Source: Eledone cirrhosa | Lineage: Eukaryota | DNA length: 64,000 nt | NCBI GenBank assembly: GCA_964016885.1 | Contig: OZ024743.1 | Span: 46,190,001 to 46,254,000, forward strand | Reading direction: 5' to 3' | Shown: positions 1 through 64,000 of the stretch, one piece after another | Position numbering within the stretch: the stretch's first letter is position 1 | How the letters are laid out: the number at the start of each line of letters is the position of its first letter | Position numbers and translations under genes: made by a program | Notes under the pieces: model-generated | What the model was told of the DNA's origin: nothing | Seen by the model: only the letters and a program-made list of their open reading frames with translations | Databases searched by the model: none

Positions 1-640
1 ATGTATATATATACATACAGGCACACATATATATATGCACGTATCAGTTTACCGAACATTTATTATAATGCTCGGTTTGTTCGTTTGTAAACAAACAAAC
101 AGCCTGAATTACGCCGTACAGTGTTTAGGCAACCACGTCACCTTTTTTTTTTTTTTTTTTTTGTTCAACACTGACACAGGAACGATGTACTAGTTTCAAG
201 CTTATTAGCTATCGTCAGCACCGTATACCTTTCTGCCAGATGGTTGAACGTCCGAAAGTATATACTTTCCTTATGAAAATTAACGGCTGAGCAGCCCAAT
301 TTGCATATCGAGTGAGTTCAGTCGGCCAGGCGCACCGAAAACGATAAATGGAATAGAATGAAACGAAATTTCATTTCTCACTCTTAGTACGGCACTTACT
401 TAAATGTAAGTATGTATGTATACGTACATACATATATGTATACAGACGTACAGTAGCATGTATATATATACATACAGGCACACATATATATGCACGTATG
501 AGTTTACCGAACATTTATTATAATGCTCGGTTTGTTCGTTTGTAAACAAACAAACAGCCTGAATTACGTCGTACAATGTTTAGGCAACCACGTCACCTTT
601 TTGTTCAACACTGACACAGGAACGATGTACTAGTTTCAAG

Positions 641-645
<5 letters not shown>
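1..645 (-). repeat. Tandem direct repeat (unit ~440-457 bp, ~1.4 copies visible) carrying a hammerhead ribozyme; ends in (TA)n
   Basis: 1-205 recurs at 458-645 (poly-T length differs); the second copy stops at AAGCTTAT and runs into (TA)n. Confidence 0.85.
182..224 (-). ncRNA. Minimal type-I hammerhead ribozyme
   Basis: Minus strand reads ACGGTG-CTGACGA-T-AGCT-AATA-AGCT-T-GAAAC-TA-GTA-CATCGT: intact core, stem I ACGGTG/CATCGT, stem II AGCT/AGCT, palindromic stem III ACTAGT, GUA cleavage triplet. Confidence 0.85.
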
Positions 646-676
<31 letters not shown>

Positions 677-681
<5 letters not shown>

Positions 682-785
682 CGATGATTTGATCAGAGAG
701 ACACACTGTATTTAAGGTCGAGTGACGCAATTTCGAGTGATTAGCGGCCTTTAGACTCACCTGATCAATGAAACAATTGTTAATA
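677..785 (+). ncRNA. Hammerhead-like motif with long stem II and CCGATGA core variant
   Basis: TATT-CCGATGA-T-TTGATCAG...CTGATCAA-T-GAAAC-AATT-GTT-AATA; palindromic AACAATTGTT stem III; U4 replaced by C; sits in a ~320 bp unit (681-1002) flanked by (TA)n. Confidence 0.6.
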
Positions 786-1420
786 CTGTAAATAAAACCC
801 TTTTTCTACAGCCGACCATGTTGTTCTTCACTCTTTCACTACTATTACTCTAAGAATGACCTACATGGGAATTCTCGTAAACTCACTGCCTAACTAAGGA
901 AACCTCTTGTTGAGGCAAACAACGCCGTGCGTTAAAACTATCCATAGTACAGAGTACTCACAACCTCTAACTGGATTACCCAAAACGATAACATGTTATC
1001 CCATATATATATATATATATATATATATGCGTGTGTGTGGGTGTGTATGCGTGCGTGTGTGTGTGCGTGCGCGCGTGTGTGTATGTGTTACGCAAACAAC
1101 TAACAAACCGCTCGAGTGGCGGTGTTCCTACTGGTATATAAAATTAAACTGTAGGAATGTATTATTATCAGACGATATTGTATAATATAACTATATGGAA
1201 ACTTTATTTAAACGATTGTAATTTGCATAGGCACCAATGATTCCTAAGATCGTATCATAGTTTGATATCTCTATTTAGTATTAGAGTTTGGGAAAACTCT
1301 AAATTCTTGTTCGAAAACTATAAAAAAAAATACTATAAGTGACAGACGCTGATTTTAATCACTTGCTTATCAGTAGATTCACCGCATTTAAAAACAGACT
1401 AAGGGACTAGGATGACAATA

Positions 1421-1620
1421 ATGGTTTCTTATATAGACACAAGGCCAGTAATTTTGGGGGAGGGGAAAGTTGATTAAATCGACCCCAGTACGTGACTGGT
1501 ACTTTATTTTATCGACTCTGTAAGGATGAAAGGCAAAGTTAACCTCGGCGGGATTTGAACTCAGATCATAAAGGGCCGTAACTCTATACCGTGAAGCATG
1601 GTGTCCAACGGTCTACCGAT
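1421..1620 (-). mobile_element. tRNA-derived SINE (octopus-type), 5'-truncated
   Basis: Reverse complement contains GAGTTCAAATCCCGCCGAGGTTAACTTTGCCTTTCATCC...GTCGATAAAATAAAGTACCAG, shared with many copies in the window; B-box-like GTTCAAATCC. Confidence 0.75.
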
Positions 1621-1633
1621 TCTTAATAATAAT

Positions 1634-1968
1634 GCTTTCTTGTTTTGTCACTATGGCCGAAACATAAAGGACAATACAAAAGAACAGAGACTGTGGGGAT
1701 TTACATAAAAACGTTTAGTTAAGAAACCTTACAGATCGGAAACCACCCTAATCACCAAGAGCACCCTAGGAAGACATCCCCCTCCTCCCAGAACTATCCA
1801 CCCACCTTTTAACAGATGTACTGGGGAGGCAGCACTTCTCTCTCCCCACTCAACTTCTTTTCCACGTGAAACTTGAAAACATTGATGAGGGATTGGTCGA
1901 AAATGAAAATGTCTGTCTTCAGTCATTTCAACCACGTCCACCACACAACCTCTGAGGAAAACTGCTTC
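1634..1968 (-). mobile_element. Degenerate 3' remnant of a Tx1-like element
   Basis: Residual EAVFL / EVVWWTWLK peptides and a 3' UTR similar to 5871-5940. Confidence 0.6.
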
Positions 1969-1977
1969 ATGATGGTG

Positions 1978-2009
<32 letters not shown>

Positions 2010-2103
2010 GATGATGATGGTGATGGTGGTGATGGTGGTGGTGATGATGGTGATGATGATGATGATGATGATGTGATGATGATGATGATGATGATGGTGG
2101 TGG

Positions 2104-2162
<59 letters not shown>

Positions 2163-2381
2163 GTGGTGATGATGGTGATGGTGGTGGTGATGTTGGTGGT
2201 GATGGTGATGGATGATGATGGTGATGATGATGATGATGGTGATGGTGATGGTGATGATGATGATGACGACGACGATGATGATGATGATGATGGTGATGAT
2301 GGTGATGGTGGTGGTGATGATGGTGATGATGGTGATGGATGATGATGGTGATGATGATGATGGTGATGGATGATGATGGTG

Positions 2382-2413
<32 letters not shown>

Positions 2414-2551
2414 GATGGTGATGATGGTGAAGGTGGTGGTGATGATGGTGATGATGGTGATGGATGATGATGGTGATGATGATGATGGTGATGGATGATG
2501 ATGGTGATGATGATGGATGATGATGATGATGATGGATGATGATGATGATGA

Positions 2552-2620
<69 letters not shown>
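1969..2620. repeat. Compound (ATG/GTG)n trinucleotide microsatellite
   Basis: Directly visible; it generates the spurious poly-His/Ser/Ile/Met ORFs. Confidence 0.95.
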
Positions 2621-2621
<1 letters not shown>

Positions 2622-3019
2622 CGGCAGCGGTGCTGTTGTTGCTGCTGAAGTCATTCTTTTTGTGAATTTTCACTCTTCCATCAATGACTTGATACACTGA
2701 CATTGAAATTCTCAAGAGATGGGAAAGGGAACTTGATAAGGTCATTGCAGCCTTGAGAGCCATGAATAAGAATTTGAAAGTAAACCTTGGATCACTATAC
2801 CTGAAAACCACAACCCTACATCAGATATAAAACACGGAAAGCTACAATAAAAATCTTGTATCGGAGACAGTAGAAGTAATCGTTGAAACTTCGAAGTCAC
2901 TTACACTCTTTTCTTCAGGAAATAAGGAAATAAGTCTTACTCTCTGCTCACATGTGTTGAATGTTCATTCAGTTAATGTTTAAACATTTTATATACACAT
3001 TTATTTAACTCATCCACTT

Positions 3020-3115
<96 letters not shown>

Positions 3116-3973
3116 ACGCTTACCGTTTATGTCCTTAAATTATCGTTTCGACAAAAAGAGATCGATATAATAAATACCAGAAACGAAAATATGTGATGTG
3201 GTCAATCTTGTCGACTAAATCCCTTCAAGATCGTGCCTCAGCATAAGTTGCTGTCTAATGACCGAAACCAGTAAAAGATTTTTTTTTTTTTTATAATAAT
3301 ATATGCGCTTATGTGAGTAGGATAGATATATTTCAGAAATTTATATAAAATTGCGAAACGAACTCTTTAACCACACAGCCATACCTACACCTAACTCGTT
3401 TTTATTTGTGCGCGGCGGGGAGGTGCTGTTTTCATATCTGAGGTGCAATTTCTTAAATAGTAGTTTTCAAACTATTTTCATTTTCGATATCAGATTTTTA
3501 TAATTTTTTTGGAATCAATCCATGAATTTATACATGAATATATTACTGACTAATACAAGATCGTAATTATTCAAAATATGTCTGTATTTGCATAATGGCA
3601 AATAGCAAGGATAGTCGTTTGCAAAAAAGTTGTCCATATTAACAAAAAAAAATGTTGTTTACCACCAAAATGTCGATCAGTTAAATCTGTCCCTGGTTCG
3701 AGACGAATATATATTTTTGAGATTATCAATTCGTGAAAATCAATACTTAGCGGAAAAATACATCATACGAAATGATTGATGCAGAAGAAAAAGTGTACAA
3801 ATGTTGATAAATATTTTATTTTGTAAATGATATAGACTTTTTTTATATAAACAACCATTAGGTATTACTAATGTACTGGTAGTCCTTTGTCGGTTTCAAA
3901 GATGACCATTCAGTAATTTGATCAACTGAACAACCAATTCACGAATTAGCGTGTAAATGATTGTGTTTTAAAA

Positions 3974-4157
3974 GGGCGGTGGATTGGTAGTAACGGTAGT
4001 CAGACGCCATGCTTTGTAGCATAAAGTTATGCCTTTACGGTATGAGTTCAAATCCCGCCGAGGTCAACTTTGTCTTCCATCCTTACGGGGTCGATAAAAT
4101 AAAGTACCAGTAATACACTGGGTAATTGCTGGCCTTGTGCCAAAAGTAGAAACAATT
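3974..4157 (+). mobile_element. tRNA-derived SINE (octopus-type)
   Basis: GGGCGGTGGATTGG head, GAGTTCAAATCCCGCCGAGG B-box region, CATCCTTACGGGGTCGATAAAATAAAGTACCAG body, GGCCTTGTGCC tail. Confidence 0.8.
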
Positions 4158-4658
4158 AGATACGTGTACTTTAAAGTAAATTGTCAGTCAAGATTAGCAT
4201 GATACAATTCGTGACAAAGCTAGACCTTTGAATTTCAGGTACAGTCCATCCAACAGGCTTCCACACAGTTTCCGTCTAACGAATTTCACTCACAAAGCTT
4301 AGATCGACGCAAGGTGGTGGCAAAAATATTTGTCCAAAATACGACGGGGTGGTATTGAACACAAAACCTCATAATTGCGAAGCAAACTACTTAAACACTC
4401 AGCCATGTCTGTAATAATACGTACTGAAATAAACTAAGGCTGTATATACTGATATAGGCGGCGAATTGGCAGAGTCGTTAGAAGGTCGGATCGAATGATT
4501 TATGGTATTTCGGTCGTCTCTTTTCGTTTTTGTGTGATGCGCGAAGGAACCAACCAACAAACATTTCTTTTTTAAATTATATATTAACTTTGCCTATCAT
4601 CCTTACAGGGTCGATAAATTAAAGTACCTTGTGGCCTTGTGCCACAAGTAGAAACAAT

Positions 4659-4706
<48 letters not shown>

Positions 4707-4727
4707 TATGTGTGTGTCTGTGTCTCC

Positions 4728-4830
<103 letters not shown>

Positions 4831-5126
4831 TATGTATGTTTTCCGAATATATTTTTTATATATTTTTGCTGTTGTTTTTAGAAATGTTTGTATCGACAAC
4901 TTATTTTTTCCTCCTATTTAGGGTGATTACTAAAAATATTCTTCTTTTACTGGTTCCAGTCAGTTGACTGCGGCAACGCTGGGGCAACTACATCAATTGA
5001 TTTAGTTGATCATATTGATCCCAATACTTATTGTTTTTCAGTCTGTTGTTTATTCTGTAGAACCGCTAAGTCACGGGACATAAACACAATAACAAAGGCA
5101 TACACAGCTGCACATGCATACATACA

Positions 5127-5190
<64 letters not shown>

Positions 5191-5245
5191 AAAATGAGGG
5201 GTTTTTTAAATGAAAAAAAAACTAGATGTCCTACACGAGTGAAAG

Positions 5246-5486
5246 TATAAGGAAAAAAGATGAGATCAAAAATGAACTGGAGTCTTTTTAAGAATATTTA
5301 TTTGTTTCCTTTACCGGTTTCACAGTTCTTATGCTTTTCAAAAGTAGAATTGAGATGGAGGAAAACCACAAACCCTCCATCTCAATTCTACTTTTGAAAA
5401 GCATAAGAACTGTGAAATCGGTAAAGGAAACAAATAAATATTCTTAAAAAGACTCCAGTTCATTTTCGATTTCATCTTTTTTTCCT

Positions 5487-5490
<4 letters not shown>
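5246..5490. repeat. Fold-back inverted repeat (~115 bp arms, 12 bp spacer) with a hammerhead 3' half (GAAAC-CG-GTA)
   Basis: 5246-5361 is the reverse complement of 5374-5490; GAAACCGGTA on minus at 5312-5321 and GAAATCGGTA on plus at 5414-5423; flanked by (TA)n. Confidence 0.85.
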
Positions 5491-5519
<29 letters not shown>

Positions 5520-5591
5520 ATATGTGTGTGTATGTGTGTGTGTGTATATATATATATATACACATATACAAATGTGTGTGTGTGTGTATGT

Positions 5592-5690
<99 letters not shown>

Positions 5691-5800
5691 GTGTGTGTGT
5701 GTGTGCGTGTCAGGATACGTATATGTATAGCCATGTTTACGTTTGAGTCTGTGTTTATGCCACGCAACTTATCGGTTCTATAAAATAAAGTAACGAATAT

Positions 5801-5850
<50 letters not shown>

Positions 5851-5870
5851 GGATAGATTGATAGATATAT

Positions 5871-8800
5871 TTCTTTATTTGCCAAAAGGGTGCACAAGAA
5901 AAGGGGACAATACAAATACACATGCCGGGGATTTTACATAGTCGTGTAAAAGTATTGAAACAAACGATTATAACAATCGAAATCCCCAATAGGAGGGAAG
6001 CCCCACAAATGGGTTGTTTAATACCCCGTCGATAGAACAACCCTCAACTTCAAGTGCGTGTTGTGCAAGTGCTTCCTTCTTCCTTTTGCTCTCTTCTTTA
6101 ACCTACAGGCTTATAAACAGAGAAGACCCAATCACTCGAGCCATTGTCGCTTCATTCACCCACCTTTCAGTAAATTTACTGGGGTGCAGTGCCTCTCTCT
6201 CCTCTCTGATTCTCCTTCTAAAGTGATACTTAAAGAAGGGAATCAATTGTTGTCCGGAGAGAAAGGCATCTGTTCTCAGTCCTCTCAATCTCGTCCACCA
6301 TATGACCTCTTGCACCATAGCCACTGTACAGAGGAAAACCGCCTCTCTTTCGTTTTTGAAAGAGGCTGGCGGTTTGATCCTTACTATGGACTCGGCAGTA
6401 AACTGGATTTGTCCCATACGCGACAGCAGTTGTTCTGCATAGTTCCACAGGTCGCTTACGCCCGGGCAGTATACAATTACGTGCAGGACGGTTTCAATGT
6501 CCTGCTCGCATCTTGGACACGTCCTCTTGGAAGGATCCCTACCGGGGCGTCTGTGCCTGTAGATCTTGTCTCGAATGGGTAGAGCTCCTCGGTAGCACTG
6601 CCAGGCCAGGCACCTCTGGAAGTTATCCATAGGTCCCGGGCGGAAAGTCCTACCGAACAGACTGGCAAGCTCGTCGTCTTCGACGCCTAGAGTCACCCCG
6701 AGCACGTCGTCGCACTTGTAAAGTACTAACCCTCTATAAAATGTCGAAGTGGAGTCTCCACTGATTTCTATGCCCGCTTGACAGAGGACTGTGAGCGCCT
6801 GGGCGCATTCAATGTGCTAGGCGCCCATCTTCTTCGGTCTTCGCTTGACCCAGGACTGCAGCTCCGTCAGCGAGACAAGTTGTGGGAAGGCCTGTCTCAC
6901 AAACGGTGCCCACACCGGTTGGTCGGTGAGGAATACCTGGAGATGCCGTAGCCTCAGCGCATGTTTGAACATCATTAGCCACGGCATGCCCAGCCCTCCG
7001 CTGGAAGGGTGTTGAAAGCAGACGGATCTCCTCACCAGTGGAGCCTGCTTCTTCCACAGGAACTGGAAGAGTATGCGTTCCATCTTGGTGAGGTATTCAC
7101 GAGGACAAGGCACGACAGTCAAGCGGTAGTAGATGACGGACGCTATGAAAGTGTTCGCCACCTCCGCTCGACCTTTCAAAGACAGCTTGCACTCTGTCCA
7201 CTTCTGGGTGAACGCAAATACCTTGGCCATGACCTCGTTTCAGTTTTTCTCCACCTGGAGGTCTGGACCGAACCAGACCCCGACGAATTTCACTGGTCCT
7301 TCCGTCCAGCGTCCGACAACGCTGTCGGACGGCATCAGTTTGCCTCTCCACGTTCCGAGTTGCAAACCGACAGATTTGTCCGGGTTCAGTTTTGCTCCTG
7401 TGAACCTTTCGTATTCCTGTAGTAGGTTGCCGATTACCTCGATTTCCGAGGTTTTCGACACCATTGCCGTCACGTCGTCGGCATAAGCCGACGCCGCTTT
7501 TCGCAGTCCCGGTTCTAAAGGGATGCCCTGCAAAACTCAAACTTCCGCAGTAGTGGCTCTAGAGTCAATACGTACAGAATGGGGGAGAGAGGGCATCCCT
7601 GTCGAATGGAACGCGTAATTGCGAACGGCTCCGATAAGTATCCGTTCACCTTGACCTTCGAGCAGATGCTGGTGTGCATCGCCTTGATCCAACCCCTGAA
7701 AACGGGACCGAAACCGGCCCCCTTGAGAACCGCTTCCAAGTCTCGATGGTCGACCCTATCGAATGCCTTAGACTGATCTAAATTGATCAGAGCCCCACCG
7801 AAGTCGGGTTTACACCCCACCCTCTCTATGATGTATCACATGAGGTGTAGGTTGTCGTGTATGGACCTGGTCGGGATTGCACACGTTTGCACTTTCCCTA
7901 CCAGGTTTTCGACGAGAAGCGCCAGCCTCGTTGCTAGCACCTTGGCCAAAATCTTTAACTCTGTGTTGAGCAAAGTTATGTGCCTGAAATTGTTTATTTC
8001 GTCCCCCTTGTTCTCGTCTTTCCTGATCAGCGATACTACGCCCTTGCCTGCAGAACTGGGAATTCTCCCGTTCTGCTGCCAATTGCAGTAGACGGCTTCG
8101 AGGACGCCAGAGAACAAGTCCGGCATGCCTATGTAATACTCATAGGGTAGACCATCTAGACCGGGTGACTTGCGTTTCCCGCAGTAGCTCAGAGCGTCCC
8201 GTATCTCAGTGGCTGTGATCGATCTTTCGCAGAACTCGGCGTCCATGCTCGAGAGACGCGGCAAGCCGTCGCGGTATGAACCAAAGTCCATTGCCCCGTT
8301 CGGTGCACCGTCGTTCTGCTCAAACAATCGCGCAAAGTGCCGCTGAAAGGCCGCGCACATCTGCCTGGGGTCAAGTAGCACGCGTCCGTTTTTGTCTTTC
8401 AAAGACCAAATCGTGGACTTGTTTCCACTTTTCGCTTCCGCCACTCGCGCCCAGCTAACAGCTTTTGCTCCCTCGTTTCCTAGAGCATGTGATTTACTTC
8501 TGACCACGCAGCCTACGTGTTTCGCGTCGAAGAACTGATCCAGTGCCGTTCTCTAGCCGCGTTGCCACTCCTACGCGCTTCTTCTACTAGTTCTGTTTCG
8601 GATTTGTTTTGCTCTAAAGGTAATTCTCTGCTAAACCCTATCGATTCTACTCTAATTGCTCTCTTGAGAGAGTACCACCATCTATTGTTGACGATGGCTC
8701 CCGTCAACTCTTGCTTAACTAATCTACTTATCCGTTCACTGTAGGCTTTTCGTGCCGGCAACGACACGTTCAGCTTCCAGTATCCGGGTCCTTGTCTATG

Positions 8801-9062
8801 TATTCTATCACGGTTGACTATGCAGACTACTAGTTTGTGATCTGAATAGGCAACCATGTGCATTTGTGGACAGCTTAACATCTTCTTGTCCTTCTCTCTA
8901 ATGAAAAACCTATCTAGATACGATCTAGATGTCCCGCTGCGGTTTGCCCACGTCCACTATGGTGCAGTCGGGAAATTTAGTCGATATCTATCGGCCAGTT
9001 GGAATTGGCCGATTAGATTTTTGAGGCTGTTGCACCCCGCTCTACTGGCACATGCTCTCACA
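5871..9062 (-). mobile_element. Tx1-clade non-LTR retrotransposon copy 1, 5'-truncated and decayed
   Basis: Fragmented ORF2 (SDH, KSPGLDG, LDQSKAFDRV, QGCPLS, AYADD, CPRC...HC) with stops and frameshifts; (GATA)n on both sides. Confidence 0.92.
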
Positions 9063-9348
9063 TAGATAGATAGATAGATAGATATATTTCTTTTATTTGC
9101 CACTAGGGCATCAAAAGTGGGACAAGTACAAAGGGGGGAGTTTACACAAAAAGGCGTCCTCAATAAGGAGAAGGCAATAACAAAATATAAAAATAAAATA
9201 AGATATAACAAAAAATAAAATTTTTAACAAAATCCTCAATAGAGAGGAGGCGCCTTGGGGGGTCGCACACACCCCCGAAAAAAGTGTGCAACCCTTCTCC
9301 TCAGGAGCACAGAGAAGGGGTGCTCCCTTGGTCTTTCATCTTCCTCAC

Positions 9349-12300
9349 CTATAGTCTGATGTAGAGTGAAGGCCCATTCACACGGGCCATTCTCGCCACT
9401 TTCACCCATCTTTCATAGAAACGGCTGGGGTGCAGCACCTCTCTCTCCATCCTGATCCTTCTTCCGAAATGATATCGGAAGAAACGGACCAGTTGTTGGC
9501 CAGAGAGAAAGGTGCCCGACCTCAGTCCTTTCAGACGCGTCCACCATACAACCTCTTTCGCCATGGCTATTACGCACAGAAACACCGCTTCTGCTTCATC
9601 TTTGAAGGGGGGAGGCGGCTTGATCATTACAATAGACTCGGTGGTCAACCGGATCGGTCCCACCCTTGACAGCAGTTGTTCGACATAGCCCCACAGATCG
9701 GCTACGCCCGAGCAGTGTACTAATGCGTGTGCAACGGTTTCCTCGTCGCACACGCATCTGGGACAGATCTTTTTGGCGAGGTCCCTACCCGGGCGCCCGT
9801 GTCTGTAGAGCCTTTCTCGAACGGGTAAAGCCCCTCGGTAGCACTGCCAGGCCAGGGACTTCTGGAAGTTGTCCATAGGTCCCGGGCTGAATGTCCTACC
9901 GAACAGGCTGGCCAGTTCGTCCTCCTCCATGTCTAGGGCTTCTCCGAGGGCGTCGTCGCACCTGCTGCGTACCAGCCCTCTATAGAATGTTGCGGTGGAG
10001 TCTCCACTGATAACCGGATCCGCCTGCCAGAGGGCGGTGAGCGCCTGGGCACACTCAGTGTGCCAGGCGCCCAGTTTTCTCGGTCTTTGCTTGACCCAGG
10101 ATTGCAGCTCGGTGAGTGAGACGAGTCTGGGAAAGGTTCGTCTCACAAACGAGGCCCACACCGGTTGTCCGGTGAGGAATACGTAGAGGTGCCGTAGCCT
10201 TAATGCGTGTTTACGCATCATTAGCCACGGCATCCCCAGCCCTCCTTTCGAAGGGTGTTGACAGCAGATGGATCTCCTCACCATAGGAGCCCGCCTCTTC
10301 CAAAGGAATTGGAAGAGCGCGCGCTCCATCTTGGTGAGGGTTTCCCTTGGGCAGGGCACTACGGTCAGGCGGTAGTAGATGACGGACGCTATGTAGGTGT
10401 TTGCCACCTCCGCCCGACCTTTCAGGGATAGTTTGCAACTGGCCCACTTCTGGGTCAGTGCAAACACCCTGTTCGTAACCTCCGCCCAGTTTTTCTCCAC
10501 CTGGAGGTCCGGTCCGAACCAGACCCCGAGCAACTTCACCGGGCCCTCCGTCCAGCGTCCGACGACGCTATCGGAGGGCATCGGTCTGCCCCTCCACGTG
10601 CCGAGTTGCAAACCGATCGACTTGTCCCGGTTCAGCTTAGCCCCTGTGAACTTTTCGTACTCCTCCAGTAAGGTGCCGACCGCCTCGATTTCGGAGGCCG
10701 TCGACACCATTACTGTCACGTCATCGGCGTAGGCCGACACCGCTTTCCGCAATCCCGGTTCCAAAGGGATGCCCTGCAACAACTCCAACTTCCGCAGTAG
10801 TGGCTCGAGAGTCAACACATACAGAAGGGAGGAGAGAGGGCACCCTTGTCGGATGGACCGCGCGATTTTGAACGGCTCCGAGAGGTAGCCGTTCACCTTG
10901 ACCCTAGAGCAGATGCGGCTGCTGTGCATAGCAGTGATCCAGCCCCTGAAAACGGGTCCGAAGCCTGCCGCCGCTAGCACCGCATCCAGGTAACCATGGT
11001 CGACCCTATCGAACGCCTTAGATTGATCCAAGTTGATCAGAGCCCCACCAAAGCCGGGTTCGTTCCCAACCCTCTCTATGATGTATCGCATGAGGTGGAG
11101 GTTGTCATGGATGGACCTGGACGGGATAGCGCATGTCTGCGCATCTCCCACCAGGTTGCCCACGACAAGCGCCAACCTCTTTGCTAGCACCTTGGCCAAA
11201 ATCTGTAACTCTGTATTTAGCAGAGTTATGGGCCTGAAGTTACTTATTTCGTCCCCCTTGTTCTCGTCCTTCCTCACTAGCGTGACTACGCCCTTGGTCA
11301 CAGTACAGGGAATTCTCCCGTTCTGTTGCCAGTTGCAGTAGACCGCCTCGAGGAGATCGGGGAACAAGTCCGGCATAGCTAGATATAATTCGTAAGGAAG
11401 ACCATCGAGACCCGGGGATTTGCGTTTGCCGCATTGGCTCAGCACGTCCTCTATCTCAGCGGCCGAAATCGGTTCCTCGCAGGACTTCGCCTCCCTGTCC
11501 GAGAGGCGCGGCAGGCCGTCGAGGTATGGACCGAAGTCCACGTTCCCAACCGGCTCCCCGCCCCTCCCGAACAGTCGGGCAAAGTGCCTTTGAAAGGCCT
11601 CACACATCTGCTTAGGCTCAAGAATCGCCCGTCCATCCAGGTCTCGCAAAGACCGGATGGTGGATTTAGTTCCACTGTTGGCCTCTGTCACGCGGGCCCA
11701 GCTAACAGCTTTGGTCCCCTCGTTCCCTAGAGCACGTATTTTACTTCGGACAACGCAGCCTTCGTGCTTCGCGTCGAAAAACTGGCTCAAAGCCGTTCTC
11801 GACGCTAGCACTCTGGCCACGTCGCCGCTTCTAATTGCCTCTTCTACTCTATCTATTAGCTCCCTTTCCTTCCTATTCCTATCCGCAGCTAGAACCTTAC
11901 TAAATTCTATCGAGACTACTCTAATCTCTCTCTTTAGAGATACCCACCACCTGCTGTTGACGATCGCTCCAGTCAACCGTTCCTTAACTAACGTACTAAT
12001 CCGATTCCTGTAGGCTCTACTTGCCGGCAAGGACAAGTTGAGCTTCCAGTAACCGGGGCCCTGTCTATGAGTTCTGTCGAGGTTGACCATGCAGGTCACT
12101 AATTTGTGGTCTGAATAGCCAACAATGCGCATTTTTGGACAACTTAAAAAGTCCTTATCCTTAATTCTAACTAAGAACCTATCTAGGTACGACCTAGATG
12201 ATCCGCTACGATTTGCCCAAGTCCAGGTTGGCGCAGTCGGAAAATCTAGTCGATATCTATCGGCCAGGTCAAATCGACCGATTAACCCTTTGAGGCTATT

Positions 12301-12786
12301 ACACCCCTCTCTATCTGGGCAGGCCCCTACGTAGTCCCAGCGTGCATCTAGGATACCATTCCAGTCCCCCACTAATAGCAAGGAGCGGGACGTCCCTAGA
12401 AAAGTCTCCAGACGATGGAAGAAGTCCGGCCGCATTGACCCGAAAGGGCCGTAGGCGGCTACCAACCTAAACGCTCCGCCTTTACCACTGCCAAGGTCCA
12501 GAACCACTAGTCGACCCTCCGGGTCCAAATGTACCATCTGTGTTGCGAGACCCAGATGTTTTTGCAGCAGAACGACAACTCCACCCCCACCTCCGGGCTG
12601 ACAGAGAGATGCGTGCATCTCAAAGTCATCAAAGGTGGGGGCCAGCTGTCGCACGTTGCTGATCCGGGCCTCGCAAATAACCATCACATCTATACGTTGT
12701 GACCTGAGGTCATTTAGAAGCATTGCTTGCTTCCAAGTTGAGCCCAGGCCACGCGCATTTAAACAGCCTACTCTTAGCATAGCCAT
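9349..12786 (-). CDS. ORF2: APE endonuclease, reverse transcriptase and C-terminal CCHC zinc finger
   Basis: APE motifs CLNARGL, GDWN, YLDRF, SDH; RT motifs KSPGLDG, FRPITLLN, DQSKAFDRV, RQGCPLS, YADD; CPRC-x8-H-x4-C. The first ATG is at 12786 and the frame is open from 12810. Confidence 0.95.
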   Translation of the reverse strand: MAMLRVGCLNARGLGSTWKQAMLLNDLRSQRIDVMVICEARISNVRQLAPTFDDFEMHASLCQPGGGGGVVVLLQKHLGLATQMVHLDPEGRLVVLDLGSGKGGAFRLVAAYGPFGSMRPDFFHRLETFLGTSRSLLLVGDWNGILDARWDYVGACPDREGCNSLKGLIGRFDLADRYRLDFPTAPTWTWANRSGSSRSYLDRFLVRIKDKDFLSCPKMRIVGYSDHKLVTCMVNLDRTHRQGPGYWKLNLSLPASRAYRNRISTLVKERLTGAIVNSRWWVSLKREIRVVSIEFSKVLAADRNRKERELIDRVEEAIRSGDVARVLASRTALSQFFDAKHEGCVVRSKIRALGNEGTKAVSWARVTEANSGTKSTIRSLRDLDGRAILEPKQMCEAFQRHFARLFGRGGEPVGNVDFGPYLDGLPRLSDREAKSCEEPISAAEIEDVLSQCGKRKSPGLDGLPYELYLAMPDLFPDLLEAVYCNWQQNGRIPCTVTKGVVTLVRKDENKGDEISNFRPITLLNTELQILAKVLAKRLALVVGNLVGDAQTCAIPSRSIHDNLHLMRYIIERVGNEPGFGGALINLDQSKAFDRVDHGYLDAVLAAAGFGPVFRGWITAMHSSRICSRVKVNGYLSEPFKIARSIRQGCPLSSLLYVLTLEPLLRKLELLQGIPLEPGLRKAVSAYADDVTVMVSTASEIEAVGTLLEEYEKFTGAKLNRDKSIGLQLGTWRGRPMPSDSVVGRWTEGPVKLLGVWFGPDLQVEKNWAEVTNRVFALTQKWASCKLSLKGRAEVANTYIASVIYYRLTVVPCPRETLTKMERALFQFLWKRRAPMVRRSICCQHPSKGGLGMPWLMMRKHALRLRHLYVFLTGQPVWASFVRRTFPRLVSLTELQSWVKQRPRKLGAWHTECAQALTALWQADPVISGDSTATFYRGLVRSRCDDALGEALDMEEDELASLFGRTFSPGPMDNFQKSLAWQCYRGALPVRERLYRHGRPGRDLAKKICPRCVCDEETVAHALVHCSGVADLWGYVEQLLSRVGPIRLTTESIVMIKPPPPFKDEAEAVFLCVIAMAKEVVWWTRLKGLRSGTFLSGQQLVRFFRYHFGRRIRMEREVLHPSRFYERWVKVARMARVNGPSLYIRL

Positions 12787-12810
12787 GTTGGTGGTGAAGA
12801 GAAAAGGCAC

Positions 12811-14598
12811 TTACCTCTCTGCGTCCCGGGTATCGGGCTGCACAATTTCCATTAGGGTGGGGGATGGGTTGTTGGGTGGGGTGGTGGTTTGTGGAAGTGT
12901 GGGGGCATCAGTGTGTTGTGTGGTTGGGGAGCTTGGAGTTGTGTGGGTGTTTGGGGAGGGGGTGGGATAGTTTTTTAGGAGGACGCGGTTAATGGGCCCG
13001 ACGCAGGGGGGACCCACGTCCTCTTTAAAATTGTTTTTTAAAGTTTTATAGGTGTCCTGTGGGGCCTTAATCATTTTGAGGTGGGGGAAATCCCCTGCCT
13101 GGGTGAAGTTAGGTCCTTGTGTTTTTATTAGATTGTTGTTGTACACAATGTTTAACAGTTTTTTGTTTCTTGTATTTATGTATGTGTATGCATGTTTTTG
13201 TTTTTGTGTGGTGTTTTTTGTTTGCTGTTGTGAGCTCTTTTGTGTTGGTGTCAGTGTTATGTTTTGGGGAGGGTTTTTTTTCATTTGTGTGTCTGAGGTG
13301 TGTTTTCTTTTTTTTCTTTTGATTGTGTGGAAGTGCTCCTCCTCGTCTGACGACGAACTAGGGTCATCTTCCGCGTTGGAGGGGAGGGGTATATTTTCGG
13401 GTTGTGTTTGCGGTACGGGTGTTTTGGAAATTGTTTTTGTTTTTTGAGTGGAGGGGATGGGTTGGACATTGTTTTGTTTTGGTTTGAGCTGTGGTGGTTG
13501 TTTTTGTAGTGGTAGTTGTGGTGATTGTGTTGGTTGTGCAGTTGTTGGTGGTGTAGGCAGGATTGGGGTTTTCTTATTAAGTTGGGGACAGACAGCCTTC
13601 AGGTGACCTCTGGTTCCGCAGAGGTAACACGAGGGCCGTCTACCCTCAACGGTAATGTTGATGAAGGTTAGATCATCCAGTATGACGCGTTCAGGGATCT
13701 GGGCGATCCTTTCGGGCCTCATTTGAACTACAAGTTCGAGGCTCGTTCCACTGAACGCGTCACCCGATGCCTTTCCCATGGACACCAGCATGTCATCCTC
13801 CAGGTCCAGAAAACCTGTCAAAACCCACCATATGTCCATAATCGGCAGGATGGTGTGGATTTTTATTTTTTGTGTTCTTCTACCCATGTACGTAGGGTAG
13901 AAGGTGTATGCGGTGGATGTGATTGGTTTGATGGACAGTTTCACTGCTGTGTCCCTGTCCTTCATGAGAATGGATAGACTCCCGTAGAGTCTATCCTTCT
14001 GAATGAAGGTGATGTCCTTCATGACGTCTTTTAAAACCAGCTCTATCTCGCTCTGTGATGGTTGAGCTGGTTTTTTACTTTTGTTCGAGATTGTCCTAAA
14101 CATGACCGTGTTTAGGAGTCTCTGGCTTTTTAGTTCCGGGGGGGAATGGATTGTGAATGAACCATTTTCCCCGTACACTATATATTTTTTCGCATCCGCC
14201 AATAGCTCCTTCGCTTTTGTTATATCTACTGGCAGATAGTCGAGGGTTTTCCTTGTCGTCTCGGCGAAGGAGAAATTTTGTTTGTTTGTGTTGTTGTTGT
14301 CGTTGGTGGTGTTGTTGTTATCATTGTTGTTGTTGTCACCGTTATTGGTCTTGTTGTTGTTATTGTTATTGTTATTGGTGTTGCTTTCGTCCGTCGCATT
14401 GTTGTTGTTGTTGCTGTTGCTGCTGGTTCTTTGGGTTGTTGCCATGGCAACGTCAAGTTGTCGGTTAACAGGTGGAGAGAATTCTTCCTCTGGCTGACCT
14501 ATCTTCTTGACCTCTGCTACTGTGACAGTGGCAGGGGGAAGCTGTAAGTTCATCTTCCCCTTTCCTCCTTCGAATTTTGGTGAAGAAGCTTCGGCCAT
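12811..14598 (-). CDS. ORF1: nucleic-acid-binding protein with a CCHC zinc knuckle
   Basis: 595 aa; VEGRRPSCYLCGTRGHLKAVC knuckle, Asn-rich N-terminus, Pro/Gln/Thr-rich C-terminus, basic KRKKRK patch; lies upstream of ORF2. Confidence 0.9.
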   Translation of the reverse strand: MAEASSPKFEGGKGKMNLQLPPATVTVAEVKKIGQPEEEFSPPVNRQLDVAMATTQRTSSNSNNNNNATDESNTNNNNNNNNKTNNGDNNNNDNNNTTNDNNNTNKQNFSFAETTRKTLDYLPVDITKAKELLADAKKYIVYGENGSFTIHSPPELKSQRLLNTVMFRTISNKSKKPAQPSQSEIELVLKDVMKDITFIQKDRLYGSLSILMKDRDTAVKLSIKPITSTAYTFYPTYMGRRTQKIKIHTILPIMDIWWVLTGFLDLEDDMLVSMGKASGDAFSGTSLELVVQMRPERIAQIPERVILDDLTFINITVEGRRPSCYLCGTRGHLKAVCPQLNKKTPILPTPPTTAQPTQSPQLPLQKQPPQLKPKQNNVQPIPSTQKTKTISKTPVPQTQPENIPLPSNAEDDPSSSSDEEEHFHTIKRKKRKHTSDTQMKKNPPQNITLTPTQKSSQQQTKNTTQKQKHAYTYINTRNKKLLNIVYNNNLIKTQGPNFTQAGDFPHLKMIKAPQDTYKTLKNNFKEDVGPPCVGPINRVLLKNYPTPSPNTHTTPSSPTTQHTDAPTLPQTTTPPNNPSPTLMEIVQPDTRDAER

Positions 14599-14808
14599 TT
14601 AAAAAAATATTGACTTTTCAACAAGAAAAAACTTTTTTTTAACTATTTCGCCTAAAGGCGTAGAATATTTTGAGAGAATGACCAGATCAAAGTTTGACCT
14701 GGCAGTCCCTCTACAAAATGGTACAAAAATTAAAGTTATCAGACAAGAATTTCTATAGAAATTTAAACAGAACATACTCAGCAAGTTATACGCGTGTGTC
14801 CATCCCAG

Positions 14809-14972
<164 letters not shown>

Positions 14973-17772
14973 GTTTCTTTTATTTGCCACTAGGGCATCA
15001 AAAGTGGGACAAGTACAAAGGGGGGAGTTTACACAAAAAGGCGTCCTCAATAAGGAGGAGGCAATAACAAAATATAAAAATAAAATAAGATATCACAAAA
15101 AATAAAATTTTTAACAAAATCCTCAATAGAGAGGAGGCGCCTTGGGGGGTCGCACACACCCCCGAAAAAAGTGTGCAACCCTTCTCCTCAGGAGCACAGA
15201 GAAGGGGTGCTCCCTTGGTCTTTCATCTTCCTCACCTATAGTCTGATGTAGAGTGAAGGCCCATTCACACGGGCCATTCTCGCCACTTTCACCCATCTTT
15301 CATAGAAACGGCTGGGGTGCAGCACCTCTCTCTCCATCCTGATCCTTCTTCCGAAATGATATCGGAAGAAACGGACCAGTTGTTGGCCAGAGAGAAAGGT
15401 GCCTGACCTCAGTCCTTTCAGACGCGTCCACCATACAACCTCTTTCGCCATGGCTATTACGCACAGAAACACCGCCTCTGCTTCATCTTTGAAGGGGGGA
15501 GGCGGCTTGATCATTACAATAGACTCGGTGGTCAACCGGATCGGTCCCACCCTTGACAGCAGTTGTTCGACATAGCCCCACAGATCGGCTGCGCCCGAGC
15601 AGTGTACCAATGCGTGTGCAACGGTTTCCTCGTCGCACACGCATCTGGGACAGATCTTTTTGGCGGGGTCCCTACCCGGGCGCCCGTGTCTGTAGAGCCT
15701 TTCTCGAACGGGTAAAGCCCCTCGGTAGCACTGCCAGGCCAGGGACTTCTGGAAGTTGTCCATAGGTCCCGGGCTGAATGTCCTACCGAACAGGCTGGCC
15801 AGTTCGTCCTCCTCCATGTCTAGGGCTTCTCCGAGGGCGTCGTCGCACCTGCTGCGTACCAGCCCTCTATAGAATGTTGCGGTGGAGTCTCCACTGATAA
15901 CCGGATCCGCCCGCCAGAGGGCGGTGAGCGCCTGGGCACACTCAGTGTGCCAGGCGCCCAGTTTTCTCGGTCTTTGCTTGACCCAGGATTGCAGCTCGGT
16001 GAGTGAGACGAGTCTGGGAAAGGTTCGTCTCACAAACGAGGCCCACACCGGTTGTCCGGTGAGGAATACGTAGAGGTGCCGTAGCCTTAATGCGTGTTTA
16101 CGCATCATTAGCCACGGCATCCCCAGCCCTCCTTTCGAAGGGTGTTGACAGCAGATGGATCTCCTCACCATAGGAGCCCGCCTCTTCCAAAGGAATTGGA
16201 AGAGCGCGCGCTCCATCTTGGTGAGGGTTTCCCTTGGGCAGGGCACTACGGTCAGGCGGTAGTAGATGACGGACGCTATGTAGGTGTTCGCCACCTCCGC
16301 CCGACCTTTCAGGGATAGTTTGCAACTGGCCCACTTCTGGGTCAGTGCAAACACCCTGTTCGTAACCTCCGCCCAGTTTTTCTCCACCTGGAGGTCCGGT
16401 CCGAACCAGACCCCGAGCAACTTCACCGGGCCCTCCGTCCAGCGTCCGACGACGCCATCGGAGGGCATCGGTCTGCCCCTCCACGTGCCGAGTTGCAAAC
16501 CGATCGACTTGTCCCGGTTCAGCTTAGCCCCTGTGAACTTTTCGTACTCCTCCAGTAAGGTGCCGACCGCCTCGATTTCGGAGGCCGTCGACACCATTAC
16601 TGTCACGTCATCGGCGTAGGCCGACACCGCTTTCCGCAATCCCGGTTCCAAAGGGATGCCCTGCAACAACTCCAACTTCCGCAGTAGTGGCTCGAGAGTC
16701 AACACATACAGAAGGGAGGAGAGAGGGCACCCTTGTCGGATGGACCGCGCGATTTTGAACGGCTCCGAGAGGTAGCCGTTCACCTTGACCCTAGAGCAGA
16801 TGCGGCTGCTGTGCATAGCAGTGATCCAGCCCCTGAAAACGGGTCCGAAGCCTGCCGCCGCTAGCACCGCATCCAGGTAACCATGGTCGACCCTATCGAA
16901 CGCCTTAGATTGATCCAAGTTGATCAGAGCCCCACCAAAGCCGGGTTCGTTCCCAACCCTCTCTATGATGTATCGCATGAGGTGGAGGTTGTCATGGATG
17001 GACCTGGACGGGATAGCGCATGTCTGCGCATCTCCCACCAGGTTGCCCACGACAAGCGCCAACCTCTTTGCTAGCACCTTGGCCAAAATCTGTAACTCTG
17101 TATTTAGCAGAGTTATGGGCCTGAAGTTACTTATTTCGTCCCCCTTGTTCTCGTCCTTCCTCACTAGCGTGACTACGCCCTTGGTCACAGTACAGGGAAT
17201 TCTCCCGTTCTGTTGCCAGTTGCAGTAGACCGCCTCGAGGAGATCGGGGAACAAGTCCGGCATAGCTAGATATAATTCGTAAGGAAGACCATCGAGACCC
17301 GGGGATTTGCGTTTGCCGCATTGGCTCAGCACGTCCTCTATCTCAGCGGCCGAAATCGGTTCCTCGCAGGACTTCGCCTCCCTGTCCGAGAGGCGCGGCA
17401 GGCCGTCGAGGTATGGACCGAAGTCCACGTTCCCAACCGGCTCCCCGCCCCTCCCGAACAGTCGGGCAAAGTGCCTTTGAAAGGCCTCACACATCTGCTT
17501 AGGCTCAAGAATCGCCCGTCCATCCAGGTCTCGCAAAGACCGGATGGTGGATTTAGTTCCACTGTTGGCCTCTGTCACGCGGGCCCAGCTAACAGCTTTG
17601 GTCCCCTCGTTCCCTAGAGCACGTATTTTACTTCGGACAACGCAGCCTTCGTGCTTCGCGTCGAAAAACTGGCTCAAAGCCGTTCTCGACGCTAGCACTC
17701 TGGCCACGTCGCCGCTTCTAATTGCCTCTTCTACTCTATCTATTAGCTCCCTTTCCTTCCTATTCCTGTCAT
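14973..17772 (-). mobile_element. Tx1-clade copy 3, 5'-truncated, nearly identical to copy 2
   Basis: Uninterrupted partial ORF2 (15236-17772) differs from copy 2 at only a few residues; same 3' UTR; flanked by (GATA)n. Confidence 0.95.
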
Positions 17773-17842
<70 letters not shown>

Positions 17843-17843
<1 letters not shown>

Positions 17844-20188
17844 TTCTTTATTTGCCACAAGGGCGCACAAGAAAAAGCGATAATACAAAGACATATGGCG
17901 GGGATTTTACATATAGGTATATGAAAATAAAACTATTAATAAAATAACAAATAACAATTGATATCCCCAATAGGGGGAGGCGTTACACATGGGTTGTACA
18001 CACCTCGACAAAATGTACAACCCTCATCTCCAGGAGCACCAAGAGTGAGTACTCCCTTCCTCTCTTCCTCTTTTTCCTCAACCTACAGGCTTATATAGAG
18101 AGAAGGCCCAACCACTCGGGCCATCCTTGCCACATTCACCCACCTTTTATAAAAATTTGCTGGGGTACAGCACCTCTCTCTCCATCCTGAATCTTCTTCC
18201 AAAATGATATTTGAAAAAACGAATCAGTTGTTCGCCGGAGAGAAAGGTGTCTGACCTCAGCCCTTTTAACCTCGTCCACCATATAACCTCTTTCACCATA
18301 GCCATAACACATAGGAAAACCGCCTCTCCCTTGTTTTTGAAGGAGGGTGGCGGTTTGATCATGACAATTGACTCGGTGGTTAACTGCATTGGTCCCACCC
18401 GCGACAATAGTCGTTCTACATAGCCCCACAGGTCGGTAACACCCGGGCAGTGTACAAATGCGTGCGCGACGGTTTCCTCGTCGCGCACGCATCTCGGACA
18501 GATCTTTTTCGAAGGGTCCCTACTCGGCGCCTGTGTCTGTAGAGCTTGTCTCGAACCGGTAGAGCTCCTCGGTAGCACTGCCAGGCCAGGGACTTTTGGA
18601 AGTTGTCCATTGGTCCCGGGCGGAAGGTCCTACCGAACAGACTGGTCAGTTCGTCCTCCTCTACGCCTAGAGTTTCTCCGAGCGTGTCGTCGCACTTGCT
18701 GCGGACCAACACTCTATAGAATGTCGAAGTGGAGTCTCCACTGATCGCCGGGTCCGTTTGCCAGAGGACTGTGAGCGCCTGAGCACATTCGATGTGCCAG
18801 TCGCCCATTTTCCTCGGTCTTTGCTTGACCCAGGACTGCAGCTCGGTCAGCGAAACGAGTCGTGGGAAGGCTCGCCTCACGAACGGGGCCCACACCGGTT
18901 GTCTGGTGAGGAATACGTGGAGGTGCCGCAGCCTGAGCGCGTGTTTGCGCATCGTAAGCCACGGCATCCCCAGCCCTCCGTTTGAAGGGTGTTGGCAGCA
19001 GATGGATCTTCTCACCAAAGGAGCCCGTTTCTTCCAAAAGAATTGGAAGAGTGCGCGCTCCATTTTGGTGAGCGTTTTGGCTGGATAAGGCACGACGGTC
19101 AAGCGGTAGTAGATGACGGACGCTATAAAAGTGTTCGCCACCCCCGCTCGACCTTTCAAGGATAGTTTGCACTCGGCCCACTTCTGGGTGAGCGCAAACA
19201 CCTTGGCCATCACCTCGTTCCAGTTCTTCTCCACCTGGAGGTCCGGACCAAACCAGACCCCGAGCAGCTTTACCGGTCCTTCCGTCCAGCGTCCGACGAT
19301 GCCATCGGAAGGCATCGGTTTGCCTCTCCACGTTCTGAGTTGCAAACTGACGGATTAGTCCCGGTACAGCTTCGCTCCTGTGAACCTTTCGTATTCCTCC
19401 AATAAGGTGCCGATCTCCCCGATTTGCGAGGTGCTTGACACCATTACTGTCACGTCGTCAGCGTATGCCGACACCGCTTTTCGCAGTCCCGGTTCCAAAG
19501 GGATGCCATGCAATAGCTCCAACTTCCGCAGTAGTGGCTCAAGAGTCAGTACGTGCAGAAGGGAGGAGAGAGGGCATCCCTGTCGGATGGATCGCGTGAT
19601 ATGGAACGGCTCCGAGAGGTAGCCGTTGACCTTGACCCTTGAGCAGATGTTGCTGTTATGCATTGCAGCAATCCAGCCCCTGAAAACGGGACCGAAGCCT
19701 GCCGCCTCGAGCACCGCATCCAGGTAACGATGGTCAACCCTATAGAAAGCCTTAGACTGATCCAAGTTGATCAGGGCCCCACCGAAGCCGGGTTTACACC
19801 CTACCCTCTCTATGATGTATCGCATGAGGTGGAGGTTGTCGTGTATGGTCCTGGTCGGGATTGCGCATGTATGCGCTTCTCTCACCAGGTTTTCGACGAC
19901 AAGCGCCAGCCTCTTTGCCAACACCTTGGCCAAAATCTGTAACTCTGTGTTGAGCAGACTTATGGGCCGGAAGTTGCCTATGTCATCCCCCTTGTTCTCG
20001 TCCTTCCTGACTAACGTGATTACGCCCTTGGTCACAGAACTGGGAATTCTCCCGTTCTGCTGCCAGTTGCAGTAGACCACTTCCAGGAGACCGGAGAACA
20101 AGTCCGGCATTGCTACGTAAAATTCGTAGGGTAGACCGTCGAGACCCGGATATTTGCGTTTGCCGCATTGGCTCAGCGCGTCCCCTAT
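17843..20188 (-). mobile_element. Tx1-clade copy 4, different subfamily, 5'-truncated, disrupted
   Basis: RT and zinc-finger fragments (19355-20110, 18416-19345, 18147-18578) with a stop and a frameshift; distinct 3' UTR resembling copy 1. Confidence 0.92.
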
Positions 20189-20197
20189 ATAGATAGA

Positions 20198-21190
20198 TTT
20201 CTATTTATTGCCACTATTTATTAATACAAGGGGGGGGGGGGTTACCCAAAAAGGCGAGTAAAGAAAACAAACAACAAATATAAAATTAACAATAAAGTCC
20301 TCAATAGGGAGGGGGCGTTTGGGGGGTCGCACACACCCCCGAAAAAAGTGTGCAAGCCCTTCTCCTCAGGAGCACAGAGAGAGGGTGCTCCCTCGTTCCT
20401 TCCTCTTTTCCACCTACAGGCTGATGTAGAGAGAAGGCCCATTCACACGGGCCATTCTCGCCACTTTCACCCACCTTTCATAAAAACGACTGAGGTTGAG
20501 CATCTCTCTCTCTCCATCCTGATCCTTCTTCTGAAATGATATCGGAAGAAACGGATCAGTTGTTGGCCAGAGAGAAAGGTGCCTGACCTGAGTCCTTTCG
20601 GACGCGTCCACCATACAACCTCTTTGACCATGGCTATTACGCACAGAAACACCGCCTCTCCTTCATTTTTGAAGGGGGCGGCTTAATCGTTACAATGGCC
20701 TCGGTTGTCAACCGGATCAGTCCCACCCGTGATAGCAGTCGTTCGACATAGCCCCACAGATCGGCTACGCCCGAGCAGTGTACCAATGCGTGTGCAACGG
20801 TTTCCTCGTCGCACACGCATCTGGGACAGATCTTTTTGGCGGGGTCCCTACCCGGGCGCCCGTGTCTGTAGAGCTTTTCTCGAACGGGTAGAGCCCCTCG
20901 GTAGCACTGCCAGGCCAGGGACTTCTGGAAGTTGTCCATAGGTCCCGGACTGAATGTCCCACCGAACAGGCTGGCCAGTTCGTTTTCCTCCATGTCTAGG
21001 GCTTCTCCGAGGGCGTCGTCGCACCTGTTGCGTACCAGCCCTCTATAGAATGTCGCGGTGGAGTCTCCACTGATAACCGGGTCCACCTGCCAGAGGGCCG
21101 TGAGCGCCTGGGCACACTCAGTGTGCCAGGCGCCCAGTTTTCTCGGTCTTTGCTTGATCCAGGATTGCAGCTCGGTGAGTGAGACGAGTC
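20198..21190 (-). mobile_element. Tx1-clade copy 5, ~1 kb 3' fragment with a visible TSD
   Basis: C-terminal ORF2 fragment with frameshifts; flanked by the direct repeat GTCCCCTATATAGATAGAT (20180-20198 and 21188-21206). Confidence 0.92.
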
Positions 21191-21487
21191 CCCTATATAG
21201 ATAGATAGATAGATAGATAGATAAGTTTCTTTTATTTGCCACTAGGGCATCAAAAGTGGGACAAGTACAAAGGGGGGAGTTTACACAAAAAGGCGTCCTC
21301 AATAAGGAGGAGGCAATAACAAAATATAAAAATAAAATAAGATATAACAAAAAATAAAATTTTTAACAAAATCCTCAATAGAGAGGAGGCGCCTTGGGGG
21401 GTCGCACACACCCCCGAAAAAAGTGTGCAACCCTTTTCCTCAGGAGCACAGAGAGGGGGTGCTCCCTCGTTCCTTCCTCTTTTCCAC

Positions 21488-24400
21488 CTACAGGCTTATG
21501 TAAAGAGAAGGCCCATTCACACGGGCCATTCTCGCCACTTTCAGCCACCTTTCATAAAAACGACTGGGGTGCAGCACCTCTCTCTCCATCCTGATCCTTC
21601 TTCCGAAATGATATCGGAAGAAACGGACCAGTTGTTGGCCAGAGAGAAAGGTGCCTGACCTCAGTCCTTTCAGACGCGTCCACCATACAACCTCTTTCGC
21701 CATGGCTATTACGCACAGAAACACCGCCTCTGCTTCATCTTTGAAGGGGGGAGGCGGCTTGATCATTACAATAGACTCGGTGGTCAACCGGATCGGTCCC
21801 ACCCTTGACAGCAGTTGTTCGACATAGCCCCACAGATCGGCTACGCCCGAGCAGTGTACCAATGCGTGTGCAACGGTTTCCTCGTCGCACACGCATCTGG
21901 GACAGATCTTTTTGGCGGGGTCCCTACCCGGGCGCCCGTGTCTGTAGAGCCTTTCTCGAACGGGTAAAGCCCCTCGGTAGCACTGCCAGGCCAGGGACTT
22001 CTGGAAGTTGTCCATAGGTCCCTGGCTGAATGTCCTACCGAACAGGCCGGCCAGTTCGTCCTCCTCCATGTCTAGGGCTTCTCCGAGGGCGTCGTCGCAC
22101 CTGCTGCATACCAGCCCTCTATAGAATGTTGCGGTGGAGTCTCCACTGATAACCGGATCCGCCTGCCAGAGGGCGGTGAGCGCCTGGGCACACTCAGTGT
22201 GCCAGGCGCCCAGTTTTCTCGGTCTTTGCTTGACCCAGGATTGCAGCTCGGTGAGTGAGACGAGTCTGGGAAAGGTTCGTCTCACAAACGAGGCCCACAC
22301 CGGTTGTCCGGTGAGGAATACGTAGAGGTGCCGTAGCCTTAATGCGTGTTTACGCATCATTAGCCACGGCATCCCCAGCCCTCCTTTCGAAGGGTGTTGA
22401 CAGCAGATGGATCTCCTCACCATAGGAGCCCGTCCCTTCCAAAGGAATTGGAAGAGCGCGCGCTCCATCTTGGTGAGGGTTTCCCTTGGGCAGGGCACTA
22501 CGGTCAGGCGGTAGTAGATGACGGACGCTATGTAGGTGTTCGCCACCTCCGCCCGACCTTTCAGGGATAGTTTGCAACTGGCCCACTTCTGGGTCAGTGC
22601 AAACACCCTGTTCGTAACCTCCGCCCAGTTTTTCTCCACCTGGAGGTCCGGTCCGAACCAGACCCCGAGCAACTTCACCGGGCCCTCCGTCCAGCGTCCG
22701 ACGACGCCATCGGAGGGCATCGGTCTGCCCCTCCACGTGCCGAGTTGCAAACCGATCGACTTGTCCCGGTTCAGCTTAGCCCCTGTGAACTTTTCGTACT
22801 CCTCCAGTAAGGTGCCGACCGCCTCGATTTCGGAGGCCGTCGACACCATTACTGTCACGTCATCGGCGTAGGCCGACACCGCTTTCCGCAATCCCGGTTC
22901 CAAAGGGATGCCCTGCAACAACTCCAACTTCCGCAGTAGTGGCTCGAGAGTCAACACATACAGAAGGGAGGAGAGAGGGCACCCTTGTCGGATGGACCGC
23001 GCGATTTTGAACGGCTCCGAGAGGTAGCCGTTCACCTTGACCCTAGAGCAGATGCGGCTGCTGTGCATAGCAGTGATCCAGCCCCTGAAAACGGGTCCGA
23101 AGCCTGCCGCCGCTAGCACCGCATCCAGGTAACCATGGTCGACCCTATCGAACGCCTTAGATTGATCCAAGTTGATCAGAGCCCCACCAAAGCCGGGTTC
23201 GTTCCCAACCCTCTCTATGATGTATCGCATGAGGTGGAGGTTGTCATGGATGGACCTGGACGGGATAGCGCATGTCTGCGCATCTCCCACCAGGTTGCCC
23301 ACGACAAGCGCCAACCTCTTTGCTAGCACCTTGGCCAAAATCTGTAACTCTGTATTTAGCAGAGTTATGGGCCTGAAGTTACTTATTTCGTCCCCCTTGT
23401 TCTCGTCCTTCCTCACTAGCGTGACTACGCCCTTGGTCACAGTACAGGGAATTCTCCCGTTCTGTTGCCAGTTGCAGTAGACCGCCTCGAGGAGATCGGG
23501 GAACAAGTCCGGCATAGCTAGATATAATTCGTAAGGAAGACCATCGAGACCCGGGGATTTGCGTTTGCCGCATTGGCCCAGCACGTCCTCTATCTCAGCG
23601 GCCGAAATCGGCTCTTCGCAAGACTTCGCCTCCCTGTCCGAGAGGCGCGGCAGGCCGTCGAGGTATGGACCGAAGTCCACGTTCCCAACCGGCTCCCCGC
23701 CCCTCCCGAACAGTCGGGCAAAGTGCCTTTGAAAGGCCTCACACATCTGCTTAGGCTCAAGAATCGCCCGTCCATCCAGGTCTCGCAAAGACCGGATGGT
23801 GGATTTAGTTCCACTGTTGGCCTCTGTCACGCGGGCCCAGCTAACAGCTTTGGCCCCCTCGTTCCCTAGAGCACGTATTTTACTTCGGACAACGCAGCCT
23901 TCGTGCTTCGCGTCGAAAAACTGGCTCAAAGCCGTTCTCGACGCTAGCACTCTGGCCACGTCGCCGCTTCTAATTGCCTCTTCTACTCTATCTATTAGCT
24001 CCCTTTCCTTCCTATTCCTATCCGCAGCTAGAACCTTACTAAATTCAATGGAGACTACTCTAATCTCTCTCTTTAGAGATACCCACCACCTGCTGTTGAC
24101 GATCGCTCCAGTCAACCGTTCCTTAACTAACGTACTAATCCGATTCCTGTAGGCTCTACTTGCCGGCAAGGACAAGTTGAGCTTCCAGTAACCGGGGCCC
24201 TGTCTATGCGTTCTATCAAGGTTGACCATGCAGGTCACCAACTTGTGGTCTGAATAGCCAACCATGAGCATTTCTGGACAACTTAAAAAGTCCCTGTCCT
24301 TATTTCTAACTAAAAATCTGTCTAGGTACGATCTAGATGATCCGCTGCGATTTGACCAAGACCAGGTTGGCACCGTCGGAAAATCTAGTCGAAATCTATC

Positions 24401-24925
24401 GGCCAGGTCAAATCGGCCGAGTAACCCCTTGAGGCTGTTGCACCCCTCTCTATCGGGACATGCCCCTGCATAGTCCCAACGTGCATCCAGGATACCATTC
24501 CAATCCCCCATTAAAAGCAGGGAACGGGACGTCCCTAGAAAAGACTCCAGACGCTGGAAAAAGTCGGGCCGCTCTGTCCCAAAAGGGGCATATGCGGCTA
24601 TCAGCCTAAGGGCTCTACCTTCACCACTGCCAAGGTCCATCACCACCAGTCGACCCCCTGGGTCCAAGTGAACTATCTGTGTTGCAAGGCCCATATGTTT
24701 TTGCAGCAGAACGACAACCCCACCCCCACCTCCGGGCTGACAGAGAGATGCGTGCATCTCAAAGTCGTCAAAGGTGGGGGCTAGCTGTCGCATGCTGCTG
24801 ATCCGGGCCTCGCAGATAACCATCACATTTATAGATTGTGACCTGAGGTCATTTAGAAGCATTGCTTGCTTCCAAGACGAGCCCAGGCCACGCGCATTTA
24901 GACACCCTACTCTTAGCACAGCCAT
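21488..24925 (-). CDS. ORF2: APE endonuclease, reverse transcriptase and zinc finger
   Basis: Same motif set as copy 2; intact frame (open from 24949, first ATG at 24925). Confidence 0.95.
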   Translation of the reverse strand: MAVLRVGCLNARGLGSSWKQAMLLNDLRSQSINVMVICEARISSMRQLAPTFDDFEMHASLCQPGGGGGVVVLLQKHMGLATQIVHLDPGGRLVVMDLGSGEGRALRLIAAYAPFGTERPDFFQRLESFLGTSRSLLLMGDWNGILDARWDYAGACPDREGCNSLKGLLGRFDLADRFRLDFPTVPTWSWSNRSGSSRSYLDRFLVRNKDRDFLSCPEMLMVGYSDHKLVTCMVNLDRTHRQGPGYWKLNLSLPASRAYRNRISTLVKERLTGAIVNSRWWVSLKREIRVVSIEFSKVLAADRNRKERELIDRVEEAIRSGDVARVLASRTALSQFFDAKHEGCVVRSKIRALGNEGAKAVSWARVTEANSGTKSTIRSLRDLDGRAILEPKQMCEAFQRHFARLFGRGGEPVGNVDFGPYLDGLPRLSDREAKSCEEPISAAEIEDVLGQCGKRKSPGLDGLPYELYLAMPDLFPDLLEAVYCNWQQNGRIPCTVTKGVVTLVRKDENKGDEISNFRPITLLNTELQILAKVLAKRLALVVGNLVGDAQTCAIPSRSIHDNLHLMRYIIERVGNEPGFGGALINLDQSKAFDRVDHGYLDAVLAAAGFGPVFRGWITAMHSSRICSRVKVNGYLSEPFKIARSIRQGCPLSSLLYVLTLEPLLRKLELLQGIPLEPGLRKAVSAYADDVTVMVSTASEIEAVGTLLEEYEKFTGAKLNRDKSIGLQLGTWRGRPMPSDGVVGRWTEGPVKLLGVWFGPDLQVEKNWAEVTNRVFALTQKWASCKLSLKGRAEVANTYIASVIYYRLTVVPCPRETLTKMERALFQFLWKGRAPMVRRSICCQHPSKGGLGMPWLMMRKHALRLRHLYVFLTGQPVWASFVRRTFPRLVSLTELQSWVKQRPRKLGAWHTECAQALTALWQADPVISGDSTATFYRGLVCSRCDDALGEALDMEEDELAGLFGRTFSQGPMDNFQKSLAWQCYRGALPVRERLYRHGRPGRDPAKKICPRCVCDEETVAHALVHCSGVADLWGYVEQLLSRVGPIRLTTESIVMIKPPPPFKDEAEAVFLCVIAMAKEVVWWTRLKGLRSGTFLSGQQLVRFFRYHFGRRIRMEREVLHPSRFYERWLKVARMARVNGPSLYISL

Positions 24926-24949
24926 GTTGGTGGTAAAGAGAAAAGGCAC

Positions 24950-26596
24950 TTACCTCTCTGCGTCCCGGGAAACGGGCCGCTCAATTTCCATGCTGGTTGG
25001 GGATGGGTTGTTGGGTGGGGTGGTGGTTTGTGGAAGTGAAGGGGCATCGGTGTGTTGTGGGGTTGGGGTGTTTGTCGTTGAGTGGGTGTCTGGGTGGGGT
25101 GGGGGGGTGAAATTTTTTAGGAGGACGCGGTTGATTGGTTTGGCGCAGGGGGGGCCCACGTCCTCCGTGAAATTTATTTTCAGTGTTTTGTACAAGTGCA
25201 TTGGGACTTTTATCATTTTCAAATGAGGTAGTCCCACAGCAGTTATAAAGTTTGGCCCTTCAGTTTGGACCGAAGGGTTTGCTGAAATTGTTTTCCGTAA
25301 TTCTTTGTTGTCTGTGTTCATGTATGTGTATTGTAAGGTCTTTTTTTGTGTAGCAGTTAGTGTTGTGTGACAGGGAGGGGTGGTTTGTGTGTAGTTTGTG
25401 TTCTCTTGGGGGGGGGTTAAAGTTAACATGTGTGTCTGTGGTGCGTCTCCTCTTCTTTCTTTTTACTTGTTGGAAGGGATCTTTTTCGTCTTGCGACGAA
25501 AGAGGTTCGTCTTCCTTGTTGGGTGGGAGGGGTATGTTTTCTGGTAGTGTTTGCGGTGTGCGTGTTTTTGTATTTGTTTTGGGTGGGGAGGGATTGGGTG
25601 GGACAGTATTCTGTGTTATTTTTTCACGTGTTTGTTGTTGTTGTTGTGGTGGTGGTGGTGGTGGTGGGGTTGTTGGTTTTTGTTGTTGTTGTGGTTGTTT
25701 TTGTTGTTGTAGTTGGGGTGGTGTTGGTGTTGGTAGCAGTGTTTTTTTCTGTGTGAGCTGGGGACAGGCAGCCCTCAGGTGACCTCTATTGCCACAGAGG
25801 TAACAGGAGGGACGCCTACCCTCCACAATAATGTTGAGGTGGGTACGGTCATCCAGCATGACGCGCTCAGGGATTTGGGCGATGCGTTCTGGCCTTATTT
25901 GGGTCAGAACTTCGAGGCTCGTTCCACTGAACGCGTCGCCGGATGCCTTCCCTATTGAGATGAGGTTGTCCTCGTCTAAATTGAGGAAACCGGTTAGTAA
26001 CCACCAGTAGTTTATGTTTGGGGTGATGGTGGTTATCCATATCCTCTGGGTTTTTTTACCCATGTAGGTGGGGAAGAAGGTGTAGTGTGTGGACCGAATT
26101 GGCGACACAGAGTATTTTTTTGCCGCCAATTCGTCTTTCATCAATATGGATAAACTCCCATAGAGTTTATCCTTTTGTATGAAAGTGATGTCTCTCATCG
26201 CGTCTTTCAAGACTAACTGAGTTTCTGCTTGAGATGGTTGCGCTGGTTTCTTTGTTTTATTTAAAATTGTTCGGAATACGACAGTTCGTAATTCCGTCTG
26301 TCTTTTTAGCTCCGGAGGTGAATGTATAGAAAACGATCCGTTTTCGCCAAAAGACACATATTTCTTGGCTTTTTCCAGCATTTCTTTTGCTTTTGAAATA
26401 TCTTCCAGCACATAAGCGACTGATAATTTAGCCGTTTGTGCAAAAGATATTTTGTTTTCGTTTTGGATATTAGTATTGTTTTGTTTCTCGTCGTTTGAGT
26501 TGTTTTCATCTTTGTTGTTGTTGTTGTCTTTCTCGTTTCGTGTGTGGATACTTGTGACGTTTGTGTTGTTGTTGTTTTTGCTGTCTTTATTGTTGC

Positions 26597-26627
<31 letters not shown>

Positions 26628-26813
26628 GTTTTCAAATTCTTGTGTAGTTGTGGCTACATCTAGTGGTCGGTCAACAGGTGAAGACAATTCTTCCTCTCTC
26701 TGACCTCTGCCTTTGGCATCTGCTGCTGTGACAGTGGCAGGGGGAAGCTGTGAGTATGACTTCCCCTTTCCTTCTTTGATTGATGGTGAAGATGCTTCAG
26801 CCATTTTTCTCAA
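24950..26813 (-). pseudogene. ORF1 with a single frameshift
   Basis: Two overlapping frames (25260-26813 with CYLCGNRGHLRAAC, and 24950-25429 matching the copy-2 C-terminus); the switch is at or near the G9 run at 25408-25416. Confidence 0.85.
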
Positions 26814-27038
26814 AATAGGGTTTTTCGAAGTTTTTCGAAAGATAAAATGTTCACAATACTATTTCGCCCAAAGGCGCAGAATATTTTGAGAGACCGACCA
26901 GATCAAAATTTGACCTGGCAGTCCCTCTACAAAATGATACAAAAATGAAAGTTTACAGTTTACAATTTCCGTATGAATTTAAACAAAAACTTACCGAGCG
27001 AGCTCAGCACATGTGTCCATCGTAGAGAGATAGATAGG

Positions 27039-27083
<45 letters not shown>

Positions 27084-27822
27084 GAGAAAAACAGTACCAG
27101 AGAACAACGCAATACAATTATAGGAATAGGAAAGAGTGATAAAATGTTTCAGGCGTTGGTTTTTCATCGGAAGATAGAGGATTGTTTGGAAGAGAGAGGA
27201 AAATGAAAGACAGATGCGAGAAAAGAAAGGAAAACGGAGGGGGGTAGGAGGGAGCAGAAAACGTGTAGTTGCTCGAAAAAGAAAGTACGTGTGTGTTTGC
27301 ATAGATTTTTTAAGTGTGTCTGTGTTTGCATAGATTTTTTAAGTGTATGGGTATATATATTTGTGTGTGCAAATGTTTTGAATGTATATAGATTTTTTTC
27401 TTCGAATAATTTTACATATTCGGCAAATTTTGCACAATTTTTTTATCGACAAATCTTTATTTTTTCCGTCATTTTAAGACTGATTACTAAACATATTAAT
27501 TAGATTCCAACTGAAAAATATGTTGCGTGTATATAAAAATAAAATAGCATTGTAACTTAATATTATAAGAATTCATGATCTTCAATTTCAAATATCAAAT
27601 TAACATTCACAACTATTTCTCAAAGGAAGTAAAATTTAAGATGAAGATGTATATACAATCTACAGTTCACAAAACCTTAACTCAGCGTATTCGCTTTGTT
27701 TATTCCCTGTTGTACTCTGACTACAAAATTTCGCTTCTTCTTTCATTAAGGTGTCGGTGAGAACAGTAATTAATTCAACTTGAGTCGTCGTTAGACACAA
27801 CATCGCGGAGAATTTCGTAAAC

Positions 27823-28057
<235 letters not shown>

Positions 28058-28309
28058 ATTAGTCTCTAATACATAAACATTGAAATGGGAGAAATCTCTG
28101 AGAAGCAATATTATATATTAAAATTTAATGAGTAAAAACTTTAATTCTAGGAATATAAGCAAGATAGACAACAAACGTATTCTATTTAAATTCGCTTATA
28201 TATATCTCCCTTCCATGGCTTCGTATGTGGAAGAATTATTATTGGAAACACCAATAATAGAAATAGTATGTATTATATCTTGTTCAGTTTCTCTTAACTC
28301 TTGAAGAAT

Positions 28310-30080
28310 TAAATCCCGACCAAACCCATACACAACCTCCACCTCATGCGATACATCATAAAGAGGGTAGGGTGTAAACCTGGCTTCGGTGGGGCTTTGA
28401 TCAATTTAGATCTATCGTAAGTTTTCGATTGGGTCGACCGTCGATACCTGGAGGCTGTCTTCAAGGCAGCTGTCAACGGTCCAGTCATCAGTGGCTGGAT
28501 TGCTGCAATGCACAGCGGCATCTGCTCGGCGGTCAAAGCAATGCCCATCGGAATCTTTGGGACGAGGTTACGAAGAAGTTAGCCATTCTCACACAGAAAT
28601 GAGCCAAGAGGAAGCTCTCCCTGAAACGTCGGGTGGAGGTAGCGAACACGTATATCGTGCCCATCATCTATTACCACCTGACCGTCGTGTCTTACCCCCG
28701 TTTGCGCCTCACCAAATTGAAACGGCACCTCTTCAACTTCTTTGGAGGGGACGGGTTCCGTTGGTGAGGTGATCCATATGCTGCCAGCACCCTCAACGTG
28801 GAGGGCTGGGCATGCCGTGGATAATGATGTGAAAACATACGCTGAGGCTGCGGCATCTCCAGATATTCTGCCTAAACGGTGAACGGGCGTGGTCGCCTTT
28901 TGTGAGACAGGCCTTTCCACAGCGCGTCTCTTTGACTGAGCTGCAGTCCTGGATCAAGAAGAGACCGAGACTAGGTGCGTAGCATCTGGAATGTTGCCAG
29001 GCGCTCACTGCTCTCTACTAGGCAGGCAATGTGGTCAGTGGAACTTCCACTCTCGAGTTCTGTAAAGGATTAGTGGTACGCAAGTGCGACGACTCGCTCG
29101 GAGAGGCTCTCGATGTCGATGAAGTCGAACTGACAAATCTGTTCCAAAGGACTTTCAATAACGCCCAGAATCCCTCGCTTAGCAGTGCTACCGATGATGG
29201 GGGACACTGCCGGGTCGAAATAAACTCTACAGGAACGGAAGTGCTGTCAGGCGGACCTGCTAGAGATGCGCGCAAAGCGACGAAACCGTTCTGCACGCAC
29301 TTGTCCAGTATCCATGCATTACTGACTTGTGGGATTATGTTTAACAGCTATTGTTGCATGTAGGACAGACCCGGCTATTGACCGAGTCCATAAGGAAGAT
29401 CGCCTCATCACCTTCTTTTGGCTGAGAAGGGCAGGCAGGTTTTCTCTGTCTGGTGGCGGTAGCGAAAGAGGTTTTGTAGTGGACCAGATTGAAAGGACTG
29501 AAGACAGACACTTTTCTCTTCGGCCTTCCAACATCGACTTCTTCAAGTTTCACTTGGGAATAAAGGTGAGGGTGGAGAGAGAAATGCTGCCCCCCCCCCC
29601 CCCAGTACAGTTGCTAAAGGGTGGGTGATTGTGGCGAGAATGCCCCGTGTGAATGGGCCTACTCTGAGCATGTGGCTGTTGGTTAGTTAATATGAGGAGA
29701 GGTGTACCCTTCCCGGGTGCCTTCGAAGCGTCGGTTGGTTCAGGATTGGTGGGGTACCCGAGTTGCCTTTGGGTGGTTCGCACCCCACCTTCTATTGGGG
29801 AATTTATTTTTTTATATTTTTATATATTTTTATTGTTAATTGTTTTGTTATTGTGTATTCTAACTCGATGTTATTGTCCCCCCACCCACCCCACTGTCCC
29901 TGTCTTTGTGTTGCCCTCTATATGTCGGCCCTTGTGGTCAATAATTGAAACCATTATTTTTCCTTTGTTTCATTTTTTTGTTATATCCTTTGTTTTTGTT
30001 TTATGTTTTTGTTTTTTCTCACAGAAACACCCGTCCTTAATGTTATGCTTTGTGTCAACCCTTGTGGTTAATAAAGAAAA
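28310..30080 (+). mobile_element. Older degenerate Tx1-like fragment (RT to 3' UTR), not in (GATA)n
   Basis: Relics of NLHLMRYII, PGFGGALINLD, GGLGMPW and LTELQSW with many stops and deletions; ends GTGGTTAATAAAGAAA. Confidence 0.85.
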
Positions 30081-30531
30081 CATTATTTATTTTATATACA
30101 ATTACTGTATTAATACATAGATATAAATATTTGCTTACTGTGGAAGACAATATTTTATATTGAAGTCAACACCTCTGTGAAATTAAGTTGACTTTTCATG
30201 ACATTTAACTTGCACTTGTGTCTCTGTTTGTACAATTCACTTAATGGAATTATATAAGATGTTTCTGTTATCACTTTAAAAAGACAATGTTGACATTTTT
30301 TTGATGTTGCATTGACTAAATGTAAATTGAATACAGTTTCATTATAGATTATAATCTGCGACAAATTGGCTGAGTCCTTAGAACGTCGGAGAGAACACTT
30401 TACAGTATTCATTCCGGGTTTCTATCCTCGTGGTTTAAATCCAGCCAAGGTCAACTTTGTCTTTCATCCTTTCAAGGTCGATAACAAAAATGTCCCAGTA
30501 CTGGAGTCAAATCTTCCTCTATATCTCCTTC

Positions 30532-30621
<90 letters not shown>

Positions 30622-31151
30622 TCTCTCTCTCTCTCTCACACGCAATCCCTCTCCCCCTCTGGACGAAATCGGTTAATCGAACTCGGACAGGTGACGGTCT
30701 GTATCAGGTTTAAAGTACCCATGACATGCCGTAATGTCACAACGACACCCCTACGACTCCATCAGAAGTTACACGCCCATACATACATATAATGTTAATA
30801 GCGTTTACATCCCGCGAATACAAATATGTACAAATTAACAAATATATTTATGGAAGTAGTTTCAAGATATACGGCAGAATGGTTAGAAAGTCTATCAGAA
30901 TATGCCTTGTGGTATTTGTTCCGGCTCTCTAAATAAACACAATTAATTAACGACCGTTATTTTCAGTTTTTCTGCAACTACAGAAGATAACTGAGTATGT
31001 ATTTCGGCTAAATAGAAGGGTCGTTAGAACGTCTAGCTAAGTGTTTTGCAATATTTATTCTGATTTTGTGGGTTGATAAATAAATTAACATTCAAATACT
31101 GGTTTTAATTATTCTTTTTTATCTATCTCTCTACCACTCTGTTTATCCATT

Positions 31152-31219
<68 letters not shown>

Positions 31220-31808
31220 TCTCTCTCTCTCCTACTCCTTAGAGTAGGTAGCAAAGGTAGAAGCTTTCTACGGAACCATCATGATTTAGATGTGAAGGAA
31301 AGAATGTATCTGCTAAATTGCTGATCTGCTTGGCAGGGCACCAGTTTTGGAGGCAGGAGAGTTTTAAAGCTGTAATATGTAGTTCTGGTTGTGGATTTTC
31401 AAGAGTTGTGAAGTAGAGTGAATGCAGCTCGGTTTTCGGGTGGAAGGGGACTTTCTCCATATGATGAAGGCCTTTTTTGTTGTTTCTTTATGTCTAAATT
31501 GCTGCAGCACTGATAAAGATGAGTCACTTGAAGGACCTGAGGTATGGAGTTTTTATTTTATGAGATATGATGGGGTGAATTATGCCTAAGAATATGGTTT
31601 CAGTCACCTGATTAACTCTTTCTGATGAGTTAGGAGTGAAACATATACTGAAATCTTTGGCCCTAAACTAGAAATGTTCTGAACGACATTTAGTAGTATG
31701 CTTATTTGGGGTGGTTTGTATTACACGAGTTAAAATTATTATGAAATACGAAATAGTTCAATGCGTGTGTAGAAACGTGCCCATATTACTTCTCTCTATA
31801 TATATATT

Positions 31809-31861
<53 letters not shown>

Positions 31862-32689
31862 TGTGTGTGTGTGTGTGTGTGTAACCTGATGCTGGTTTAT
31901 ATATTAATTACTGATGCTACAGCAAAGTCTGGAATGGAAGCTGTGCGGTCGTATGTAGAATTTTGCTTATATATTTCAAACGAATATATATTTAATCTTC
32001 CTTATTATAAATGAACAAAATGACAGATCAGCTGTCTTACTTTCTTATTAGAAATATTTGCAATCAACTCATCTTAGAAAATGTATGTATACCGTGGACT
32101 TGAAGAGGAAATTAACACTCAGTGTATTTTTATCATGTCTAGTTGATCATTGTTGTGAACAATGAAGACAACCTGCGTTAAGGAAATGTACGAGGAAAAT
32201 ATTTTATCTGAAGGTCAAAGTCTTTATCAGAACGAAACAAGCCAATTATGTTGACGATGGTTTTCGGACAACTGACGCATATATAAATATATAAGTCGGT
32301 AATATTTTGACCAGAAGAAGCATTCAAATTATAACATTAATACTAAAGTAAAGAGTTCATGGAAGAACAAAAGAATTCAAATTTAGAAAATCAAAATTGA
32401 AGATTAATTTATAATAGTAGTGTGAGAAAGTCAGAGTTTGCTCGCGTGGAATGAATGAAGCAACAATTTTGATTCATTTTAAGACAGTGAGGTTTTCTCA
32501 GTTAAACATACATAAAACATTTTTTTTTTCTCAATAATGCAATATTGAGTCTATCTGTATATATATTTATACATAGAGACTCAATTGCATACCAAACCTA
32601 CAGTCAGTAGGCACCTCTTAACTCAATATACACCTCACCGCCACACCCTACCCCACCCTCCCTCTCTCGTTCCGTCCACTGTGTCGATG

Positions 32690-32930
32690 ACACAACAGTC
32701 CACACTGTAAGGTGGCCGTGTAGGAGACACGGTGAAAAGGCTTCCAGTCCACACTGTAAATGTGGTTGGTGTTAGGAGGGGCATCCAACTGCAAAACACC
32801 TTCCAGAGACACTTCCGTGAGAGCGAGACAGTTTTCTCCCGACCATTCCCGCATCAAATGGAACAAAACCGTCTAATCCATATGCTAGCGTGGAAGATGG
32901 ACGTTAAACGATGATGATGATGATGATGAT
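32690..32930 (+). mobile_element. RTE-related SINE/LINE 3' end with (ATG)n tail
   Basis: Ends ...GGACGTTAAACG(ATG)n, a short-repeat tail typical of RTE-mobilised elements. Confidence 0.45.
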
Positions 32931-33340
32931 ATCGTCTCCATCATGGTACTCCTAGTTTAAGGTTTTTAGAGGTTGGCAGGTCTGAATAACATGTGCCCAA
33001 GATGGCATGCAATAGGATTGAACACATGACCTAATGATTTTGATGCGAAGTTCATCATAGATATTGTTCGGTTATGAGCATGTATTATTCTTAACAACCA
33101 GATTGCTAGGAAAACGAGACTGAATTGGTTATCTCGAGTCTATAGTATGAAACATTTGTTTAAGGAGCCACGCAGTGAGATTGACCAAGAACCAAGTGGT
33201 TGCGAAACGAATTCCTTAATCACACACCTATACCTACAGATTTTACTTTTAAACTATCGTAATCCAGTTTTGTACGACAGTTCCTTCTTCTGTAATGGCT
33301 TACTTTAATAAGCAGTAGATGTGAACCAATGTATATATAT

Positions 33341-33378
<38 letters not shown>

Positions 33379-33381
<3 letters not shown>

Positions 33382-33710
33382 CTAGGGCGGGTAAATTGTC
33401 GAGATCCATGGACGAGTTCTCTCCAGCGGTCTCCGTCCCTCATTATCGCTGCCATGTCCTGCGTCTCCAACAGACCACTGTCTGTCCTTAGAGGATCAAC
33501 ATACGTTAACCTTGGTCTTCCTCTTCCAGTGTGTCCATGTAGGGGCTCCCACAGTAGCACTGAGTGCAATGTCAACTCTGGATGTCGGTGAGCATGTCCA
33601 GCTAACCTCAATCTCCTCTGTGTCACTTTTGAGCTGACTTTTGGGAGGCTCCCATACAGCTCTGAGTTTTCATCCTCAGTGTATACTGATTAATGTTCAG
33701 AGCCATCCTC
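33379..33710 (-). mobile_element. RTE-type LINE 3' fragment in (TA)n
   Basis: RRLRLAGHAHRHPE...WEPLHGHTGRGRPRLTYVD...DRWRELV C-terminal signature; homologous to 42629-43002. Confidence 0.8.
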
Positions 33711-33717
33711 ATATATA

Positions 33718-33776
<59 letters not shown>

Positions 33777-33811
33777 TTATATATATATATATTTATATAT
33801 ATATATATATT

Positions 33812-33933
<122 letters not shown>

Positions 33934-33969
33934 AATATATATATATAAATATGTATATATATATATATA

Positions 33970-34042
<73 letters not shown>

Positions 34043-34074
34043 TATATATATAAATATGTATATATATATATATA

Positions 34075-34171
<97 letters not shown>

Positions 34172-34514
34172 ACATATATATTCAGTCGACGGCTATATAT
34201 TCCATATTACATGTAATTTTGCCTGCGAAACAAATCATTATATATTTCAATTACATAACATTCTATTGGTTTCACAGGATCGACAAAGTCTTTCGAATAT
34301 TCCTGGAAATTAAGGCAGGATTTAGCTTGACTCCAAACAAAGTCAAACTTCAGCAAGTTGTTAAATTGAAAACATATAAATGATGAATTTGGGGTCTTCC
34401 GAAAGTTAGATTAGTAACACAGTAAGAAAATCGAAAATAAGTTTCGATTTAGTGGATCAATATAAACGCAAGAAATTTCAGTTCTTGAATATAATTTTAT
34501 GCAACTATGACATG

Positions 34515-34570
<56 letters not shown>

Positions 34571-34571
34571 C

Positions 34572-36943
34572 TCTGTTTCTCTACTCCTCCATCACTTTAC
34601 CACTTCTCCTTAGAGCTATCAATTTCGCTAAAACACTCACAGTGGTTAAGAATTTCGAAGTTGATGTCATCCTCAATGCCCGAAAGTCGGTGATTAATTT
34701 CGACGACTCTATTTGGATAAAAAAATCCAATAGTACCCCATTCGACGTGAGTATGGGCGCTAGTGACTGCGGAGGTCACTGATCTTATTGGCCTTTTCCT
34801 TCTTTTCTCTATCAAGGTCGAATTCCCCAACGCGGGCGGTGGTTTGTACCGTGACGATGGTCTTTTGACGATGGTCTTTTGACCATGACTAAGTGCGGAC
34901 CTCGGGCTTGCGACAGGTTCAGAAAAGAACTCACAGCCTTCTTTAAAGGCTTCAACCTCTCTATACAGGTTGAGGCCAATCTCTCGGTCGTTAATTACCT
35001 CGACGTTACCCTCAATTTATTGAATGGGTTGTATTACCCGTATAGAAAGCCGAATGATACGCTTAATTACATAAGTAAGCATTCCAACCATCCTGCCAGC
35101 ATAACCAAGAACCTGGTAAGAAACGTTTCGTTGAGGCTTTCCCGTCTTTCCACCAACGAGCGTATTTTCAACGACCATTCCACTTATTACAATGAAGCTC
35201 TTGCTCGAAGTGGATTTGTCGATAAGGTAGCATATACAGAGTACGAAAATAGACCTAGAAGAAATAGATCCCGTCGCATTTGTTGGTATAACCCACCATA
35301 TAATATGGAGGTGGCCACACCATTAGCTAAGATCTTTCTTTCCCTTATTACGAAGCATTTCCCCCTACACATAAATATAGTAAAATTTTTAATAGAAATA
35401 CTATTAAAATTTCTTACTCTACGACTCCTAACCTTGCACATAACATCACAGCTTCAAATTTAGCTAAACTACCTAGCCGTAAGAACACGTGCAACCCTGT
35501 AGTTAGTACTAACTGTAATTGTAGGAATCGGGCTGATTGCCCCCTATCGGGAAATGCCTCTCTAGTAACATTGTCTACAAATGTAAGGTTGTAACAACCA
35601 CGTCCCGTAGAGCCTACATATGGTTAACCGCCAATAGTTTCAAGCAGCGTCTTTACATGCATACACATTCTTTTCCTTACCCTCTAAGAAGGAATATGAC
35701 GTCACTTTCAGCTTATATCTGGAGTCTAAAAGACAACCACACCCAATATAAGTTACACTGGGATATCCTAGCTAGGGCTAGATCGTATAACGGAAATAAA
35801 AGACCATGTGACCTCTGCGCCGCTGAGGCCCTGGAAATACTCTACGCCACAGACCACATCTTAAACAAAAAATCTGAGGCAATTTCGGCTTGTTAACATA
35901 AATTGCACAAAACTTTCCTGTATTACAGCCCCACGTTATACCCTAACGGATAGTACGATCTATACGTGGATATTTTACGTCTTGATGTGGGAGCTAAGTA
36001 TATGTTTTGTTTATTCCTTTACTTATTTGCATAGGTAAGTATATACTACCCGTATGTTTTGTGAAGGTACGTATACCTTCTCGTACGTATATTTGATTGT
36101 TATGGCGTATAATTTTATATATTCTGGTACATAGGGTTTGGCTATGTGTATACGGGAGTTTTTGCGTCTGTGTGATTATGTAGGTTCGTACGTATGGTGG
36201 GTGTGTGTATATGTGTACTTCTTGTTTTAGTTGACTTACGTCTCCGAACATTCGTGTATTTATATGTAGGTATGTGTGCGCGCTTGTTATATACGTATTT
36301 ATTTATTTATATACGTTTATATAATTATTTATTTATTTGTATACACGCATACACACACACACATATTTATATGTGCGTGGTTTTGAATACCTATGGTAAG
36401 GTTTTGCGTAGGCTTGTGTAAGTACGTTTTTGTTTGCGTGTATGTATTTATTTATTTCTATTACTTCTGTATTGTATTTATTTACTTTGTTCTTAACTCT
36501 GTAGCGGAGATTCATTTGGTCTCCTAGTTAGAATTTTAGTCTACGACTTCTGCTATACCATTTACGTGGTTTTGTCTTTACGTGCTATTGTTCTCCACGC
36601 TCCACATATGACGTATTATCTTCGTTTTTTCGTTCATTGCCAGAGAACGTCTCTATGCACCACCTAAGAAAACATTAGTCTACGACCTCTTTTATACCAT
36701 AAACGTGGTTCTGTCTTTGCGCGTAAATGTTTTTCACCGCTCCTATTAATGACGTATTATTCGTTTTTTCCCGTTCTTCGCCAGCGAACGTTTCCACGAA
36801 CCAAAGTATCGTCTTCCTGTCTTCCTCCGGTTGCAACGTTTTTTGAAATATCCAGTTCTGCGTTTACAGATTGACTTTGTTAGTTTCAGAAGATCCCGTT
36901 AAGAGTTAAAGCAGCGATTCTTTGCTTAAACTTTAATCTGTAA

Positions 36944-36948
<5 letters not shown>
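34572..36948 (+). mobile_element. Penelope-like element (RT plus GIY-YIG endonuclease), 5'-truncated and decayed, in (TA)n
   Basis: FDVSMG, GLYRDDGL, VNYLDVTLNL, YRKPND, YNPPY RT motifs; EN with CNC-x5-C, IVYKC...YIWLT...FKQR, CDLC, LNKKSE; several frameshifts. Confidence 0.88.
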
Positions 36949-37013
<65 letters not shown>

Positions 37014-37019
<6 letters not shown>

Positions 37020-37642
37020 TCCTATATCATCAACAAAAATCACCTAGAGAACATCAAAATTGCTCCTGTAGAATCAAAAGTGAATGCTCATTACAAGGTA
37101 AATGCAACACCAAAGCCATTGTATATGCGGCTAAAGTGACAACCATCAGCAACAACCAACCAGCCACCAGTGAACGATATGTGGGTATGACGCAAGACAA
37201 ATTCAAAACGCGTTATTACTCACATGTCGCATCCTTTCGACATCCAGAAAAAAGATTTACAACAGCTCTGGCTAGCAGAATATGGGATTTGAAAGACCAA
37301 GGTATCCAATATAAATTGGATCGGTCAATTTTGAACCAATCTAAAGAATATGCAAGAGGAACAAGAAGATGCACGCTCTGCATAAATGAAAAATATTGGA
37401 TTTTGCAAAACCTTAAATCACCAAAGACCTGCCTAAACACAAAGACAGAAATTTTCACCAGTTGCCCACACATGAAATCATACCTGCTTTCCAGCTCATA
37501 TAAACTTAACACACTTTCAGATACTTATCCTCCATAAGCTCTTATTATTCTCTTTAAGACTACCTTTTCTGATTTACTTTCATTTTTAACCTTATTATTA
37601 ATTTCATTTTTATTTTTATTTTTATTTTTATTTTTATTTTTA

Positions 37643-37673
<31 letters not shown>

Positions 37674-38097
37674 TTTTTTTTTTTTTTTTTTACTTCACAT
37701 TCACCACTAACACCCCCCCCCTTATTCTATTCACTTACCTAATAACTTCACTTTCCACTTTTTACTTCCCTATTTTCTTCACTACCTGATTACACAAGTC
37801 ACTTGCGTTTTCCACTTCAGATATTTTCTGTTATTTCGCAGCCAATTTTATATTTTTATATTTGTACTCACTTATTCACAAGGCTGTTTTTACACCCTGT
37901 ATCTATGTGTCTGAGCGTTTTTATGTGTGTATACTTTCTGTATATGTACACGAACGCCTCCGTATGTGCGCGCGCGTGCGTGTATATATATATGTGTATG
38001 TATGTGTGTTTTTATATCTGTGGTTTTACATCTATTTTTTTTTTACATTCTTATTTTTATGTGTGTGCATGTAAGCGGGTCAACGTGCGTGAATGTA

Positions 38098-38141
<44 letters not shown>

Positions 38142-39072
38142 TACGTACTGAATGTATGGATGTGTAATTGTGCGTATGTTTATATGTATGTATATATTTA
38201 TGTGTGTGTATGTGTGTGTGTATACAGTCGCGTACGTACGCGTGATTAGATATACATGGGGCGAGGTGTATGTATATATATATGTGCATCCTGTGTGTGT
38301 ATGTATACTTGCATACGCTTTTGTCTGCACGTTTTGCGTGTATATATATATTTTTTATAGATATACGTTTCTTATAGATATATGTGTGTATGTACGCGTG
38401 TACCTTGTTTGTTTTCTTTCTTTACTTTGCAATTTTTTCTTTCTAAATTATTGTTCCATTTTTATAAATATATCGAGAATGATACTTTCTTTTTACTATT
38501 ACACTCTCTTACCTCTTTTTCTTCCGCATATAAGTGTACGCGCGTGTGTGTGTGTTTATACGCGTGCCTTCATATTCTTATAATGTATCTAATACCCTGT
38601 TTTTCTGTATACCTGTCAACCGGACACTAATATCATGTCTGTGTCTGTAGTTACATATACACAGATATACTTGCCCTCATACATATATTTACGCACACAT
38701 TTTCACTATACACACACATTTGTACATACATACATATGTACATCTGTGAGTGTATATACATACATATACACACACCTAACTATATTTCTTTAAAAAACTT
38801 TATATATTTTATATGTCTATTGTATTATCTATATTTATATAATTTTTTTTGCATTTCTTGAGGAGACTTTCCAAATATTTAGCTATGTTTTATATTGCCT
38901 CGTCCGACGAACGAATGAAGACGTTTCTTTCGTATTCGCCTTATTCGGGAAACCTCTGGTAATGAGGTAATTATATTGTATTGTTTTTTATACATTAAAT
39001 TTTGCTCTGGTACTTACATAGAGCACTCTTCACTCCTATGACTTTTTGTGTTTTCAACGGAAACTTCAATAC
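37014..39072 (+). mobile_element. Second Penelope-like element: GIY-YIG domain plus a long 3' UTR/pLTR with a hammerhead, in (TA)n
   Basis: Open frame to 37537: CSC-x5-C, IVYAAKV, YVGMT..FKTRY, CTLC, LNTKTE..CPH; hammerhead motif near the 3' end. Confidence 0.85.
38895..38970 (+). ncRNA. Type-I hammerhead motif (CCGACGA core variant) in the Penelope 3' region
   Basis: TTGCCTCGT-CCGACGA-A-CGAATGA...TTATTCG-G-GAAAC-CTCTG-GTA-ATGAGGTAA; 9-bp stem I (two G-U pairs), extended stem II, 3-bp stem III. Confidence 0.7.
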
Positions 39073-39090
39073 TTATATATATATATATAT

Positions 39091-39124
<34 letters not shown>

Positions 39125-39131
39125 CTCTGTT

Positions 39132-39407
<276 letters not shown>

Positions 39408-39486
39408 GATAAGCAGAACAAGTAAAATTCAATCAATTTTTCAAAATACATTAAAAAATATAATATAAATATTTACCTCTTCTAGT

Positions 39487-39569
39487 GGCCCTTACTGATC
39501 AGTTTCGCTTTGTAAAACCTCATAAATCCGATGGATTTATGATGGAAAACCAAAGCTCATCAGAGAAGC
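39487..39569 (-). ncRNA. Type-I hammerhead ribozyme, unit 1
   Basis: TTCT-CTGATGA-GCTTTG...TCATAAATCC-ATC-GGATTTATGA...CAAAGC-GAAAC-TGATCA-GTA-AGGG; canonical core and palindromic ACTGATCAGT stem III. Confidence 0.88.
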
Positions 39570-39971
39570 ATTTTCCCTTCCTAGGGCTAAACGTCCCAGG
39601 AACGACAAAATATACAACCTCCTGCCAGCTAATAAAGGTCTGAAAGGTCGTAAAAGTAACCCGTATGTAAACTGGACCGAAGTAAAAGCGGGAAAATCAA
39701 AGACTTGCTGTCTACAATTACTACTAAAAAAATAGCAGCCAAGTAGAGCAACAGATTTGTTCTCAACGGACGGAGAAAAAGGTAGAAGTTAATATGTCCA
39801 GGGATACTAGGTACCCCTAGAAATACATAGGTTGTCTATGATTCAAGGTTGTTCAATGGTGTTAATTTGATACACCAGAACTTTAATATTAAGATAAGCA
39901 GAACAAGTAAAATTCAATCAATTTTTCAAAATACATTAAAAAATATAATATAAATATTTACCTCTTCTAGT

Positions 39972-40054
39972 GGCCCTTACTGATCAGTTTCGCTTTGTAA
40001 AACCTCATAAATCCGATGGATTTATGATGGAAAACCAAAGCTCATCAGAGAAGC
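39972..40054 (-). ncRNA. Type-I hammerhead ribozyme, unit 2
   Basis: Identical to unit 1. Confidence 0.88.
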
Positions 40055-40459
40055 ATTTTCCCTTCCTAGGGCTAAACGTCCCAGGAACGACAAAATATAC
40101 AACCTCCTGCCAGCTAATAAAGGTCTGAAAGGTCGTAAAAGTGACCCGTATGTAAACTGGACCGAAGTAAAAGCGGGAAAATCAAAGACTTGCTGTCTAC
40201 AATTACTACTAAAAAAAAAATAGCAGCCAAGTAGAGCAACAGATTTGTTCTCAACGGACGGAGAAAAAGGTAGAAGTTAATATGTCCAGGGATACTAGGT
40301 ACCCCTAGAAATACATAGGTTGTCTATGATTCAAGGTTGTTCAATGGTGTTAATTTGATACACCAGAACTTTAATATTAAGATAAGCAGAACAAGTAAAA
40401 TTCAATCAATTTTTCAAAATACATTAAAAAATATAATATAAATATTTACCTCTTCTAGT

Positions 40460-40542
40460 GGCCCTTACTGATCAGTTTCGCTTTGTAAAACCTCATAAAT
40501 CCGATGGATTTATGATGGAAAACCAAAGCTCATCAGAGAAGC
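40460..40542 (-). ncRNA. Type-I hammerhead ribozyme, unit 3
   Basis: Identical to unit 1. Confidence 0.88.
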
Positions 40543-40780
40543 ATTTTCCCTTCCTAGGGCTAAACGTCCCAGGAACGACAAAATATACAACCTCCTGCCA
40601 GCTAATAAAGGTCTGAAAGGTCGTAAAAGTGACCCGTATGTAAACTGGACCGAAGTAAAAGCGGGAAAATCAAAGACTTGCTGTCTACAATTACTACTAA
40701 AAAAATAGCAGCCAAGTAGAGCAACAGATTTGTTCTCAACGGACGGAGAAAAAGGTAGATATATATATATATATATATAT

Positions 40781-41420
40781 AAAGTAGCGGAGCAAGCGGT
40801 TATCAAACAATTCTCTAAATAAATTAAAAAACGATTTAAATAATCGCCTGTTCTATTGCTGTTACCGACGGTTTCATCATTCCAAAAGATTGGAAATCCA
40901 GAGAATTTCCAATGGAAAGAAATGAATCTTCAGACAGCCTATTTCCACACTATAAGGTTGCAAGCCCTACAGTAAGTAAATATTTCGCTTCCTGCCCAAC
41001 GCATGCGGCAAGCCGTTAAAATGACACACGCAAAATCAGGTCGCAGATAATAGCTGTTTATTATAAACATGTTGATATTGCCACTAAAATTAGCAGCATT
41101 ATTCAACGTTTTGTTCTCTGCATAAGGAGAAAAATTATAAAAGTGGATGAATACTTCAACAGGTACTATGTACCTGTAGAAATATGCAAGTTGTTTATAA
41201 TATTTGTGGTTCAATGGTACTAATTCGAGATACCAGAATAATATAAAAAGTAGCGGAGCAAGCGGTTATCAAACAATTCTCTAAATAAATTAACAAACGA
41301 TTTAAATAATCACCTGTTCTATTGCTGTTACCGACGGTTTCATCATTCCAAAAGATTGGAAATCAACTTGCATATTTCTACAGGTACATAGTACCTGTTG
41401 AAGTATTCATCCACTTTTAT
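40781..41420 (-). repeat. 466-bp hammerhead unit, ~1.25 tandem copies, plus an inverted terminal segment
   Basis: 40781-40898 recurs at 41247-41364; 41365-41420 is the reverse complement of ~41137-41192; flanked by (TA)n. Confidence 0.88.
40858..40938 (-). ncRNA. Type-I hammerhead ribozyme with extended stem II
   Basis: GCTGT-CTGAAGA-T-TCATTTC...TTGGAAAT..ATTTCCAA...GGAATGA-T-GAAAC-CGTCG-GTA-ACAGC; perfect 5-bp stem I. Confidence 0.85.
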
Positions 41421-41476
41421 ATATATATATATATAAAAAAAAAATAAACCAAAGAAGCCTTCAATACATCAAAAGT

Positions 41477-41530
41477 CTTTATTAGCCAACAATGTTTCGT
41501 CCTATTAAGGACTCATCAGGGCAAGTAAAG
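41477..41530 (-). ncRNA. Type-I hammerhead ribozyme (left arm)
   Basis: Reverse complement of 41959-42012. Confidence 0.8.
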
Positions 41531-41958
41531 CTACAAGAAGCACTATCGGCCAATACAAGCCAAAAACTCAGAAGAATATGGAGTATACATCTATTAAAGC
41601 TTAGGAAAGATATCAAGGAAAAGTTGGCTAAGATTAAGAGTGAGCAGTTACAAACATAGATATGGACCAAATAGCAAGGAAGTGATTAACATGTTGAACC
41701 CACATTGCAAATATTGTATAATGCAAAAACTCGCATTATATTACCATTTGTGTTTCAAGTTTTTGTATTATACAATATTTGCAATGTGGGTTCAACATGT
41801 TAATCACTTCCTTGCTATTTGGTCCATATCTATGTTTGTAACTGCTCACTCTTAATCTTAGCCAACTTTTCCTTGATATCTTTCCTAAGCTTTAATAGAT
41901 GTATACTCCATATTCTTCTGAGTTTTGGGCTTGTATTGGCCGATAGTGCTTCTTGTAG

Positions 41959-42012
41959 CTTTACTTGCCCTGATGAGTCCTTAATAGGACGAAACATTGT
42001 TGGCTAATAAAG
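41959..42012 (+). ncRNA. Type-I hammerhead ribozyme (right arm)
   Basis: CTTTACTTGCC-CTGATGA-GTCCT-TAAT-AGGAC-GAAAC-ATT-GTT-GGCTAATAAAG; canonical core and stem II, stem I with internal mismatches. Confidence 0.82.
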
Positions 42013-42153
42013 ACTTTTGATGTATTGAAGGCTTCTTTGGTTTATTTTTTATAATTCTTCGGGTCTGTTTAATTACATTGAGCTATATCTTATACTCTCA
42101 TTTCTATAATATGAAGAGGGTGTTTAACTCCAACACACTCTAGTATTTTAATT

Positions 42154-42208
<55 letters not shown>

Positions 42209-42400
42209 TGTTTGGGGTAGCGGATTCACAAACATATGATCGTGGGTTCGATTCCCAGACCGAATAGAGCATTGTATTATTGAACAAAATACTTTATTTC
42301 ACACTGTTTCTTCTACAAGAAGTAGAGACAGGCAAATACTATCAGCAATGGAAAAATCAATTGAAGTATTGTTTCCTCTTTCTGAACTGATGATCGGTTC

Positions 42401-42450
<50 letters not shown>

Positions 42451-42600
42451 CGAAAGAGTGAAGAATAACATAGTCAACAGTACAAAAAGTGTTTTATTTA
42501 CAGTATTAACAATTGTTTAACGCCGTACGTTAAAACTATCCACAATACGGAGTACTCACAACCTCTAACTGGATCACCTATAACGATAATTTGTTATCCC
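42451..42600. repeat. Rearranged relative of the 681-1002 unit
   Basis: 42451-42518 matches the reverse complement of 771-838; 42519-42600 matches 921-1002 directly; flanked by (TA)n. Confidence 0.75.
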
Positions 42601-42628
42601 ATATATATATATATGTGTGTGGGGGGGT

Positions 42629-43002
42629 ATCTAGGGCGGGTAAAATTCCCGAGATCCATAGACGAGTTCTCTCCAGCGGTCTCCGTCACTCATTATCGCT
42701 GCCATATCTTGCGTCTCCAAGAGACCAGTGTATGTCCTTAGGGCATCAACATACGTTAACCTCGGTCTTCCTCTTCCAGTGTGTCCATGCAGTGGCTCTC
42801 ACATGAGCACTGAGTGCAGTGTCAACTCTGGATGTCGGTCAGCATGTCTAGCTAACCTCAATCTCCTCTGTGCTACTCTCGAGCTGACGTTTGGGAGGCT
42901 CCCGTACAGCTCTGAGTTATTCATCCTCAGTGTATACTGATTAATGTTCAGAGCCATCCTCAGCATTCTCGTGTAGCACCCATCCACCATCTGAGTGAGT
43001 TT
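42629..43002 (-). mobile_element. RTE-type LINE 3' fragment
   Basis: DGCYTRMLRMALNI...RRLRLARHADRHPE; same family as 33379-33710. Confidence 0.8.
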
Positions 43003-43024
43003 CTATATATACATATACATATAC

Positions 43025-43180
<156 letters not shown>

Positions 43181-43192
43181 ATATGTATATAT

Positions 43193-43581
43193 ATATTAAT
43201 AAAAGGAATTCCAACTTTGTCTGATTTACTCGTTTTATTTACAATCCTTTAAAATTTATAATGGTATTAGAATGAAATAGTATGGTAGAATATTAAATGT
43301 TAAGTGTTAATTGAATAAGTACTTTCATGCTTTCGCAATCTTCAGGTTCATATTCTGTGGTGACAGTCAAGTTTGCAATGTTCAACTGTTGAAAATTGCA
43401 AACTTGACTGTCACCACAGAATATGAACCTGAAAATTGCGAAAGCATGAAAGTACTTGTTCAATTAACACTTAACATTTAATATTCTACCATACTATTTC
43501 ATTCTAATACCATTATAAATTTTAAAGGATTGTAAATAAAACGAGTAAATCAGACAAAGTTGGAATTCCTTTTATTAATAT
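43193..43581. repeat. Near-perfect ~390 bp palindrome centred at 43387, with minimal hammerhead motifs at 43312-43350 (-) and 43424-43462 (+)
   Basis: Centre TTCAAC-T-GTTGAA; arm consensus TGAAC-CTGAAGA-T-TGC-GAAA-GCA-T-GAAA-GTAC-TT-GTTCA. Confidence 0.9.
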
Positions 43582-43614
43582 AATCTTCTATACACAATCA
43601 TACACACCCGTGTA

Positions 43615-43683
<69 letters not shown>

Positions 43684-43686
<3 letters not shown>

Positions 43687-44300
43687 AGAGTATTGAAGTT
43701 TGCTTGAAGCATTGTGGAATAATAAGTAAATATCTTTAAGTCGTTTGGAAGCCTCGACAATGCAAATGGGTAAATCTCCGGGTAACAAGATCCGGTGGTG
43801 GAGAGAGAGATGTAAGTGGGTGTACGTTGAGATGCGTGGTGTGTATAAGATGTGTAAGATGTGTAGAAGAATAAAGGGAAGAGTATAAAGGATAAAATTA
43901 AAATAACAACACAAGAGAGAGTTACCTTAGGAGAGATTTAATAGTCCCTATATATTTCGGATTCACATCCATCAACTGGGGGTTTTTTCCGGGGTGAGGA
44001 AAGGTTGTCTGTCGGACAGGTGCGAAACGCGTCCTCGGAAAAAAAACCCAGTTGATGGATGTGAATCCGAAATATATAGGGACTATTAAATCTCTCCCAA
44101 GGTAACTCTCTCTTGTGTTGTTATTTTAATTTTATCCTTTATACTCTTCCCTTCATTCTTCTACACATCTTACACATCTTATACACACCACGCATCTCAA
44201 CGTACACCTACTTACATCTCTCTCTCTCCACCACCGGATCTTGTTACCCGGAGATTTACCCATTTGCATTGTCGAGGCTTCCAAACGACTTAAAGATATT

Positions 44301-44303
<3 letters not shown>
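43684..44303. repeat. Fold-back element with ~270 bp arms (43726-43994 and 44033-44303)
   Basis: Arms are reverse complements, giving duplicated spurious ORFs on both strands; spacer ends in GAAACGCGTC; flanked by (TA)n. Confidence 0.9.
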
Positions 44304-44355
<52 letters not shown>

Positions 44356-44605
44356 ATGTATATATATGTATATATACACAAAACACCAGCACTAACAGTT
44401 TTGCAAGAGATGTCAACATGAATGGACCTGTTATGTTTATCTAAAGACATTTTTTCCAATTCCATCCCGCCCGTCCCCTCAATATATCTTATTTCTCGTT
44501 CCTTCTTCTGAAACGTTAAGACCCTCTTCCTGCTATATCAAGCGTTAACCTAGTATATCCCTTCCATATACTGTACCGATTGTGATGTTATTTCTGTTTA
44601 CCTTT

Positions 44606-44674
<69 letters not shown>

Positions 44675-44676
<2 letters not shown>

Positions 44677-45423
44677 TAAAGGAGCCATAGACTCTCGTTA
44701 TTCCCGGTCAATAATGTGCTCAAAGGAAAAGGAATCCTGTTATAGAGGTGCGTATATACATTTTAATTTATATTTTTAATTATTGTGCGTCCACCCTGCC
44801 TTCCATAGGTTATAGATTCCATACACTGGTGGTTTACCCTGTTTTATTGATGGCGCACTATCTCTCTCTAGTGTGTTACCTTTTCAACATATTGTATTTT
44901 AAAGAGCTCAGGATTCCTTTTCCTTTGAGCACATTATTGACAGGGAATAACGAGAGTCTATGGCTCCGTTAGTTTATCGTGATATTTCGCTCCTTATAAC
45001 AGTCTTTCTTCTCTCTCTGTTTTGGTTGAGCACACTTCTTTGAGTGGTTTTGGGGCTACCCTTTCTAGCAGCTCGTCCCTCAGATAACACTGGTTCACTG
45101 CCCTAAACACGCTGTGACATCTCCCTCCCGCGTGTAGCTGGACGGTCGCTTTAGATTCTCTTAGAGTTGTCTTGAATGTATAGTCTTGCACGCGCTAATG
45201 AACCATTTCAGTCAACTACCTCCTGGCGAAACAGATCTCTTTGGATTTGTATGCGTTTGTTATATTATTATAGAGGTGCGTATATACATTTTAATTTATA
45301 TTTTTTAATTTTTGTGTGTCTACCCTGCCTTCCATAGATTATAGATTCCATACACTGGTGGTTTTCCCTGTTTTATTGATGGCGCACTATCTCTCTCTAG
45401 TGTGTTACCTTTTCAACATATTG

Positions 45424-45430
<7 letters not shown>
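44675..45430 (+). repeat. 528-bp unit, ~1.3 tandem copies, preceded by an inverted segment; degenerate hammerhead at 45190-45256
   Basis: 44741-44901 recurs at 45269-45430; 44675-44739 is the reverse complement of ~44908-44975; ACGCG-CTAATGA-ACCA...TGGC-GAAAC-AGATCT-CTTT-GGATTT-GTA-TGCGT. Confidence 0.82.
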
Positions 45431-45469
<39 letters not shown>

Positions 45470-45473
<4 letters not shown>

Positions 45474-45766
45474 GATTATAAAAGAGAGATAAACACAGAT
45501 ATAAACATATATGTGTTCATATCGTAAGGGACCAGATTCAGATTCGCTAGGGTGAAAAAAATGCTAACAATAAACAATAAGGTTTGCCAGACTCCAGCTG
45601 CCCAATATCGGTTTGTATTTCTTTTCTTGATTTATTGTTTTAAATTGAGTTTGGCAAACCCTATTGTTAATTGTTAGCATTTCTTTCACCCTAGCGAATC
45701 TGGTTCCTTACCAATTGAACACATATATGTTTATATCTGTGTTTATCTCTCTTTTATATTCAATTA
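45470..45766. repeat. Inverted repeat, ~120 bp diverged arms, ~50 bp spacer, next to (TA)n
   Basis: 45470-45595 versus 45646-45766. Confidence 0.8.
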
Positions 45767-45867
45767 TATTACACGGCTCAGAAAAACCTCTTTTTTTGAA
45801 GTATTTAATTGTAAGAGACTATTTTGAGTTTCTAACTCAATATATACCTTTGATATATATATATACA

Positions 45868-45983
45868 TAGGAAAAGGTTCAGGATCCCGACGGCAGAGCT
45901 CAAGCCGTTTCGACTGCTATTTCTCTGATAAATAGCAGTCGAAACGGCCTGAGCGTGCCGTCGGGGTCCTGAACCTTTTCCTA
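45868..45983. repeat. GC-rich hairpin, ~54 bp arms
   Basis: TAGGAAAAGGTTCAGGA...GACTGCTATTT / AAATAGCAGTCGAAACGG...TCCTGAACCTTTTCCTA. Confidence 0.85.
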
Positions 45984-46060
45984 TTACCCACTCTACTACC
46001 CAAAGTATTGAGTACTCTGGTGCGTTATGGTCCACCTGGTTTCTTACCACACTTCCTTCG

Positions 46061-46112
<52 letters not shown>

Positions 46113-46204
46113 CTGACACTTTGCTATTTGTATTTTCTCGGCTTTTCCCCTATCCCCCTACATCAATTACCAGCCATCAAATTCTTTCCTGAAGTATTAT
46201 AAAA

Positions 46205-46590
46205 TAATTGTTTCTACTTTTGGCACAAGGCCAGCAATTATCCCAGTGAATTACTGGTACTTTATTTTATCGACCACGTAAGGATGAAAGGCAAAGTTAA
46301 CCTCGGCGGGATTTGAACTCAGTCCGTAAAGAGACGTAACTATGCTGCAAAGTATGGCGTCTGACCCTCTACCGATACTGCCAATCCACCGCCCGGGAAA
46401 ATATAAAATAATTGTTTCTACTTTGGGCACAAGGCCAGCAATTATCCCAGTGAATTACTGGTACTTTATTTTATCGACCCCGTAAGGATGAAAGGCAAAG
46501 TTAACCTTGGCGGGATTTGAACTCAGTCCGTAAAGAGACGTAACTCTTTCCTGCAAAGCATGGCATCCGACCCTCTCCTGCCAATCCAAT
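46205..46590 (-). mobile_element. Two tandem tRNA-derived SINE copies
   Basis: ~46205-46395 and ~46409-46590, each the reverse complement of the SINE consensus. Confidence 0.8.
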
Positions 46591-47258
46591 GACGGTCAGT
46601 ACGGCTTTTAACATAAATATTAAATGAAGATTGCATTACGTTACTGGAAAAAATGGATTAAGATAAAATAATTATAACACATTTTTGTGTTTTCCATTCT
46701 TGCTATGTTAAACGTTAGGAAAGTTAAGAAATCATTAATAAAATGAAATCGATTTACTCAACAACTCTCTCTGTAGGTTTATTAATTATTACATTTGAAA
46801 TACGAGTGCTACAAAGAAAAGTAATATTTCTCGTGAAATTAAATGCGCAGATGGATGCATAATTAATATTACAATTTTTACTTTGAATTTACGATTTTAA
46901 CATAATTAATATAAAGTAGCAAAGTGTGAGCACTTTAGTGTAAGATAGTTTATTGTTGGTAAGCCGGAATGTAAAACAGTCTCATTCCATTACCCATAAA
47001 ACACCCAGTAGTTAAATCGCGTAGTCTAGGTCTTTAGGTAGAATGTTGTGTTTACGATGGTAAAGTCGTTATTTCAAATTCCCGGCTCCAGGCGGAGAGT
47101 TCTAATCTTGAGCAAAACACTTCATTTCACATTGATTCTGTTAACTCCATTAAAATATAGTACTAGCAGTATCTGTGGGTTAACCTTGCCATCTACTGGC
47201 ATCTACTCTCACTTAACATCAGTAAAAGTGGAATTAGATTTACTATTACTCAAATGAG

Positions 47259-47478
47259 AGGGCGGTGGATTGGCAGTATCGATAGAGAGTCGGACACCAT
47301 GCTTTGTAGCATAGAGTTACGGCCCTTTATGATCTGAGTTCAAATCCCGCCGAGGTTAACTTTGCTTTCATCCTTACGGGGTCGATAAAATAAAGTACCA
47401 GTCACGCACTGGGGTCGGATTTAATCGACTTTCCCTTCCCAAAAAATTGCTGGCCTTGTGCCTATATAAGAAACCACT
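47259..47478 (+). mobile_element. tRNA-derived SINE, full length
   Basis: Same head, B-box and body as the other copies. Confidence 0.8.
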
Positions 47479-47687
47479 ATTACTCAAATGAACTTCCACC
47501 CTGCAAAGATGAAGTCAGGTTCCAGTGAGATAAACCAATACTCCAAAAATCTAAATATCGATTAATGTTATTGAAAATACAATGATTAAGAGTATGTTTC
47601 AACGAGTATTAATTGAAATTCCAGGTAAAGCTGCTACTTCTCCAAATTGAGACATCAATGTTCCGAAACTACGAGTATGTGATTAGG

Positions 47688-47939
47688 AAAGGATCGCAAG
47701 GCAGATTTTACGGGCAAAATCAAACGACAGGAGACCCAGTGGTAGACCCCGAGCAAGATGGTTGGATAATATCCATGAGCTTGGCTGGTCTCTGTTGGAG
47801 ATCCAACCGGAGACAGTTACTTCTGATAGGACCCACTGAAAGGAGTGTTTGAGGACTCTGTCTCACGACTCTCTCAGGAAGAAGAAGAAGAAGAAGAAGA
47901 AGAAGAAGAAGAAGAAGAAGAAGAAGAAGAAGAAGAAGA
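47688..47939 (+). mobile_element. RTE-type LINE 3' end with (GAA)n tail
   Basis: Encodes RRPSGRPRARWLDNI; followed by (GAA)n at ~47878-47939. Confidence 0.7.
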
Positions 47940-48355
47940 ATCGACCCCAGTACAACGTTGGCCTCAGTGGGATTTGAACTCAAAGTGCAGAGGATGAATA
48001 CCGCAATGCATTTTATCTAACACCCGACAAAACATGTGAAACACTCAAAAGTCATTAGTGCAAAGTTATCTAAAGAACTGCATTCGTTACGTTCCTAGAT
48101 TGTAGTAACGAGGAAAATCACTGTTTCGGATGATAATTAATAAGTAGCGTGATGCATGCCACCAAATTCCCACTAACTAGCAGTCAATTGAATAATTTAA
48201 CTGATTACACGTTCTACATTAATGAACTCTATCGGGGCTATATGTTACCATGAACGATCTATATTACAGATAAAGCATCAAATATTCACACACACACACA
48301 GAGATACACACACACAGACACACACATACACACATACAGGCACAAACTCTCTCTC

Positions 48356-48386
<31 letters not shown>

Positions 48387-48556
48387 CCATCTCTCTCTCT
48401 CCCTCGCATACACACACTCTCTCTCTCCCTCTCTCTCCCTCCCTCTCTCTTTCTCTCCTTCCCTCACTCCCTCTCTCTCTCTCTCATACACTCTCTCTCC
48501 CTCTCGCTCTCCCTCCCTCTCTCTCTCCTTCGCTCTCTCTCTCTCTCCCTCACATA

Positions 48557-48608
<52 letters not shown>

Positions 48609-48870
48609 CCTCACATACACACACATGAGGGCAAAACATCAGCTAGAAGAAATAAATCAATGGGATTAATTTAGATAATTCACATATGAGGAGTTGTACC
48701 GGATAACATATGGCAACATTTCTAAATGAATTCAACTGTTCCTCTTGGTTAAGCGAAAGTCTAAATCTTAGCAGCAATAGTTAACGACGTTCAAAAAAGG
48801 GTAGATAATTTCAAGGTTTTCTCTTCATGCTTTCTCAGATTTTTCGACTTAGTCACGCCATCCATTTCAA

Positions 48871-49235
48871 TCTAAACTATAATAAAGTAAGGAGTGTGTG
48901 ACTGCGTCCAGAATATATTTTTTTCACTTCTTTAAAATTTTCAAATGTCTACACTTCCGGTTACCGGTCGCTTAAATAAACATTTTTATATTTCCGTCAC
49001 TAATTTTCTCCTAATGCAGTTTATATATAATATCATCTTTTTTTAATGTATCATGGATTACGTTACTGATTACATAAGACAGTGTAACACAGTCTTCGTT
49101 CAATTTCTGTGTATATTGTCAATTACGATTTTATTTGATGTATCATATCTACATGTATATATACTTGCGTATAATATCAATATACACACTACACATGCTA
49201 GTAGAAAACCACCCGAAGGGTGGTTTTTCTGCTAG
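48871..49235 (+). mobile_element. Non-autonomous Helitron
   Basis: 5'-TC start after A; subterminal hairpin AAAACCACCC-GAA-GGGTGGTTTT; 3'-CTAG followed by T (A/T insertion, no TSD). Confidence 0.75.
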
Positions 49236-50422
49236 TCCTGCATAATGTTTTGGAGATCAACAAAGCAACGTCCTATATCCGTACAGAAATTTATCGATCG
49301 ACTTTCGTCAAATCAAACAATGTTTCCGTTGGTCTTTCCAATTGTTAGTACTATCTATCGGTCGGAACTCCAGGTAGAAGAAGCAACGTGAAATAAAGTG
49401 TCTTACTCAAGGACATAACGCATCGCCTGGTCCAGGAATCGAACTGACAACCTCACGATTGCTAATCCAGTTCTCTAACCAATCAGCCACACGCCTTCAC
49501 AGAACTGGTCGATAAAGATTGTTTTGTTTTGTTTTTTGCAGCTGGACCTGCATGGGTGTGAGCTGTAACACACACACACACATCAATAGGAGTATATTAC
49601 GAATCACTTCTAGCTTACCTCTTCGGCAATGTCTTACAAAGCGCAAGCATCTCCCTCCAATGATAGCGGCCATTGTAAAACGATTGCTATACAGTCTTTG
49701 TTTGGCCGTATGCTCCTTAATAGCGCGTACACTTGCATTAACATGCAGGTGTACGCGCTATTAATCTATCTCAAAGGTATGAGAGTAAGGAGGGATTTGA
49801 ATCATAACTAATTATTAGAAGCTAATAAGTTATGTTCGTGACTTTTAAAGAAAAGGAGAGGAACTTTCAGGACTTAAGAATAAAATCTCTCAGAAAATTG
49901 AATTTTTAGATTTGGGCATAACATGAAATTTATTAGCAAATAGTATTAGATATTGAAATAGCCAGTCCACTCGTGACACTCGTCCACACACACACACACA
50001 CACATGATGGCTGCCCTCTCGTTATCGAGTATGGCCATTGCACGATATACCATTATTAATAATGATCAATTAATGCTAACGTGCAATGCCTGTGCGTGAA
50101 GATTTTTTTAAAGTGAGGAAAGACTGTGCACTACATACATACATACATACATACATGCATACATGCATACATACATACATGCATGCATGCATACATACAT
50201 ACATACATACATACATACATACATACATACATACATACATACATACGTACGTACATACATACATACATACATACATACATACATACATACATACATACAT
50301 ACATACATACATGCATGCATACATGCATACATACATACATACATACATACATACATACATACATACATACATACATACATACATACATACATACATACAT
50401 ACATACATACATACATACATAC

Positions 50423-50963
50423 ATGGTGGCTGCCAACTCGTTTTCGAGTACGGCCACTACTTTATATCCATGTAGGAGAATGCGCTGAACGAGTGTGACT
50501 TTTTAGTCTAGCCAGCGACTTGAAAACTCTAGTACAAACACTACACCTGTGACAATTATTGACACATAGTGCTGGGCCCATGATACCATGTGACGACAAG
50601 TGCAGAGAGATCTCCAGATATAAAGCAATGCCTGTGCCGTGAAGCTTTTATAGTGAGCAAAGGCACTGCACAAAGCCAGTCCCACTCTCTTAACCAAGAT
50701 GATATTTACCAAAAAGAAGAACAAGTCAACATCATTGGATACCATCAGAGTTGCAGGTGTTATATCAGAGTTTTCCTTCTCCTAGAATTCTGCCTTGACA
50801 AAGGCTAAGGGGTCTTCTCTCCCGGTGATTTTGGATGGCCATTGACTCTTAAGAGCTCCTTTTCCCTTTGACAGGTTTTGTTTTTAATCCTGCAGGATGT
50901 CCAAAGTCACCCTCCTCACCAAGAAACCTTGGTGGGGTTGCCAGTTTAGTCGCCAACGACCCG
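50423..50963 (-). mobile_element. Bipartite non-autonomous RTE-derived element, copy A (slightly 5'-truncated)
   Basis: Near-identical to 51243-51852; long (TATG)n tail at 50132-50422. Confidence 0.75.
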
Positions 50964-51143
50964 TATATATGTATATATATATATATACATATATACATAC
51001 ATATATATATACACATACATATATACATACATATATATATACATATATACATACATATATATATATATATACACACATACATATATACATACATATATAC
51101 ATACATACACATACATATATACATATATACATACATACACATA

Positions 51144-51174
<31 letters not shown>

Positions 51175-51242
51175 ATACATATATACATACATATACATAC
51201 ACATATACATATATACATACATATACATATACATACATACAT

Positions 51243-51852
51243 ATGGTGGCTGCCAACTCGTTTTCGAGTACGGCCACTACTTTATATCCATGTAGGAGAA
51301 CCTCTACCGATGCGCTGAACGAGTGTGACTTTTTAGTCCAGCCAGCAACTTGAAAACTCTGGTACAAACACTACACCTGTGACAATTATTGACACATAAT
51401 GCTGGGCCCATGGTACCATGTGACGACAAGTGCAGAGAGATCTCCAGATATAAAGCAATTCCTGTGCCGTGAAGCTTTTATAGTGAGCAAAGGCACTGCA
51501 CAAAGCCAGTCCCACTCTCTTAACCAAGATGATATTTACCGAAAAGAAGAACAAGTCAACATCATTGGATACCATCAGGGTTGCAGGTGTTATATCAGAG
51601 TTTTCCTTCTCCTAGAATTCTGCCTTGACAAAGGCTAAGGGGTCATCTCTCCCGGTGATTTTGGATGGCCATTGACTCTTAAGAGCTCCTTTGCCCTTTG
51701 ACAGGTTTTGTTTTTAGTCCTGCAGGATGTCCAAAGTCACCCTCCTCACCAAGAAACCTTGGTGGGGTTGCCAGTTTAGTCGCCAACGACCCGACCATGG
51801 GACAGGTTGTACTGGGATACATGTTACCAGTAGCACCAACTGGTGACCTGAC
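51243..51852 (-). mobile_element. Bipartite non-autonomous RTE-derived element, copy B (~610 bp, longest)
   Basis: RTE-like 5' UTR motifs (GCAACCCCACC, CTAGGAGAAGGAAAACTCTGA) joined to the terminal C2H2 coding remnant [21 protein letters not shown]; TACA-type repeats on both sides. Confidence 0.75.
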
Positions 51853-51947
51853 ATACATACATACATACATACATACATACATACATACATACATACATAC
51901 ATACATACATACATACATGCATACATGCATACATACATACACACACT

Positions 51948-51997
<50 letters not shown>

Positions 51998-52829
51998 TAC
52001 ACACACTCATACACACACACATAAACACACGCGCGCGCTGCAAAACCTCAAAATTGTTTATTAATATTAAACTTATTTAATAAACCCTATATTTAAGTTT
52101 GTTGTTGCTTCTTGGTAGAGGTGAACAGAATGGCAAATGCGTTTCCTCGAAAGATGGGGAAGAGATGCGCTGAAAGACCTGTCCTACTCACGGGGCTCAT
52201 TACAGGAAGTATGGTGGTTGTTCGAAGATCCATGGCACCAAATGTTTCTGCTCCTGTGAATTCGGTAAACAGTTGAAACTAGATTTTGTTTTCTTTCTCC
52301 GACTAAGAGGCATATTTCCATTTTTCAATTGCTGTTTTGTTTCTCTTTTTGTTTTCGTGTCATTCAGTACACTGCCATCTACCTGAATCCTATTAAGTAA
52401 AGCATAATTAAAAGTGTAAAATAGTAATATTATAAATATTTTTAATTAATGAATATAATTAAGGAAATATGCTGTAATTGTTTTTAAAATATAATCATAA
52501 TTAGCTAATATTATCTAAGTAAATAAATATAATATACAATAGAATTTTCTATATTATGAAATATATTTGACAAAGTCGCTCATAAAAGCAAGAGGGAACC
52601 TATTTAAAAAACTGATTTTATGAAAATATAATACTATGGAAAATATTCAGTGAGCAAATCAATATACAAATATTAATTTTATTATTATTTTTAATAATAA
52701 TTGTAGTAGTAGTAGTAGTAGTAGTAGTGACTGAATCGAGAAGACGTGTTATTGTTGGCTCCGTAAGTTTTGCTTGTTTTAAGTTATTGAAATATCATTT
52801 GTTTTAGTATATTTACTTCAAAGGGAACA

Positions 52830-55215
52830 TGAGACTTAGGTCTTTGCCCTCAAGCAAGGAGATCCCGTAATATATTCGAACTTTAACTTTTCTTTTCTCA
52901 CGCCTAAGGGCGTAAAAAAATATGATAGATACACCCCACACTCTGAGCCAGCAGTCACGTGACAGTAACTCAAAGATGAAAAGGAGAGTCACCGCCCAAT
53001 GCAAACCAGTGTTTCCACTACCACCACTATAGACTTCAAGCCTTTCATCACCACCACCAACAGCAACAACAACAACGACGACAACAACAGCAAAAATAAC
53101 AGCAACAATGATGGCAACAACAACAACAACAACAACAACACCGGTAACGGCAACAAAAACAGCAGCAGCAGCAATGACAACAACAGCAGTAGAAACAACT
53201 TAAACAGACAAGACAATAACAGCAGCAAAGGCAACGACGATAAACAACAACAAAGTCACATTCACAATTACGGCTACGAAAACCACAGAAATATTTAATT
53301 AGGAGAGAAAAATGTTTGACTGAGGCAACCAAACTAGTAAAAGTCGCTAAAACCTGGGCCAACATAAGTGTTCCGCCAGAGGTGTTGGCAGCAACAGAGA
53401 GGGAAGCTTTAATATATAGATGTATCGGCATTAAGTCCAGAAAGCCGGCGCTGGCCCTGCCATCCCAGGTGGAGGCAGAACTTAAGGGTTTGATGCTGGC
53501 CATCCAATACGTGGCAAGCGTCAAAACAATTTGTGAGCATCTCGGTACTCTTCAATAGCGAGGCTCTTGCAAAAAAGTAGCCTGGGGTCCCCTACAAAAC
53601 GTACCGGCTTATATTGTTTCCCTCTCACATAAGAACATTGAAAATCCACATTGATGGGATTCCGACAGAAATAGACATCTGGTGGATCCTAGCATGCATA
53701 GTGTCAGGGGAAAGCGAAGCGTTCTTTAATCTAAAGAGGACCCAGGGGGAGACTGGTCTGGGATCAGTCTGGAGATTCCTCTCCAGATCAGACCAGAGAA
53801 GATTGAAAAGATCACAAACTTAATTCACCTTCCGGATGGCGTTGAGCTAAGGGTCTTAGTTGAGAACAAGTGGCTCCGTTGTCATTTTTACGGGTTAACT
53901 GGACACCTAAGAGAATTTTGCCTTCAACTAAGACAGGAAACCACAGGGTCCTCTTGCAGCCGACACCGGAACCTCAACAACAACAACAGTATCTGCGCCA
54001 CCAACAATACCAGTCGCAGCAGCAACGATAGCAATTGAACCACCACCACCAACAATATCCCGGGAAATATTTCTCTCAGCCTCTTTCTCTCCGTTTCCTC
54101 TAAACACAAAAACAAACACATCCTACTAATATCTGAAACAGATACCTCGACCTCTCGAAGTGAAGATGAGGGAGACTCCAAAAACCAAAAAAAAACAAAA
54201 ACGAAAACTCAATACAAAAACAACTGCATCACAGCCACCCAACAGAAAAATCAGACACTTCACACAACGAACACATCCATAACAGATCAAACTCCACTAA
54301 CACTACCACCGCTACCACAAGCAGCACAACCAGGCAAACACAAACACTCACTAGTATAACAACCCACCACACAGACACCAAACTTCGTGCCTGTAAGAAG
54401 GGCCAACAAAGAAATGATGGCCGCCATAGCATGAAGCAAAGAGATTGAGAGAGAGGAGATCTTTGCCGCCAGCACCTTCAAAGAGCCACAGGCACTTATG
54501 AGGGTACCAGACATATATAAAAACATTAGGGGCAGTTACCTCCTTGATATGGGGATCCATGTCACGAGTAGGCTTTTAAAGTGGTTCCCAAAAGAGACCC
54601 CGCCAAATATGAAGGTCACACCACCCGACCTCCAAAAGTACCTTGACGGTAAGTTGGTGGTCCTGGTTCTGAAAGCAATGATGCTTTTATACTTGGGAAG
54701 AACGGCCGGATTTCTTCAGGCGTCTGGAAGCCTTTCTGGGCACGTCTCGCTCTTTACAGTTGCCAGGGGACTGGAACAGCATCATCGACGTACGTTAGAA
54801 CTGTATGGTAGTAGATGGTAGAAGTGGGGGGTGTAAAAGCCTCAAGAACCGGATCAGTCAATTCCAACTGTCTGACAGGTACCGACTAGATTTCCAGAAT
54901 GCGCCAGTGTGGACCTTGATTAATCTCACAGGGTCACCTAGATCATATTTAGATTTTGTATTACGTTAGCAGATAGGAATAGAAAAGGAAAGTAAGAGTA
55001 GGGAGAGAAGTGCCCCACTTCCAGTATATTTGTTGAAAGATGGGTGAATGTGTTGAGGATGGCCCGAGTGAATAGGGCTACTCTGATCATACTTCTGTAG
55101 GCTGGAGAATTTCGAGAGGGGAGGTACACCTTTCGATCTTGCTCTTGGAGATTAGAGTGATTTGGGATATGTGGGGTTGCCCCTGGGAGGTGCACTCCCC
55201 CTATTGGGTAATTTT
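52830..55215 (+). mobile_element. Old, internally deleted Tx1-like element (5' UTR, decayed ORF1, fragments of EN and 3' end)
   Basis: Asn-rich repeat; KPALALPSQVEAEL and IDIWWIL match ORF1; DGKLVVL and endonuclease relics; RWVNVLRMARVNRA matches the ORF2 C-terminus. Confidence 0.78.
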
Positions 55216-55545
55216 GTTATTAATTTATATAGAAATGTGTCACTTTCTTTAAACACAAGTCCATCTTGATTATTAAATGTTGATTATTTCAATTTGATTA
55301 ATTCAATTTAAATTAATTCTGAATAAAAGAAAAAAAATATATTATGCAAACATAAAAACGAAATATTTAATTAGCATAATGCAATTATTGACAATATCAA
55401 TAACGCCATAAAATTTAAGAAGAATTTTACAAAGAATAATTTTCTTTTTAATGTTAGATTTTTATTTCTTTATTTAAGTAAAACATCATCTTAATCAATG
55501 TTACCATTTATGGAATGCTGGGAGACTTTTGGAAATAGAACTTGT

Positions 55546-55825
55546 GAGCATTCCAAATGTAGAAAATCCTTGCATTAACCGCCGATCACTATAAATAATA
55601 ACTGAAAATCGGGTAAAATACCCTTAGAAATGATGGGGGCTGGACAGAAGCGCCTACGAAGAATCGAACTCCGTATTTCTCAAATACCGAAGGATACGGG
55701 GTTCATCTTCTCGTAGATACTTCTGTTGCCTTTATTCTGCATCTAAGGGTATTTTAACCGATTTTTCAGCTATTGTTTATAGTGACTAGCTGTTATTACA
55801 GTCCTTTTCTACGTTTGGGACGCTT
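55546..55825. mobile_element. Palindromic MITE-like element
   Basis: Long imperfect arms (TCACTATAAATAATAACTGAAAATCGGGTAAAATACCCTTAGA / TCTAAGGGTATTTTAACCGATTTTTCAGCTATTGTTTATAGTGA) plus an inner hairpin. Confidence 0.7.
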
Positions 55826-56246
55826 AGATTTTCAAACTTTATTAATAGCTAGCTGGCCCCGTGCCGTCAAAAATGACGGCTAATTGTAATATGTATACAT
55901 AATATAAAAAAGCGATGTTTGTTTGTTTGTTGGTTGGTTGGCTGGTTCCTTCGCGTTCACTCACACAAGTGATACAAACATAAACACAGTCAATGAGTGT
56001 AGGCAAATCGCTACACATACACACAGCTGTGACGAATCTTAGAACGCTGGACTTCTATAGTTTCTCATCCCCTCCTCCTTCCTCAGTCATCACATAGATG
56101 TGTGTATATGTAATAATTATTTTTTCTAAATGTGTCTGTTTAGATATATGTGTGTGTAGATTCGTGTGTTTGTAATTCTGTTGTCTATGTATCTTTCTAA
56201 ATAAACGCACATAAACACATATACACTCACACAAATATTATATATA

Positions 56247-56836
56247 GGGCGGTGGATTGGCAGTATTGGCAGAGGGTCGGACGCCATGCTTTCCAGCATA
56301 GTTACGTCCCTTTACGATCTGAGTTCAAATCCCGCCGAGGTTAACTTTGCCTTTCATCCTTACGGGGTCGATAAAATAAAGTACCAGTAATGCACTGGGT
56401 AATTGCTGGCCTTGTGCCTAAAGTAGAAACAATTATATATAAATATAATTTACACAAACACTGACATACACACATACAAACATTCATGTAATCATAACAG
56501 CCAACGTGTGTGGCCAATTCGCTATACATATACACACACTGGTGTAGCGAATATCAGAGGCTGTCACCCCTTCCTTCCTCAGTCGACGTTATCACCCCTT
56601 TCTTCCTCAGTCATCTCTTGTGGTGGACAAATACACAAGAGTATTATATGTGGATTGGCAGTATTGGTAGAGGGTCGGACACCATGCTTTGCAGCATAGA
56701 GTTACGACCCTAGCCATTCTGAGTTCAAATCCCGTCGAGGTTAACTTTGCCTTTCATCCTTACGGGGGTCGATAAAATAAAGTACCAGTAATGCACTGAG
56801 TAATTGCTGGCCTTGTGCCAAAAGTAGAAACAATTA
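56247..56836 (+). mobile_element. Two tRNA-derived SINE copies (56247-56434 and 56651-56836)
   Basis: Match the SINE consensus seen elsewhere in the window. Confidence 0.8.
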
Positions 56837-56902
56837 TATATTAGTAGATCATTTTATCACATCATCCAAAGTCTGTTGTGATGACTAAATTGAAAAGGAT
56901 TA

Positions 56903-57061
56903 CCGTATTTCCCGACGCTTCGTCCTCGAGGACACACCCTAATTTTGACAACCAAAAATTTAGAAAAACAATAAACAACCTTCGGCCTCCAGAATACATG
57001 GTAGATTTTTTTTAGACTTATTTTAGGAAAAAAGTAGCGTCTTCGACGCCAGGAAATACGG
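56903..57061. mobile_element. Tc1/mariner-pogo-type MITE
   Basis: TIRs CCGTATTTCC / GGAAATACGG, with TA on the left flank. Confidence 0.6.
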
Positions 57062-57310
57062 AATATCAGAAACATTATCGAAAATTGTCCAAGTGCAATG
57101 GATTTTTCTAGTCATAGCTCGTTATTTATGATAGGGAGTGGGGTTTGAACTCAAACTGCAAATCGGAACAGATACTGCAAAATAACCCGTCCGAATCTAA
57201 CAATCCCTCAATCCGACGCTCTTGTACAACACTTTTATATATATACGAGGTCGTGTTTAATTTTTAATTTTTTTTAAAATCATGTTCATTTAAAAATGAT
57301 CTTTAAATAA

Positions 57311-59043
57311 CACCGTGTAACATTTTTTGTTCCCCAGTTCTAAGTGTCATTTCATGGTTTGTTATATCCCATTATTATTTTTTTTAAACACTATTATTTA
57401 ATCAGAAGTTTGGGTTTGTGGTCAGGAGTTTGATATTTCGAAGTTTTCATATTTTTCAAGAAAAAACACATTTTTTTAAAATTTATCAGTTCATATAATT
57501 AAATCAACAGAGTATATATTTATTTTATTACACAAGCTTATCAAAAGCAAACAAGTAAAAACAAATAACACTTATAAAGCAACTTATACGTCAGAAATGA
57601 CTGGATTTCCTGGATTTGCGGTTGTAGTCCAGGTCGCATTCCCGCACTTGCCCCCAGATATAGTCCCCCATCATTTTTTCATTGTAATGGCCCTGGTACC
57701 TCCGCTCTATCTCTTTCACATCTTGGTGGATCGTTCGCCTTGTTCTTCTGAGTAGGGGCCCATATTGTCCTTGAATTTTTCTAGGTGAGCGTCCATCATA
57801 TGGAGTTTAAGCGACATCCTGCATCCCATGGCGCCAAAAGCCCTTATCCGATCCTGCACCAGCTGCTAGTAGTTTTCAGCTCTGTAGTTGCCCAGGAAGC
57901 CCTTAACAACTGCCTTGAAACAGTTCCATGCTGTTCTCTCAATCCTATTGAGCTTATTGGAGAATTCGGTAGACTCAAACACCTTCTTTATCTGATGTCC
58001 AACAAAAATTCCACCTTTGATTTTGGCCTCAGATAACTTGGGGAAGAACTCAAGAAGGTACTTAAAAGCGGCTGATTCTTGGTTGAGAAACTTCACAAAC
58101 TGCTTCATCAACCCCAACTTAATGTGCAGTGGCGGCATGAGCACAATCCTGGGTCAACCAGTGGCGCCCACATGTCGTTCCGGGTCCTAACTACAAATTC
58201 TGTTCGCTGCTCCCAGTTCTTTATTTTGTAGTGGTCAGAGGTGGCTCTGCTGTCCCAAAGGCAGAGGAAGCATTGGAATTTGATAAAGCCTCCTTGGAGT
58301 CCAAGCAGGAAAGCCACCATCTTGAAGTCTCCAATGATTTCCCAATTGTACTGGTGGTATTGCAGATCTTCCAAGAGGACTTTCACATAGTAGTAATCTT
58401 CCTTCAGGCAGACTGAATGAGCTAGGGGCAGTGTCGGGAACTTGTTTCCATTGTGGAGGAGGACAGCCTTCAAACTTGTGGTGGAGCTGTCTATAAATAG
58501 CCGCCACTCCTTGGGCTCAAACAGCACCCCAATAACATCAAACAGTCCAGGCACGTCATGGCAGAAACAGAGGCCATCCTTAAGAGTGTAAAAACCTGAG
58601 AAAGGTTCGTGTCGACTTCTCTGACTTGTCACCTGCACTTCCTCCTTGACTAAGTTCCACTGCTTCATCCTGGAGACGAATGCTTAAAACACAACTTACC
58701 CTTTATTCAGGGTGCGAAAATCCAGTATCAATAAATCTCTTTAATCCACTTTTTAACAATTTTATACTTTCTTGCACTTTTATAATTTTCTTTAGGCATT
58801 ACTTTTTATTTTATAATTTTAATTTAACCTGAAACATATATTAAAAAAATCATTTAACATAAGCAAATTAAACTTACATACAACGTAAAATCCAACATAC
58901 AAATAATTCTAGTGAATAGCTTAGACATTTTTACAAACCCAAACTTTTAACTGTTTAATAGCACTTTTTATTTATTTGGGACCGAAGCAAAAAGTGATTA
59001 CAAGCCAGGAACAGAGAAAACATTTTTTTTTTGTTACACGGTG
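57311..59043 (-). mobile_element. Chapaev3-type (CMC) DNA transposon, internally deleted, with a frameshifted transposase at ~57590-58675
   Basis: TIRs CACCGTGTAACA / TGTTACACGGTG; TAA on both flanks; transposase motifs WRLFIDSS, KAVLLHNGN, GDFKM, CFLCLWDSRA, PPLHIKLGLMKQFVK, EEQGER.HQD. Confidence 0.85.
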
Positions 59044-59494
59044 TAATTAGAATATACATATACACAGACATATACATAATGTAAAATGAAAATGGAAGGC
59101 CCATATATGTGTGTGTATGTGTGTATACATATATATATGTGTGTGTGTGTATGTGTGTATATATATATATATGGGGGGGGGCGTTAGCTGCCAGTGTTAT
59201 TCATAGCTATGGCTTTCTAAATGTTTATCTATAAACATACCGTATTTCTTTAGAAATACGAAATTCAAATACATATTTGTATACAGCTATGTTCGAAGCT
59301 AAATTCTAATTCTATTCTATAAGTTGAGCCAACATATGTAAATGAGATTAATCACCTCAATTACACAGACGAAAAAACTATATATTTTCGCCTGTTTTCA
59401 AAGTCCAGCAGTTGCAAGAGCGGGAGAGATCGTCCTAACCTATATAGACTGGTCACAGACACACACAGACAGACACACACAGATACACATAGAT

Positions 59495-59543
<49 letters not shown>

Positions 59544-59746
59544 TACACACACACACACACACTTATACACTTCCTATTTAGCAGGAAATATTCGCTACAC
59601 ACGTCCTGTCCTAACACAAGTTATATGATACATATGACTTAATATTCAGTCACCAAATTCGAGCTAGATACAGTAATGTTGTATTCGATTCTTTGAAGTC
59701 AACTGTTATTTCATTCAACAACACTCTATCTTCTCTCTCTCTCTTT

Positions 59747-59782
<36 letters not shown>

Positions 59783-60576
59783 CTTTCTCTCTCTCTTCTC
59801 ACTCTCTCTCTCTCAACCACTATCTCTTTCTCTCTATCTTTCTCTCTCTCACTCTCTATTTATGAAGGTACCAGGAAAAACACCGTATCTCGGGAACCCG
59901 TGCTCCGATTTACGCAAAACTTGTTTTATTCCATTTGTATTCCCATTCCAGGGGCAACTTCCTTTCAAAGTATTTTCCCATTATGCGCCGTTTTGGCTGT
60001 AATAAATTATAGACAAGCACACAATCGCATAGTTTTAGTAGTATATAGATATATCGCTTCGTCTCGATCGGAAACAATGTTTTTCCTTCATTTAACTTTA
60101 TCATAGCTATGATTAGCTTTCTATTTAGGACAGATACCACAGCTTGAGGTCCACTATCTCGTTATTCCTTTCCTTGTCTTCTTTCGTTCTTCTAACAGTG
60201 TTTGTTTTATTACACACATAACATACCAGCAGGAAGATTTATTTTTATGTTACACGATCCAGCATTTTAAAATGGTACTCTCAATTAAATCGTGCGAAAC
60301 CATTTTGCTCGTTTGAGAGCTGATGAGGGCGAAGATGTGTGTGTGCGTGTGTGAAAACTTGTCATGTACATCGCCTTTCTTTATTTCCTTCTTCCAGTCA
60401 CTTCTATGCGCCAACACATTTCTCCTTGTCCTCCTCCTCTTTCAATCTTTTCTGTATTTCATCTGCCAGTTACCCGCCTCGTGGATTGTTTCTCTGTCGA
60501 CCACTGGCCGCTCGTCTCTGTCCTCTAAGGCATTTTTGCCCATCGCTGTCTTTGACAGCATTTGACTGTTTTAGCG

Positions 60577-60590
60577 GCTATGGTTCACAG

Positions 60591-60672
<82 letters not shown>

Positions 60673-60806
60673 TCTCTCACTCTCTCTCTCTCTTTCTATA
60701 TATATATATATCCAGGTGGTACTATTAAGTTAGACAATGCCTGGGCCAATACTGGCCGAAACCTATCAGAGTTATATATATATATATATATATACATATA
60801 TACATT

Positions 60807-60857
<51 letters not shown>

Positions 60858-60885
60858 GGAGGGGGGGATAGAGAGAGAGAGAGAA

Positions 60886-60938
<53 letters not shown>

Positions 60939-60952
60939 CTGTGAACCATAGC
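60577..60952. repeat. Fold-back element whose arms consist of a unique terminus plus (TC)n and (TA)n
   Basis: GCTATGGTTCACAGAGTC(TC)n...(GA)nGACTCTGTGAACCATAGC. Confidence 0.75.
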
Positions 60953-61279
60953 TCTTGAGACATATTGTTCTTGTATTTAAAGGATAAATAAAAAATCGAT
61001 TTAATAAATCTAATTCTCAATTCTTTAAAAATGAATAGTGTTTCTTACATCAAAAAAGTCACTCACCCCACCCAAAGCCCACGATAAAAACAAAACAAAA
61101 CTATTATAAATAATATTGATATAAAATAGAAACAATTACTATAAACATTAAACATTCTATAATTCTCAACAAACTAGTGCTTAAATCTTCCGTGAAATAT
61201 TTCTATTTCTTCTGGTGGAAAAACATATAATTTTATCTCTACAGTTTATTCTTCATTTATCAATGTTTTCATATTTAAA

Positions 61280-61555
<276 letters not shown>

Positions 61556-61594
61556 GTGTGTGTGTGTGTATATATATATGTGTGTGTGTGTGTG

Positions 61595-61668
<74 letters not shown>

Positions 61669-61853
61669 CATTACGGCTTATCGTCTGGTTTTCATTCCTA
61701 TTTCCACCATCTTTACTTCTGCAGATCATAGTTTATACTAACACGGCAGCTTTTCATCATGTTTATTATTCTTAATAATTATACATTTCCAACATACTGT
61801 ATGTATGTATATATATATATGTATGTATGTGCATTATTACACATATATATATG

Positions 61854-61956
<103 letters not shown>

Positions 61957-61959
61957 ATG

Positions 61960-62001
<42 letters not shown>

Positions 62002-62168
62002 CATATACATATGTATGTGTATGTGTTTACATGCACATATATTTGTTTATATATATATACATATACGTGTATGTGTATGTGTATGTGTTTATATGTACAT
62101 ATATATATATATATCGAGAGGGAAAGATGCATACATACATACACACACTTACATACATGCATACATAC

Positions 62169-62615
62169 ATGGTGGCTGCCAACTCGTTTTCGAGTACGGC
62201 CACTATTTTATATCCATGGAGGAGAACCCCTACCGATGCGCTGAACGAGTGTGACTTTTTAGTCCAGCCAGCGACTTGAAAACTCTTGTACAAACACTAC
62301 ACTTGTGACAATTATTGACACATGGTACCATGTGATAACAAGTGCAGAGAGATCTCCAGATATAAAGCAATGCCTGTGCCGTGAAGCTTTTATAGTGATC
62401 AAAGGCACTGCACAAGGCCAGTCCCACTCTCTTAACCAAGATGATATTTACCAAAAAGAAGAATAAGTCAACATCATTGGATACCATCAGGGTTGCAGGT
62501 GTTATATCAGAGTTTTCCTTCTGCTAGAATTCTGCCTTGACAAAGATTAAGGGGTCATCTCTCCCGGTGATTTTGGATGGCCATTGACTCTTAAGAGCTC
62601 CTTTGCCCTTTGACA
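62169..62615 (-). mobile_element. Bipartite non-autonomous RTE-derived element, copy C (5'-truncated)
   Basis: Same family as 51243-51852; (TACA)n on both sides. Confidence 0.75.
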
Positions 62616-62711
62616 TACATACATACATACATACATACATACATACATACATACATACATACATACATACATACATACATACATACATACATACATACAT
62701 ACATACATACA

Positions 62712-64000
62712 ATGGCGACCGTTATGGTCAGTGTCCGATAATCGGACGTGTGTAATTACGGCTTACATGAAGGCAACATACCATATATTGGAAAAAGTTG
62801 AGCTACATTACGCGGTAAGATTACATACAATAATTCTACATAAGTGTTTGAACTGTAAGTGTGTTGTAAAACACCTATTTATATGAACGATACACACACG
62901 TATGAGATATGAACGATACATGCACTTTAACATATAAATGTAACGTTATTATATTACATTTGTACAGAAATATGCAAGTAACATTTTCGATTCAGAAACA
63001 AAAACATAAGTGTTTGAACTGTGAATATGTTGTAGAACATCTATTTATATGAATGATACATAAACTTTAACATATAAATACAGCGTTGTTATATTATATT
63101 ACATTCATAAAGAAATATACAGTACTAAGTAGCGGGTTTTTTTTGTTCTCGATTCAAACAATTCAAAAACAACGTTTAAAACACAGTTGTAGAATTAAAA
63201 ACTAACTGAAAAGAAATATTACCCAAGCTGTGTATAACTTTAAATTTGATTCTGACAGAACTTTGTCGAAACTTTTAAAGAAGATCATCGACTATTTTGA
63301 AAAATAAATACAAAATATTAGTGAATAGACGAACTCATGGCAAAACGTATAAGTCTCCTTCGACCAAATCGCAACTACAACCGTTGTATACAGTGGAGCT
63401 ACGAGCTTAACAAAGTATTATATGCAGCATACAAACAATCTGAACCCCAAAAGTTCGGTTTTATGCAAAGACTAAAAACTTTATGGAACTCTAAACACCC
63501 AGAATTAGACTTTTCTCCAAAGCATTTAAATGAACAGGCAAAACGTATCATTAGATGTAAATTGATACATCTAACGGAATTGAGTGATACTACAAATACA
63601 TCCCTTGTAGACAACCACCCCACCTCCACTGACAGACAAAAAGAATCGCCAGCTAAATCTAACAGTGAACAGCTCACCAACAATTTTGCTGAAATCCATC
63701 CCACTTCCACTGAAGAACAGCGAGAATGGTCAGCTAATTCTAGTAGTAATTGTCACCACATCAACAACGAGGCTGAAATTCATAACTCTACTGTACAAAC
63801 AGAACATCAAAAACTTGTGGACACCTTATAAGTGATATGGGATGATATGTTTCAAGAGATACACAGCCTTAATGTGAGTGACAGACCATACAACACCAGA
63901 ATCAGTAAAGAACCCACTAAATTGGAATTGGAAGCGGTGAACGAAATAGCTGACAATTATCTGAAGGCTATACGATCTAAAGGTGTAGAAACGACATTTG
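62712..64000 (+). mobile_element. 5' part of an R4/Dong-clade non-LTR retrotransposon (ORF from 63337, in-frame stop at 63829-63831, continues beyond the window)
   Basis: N-terminus QWSYELNKVLYAAYKQSEPQKFGFMQRLKTLWNSKHPEL...LNEQAKRII resembles the R4/Dong N-terminal domain; the frame stays open after the stop; RT is not within the window. Confidence 0.62.

Follow-up and report, generated by a model that had tools for sequence, protein, structure and literature searches.

A direct repeat flanking a 5'-truncated LINE copy in a (GATA)n array of Eledone cirrhosa as a probable target-site duplication

Results

The window, the whole stretch of DNA that was analysed (64,000 nt of contig OZ024743.1 of Eledone cirrhosa), harbors a (GATA)n tract that is interrupted by six copies of a LINE. 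All are on the minus strand, within 5870 to about 27021, and the 3' end of every copy adjoins a (GATA)n stretch. The GATA stretches of the array measure 78, 25, 169, 75, 10, 35, and 62 nt. The features of the array are as follows.

5791-27085, plus strand: whole array, a single (GATA)n tract interrupted by six LINE copies in the same orientation
5870-9061, minus strand: copy 1, 5'-truncated, ORF2 broken, most diverged (76-82% to the others), 5' microhomology ATAG (4 nt)
9087-14804, minus strand: copy 2, full-length LINE, ORF1 at 12811-14598 and open ORF2 at 9349-12810
14974-17769, minus strand: copy 3, 5'-truncated, 99% identical to copy 2, 5' junction with a few additional bases
17843-20188, minus strand: copy 4, LINE 5'-truncated to start from ORF2 residue 444, frameshifts, blunt 5' join
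20180-20198, plus strand: left repeat, of which 20180-20188 are the final 9 nt of the truncated 5' end of copy 4
20189-20198, plus strand: remainder of the left repeat, 10 nt of GATA repeat, T20198 being common to the copy 5 3' end
20198-21190, minus strand: copy 5, 993-nt 5'-truncated LINE covering the ORF2 end (residues 887-1144, reading frame disrupted), 3' UTR of a separate type
21188-21206, plus strand: right repeat, in which GTC (21188-21190) fits element and target (microhomology) and CCCTAT (21191-21196) is foreign to copy 5
21207-21225, plus strand: residual GATA tract from the right repeat to the copy 6 3' end
21226-27021, minus strand: copy 6, full-length, ORF1 at 25260-26858 (weak CCHC) and open ORF2 at 21488-24949

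None of the six copies carries a poly(A) tail. The copies end in GAAA or AGAA, followed by at most two further bases and then (TATC)n, and in all six AATAAA stops 4-5 nt before the element end. The start TTTCT, read on the plus strand, is common to all six. The copies fall into sub-lineages and are 76-99% alike. Copies 2 and 6 are ~99% alike in the 3' 2.8 kb, share 209 of 240 endonuclease residues, and differ at roughly 20-40% of ORF1 bases. Judged from sequence, the 5' half appears to have been swapped between sub-lineages that are both located in the GATA repeat. A GATATA imperfection lies to the left of copies 1 and 2 and to the right of copy 2 (5860-5869, 9076-9086, and 14809-14819), and may be a preferred nick site or an element-borne end. 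The longest tract (14809-14973) contains two GATAAATA imperfections, 24 nt apart, which likely arose by slippage duplication.

ORF2 of copies 6 and 2 matches the Pfam families RVT_1 (E 5e-26) and Exo_endo_phos (E 2e-7 and 4e-8), with weak matches to zf-RVT that fall under the curated cut-off (E 3e-5 and 6e-5). ORF2 also contains GDWN, SDH, YADD, and CX2CX8HX4C, which we take to be the relevant motifs. Among solved structures, human L1 ORF2p is the closest (E 3e-49, residues 7-856), followed by R2 proteins at E 5e-19 or weaker, in a narrow comparison where the 11 matches listed comprise only L1 and R2. The element thus has the characters of an APE-type non-LTR retrotransposon of the L1 group, with an N-terminal endonuclease, a reverse transcriptase (RT), and a C-terminal zinc finger. 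ORF1 has sub-threshold matches to zf-CCHC (E 0.033 and 0.0027) and none to Transposase_22 or RRM up to E 1; its Atlas look-alikes (0.90-0.92) contain zf-CCHC, RRM_1, or ZCCHC3 RNA-binding domains. ORF1s of the CCHC/RRM type are consistent with Tx1, according to the available part of PMC5203782. Tx1 family names (Tx1L, Kibi, Koshi, Keno) are on none of the matches listed, and Tx1 membership is putative. Among named proteins, the closest is one of Argonauta hians, 67% identical over the RT region. Searches of metagenome and viral contigs with ORF2 found no related locus. None of the best 80 of 515 relatives has (GATA)3 or (TATC)3; these are 25-42% identical in their best segment and are too distant to speak on the target.

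All six close copies lie inside the GATA repeat, all at one locus. Two diverged and broken relatives (65-76% DNA identity) occur on the plus strand at 28313-30130 and about 53000-55400, and end in AATAAA-GAAAA-like sequence with no adjoining (TATC)n. The sole other (TATC)n run in the window (48358-48385, 28 nt) is element-free. The window also contains a 488-bp unit present in 2.8 copies at 99% identity (39401-40759) and an inverted repeat of 293 nt (99%) with a 26-nt loop (41439-42050). ORF pieces at 34855-35463 and 37019-37537 presumably belong to a Penelope-type RT and a GIY-YIG endonuclease, which they resemble. A short repeated element with a recurring translated motif follows (TACA)n tracts at 50076-51370, 51679-52076, and 62130-62279, and is possibly another microsatellite-associated element.

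Copy 5 is flanked by a 19-nt direct repeat. A search of the whole window found two exact matches to GTCCCCTATATAGATAGAT, at 20180-20198 and 21188-21206, and no third match with up to two mismatches allowed; the first-pass annotation had given both the positions and the letters correctly. The match cannot be extended in either direction, and none of 100 shuffled sequences contained two matches. The repeat adjoins both ends of copy 5 and holds pre-existing sequence that is not part of the element, and is therefore best read, as had been proposed, as the target-site duplication (TSD) of copy 5.

The origin of the bases inside the repeat bears directly on this reading. At the site homologous to the copy 5 5' junction, copies 2, 3, and 6 have GAGTCTGGGAA (10123, 16010, and 22262), that is, GAGTC followed by TGGGAA. 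Because these copies continue otherwise, CCCTAT past 21190 is not element sequence at that position. At the copy 4 junction, the homologous sequence is GTCCTCTAT followed by CTCAG in copies 2, 3, and 6, and GTCCCGTAT followed by CTCAG in copy 1. The tblastn alignment of copy 4 to ORF2 begins at 20188 (residue 444). In addition, 27 contigs of sequencing run X4 diverge from the reference at 20188 and continue with CTCAGCGG (CTCAG). Together, these three lines indicate that 20180-20188 is coding sequence of copy 4, and that the GATA repeat starts at 20189. The suggestion that CCCTATA derives from the copy 4 junction holds for CCCTAT; the last A opens the repeat. CCCTAT was also considered as original target DNA and rejected, as it is in-frame ORF2 of copy 4. 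The bases GTC fit both the element and the copy 4 side, which supports the proposed 5' microhomology; three nucleotides would match by chance with a probability of 0.018.

A TSD that overlaps the end of copy 4 predicts a piece of copy 4 beyond an unrelated insert when copy 5 is inserted after copy 4. ORF2 bases of copy 4 do recur beyond the unrelated insert, and the order proposed earlier, with copy 5 the later insertion, is supported. The order applies to copies 4 and 5 only; the data give no order of copy 5 relative to copy 6. It is likely that the GTCCCCTATATAGATAGAT pair is a TSD generated by target-primed reverse transcription when copy 5 inserted after copy 4.

An assembly artefact or a chance match could in principle produce the same arrangement. 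The chance of a match is 2.6e-4 for the six non-repeat bases CCCTAT and 4.7e-6 for all nine including GTC. Reads from 4 of 11 sequencing runs were compared with the stretch 19600-21600. The LINE family is abundant in X4, X1, and X9. The mean depth over part of the copy 5 3' UTR (bin 20203-20269) is 3,474 in X4, 10 in X1, and 0 in X2, and the X4 contig depth is 781 at 20196 versus 2,294 at 20246, values that are summed depth and not copy counts. Copy 5 has private indels and a 3' UTR type that is present in X4, which argues against an artefact, and a repeat of 19 nt is far below read length, such that a misjoin would be unlikely to make one. In favor of an artefact, no read across either junction is among the rows listed (15/180 joints, 24/1,606 loose ends, 24/44,570 pieces). 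These rows also contain no empty allele. This comparison omitted 21189-21233, which includes the right junction, as repeat, and its result neither supports nor refutes the junction. Artefact and chance together are considered very improbable.

Over the shared ORF2 end, copy 5 is 83.9% identical to copy 4 and 95.0% identical to copy 6. At 113 sites, copy 4 differs from a base common to copies 3 and 6. Copy 5 has the copy 3/6 base at 100 of these, the copy 4 base at 10, and neither base at 3, and the 15 diagnostic sites closest to the copy 5 junction include none of the copy 4 type. The distal 3' UTR of copy 5 is unlike that of all other copies, and its type occurs once in the window. The 84% identity, the diagnostic sites, and the distinct 3' UTR led to rejection of a duplication of copy 4 as the source of copy 5. 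The same data weigh against an event at the DNA level, in which copy 4 and its junction would have been tandemly duplicated and then altered by an internal deletion or by recombination at GTC. Recombination is known in the family, from a patch in copy 6 (21455-21563), and leaves such an event with some standing, yet the closer match of copy 5 to copy 6 (95%) than to copy 4 (84%), its different 3' UTR, and the lack of copy 4 bases in the last 15 diagnostic sites make it highly unlikely. The patch surrounds the ORF2 stop and is of the copy 5 type at 14 of 15 diagnostic sites; outside it, copy 6 agrees with copies 2/3 at 36 of 36 diagnostic sites. Gene conversion or an RT template switch are candidate origins of the patch.

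Alternatively, CCCTAT may be a templated insertion, made by an RT template jump or by end-joining that copied the flank. Copy 5 would still have inserted after copy 4. A templated insertion would leave identical letters at the 5' junction, copies 2, 3, and 6 have extra bases at their 5' junctions, and extra nucleotides are reported for 14.6% of 5'-truncated L1s in the available text of PMC2912911. However, the copied segment is direct and flush with copy 5 at either end, it leaves the repeat in phase, and its length is that of an ordinary TSD. A templated insertion is therefore improbable, and a TSD is the preferred reading.

The length of the duplication can be bounded. The annotation had put the TSD at 16-19 bp; the upper limit stands, and the lower limit becomes 15 nt, since GTC and T20198 are each ambiguous, T20198 being also the first base of the TTTCT common to the six copies. 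Only the end of the duplication inside copy 4 is fixed, and the other end lies within 10 nt of pure repeat. The additional claim that the (TATC) beyond the 3' end is target DNA and not a tail is not established by a boundary in pure repeat, as up to 10 nt may be RNA-templated in register. An in-register RNA tail would yield identical letters, so the junction only bounds tail and stagger: the physical stagger could be 6-19 nt, and any tail of copy 5 is capped at 10 nt.

It is possible, with somewhat less than an even chance, that the same insertion occurred in the same order with a shorter stagger (6-14 nt), and that the GATA to the left of copy 5 derives partly or wholly from an (AUCU)n tail. 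Cleavage usually follows AATAAA by 10-30 nt. With AATAAA 4-5 nt from the element end and no poly(A), cleavage would fall in the repeat, and transcripts would carry some read-through (AUCU)n. Exact flank matches of 11 nt for copy 2 and 9 nt for copy 6 fit a shorter stagger, and short TSDs are commoner in 5'-truncated L1s, as stated in the available part of PMC2912911. On the other side, 15-19 nt agrees with the L1 peak and with the TSD of SINEU-3, and the repeat stays in phase on either side, which fits the absence of a tail, although an in-register tail predicts the same. The shorter stagger qualifies only the length and is compatible with the TSD reading.

The other junctions are less informative. 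Copy 2 has AGATAGATATA on both flanks, an 11-nt exact match with a TA imperfection that is a candidate TSD. Copy 6 has a GGTA imperfection ~10 nt past its 5' end that is absent from the left flank, and its best exact flank match is 9 nt. A family-wide TSD of 16-19 bp, as first suggested, is thus not shown by the other junctions that were measured. The matches of copies 2 and 6 may mislead as a result of upstream-derived extra bases, which full-length elements can bear (PMC2912911, available part), later substitution, or an element-borne TA. TA is found again at the 3' junction of copy 1, in two X4 contigs (depth 55/781), and at 20196 in 19 of 19 X9 reads with three starts, and may therefore belong to the element. 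With a target-borne TA instead, the TSD of copy 1 would be about 21-25 nt with two mismatches, as read by eye. Copies 1, 3, and 4 were rejected as clean TSD measures, as their flanks are pure or degraded repeat. A family TSD range of 9-25 nt may be compatible with the junctions seen; that copy 5 is the one cleanly informative junction counts, like the short matches of copies 2 and 6, against the TSD reading.

The contribution of insertion to the tract is probably minor. Each insertion had been estimated to duplicate about four GATA units, but the repeat part of the copy 5 duplication is only 9-10 nt, and the other 6-9 nt come from copy 4. That an insertion renews its own target follows from any TSD; the extent is limited, as copy 5 added only those 9-10 nt of repeat. 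Six TSDs of about 17 nt would account for roughly 100 of the 454 nt of tract. Given the small gain of repeat per event and tracts of 10-169 nt, slippage likely dominates tract length.

Discussion

The direct repeat around copy 5 is real and is likely the footprint of an ordinary insertion mechanism. The locus directly displays the two repeats and their make-up, the six-copy array, its orientation, and, in copies 2 and 6, coding capacity for an endonuclease and an RT. A sequence of events that fits these features can be proposed. ORF2p would nick the GATA strand no more than 10 nt into the repeat that borders the copy 4 5' end, and the freed ...AGAT-3' end would prime reverse transcription at the 3' end of the RNA. 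The primer would probably pair with read-through (AUCU)n, because AATAAA is 4-5 nt from the element end and poly(A) is absent from all copies. The cDNA would stop growing early, after about 1 kb. The second strand would be opened in the non-repeat DNA of copy 4, 6-9 nt from its end, where GAC would pair with the cDNA end, and gap filling would yield the duplication. A second opening in non-repeat DNA is likely governed by distance or microhomology. R1Bm is different in this respect: both of its strands are cut by sequence (PMC1919474, available part), including a sequence-specific second cut, whereas the second opening for copy 5 would lie outside the repeat.

A broader model is put forward tentatively, and is as a whole more doubtful than probable. 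A hitherto undescribed octopod L1/Tx1 family with recent activity would nick (GATA)n specifically, prime on read-through (AUCU)n in place of poly(A), and open the second strand 15-19 nt away regardless of sequence. Each insertion would lengthen and double the target, leading to arrays of several sub-lineages with exchanged endonuclease/ORF1 halves, and GATATA would perhaps be a preferred nick site passed on via successive TSDs.

The targeting mechanism of microsatellite-inserting elements is described as not well understood (PMC3812793, available part), and the TSD is normally invisible for elements in pure microsatellites. The copy 5 junction provides an upper bound of 19 nt, limits the tail to 10 nt or less, orders two insertions, and implies that opening of the second strand needs no GATA sequence. 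Copies 2 and 6, with open ORF1 and ORF2, are a source of an endonuclease whose GATA preference could be assayed. The gain is a single data point and, possibly, one target type not seen before. Duplications of about 15 bp, microhomology at the 5' end, the reading of TSDs from nested copies, and target renewal are already published.

A GATA-targeting L1/Tx1 family in octopods may be novel, which a single locus cannot establish. In the available part of PMC4494074, a target-specific Tx1 family is one in which >20% of genome-wide copies are flanked by one sequence type. An annotation of Octopus vulgaris lists 13 recently active L1-Tx1 families; the available main text contains neither "GATA" nor "target site" (PMC13282606). 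Neither "Tx1" nor "GATA" was found in PMC9115989, and the available parts of PMC13295347 and PMC9004415 serve as background only. Titles and the starts of abstracts revealed no GATA-targeting LINE in a literature search whose scope lay outside Repbase, Kojima and Fujiwara 2004, and the supplements of PMC4494074, and this result falls short of showing absence from print.

Comparison with known systems

The array resembles L1 in TSD size, 5' truncation, 5' microhomology or extra bases, and the use of an older element to reveal the empty site. The available part of PMC2912911 gives an L1 TSD peak of 14-16 bp and microhomology in 5'-truncated copies, and names the reading of target sites from nested insertions TANT. 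Unlike L1, which primes on poly(A) at TT/AAAA, the array copies lack poly(A) and end at (TATC)n.

Microsatellite targets on record include ACAY, AC, TC, TTC, and TAA (PMC3812793, available part), and further Tx1 targets are the crocodilian (TTCC)n/(TTTC)n (PMC4494074, likewise). Kibi, which targets (TC)n, Koshi, which targets (TTC)n, and crocodilian Tx1 share with the array element an ORF2 with APE and RT, affinity to the L1 group, an ORF1 of (in the array element, putative) CCHC type, and copies in a single orientation within a microsatellite. The host, here an octopod, and the target are different: six of six junction pairs are in (GATA)n and not in the (TC)n or (TTC)n of Kibi and Koshi, and (GATA)n/(TATC)n is absent from the targets in the available parts of PMC4494074 and PMC3812793.

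SINEU-3, which is mobilised by Tx1, has a 16-bp TSD and tandem insertions (PMC4494074, available part). The SINEU-3/Tx1-Mar system is similar in its sequential Tx1-driven insertions at one site and its tandem copies that sandwich a TSD. In contrast, its target is a Mariner element with unique sequence, and every TSD is visible, whereas in the GATA array a TSD is visible only where it overlaps a neighbor or an imperfection. Finally, insertion that preserves its target and creates a new one has been stated for R1 arrays and TE dimers (10.1101/158386, available part). As in R1 arrays, the target is kept and remade, and head-to-tail copies have differing 5' truncations. R1 differs in its 28S rDNA target and in a 33-nt TSD in the array; the spacers of the GATA array are microsatellite of 10-169 nt, and its copies come from several sub-lineages.
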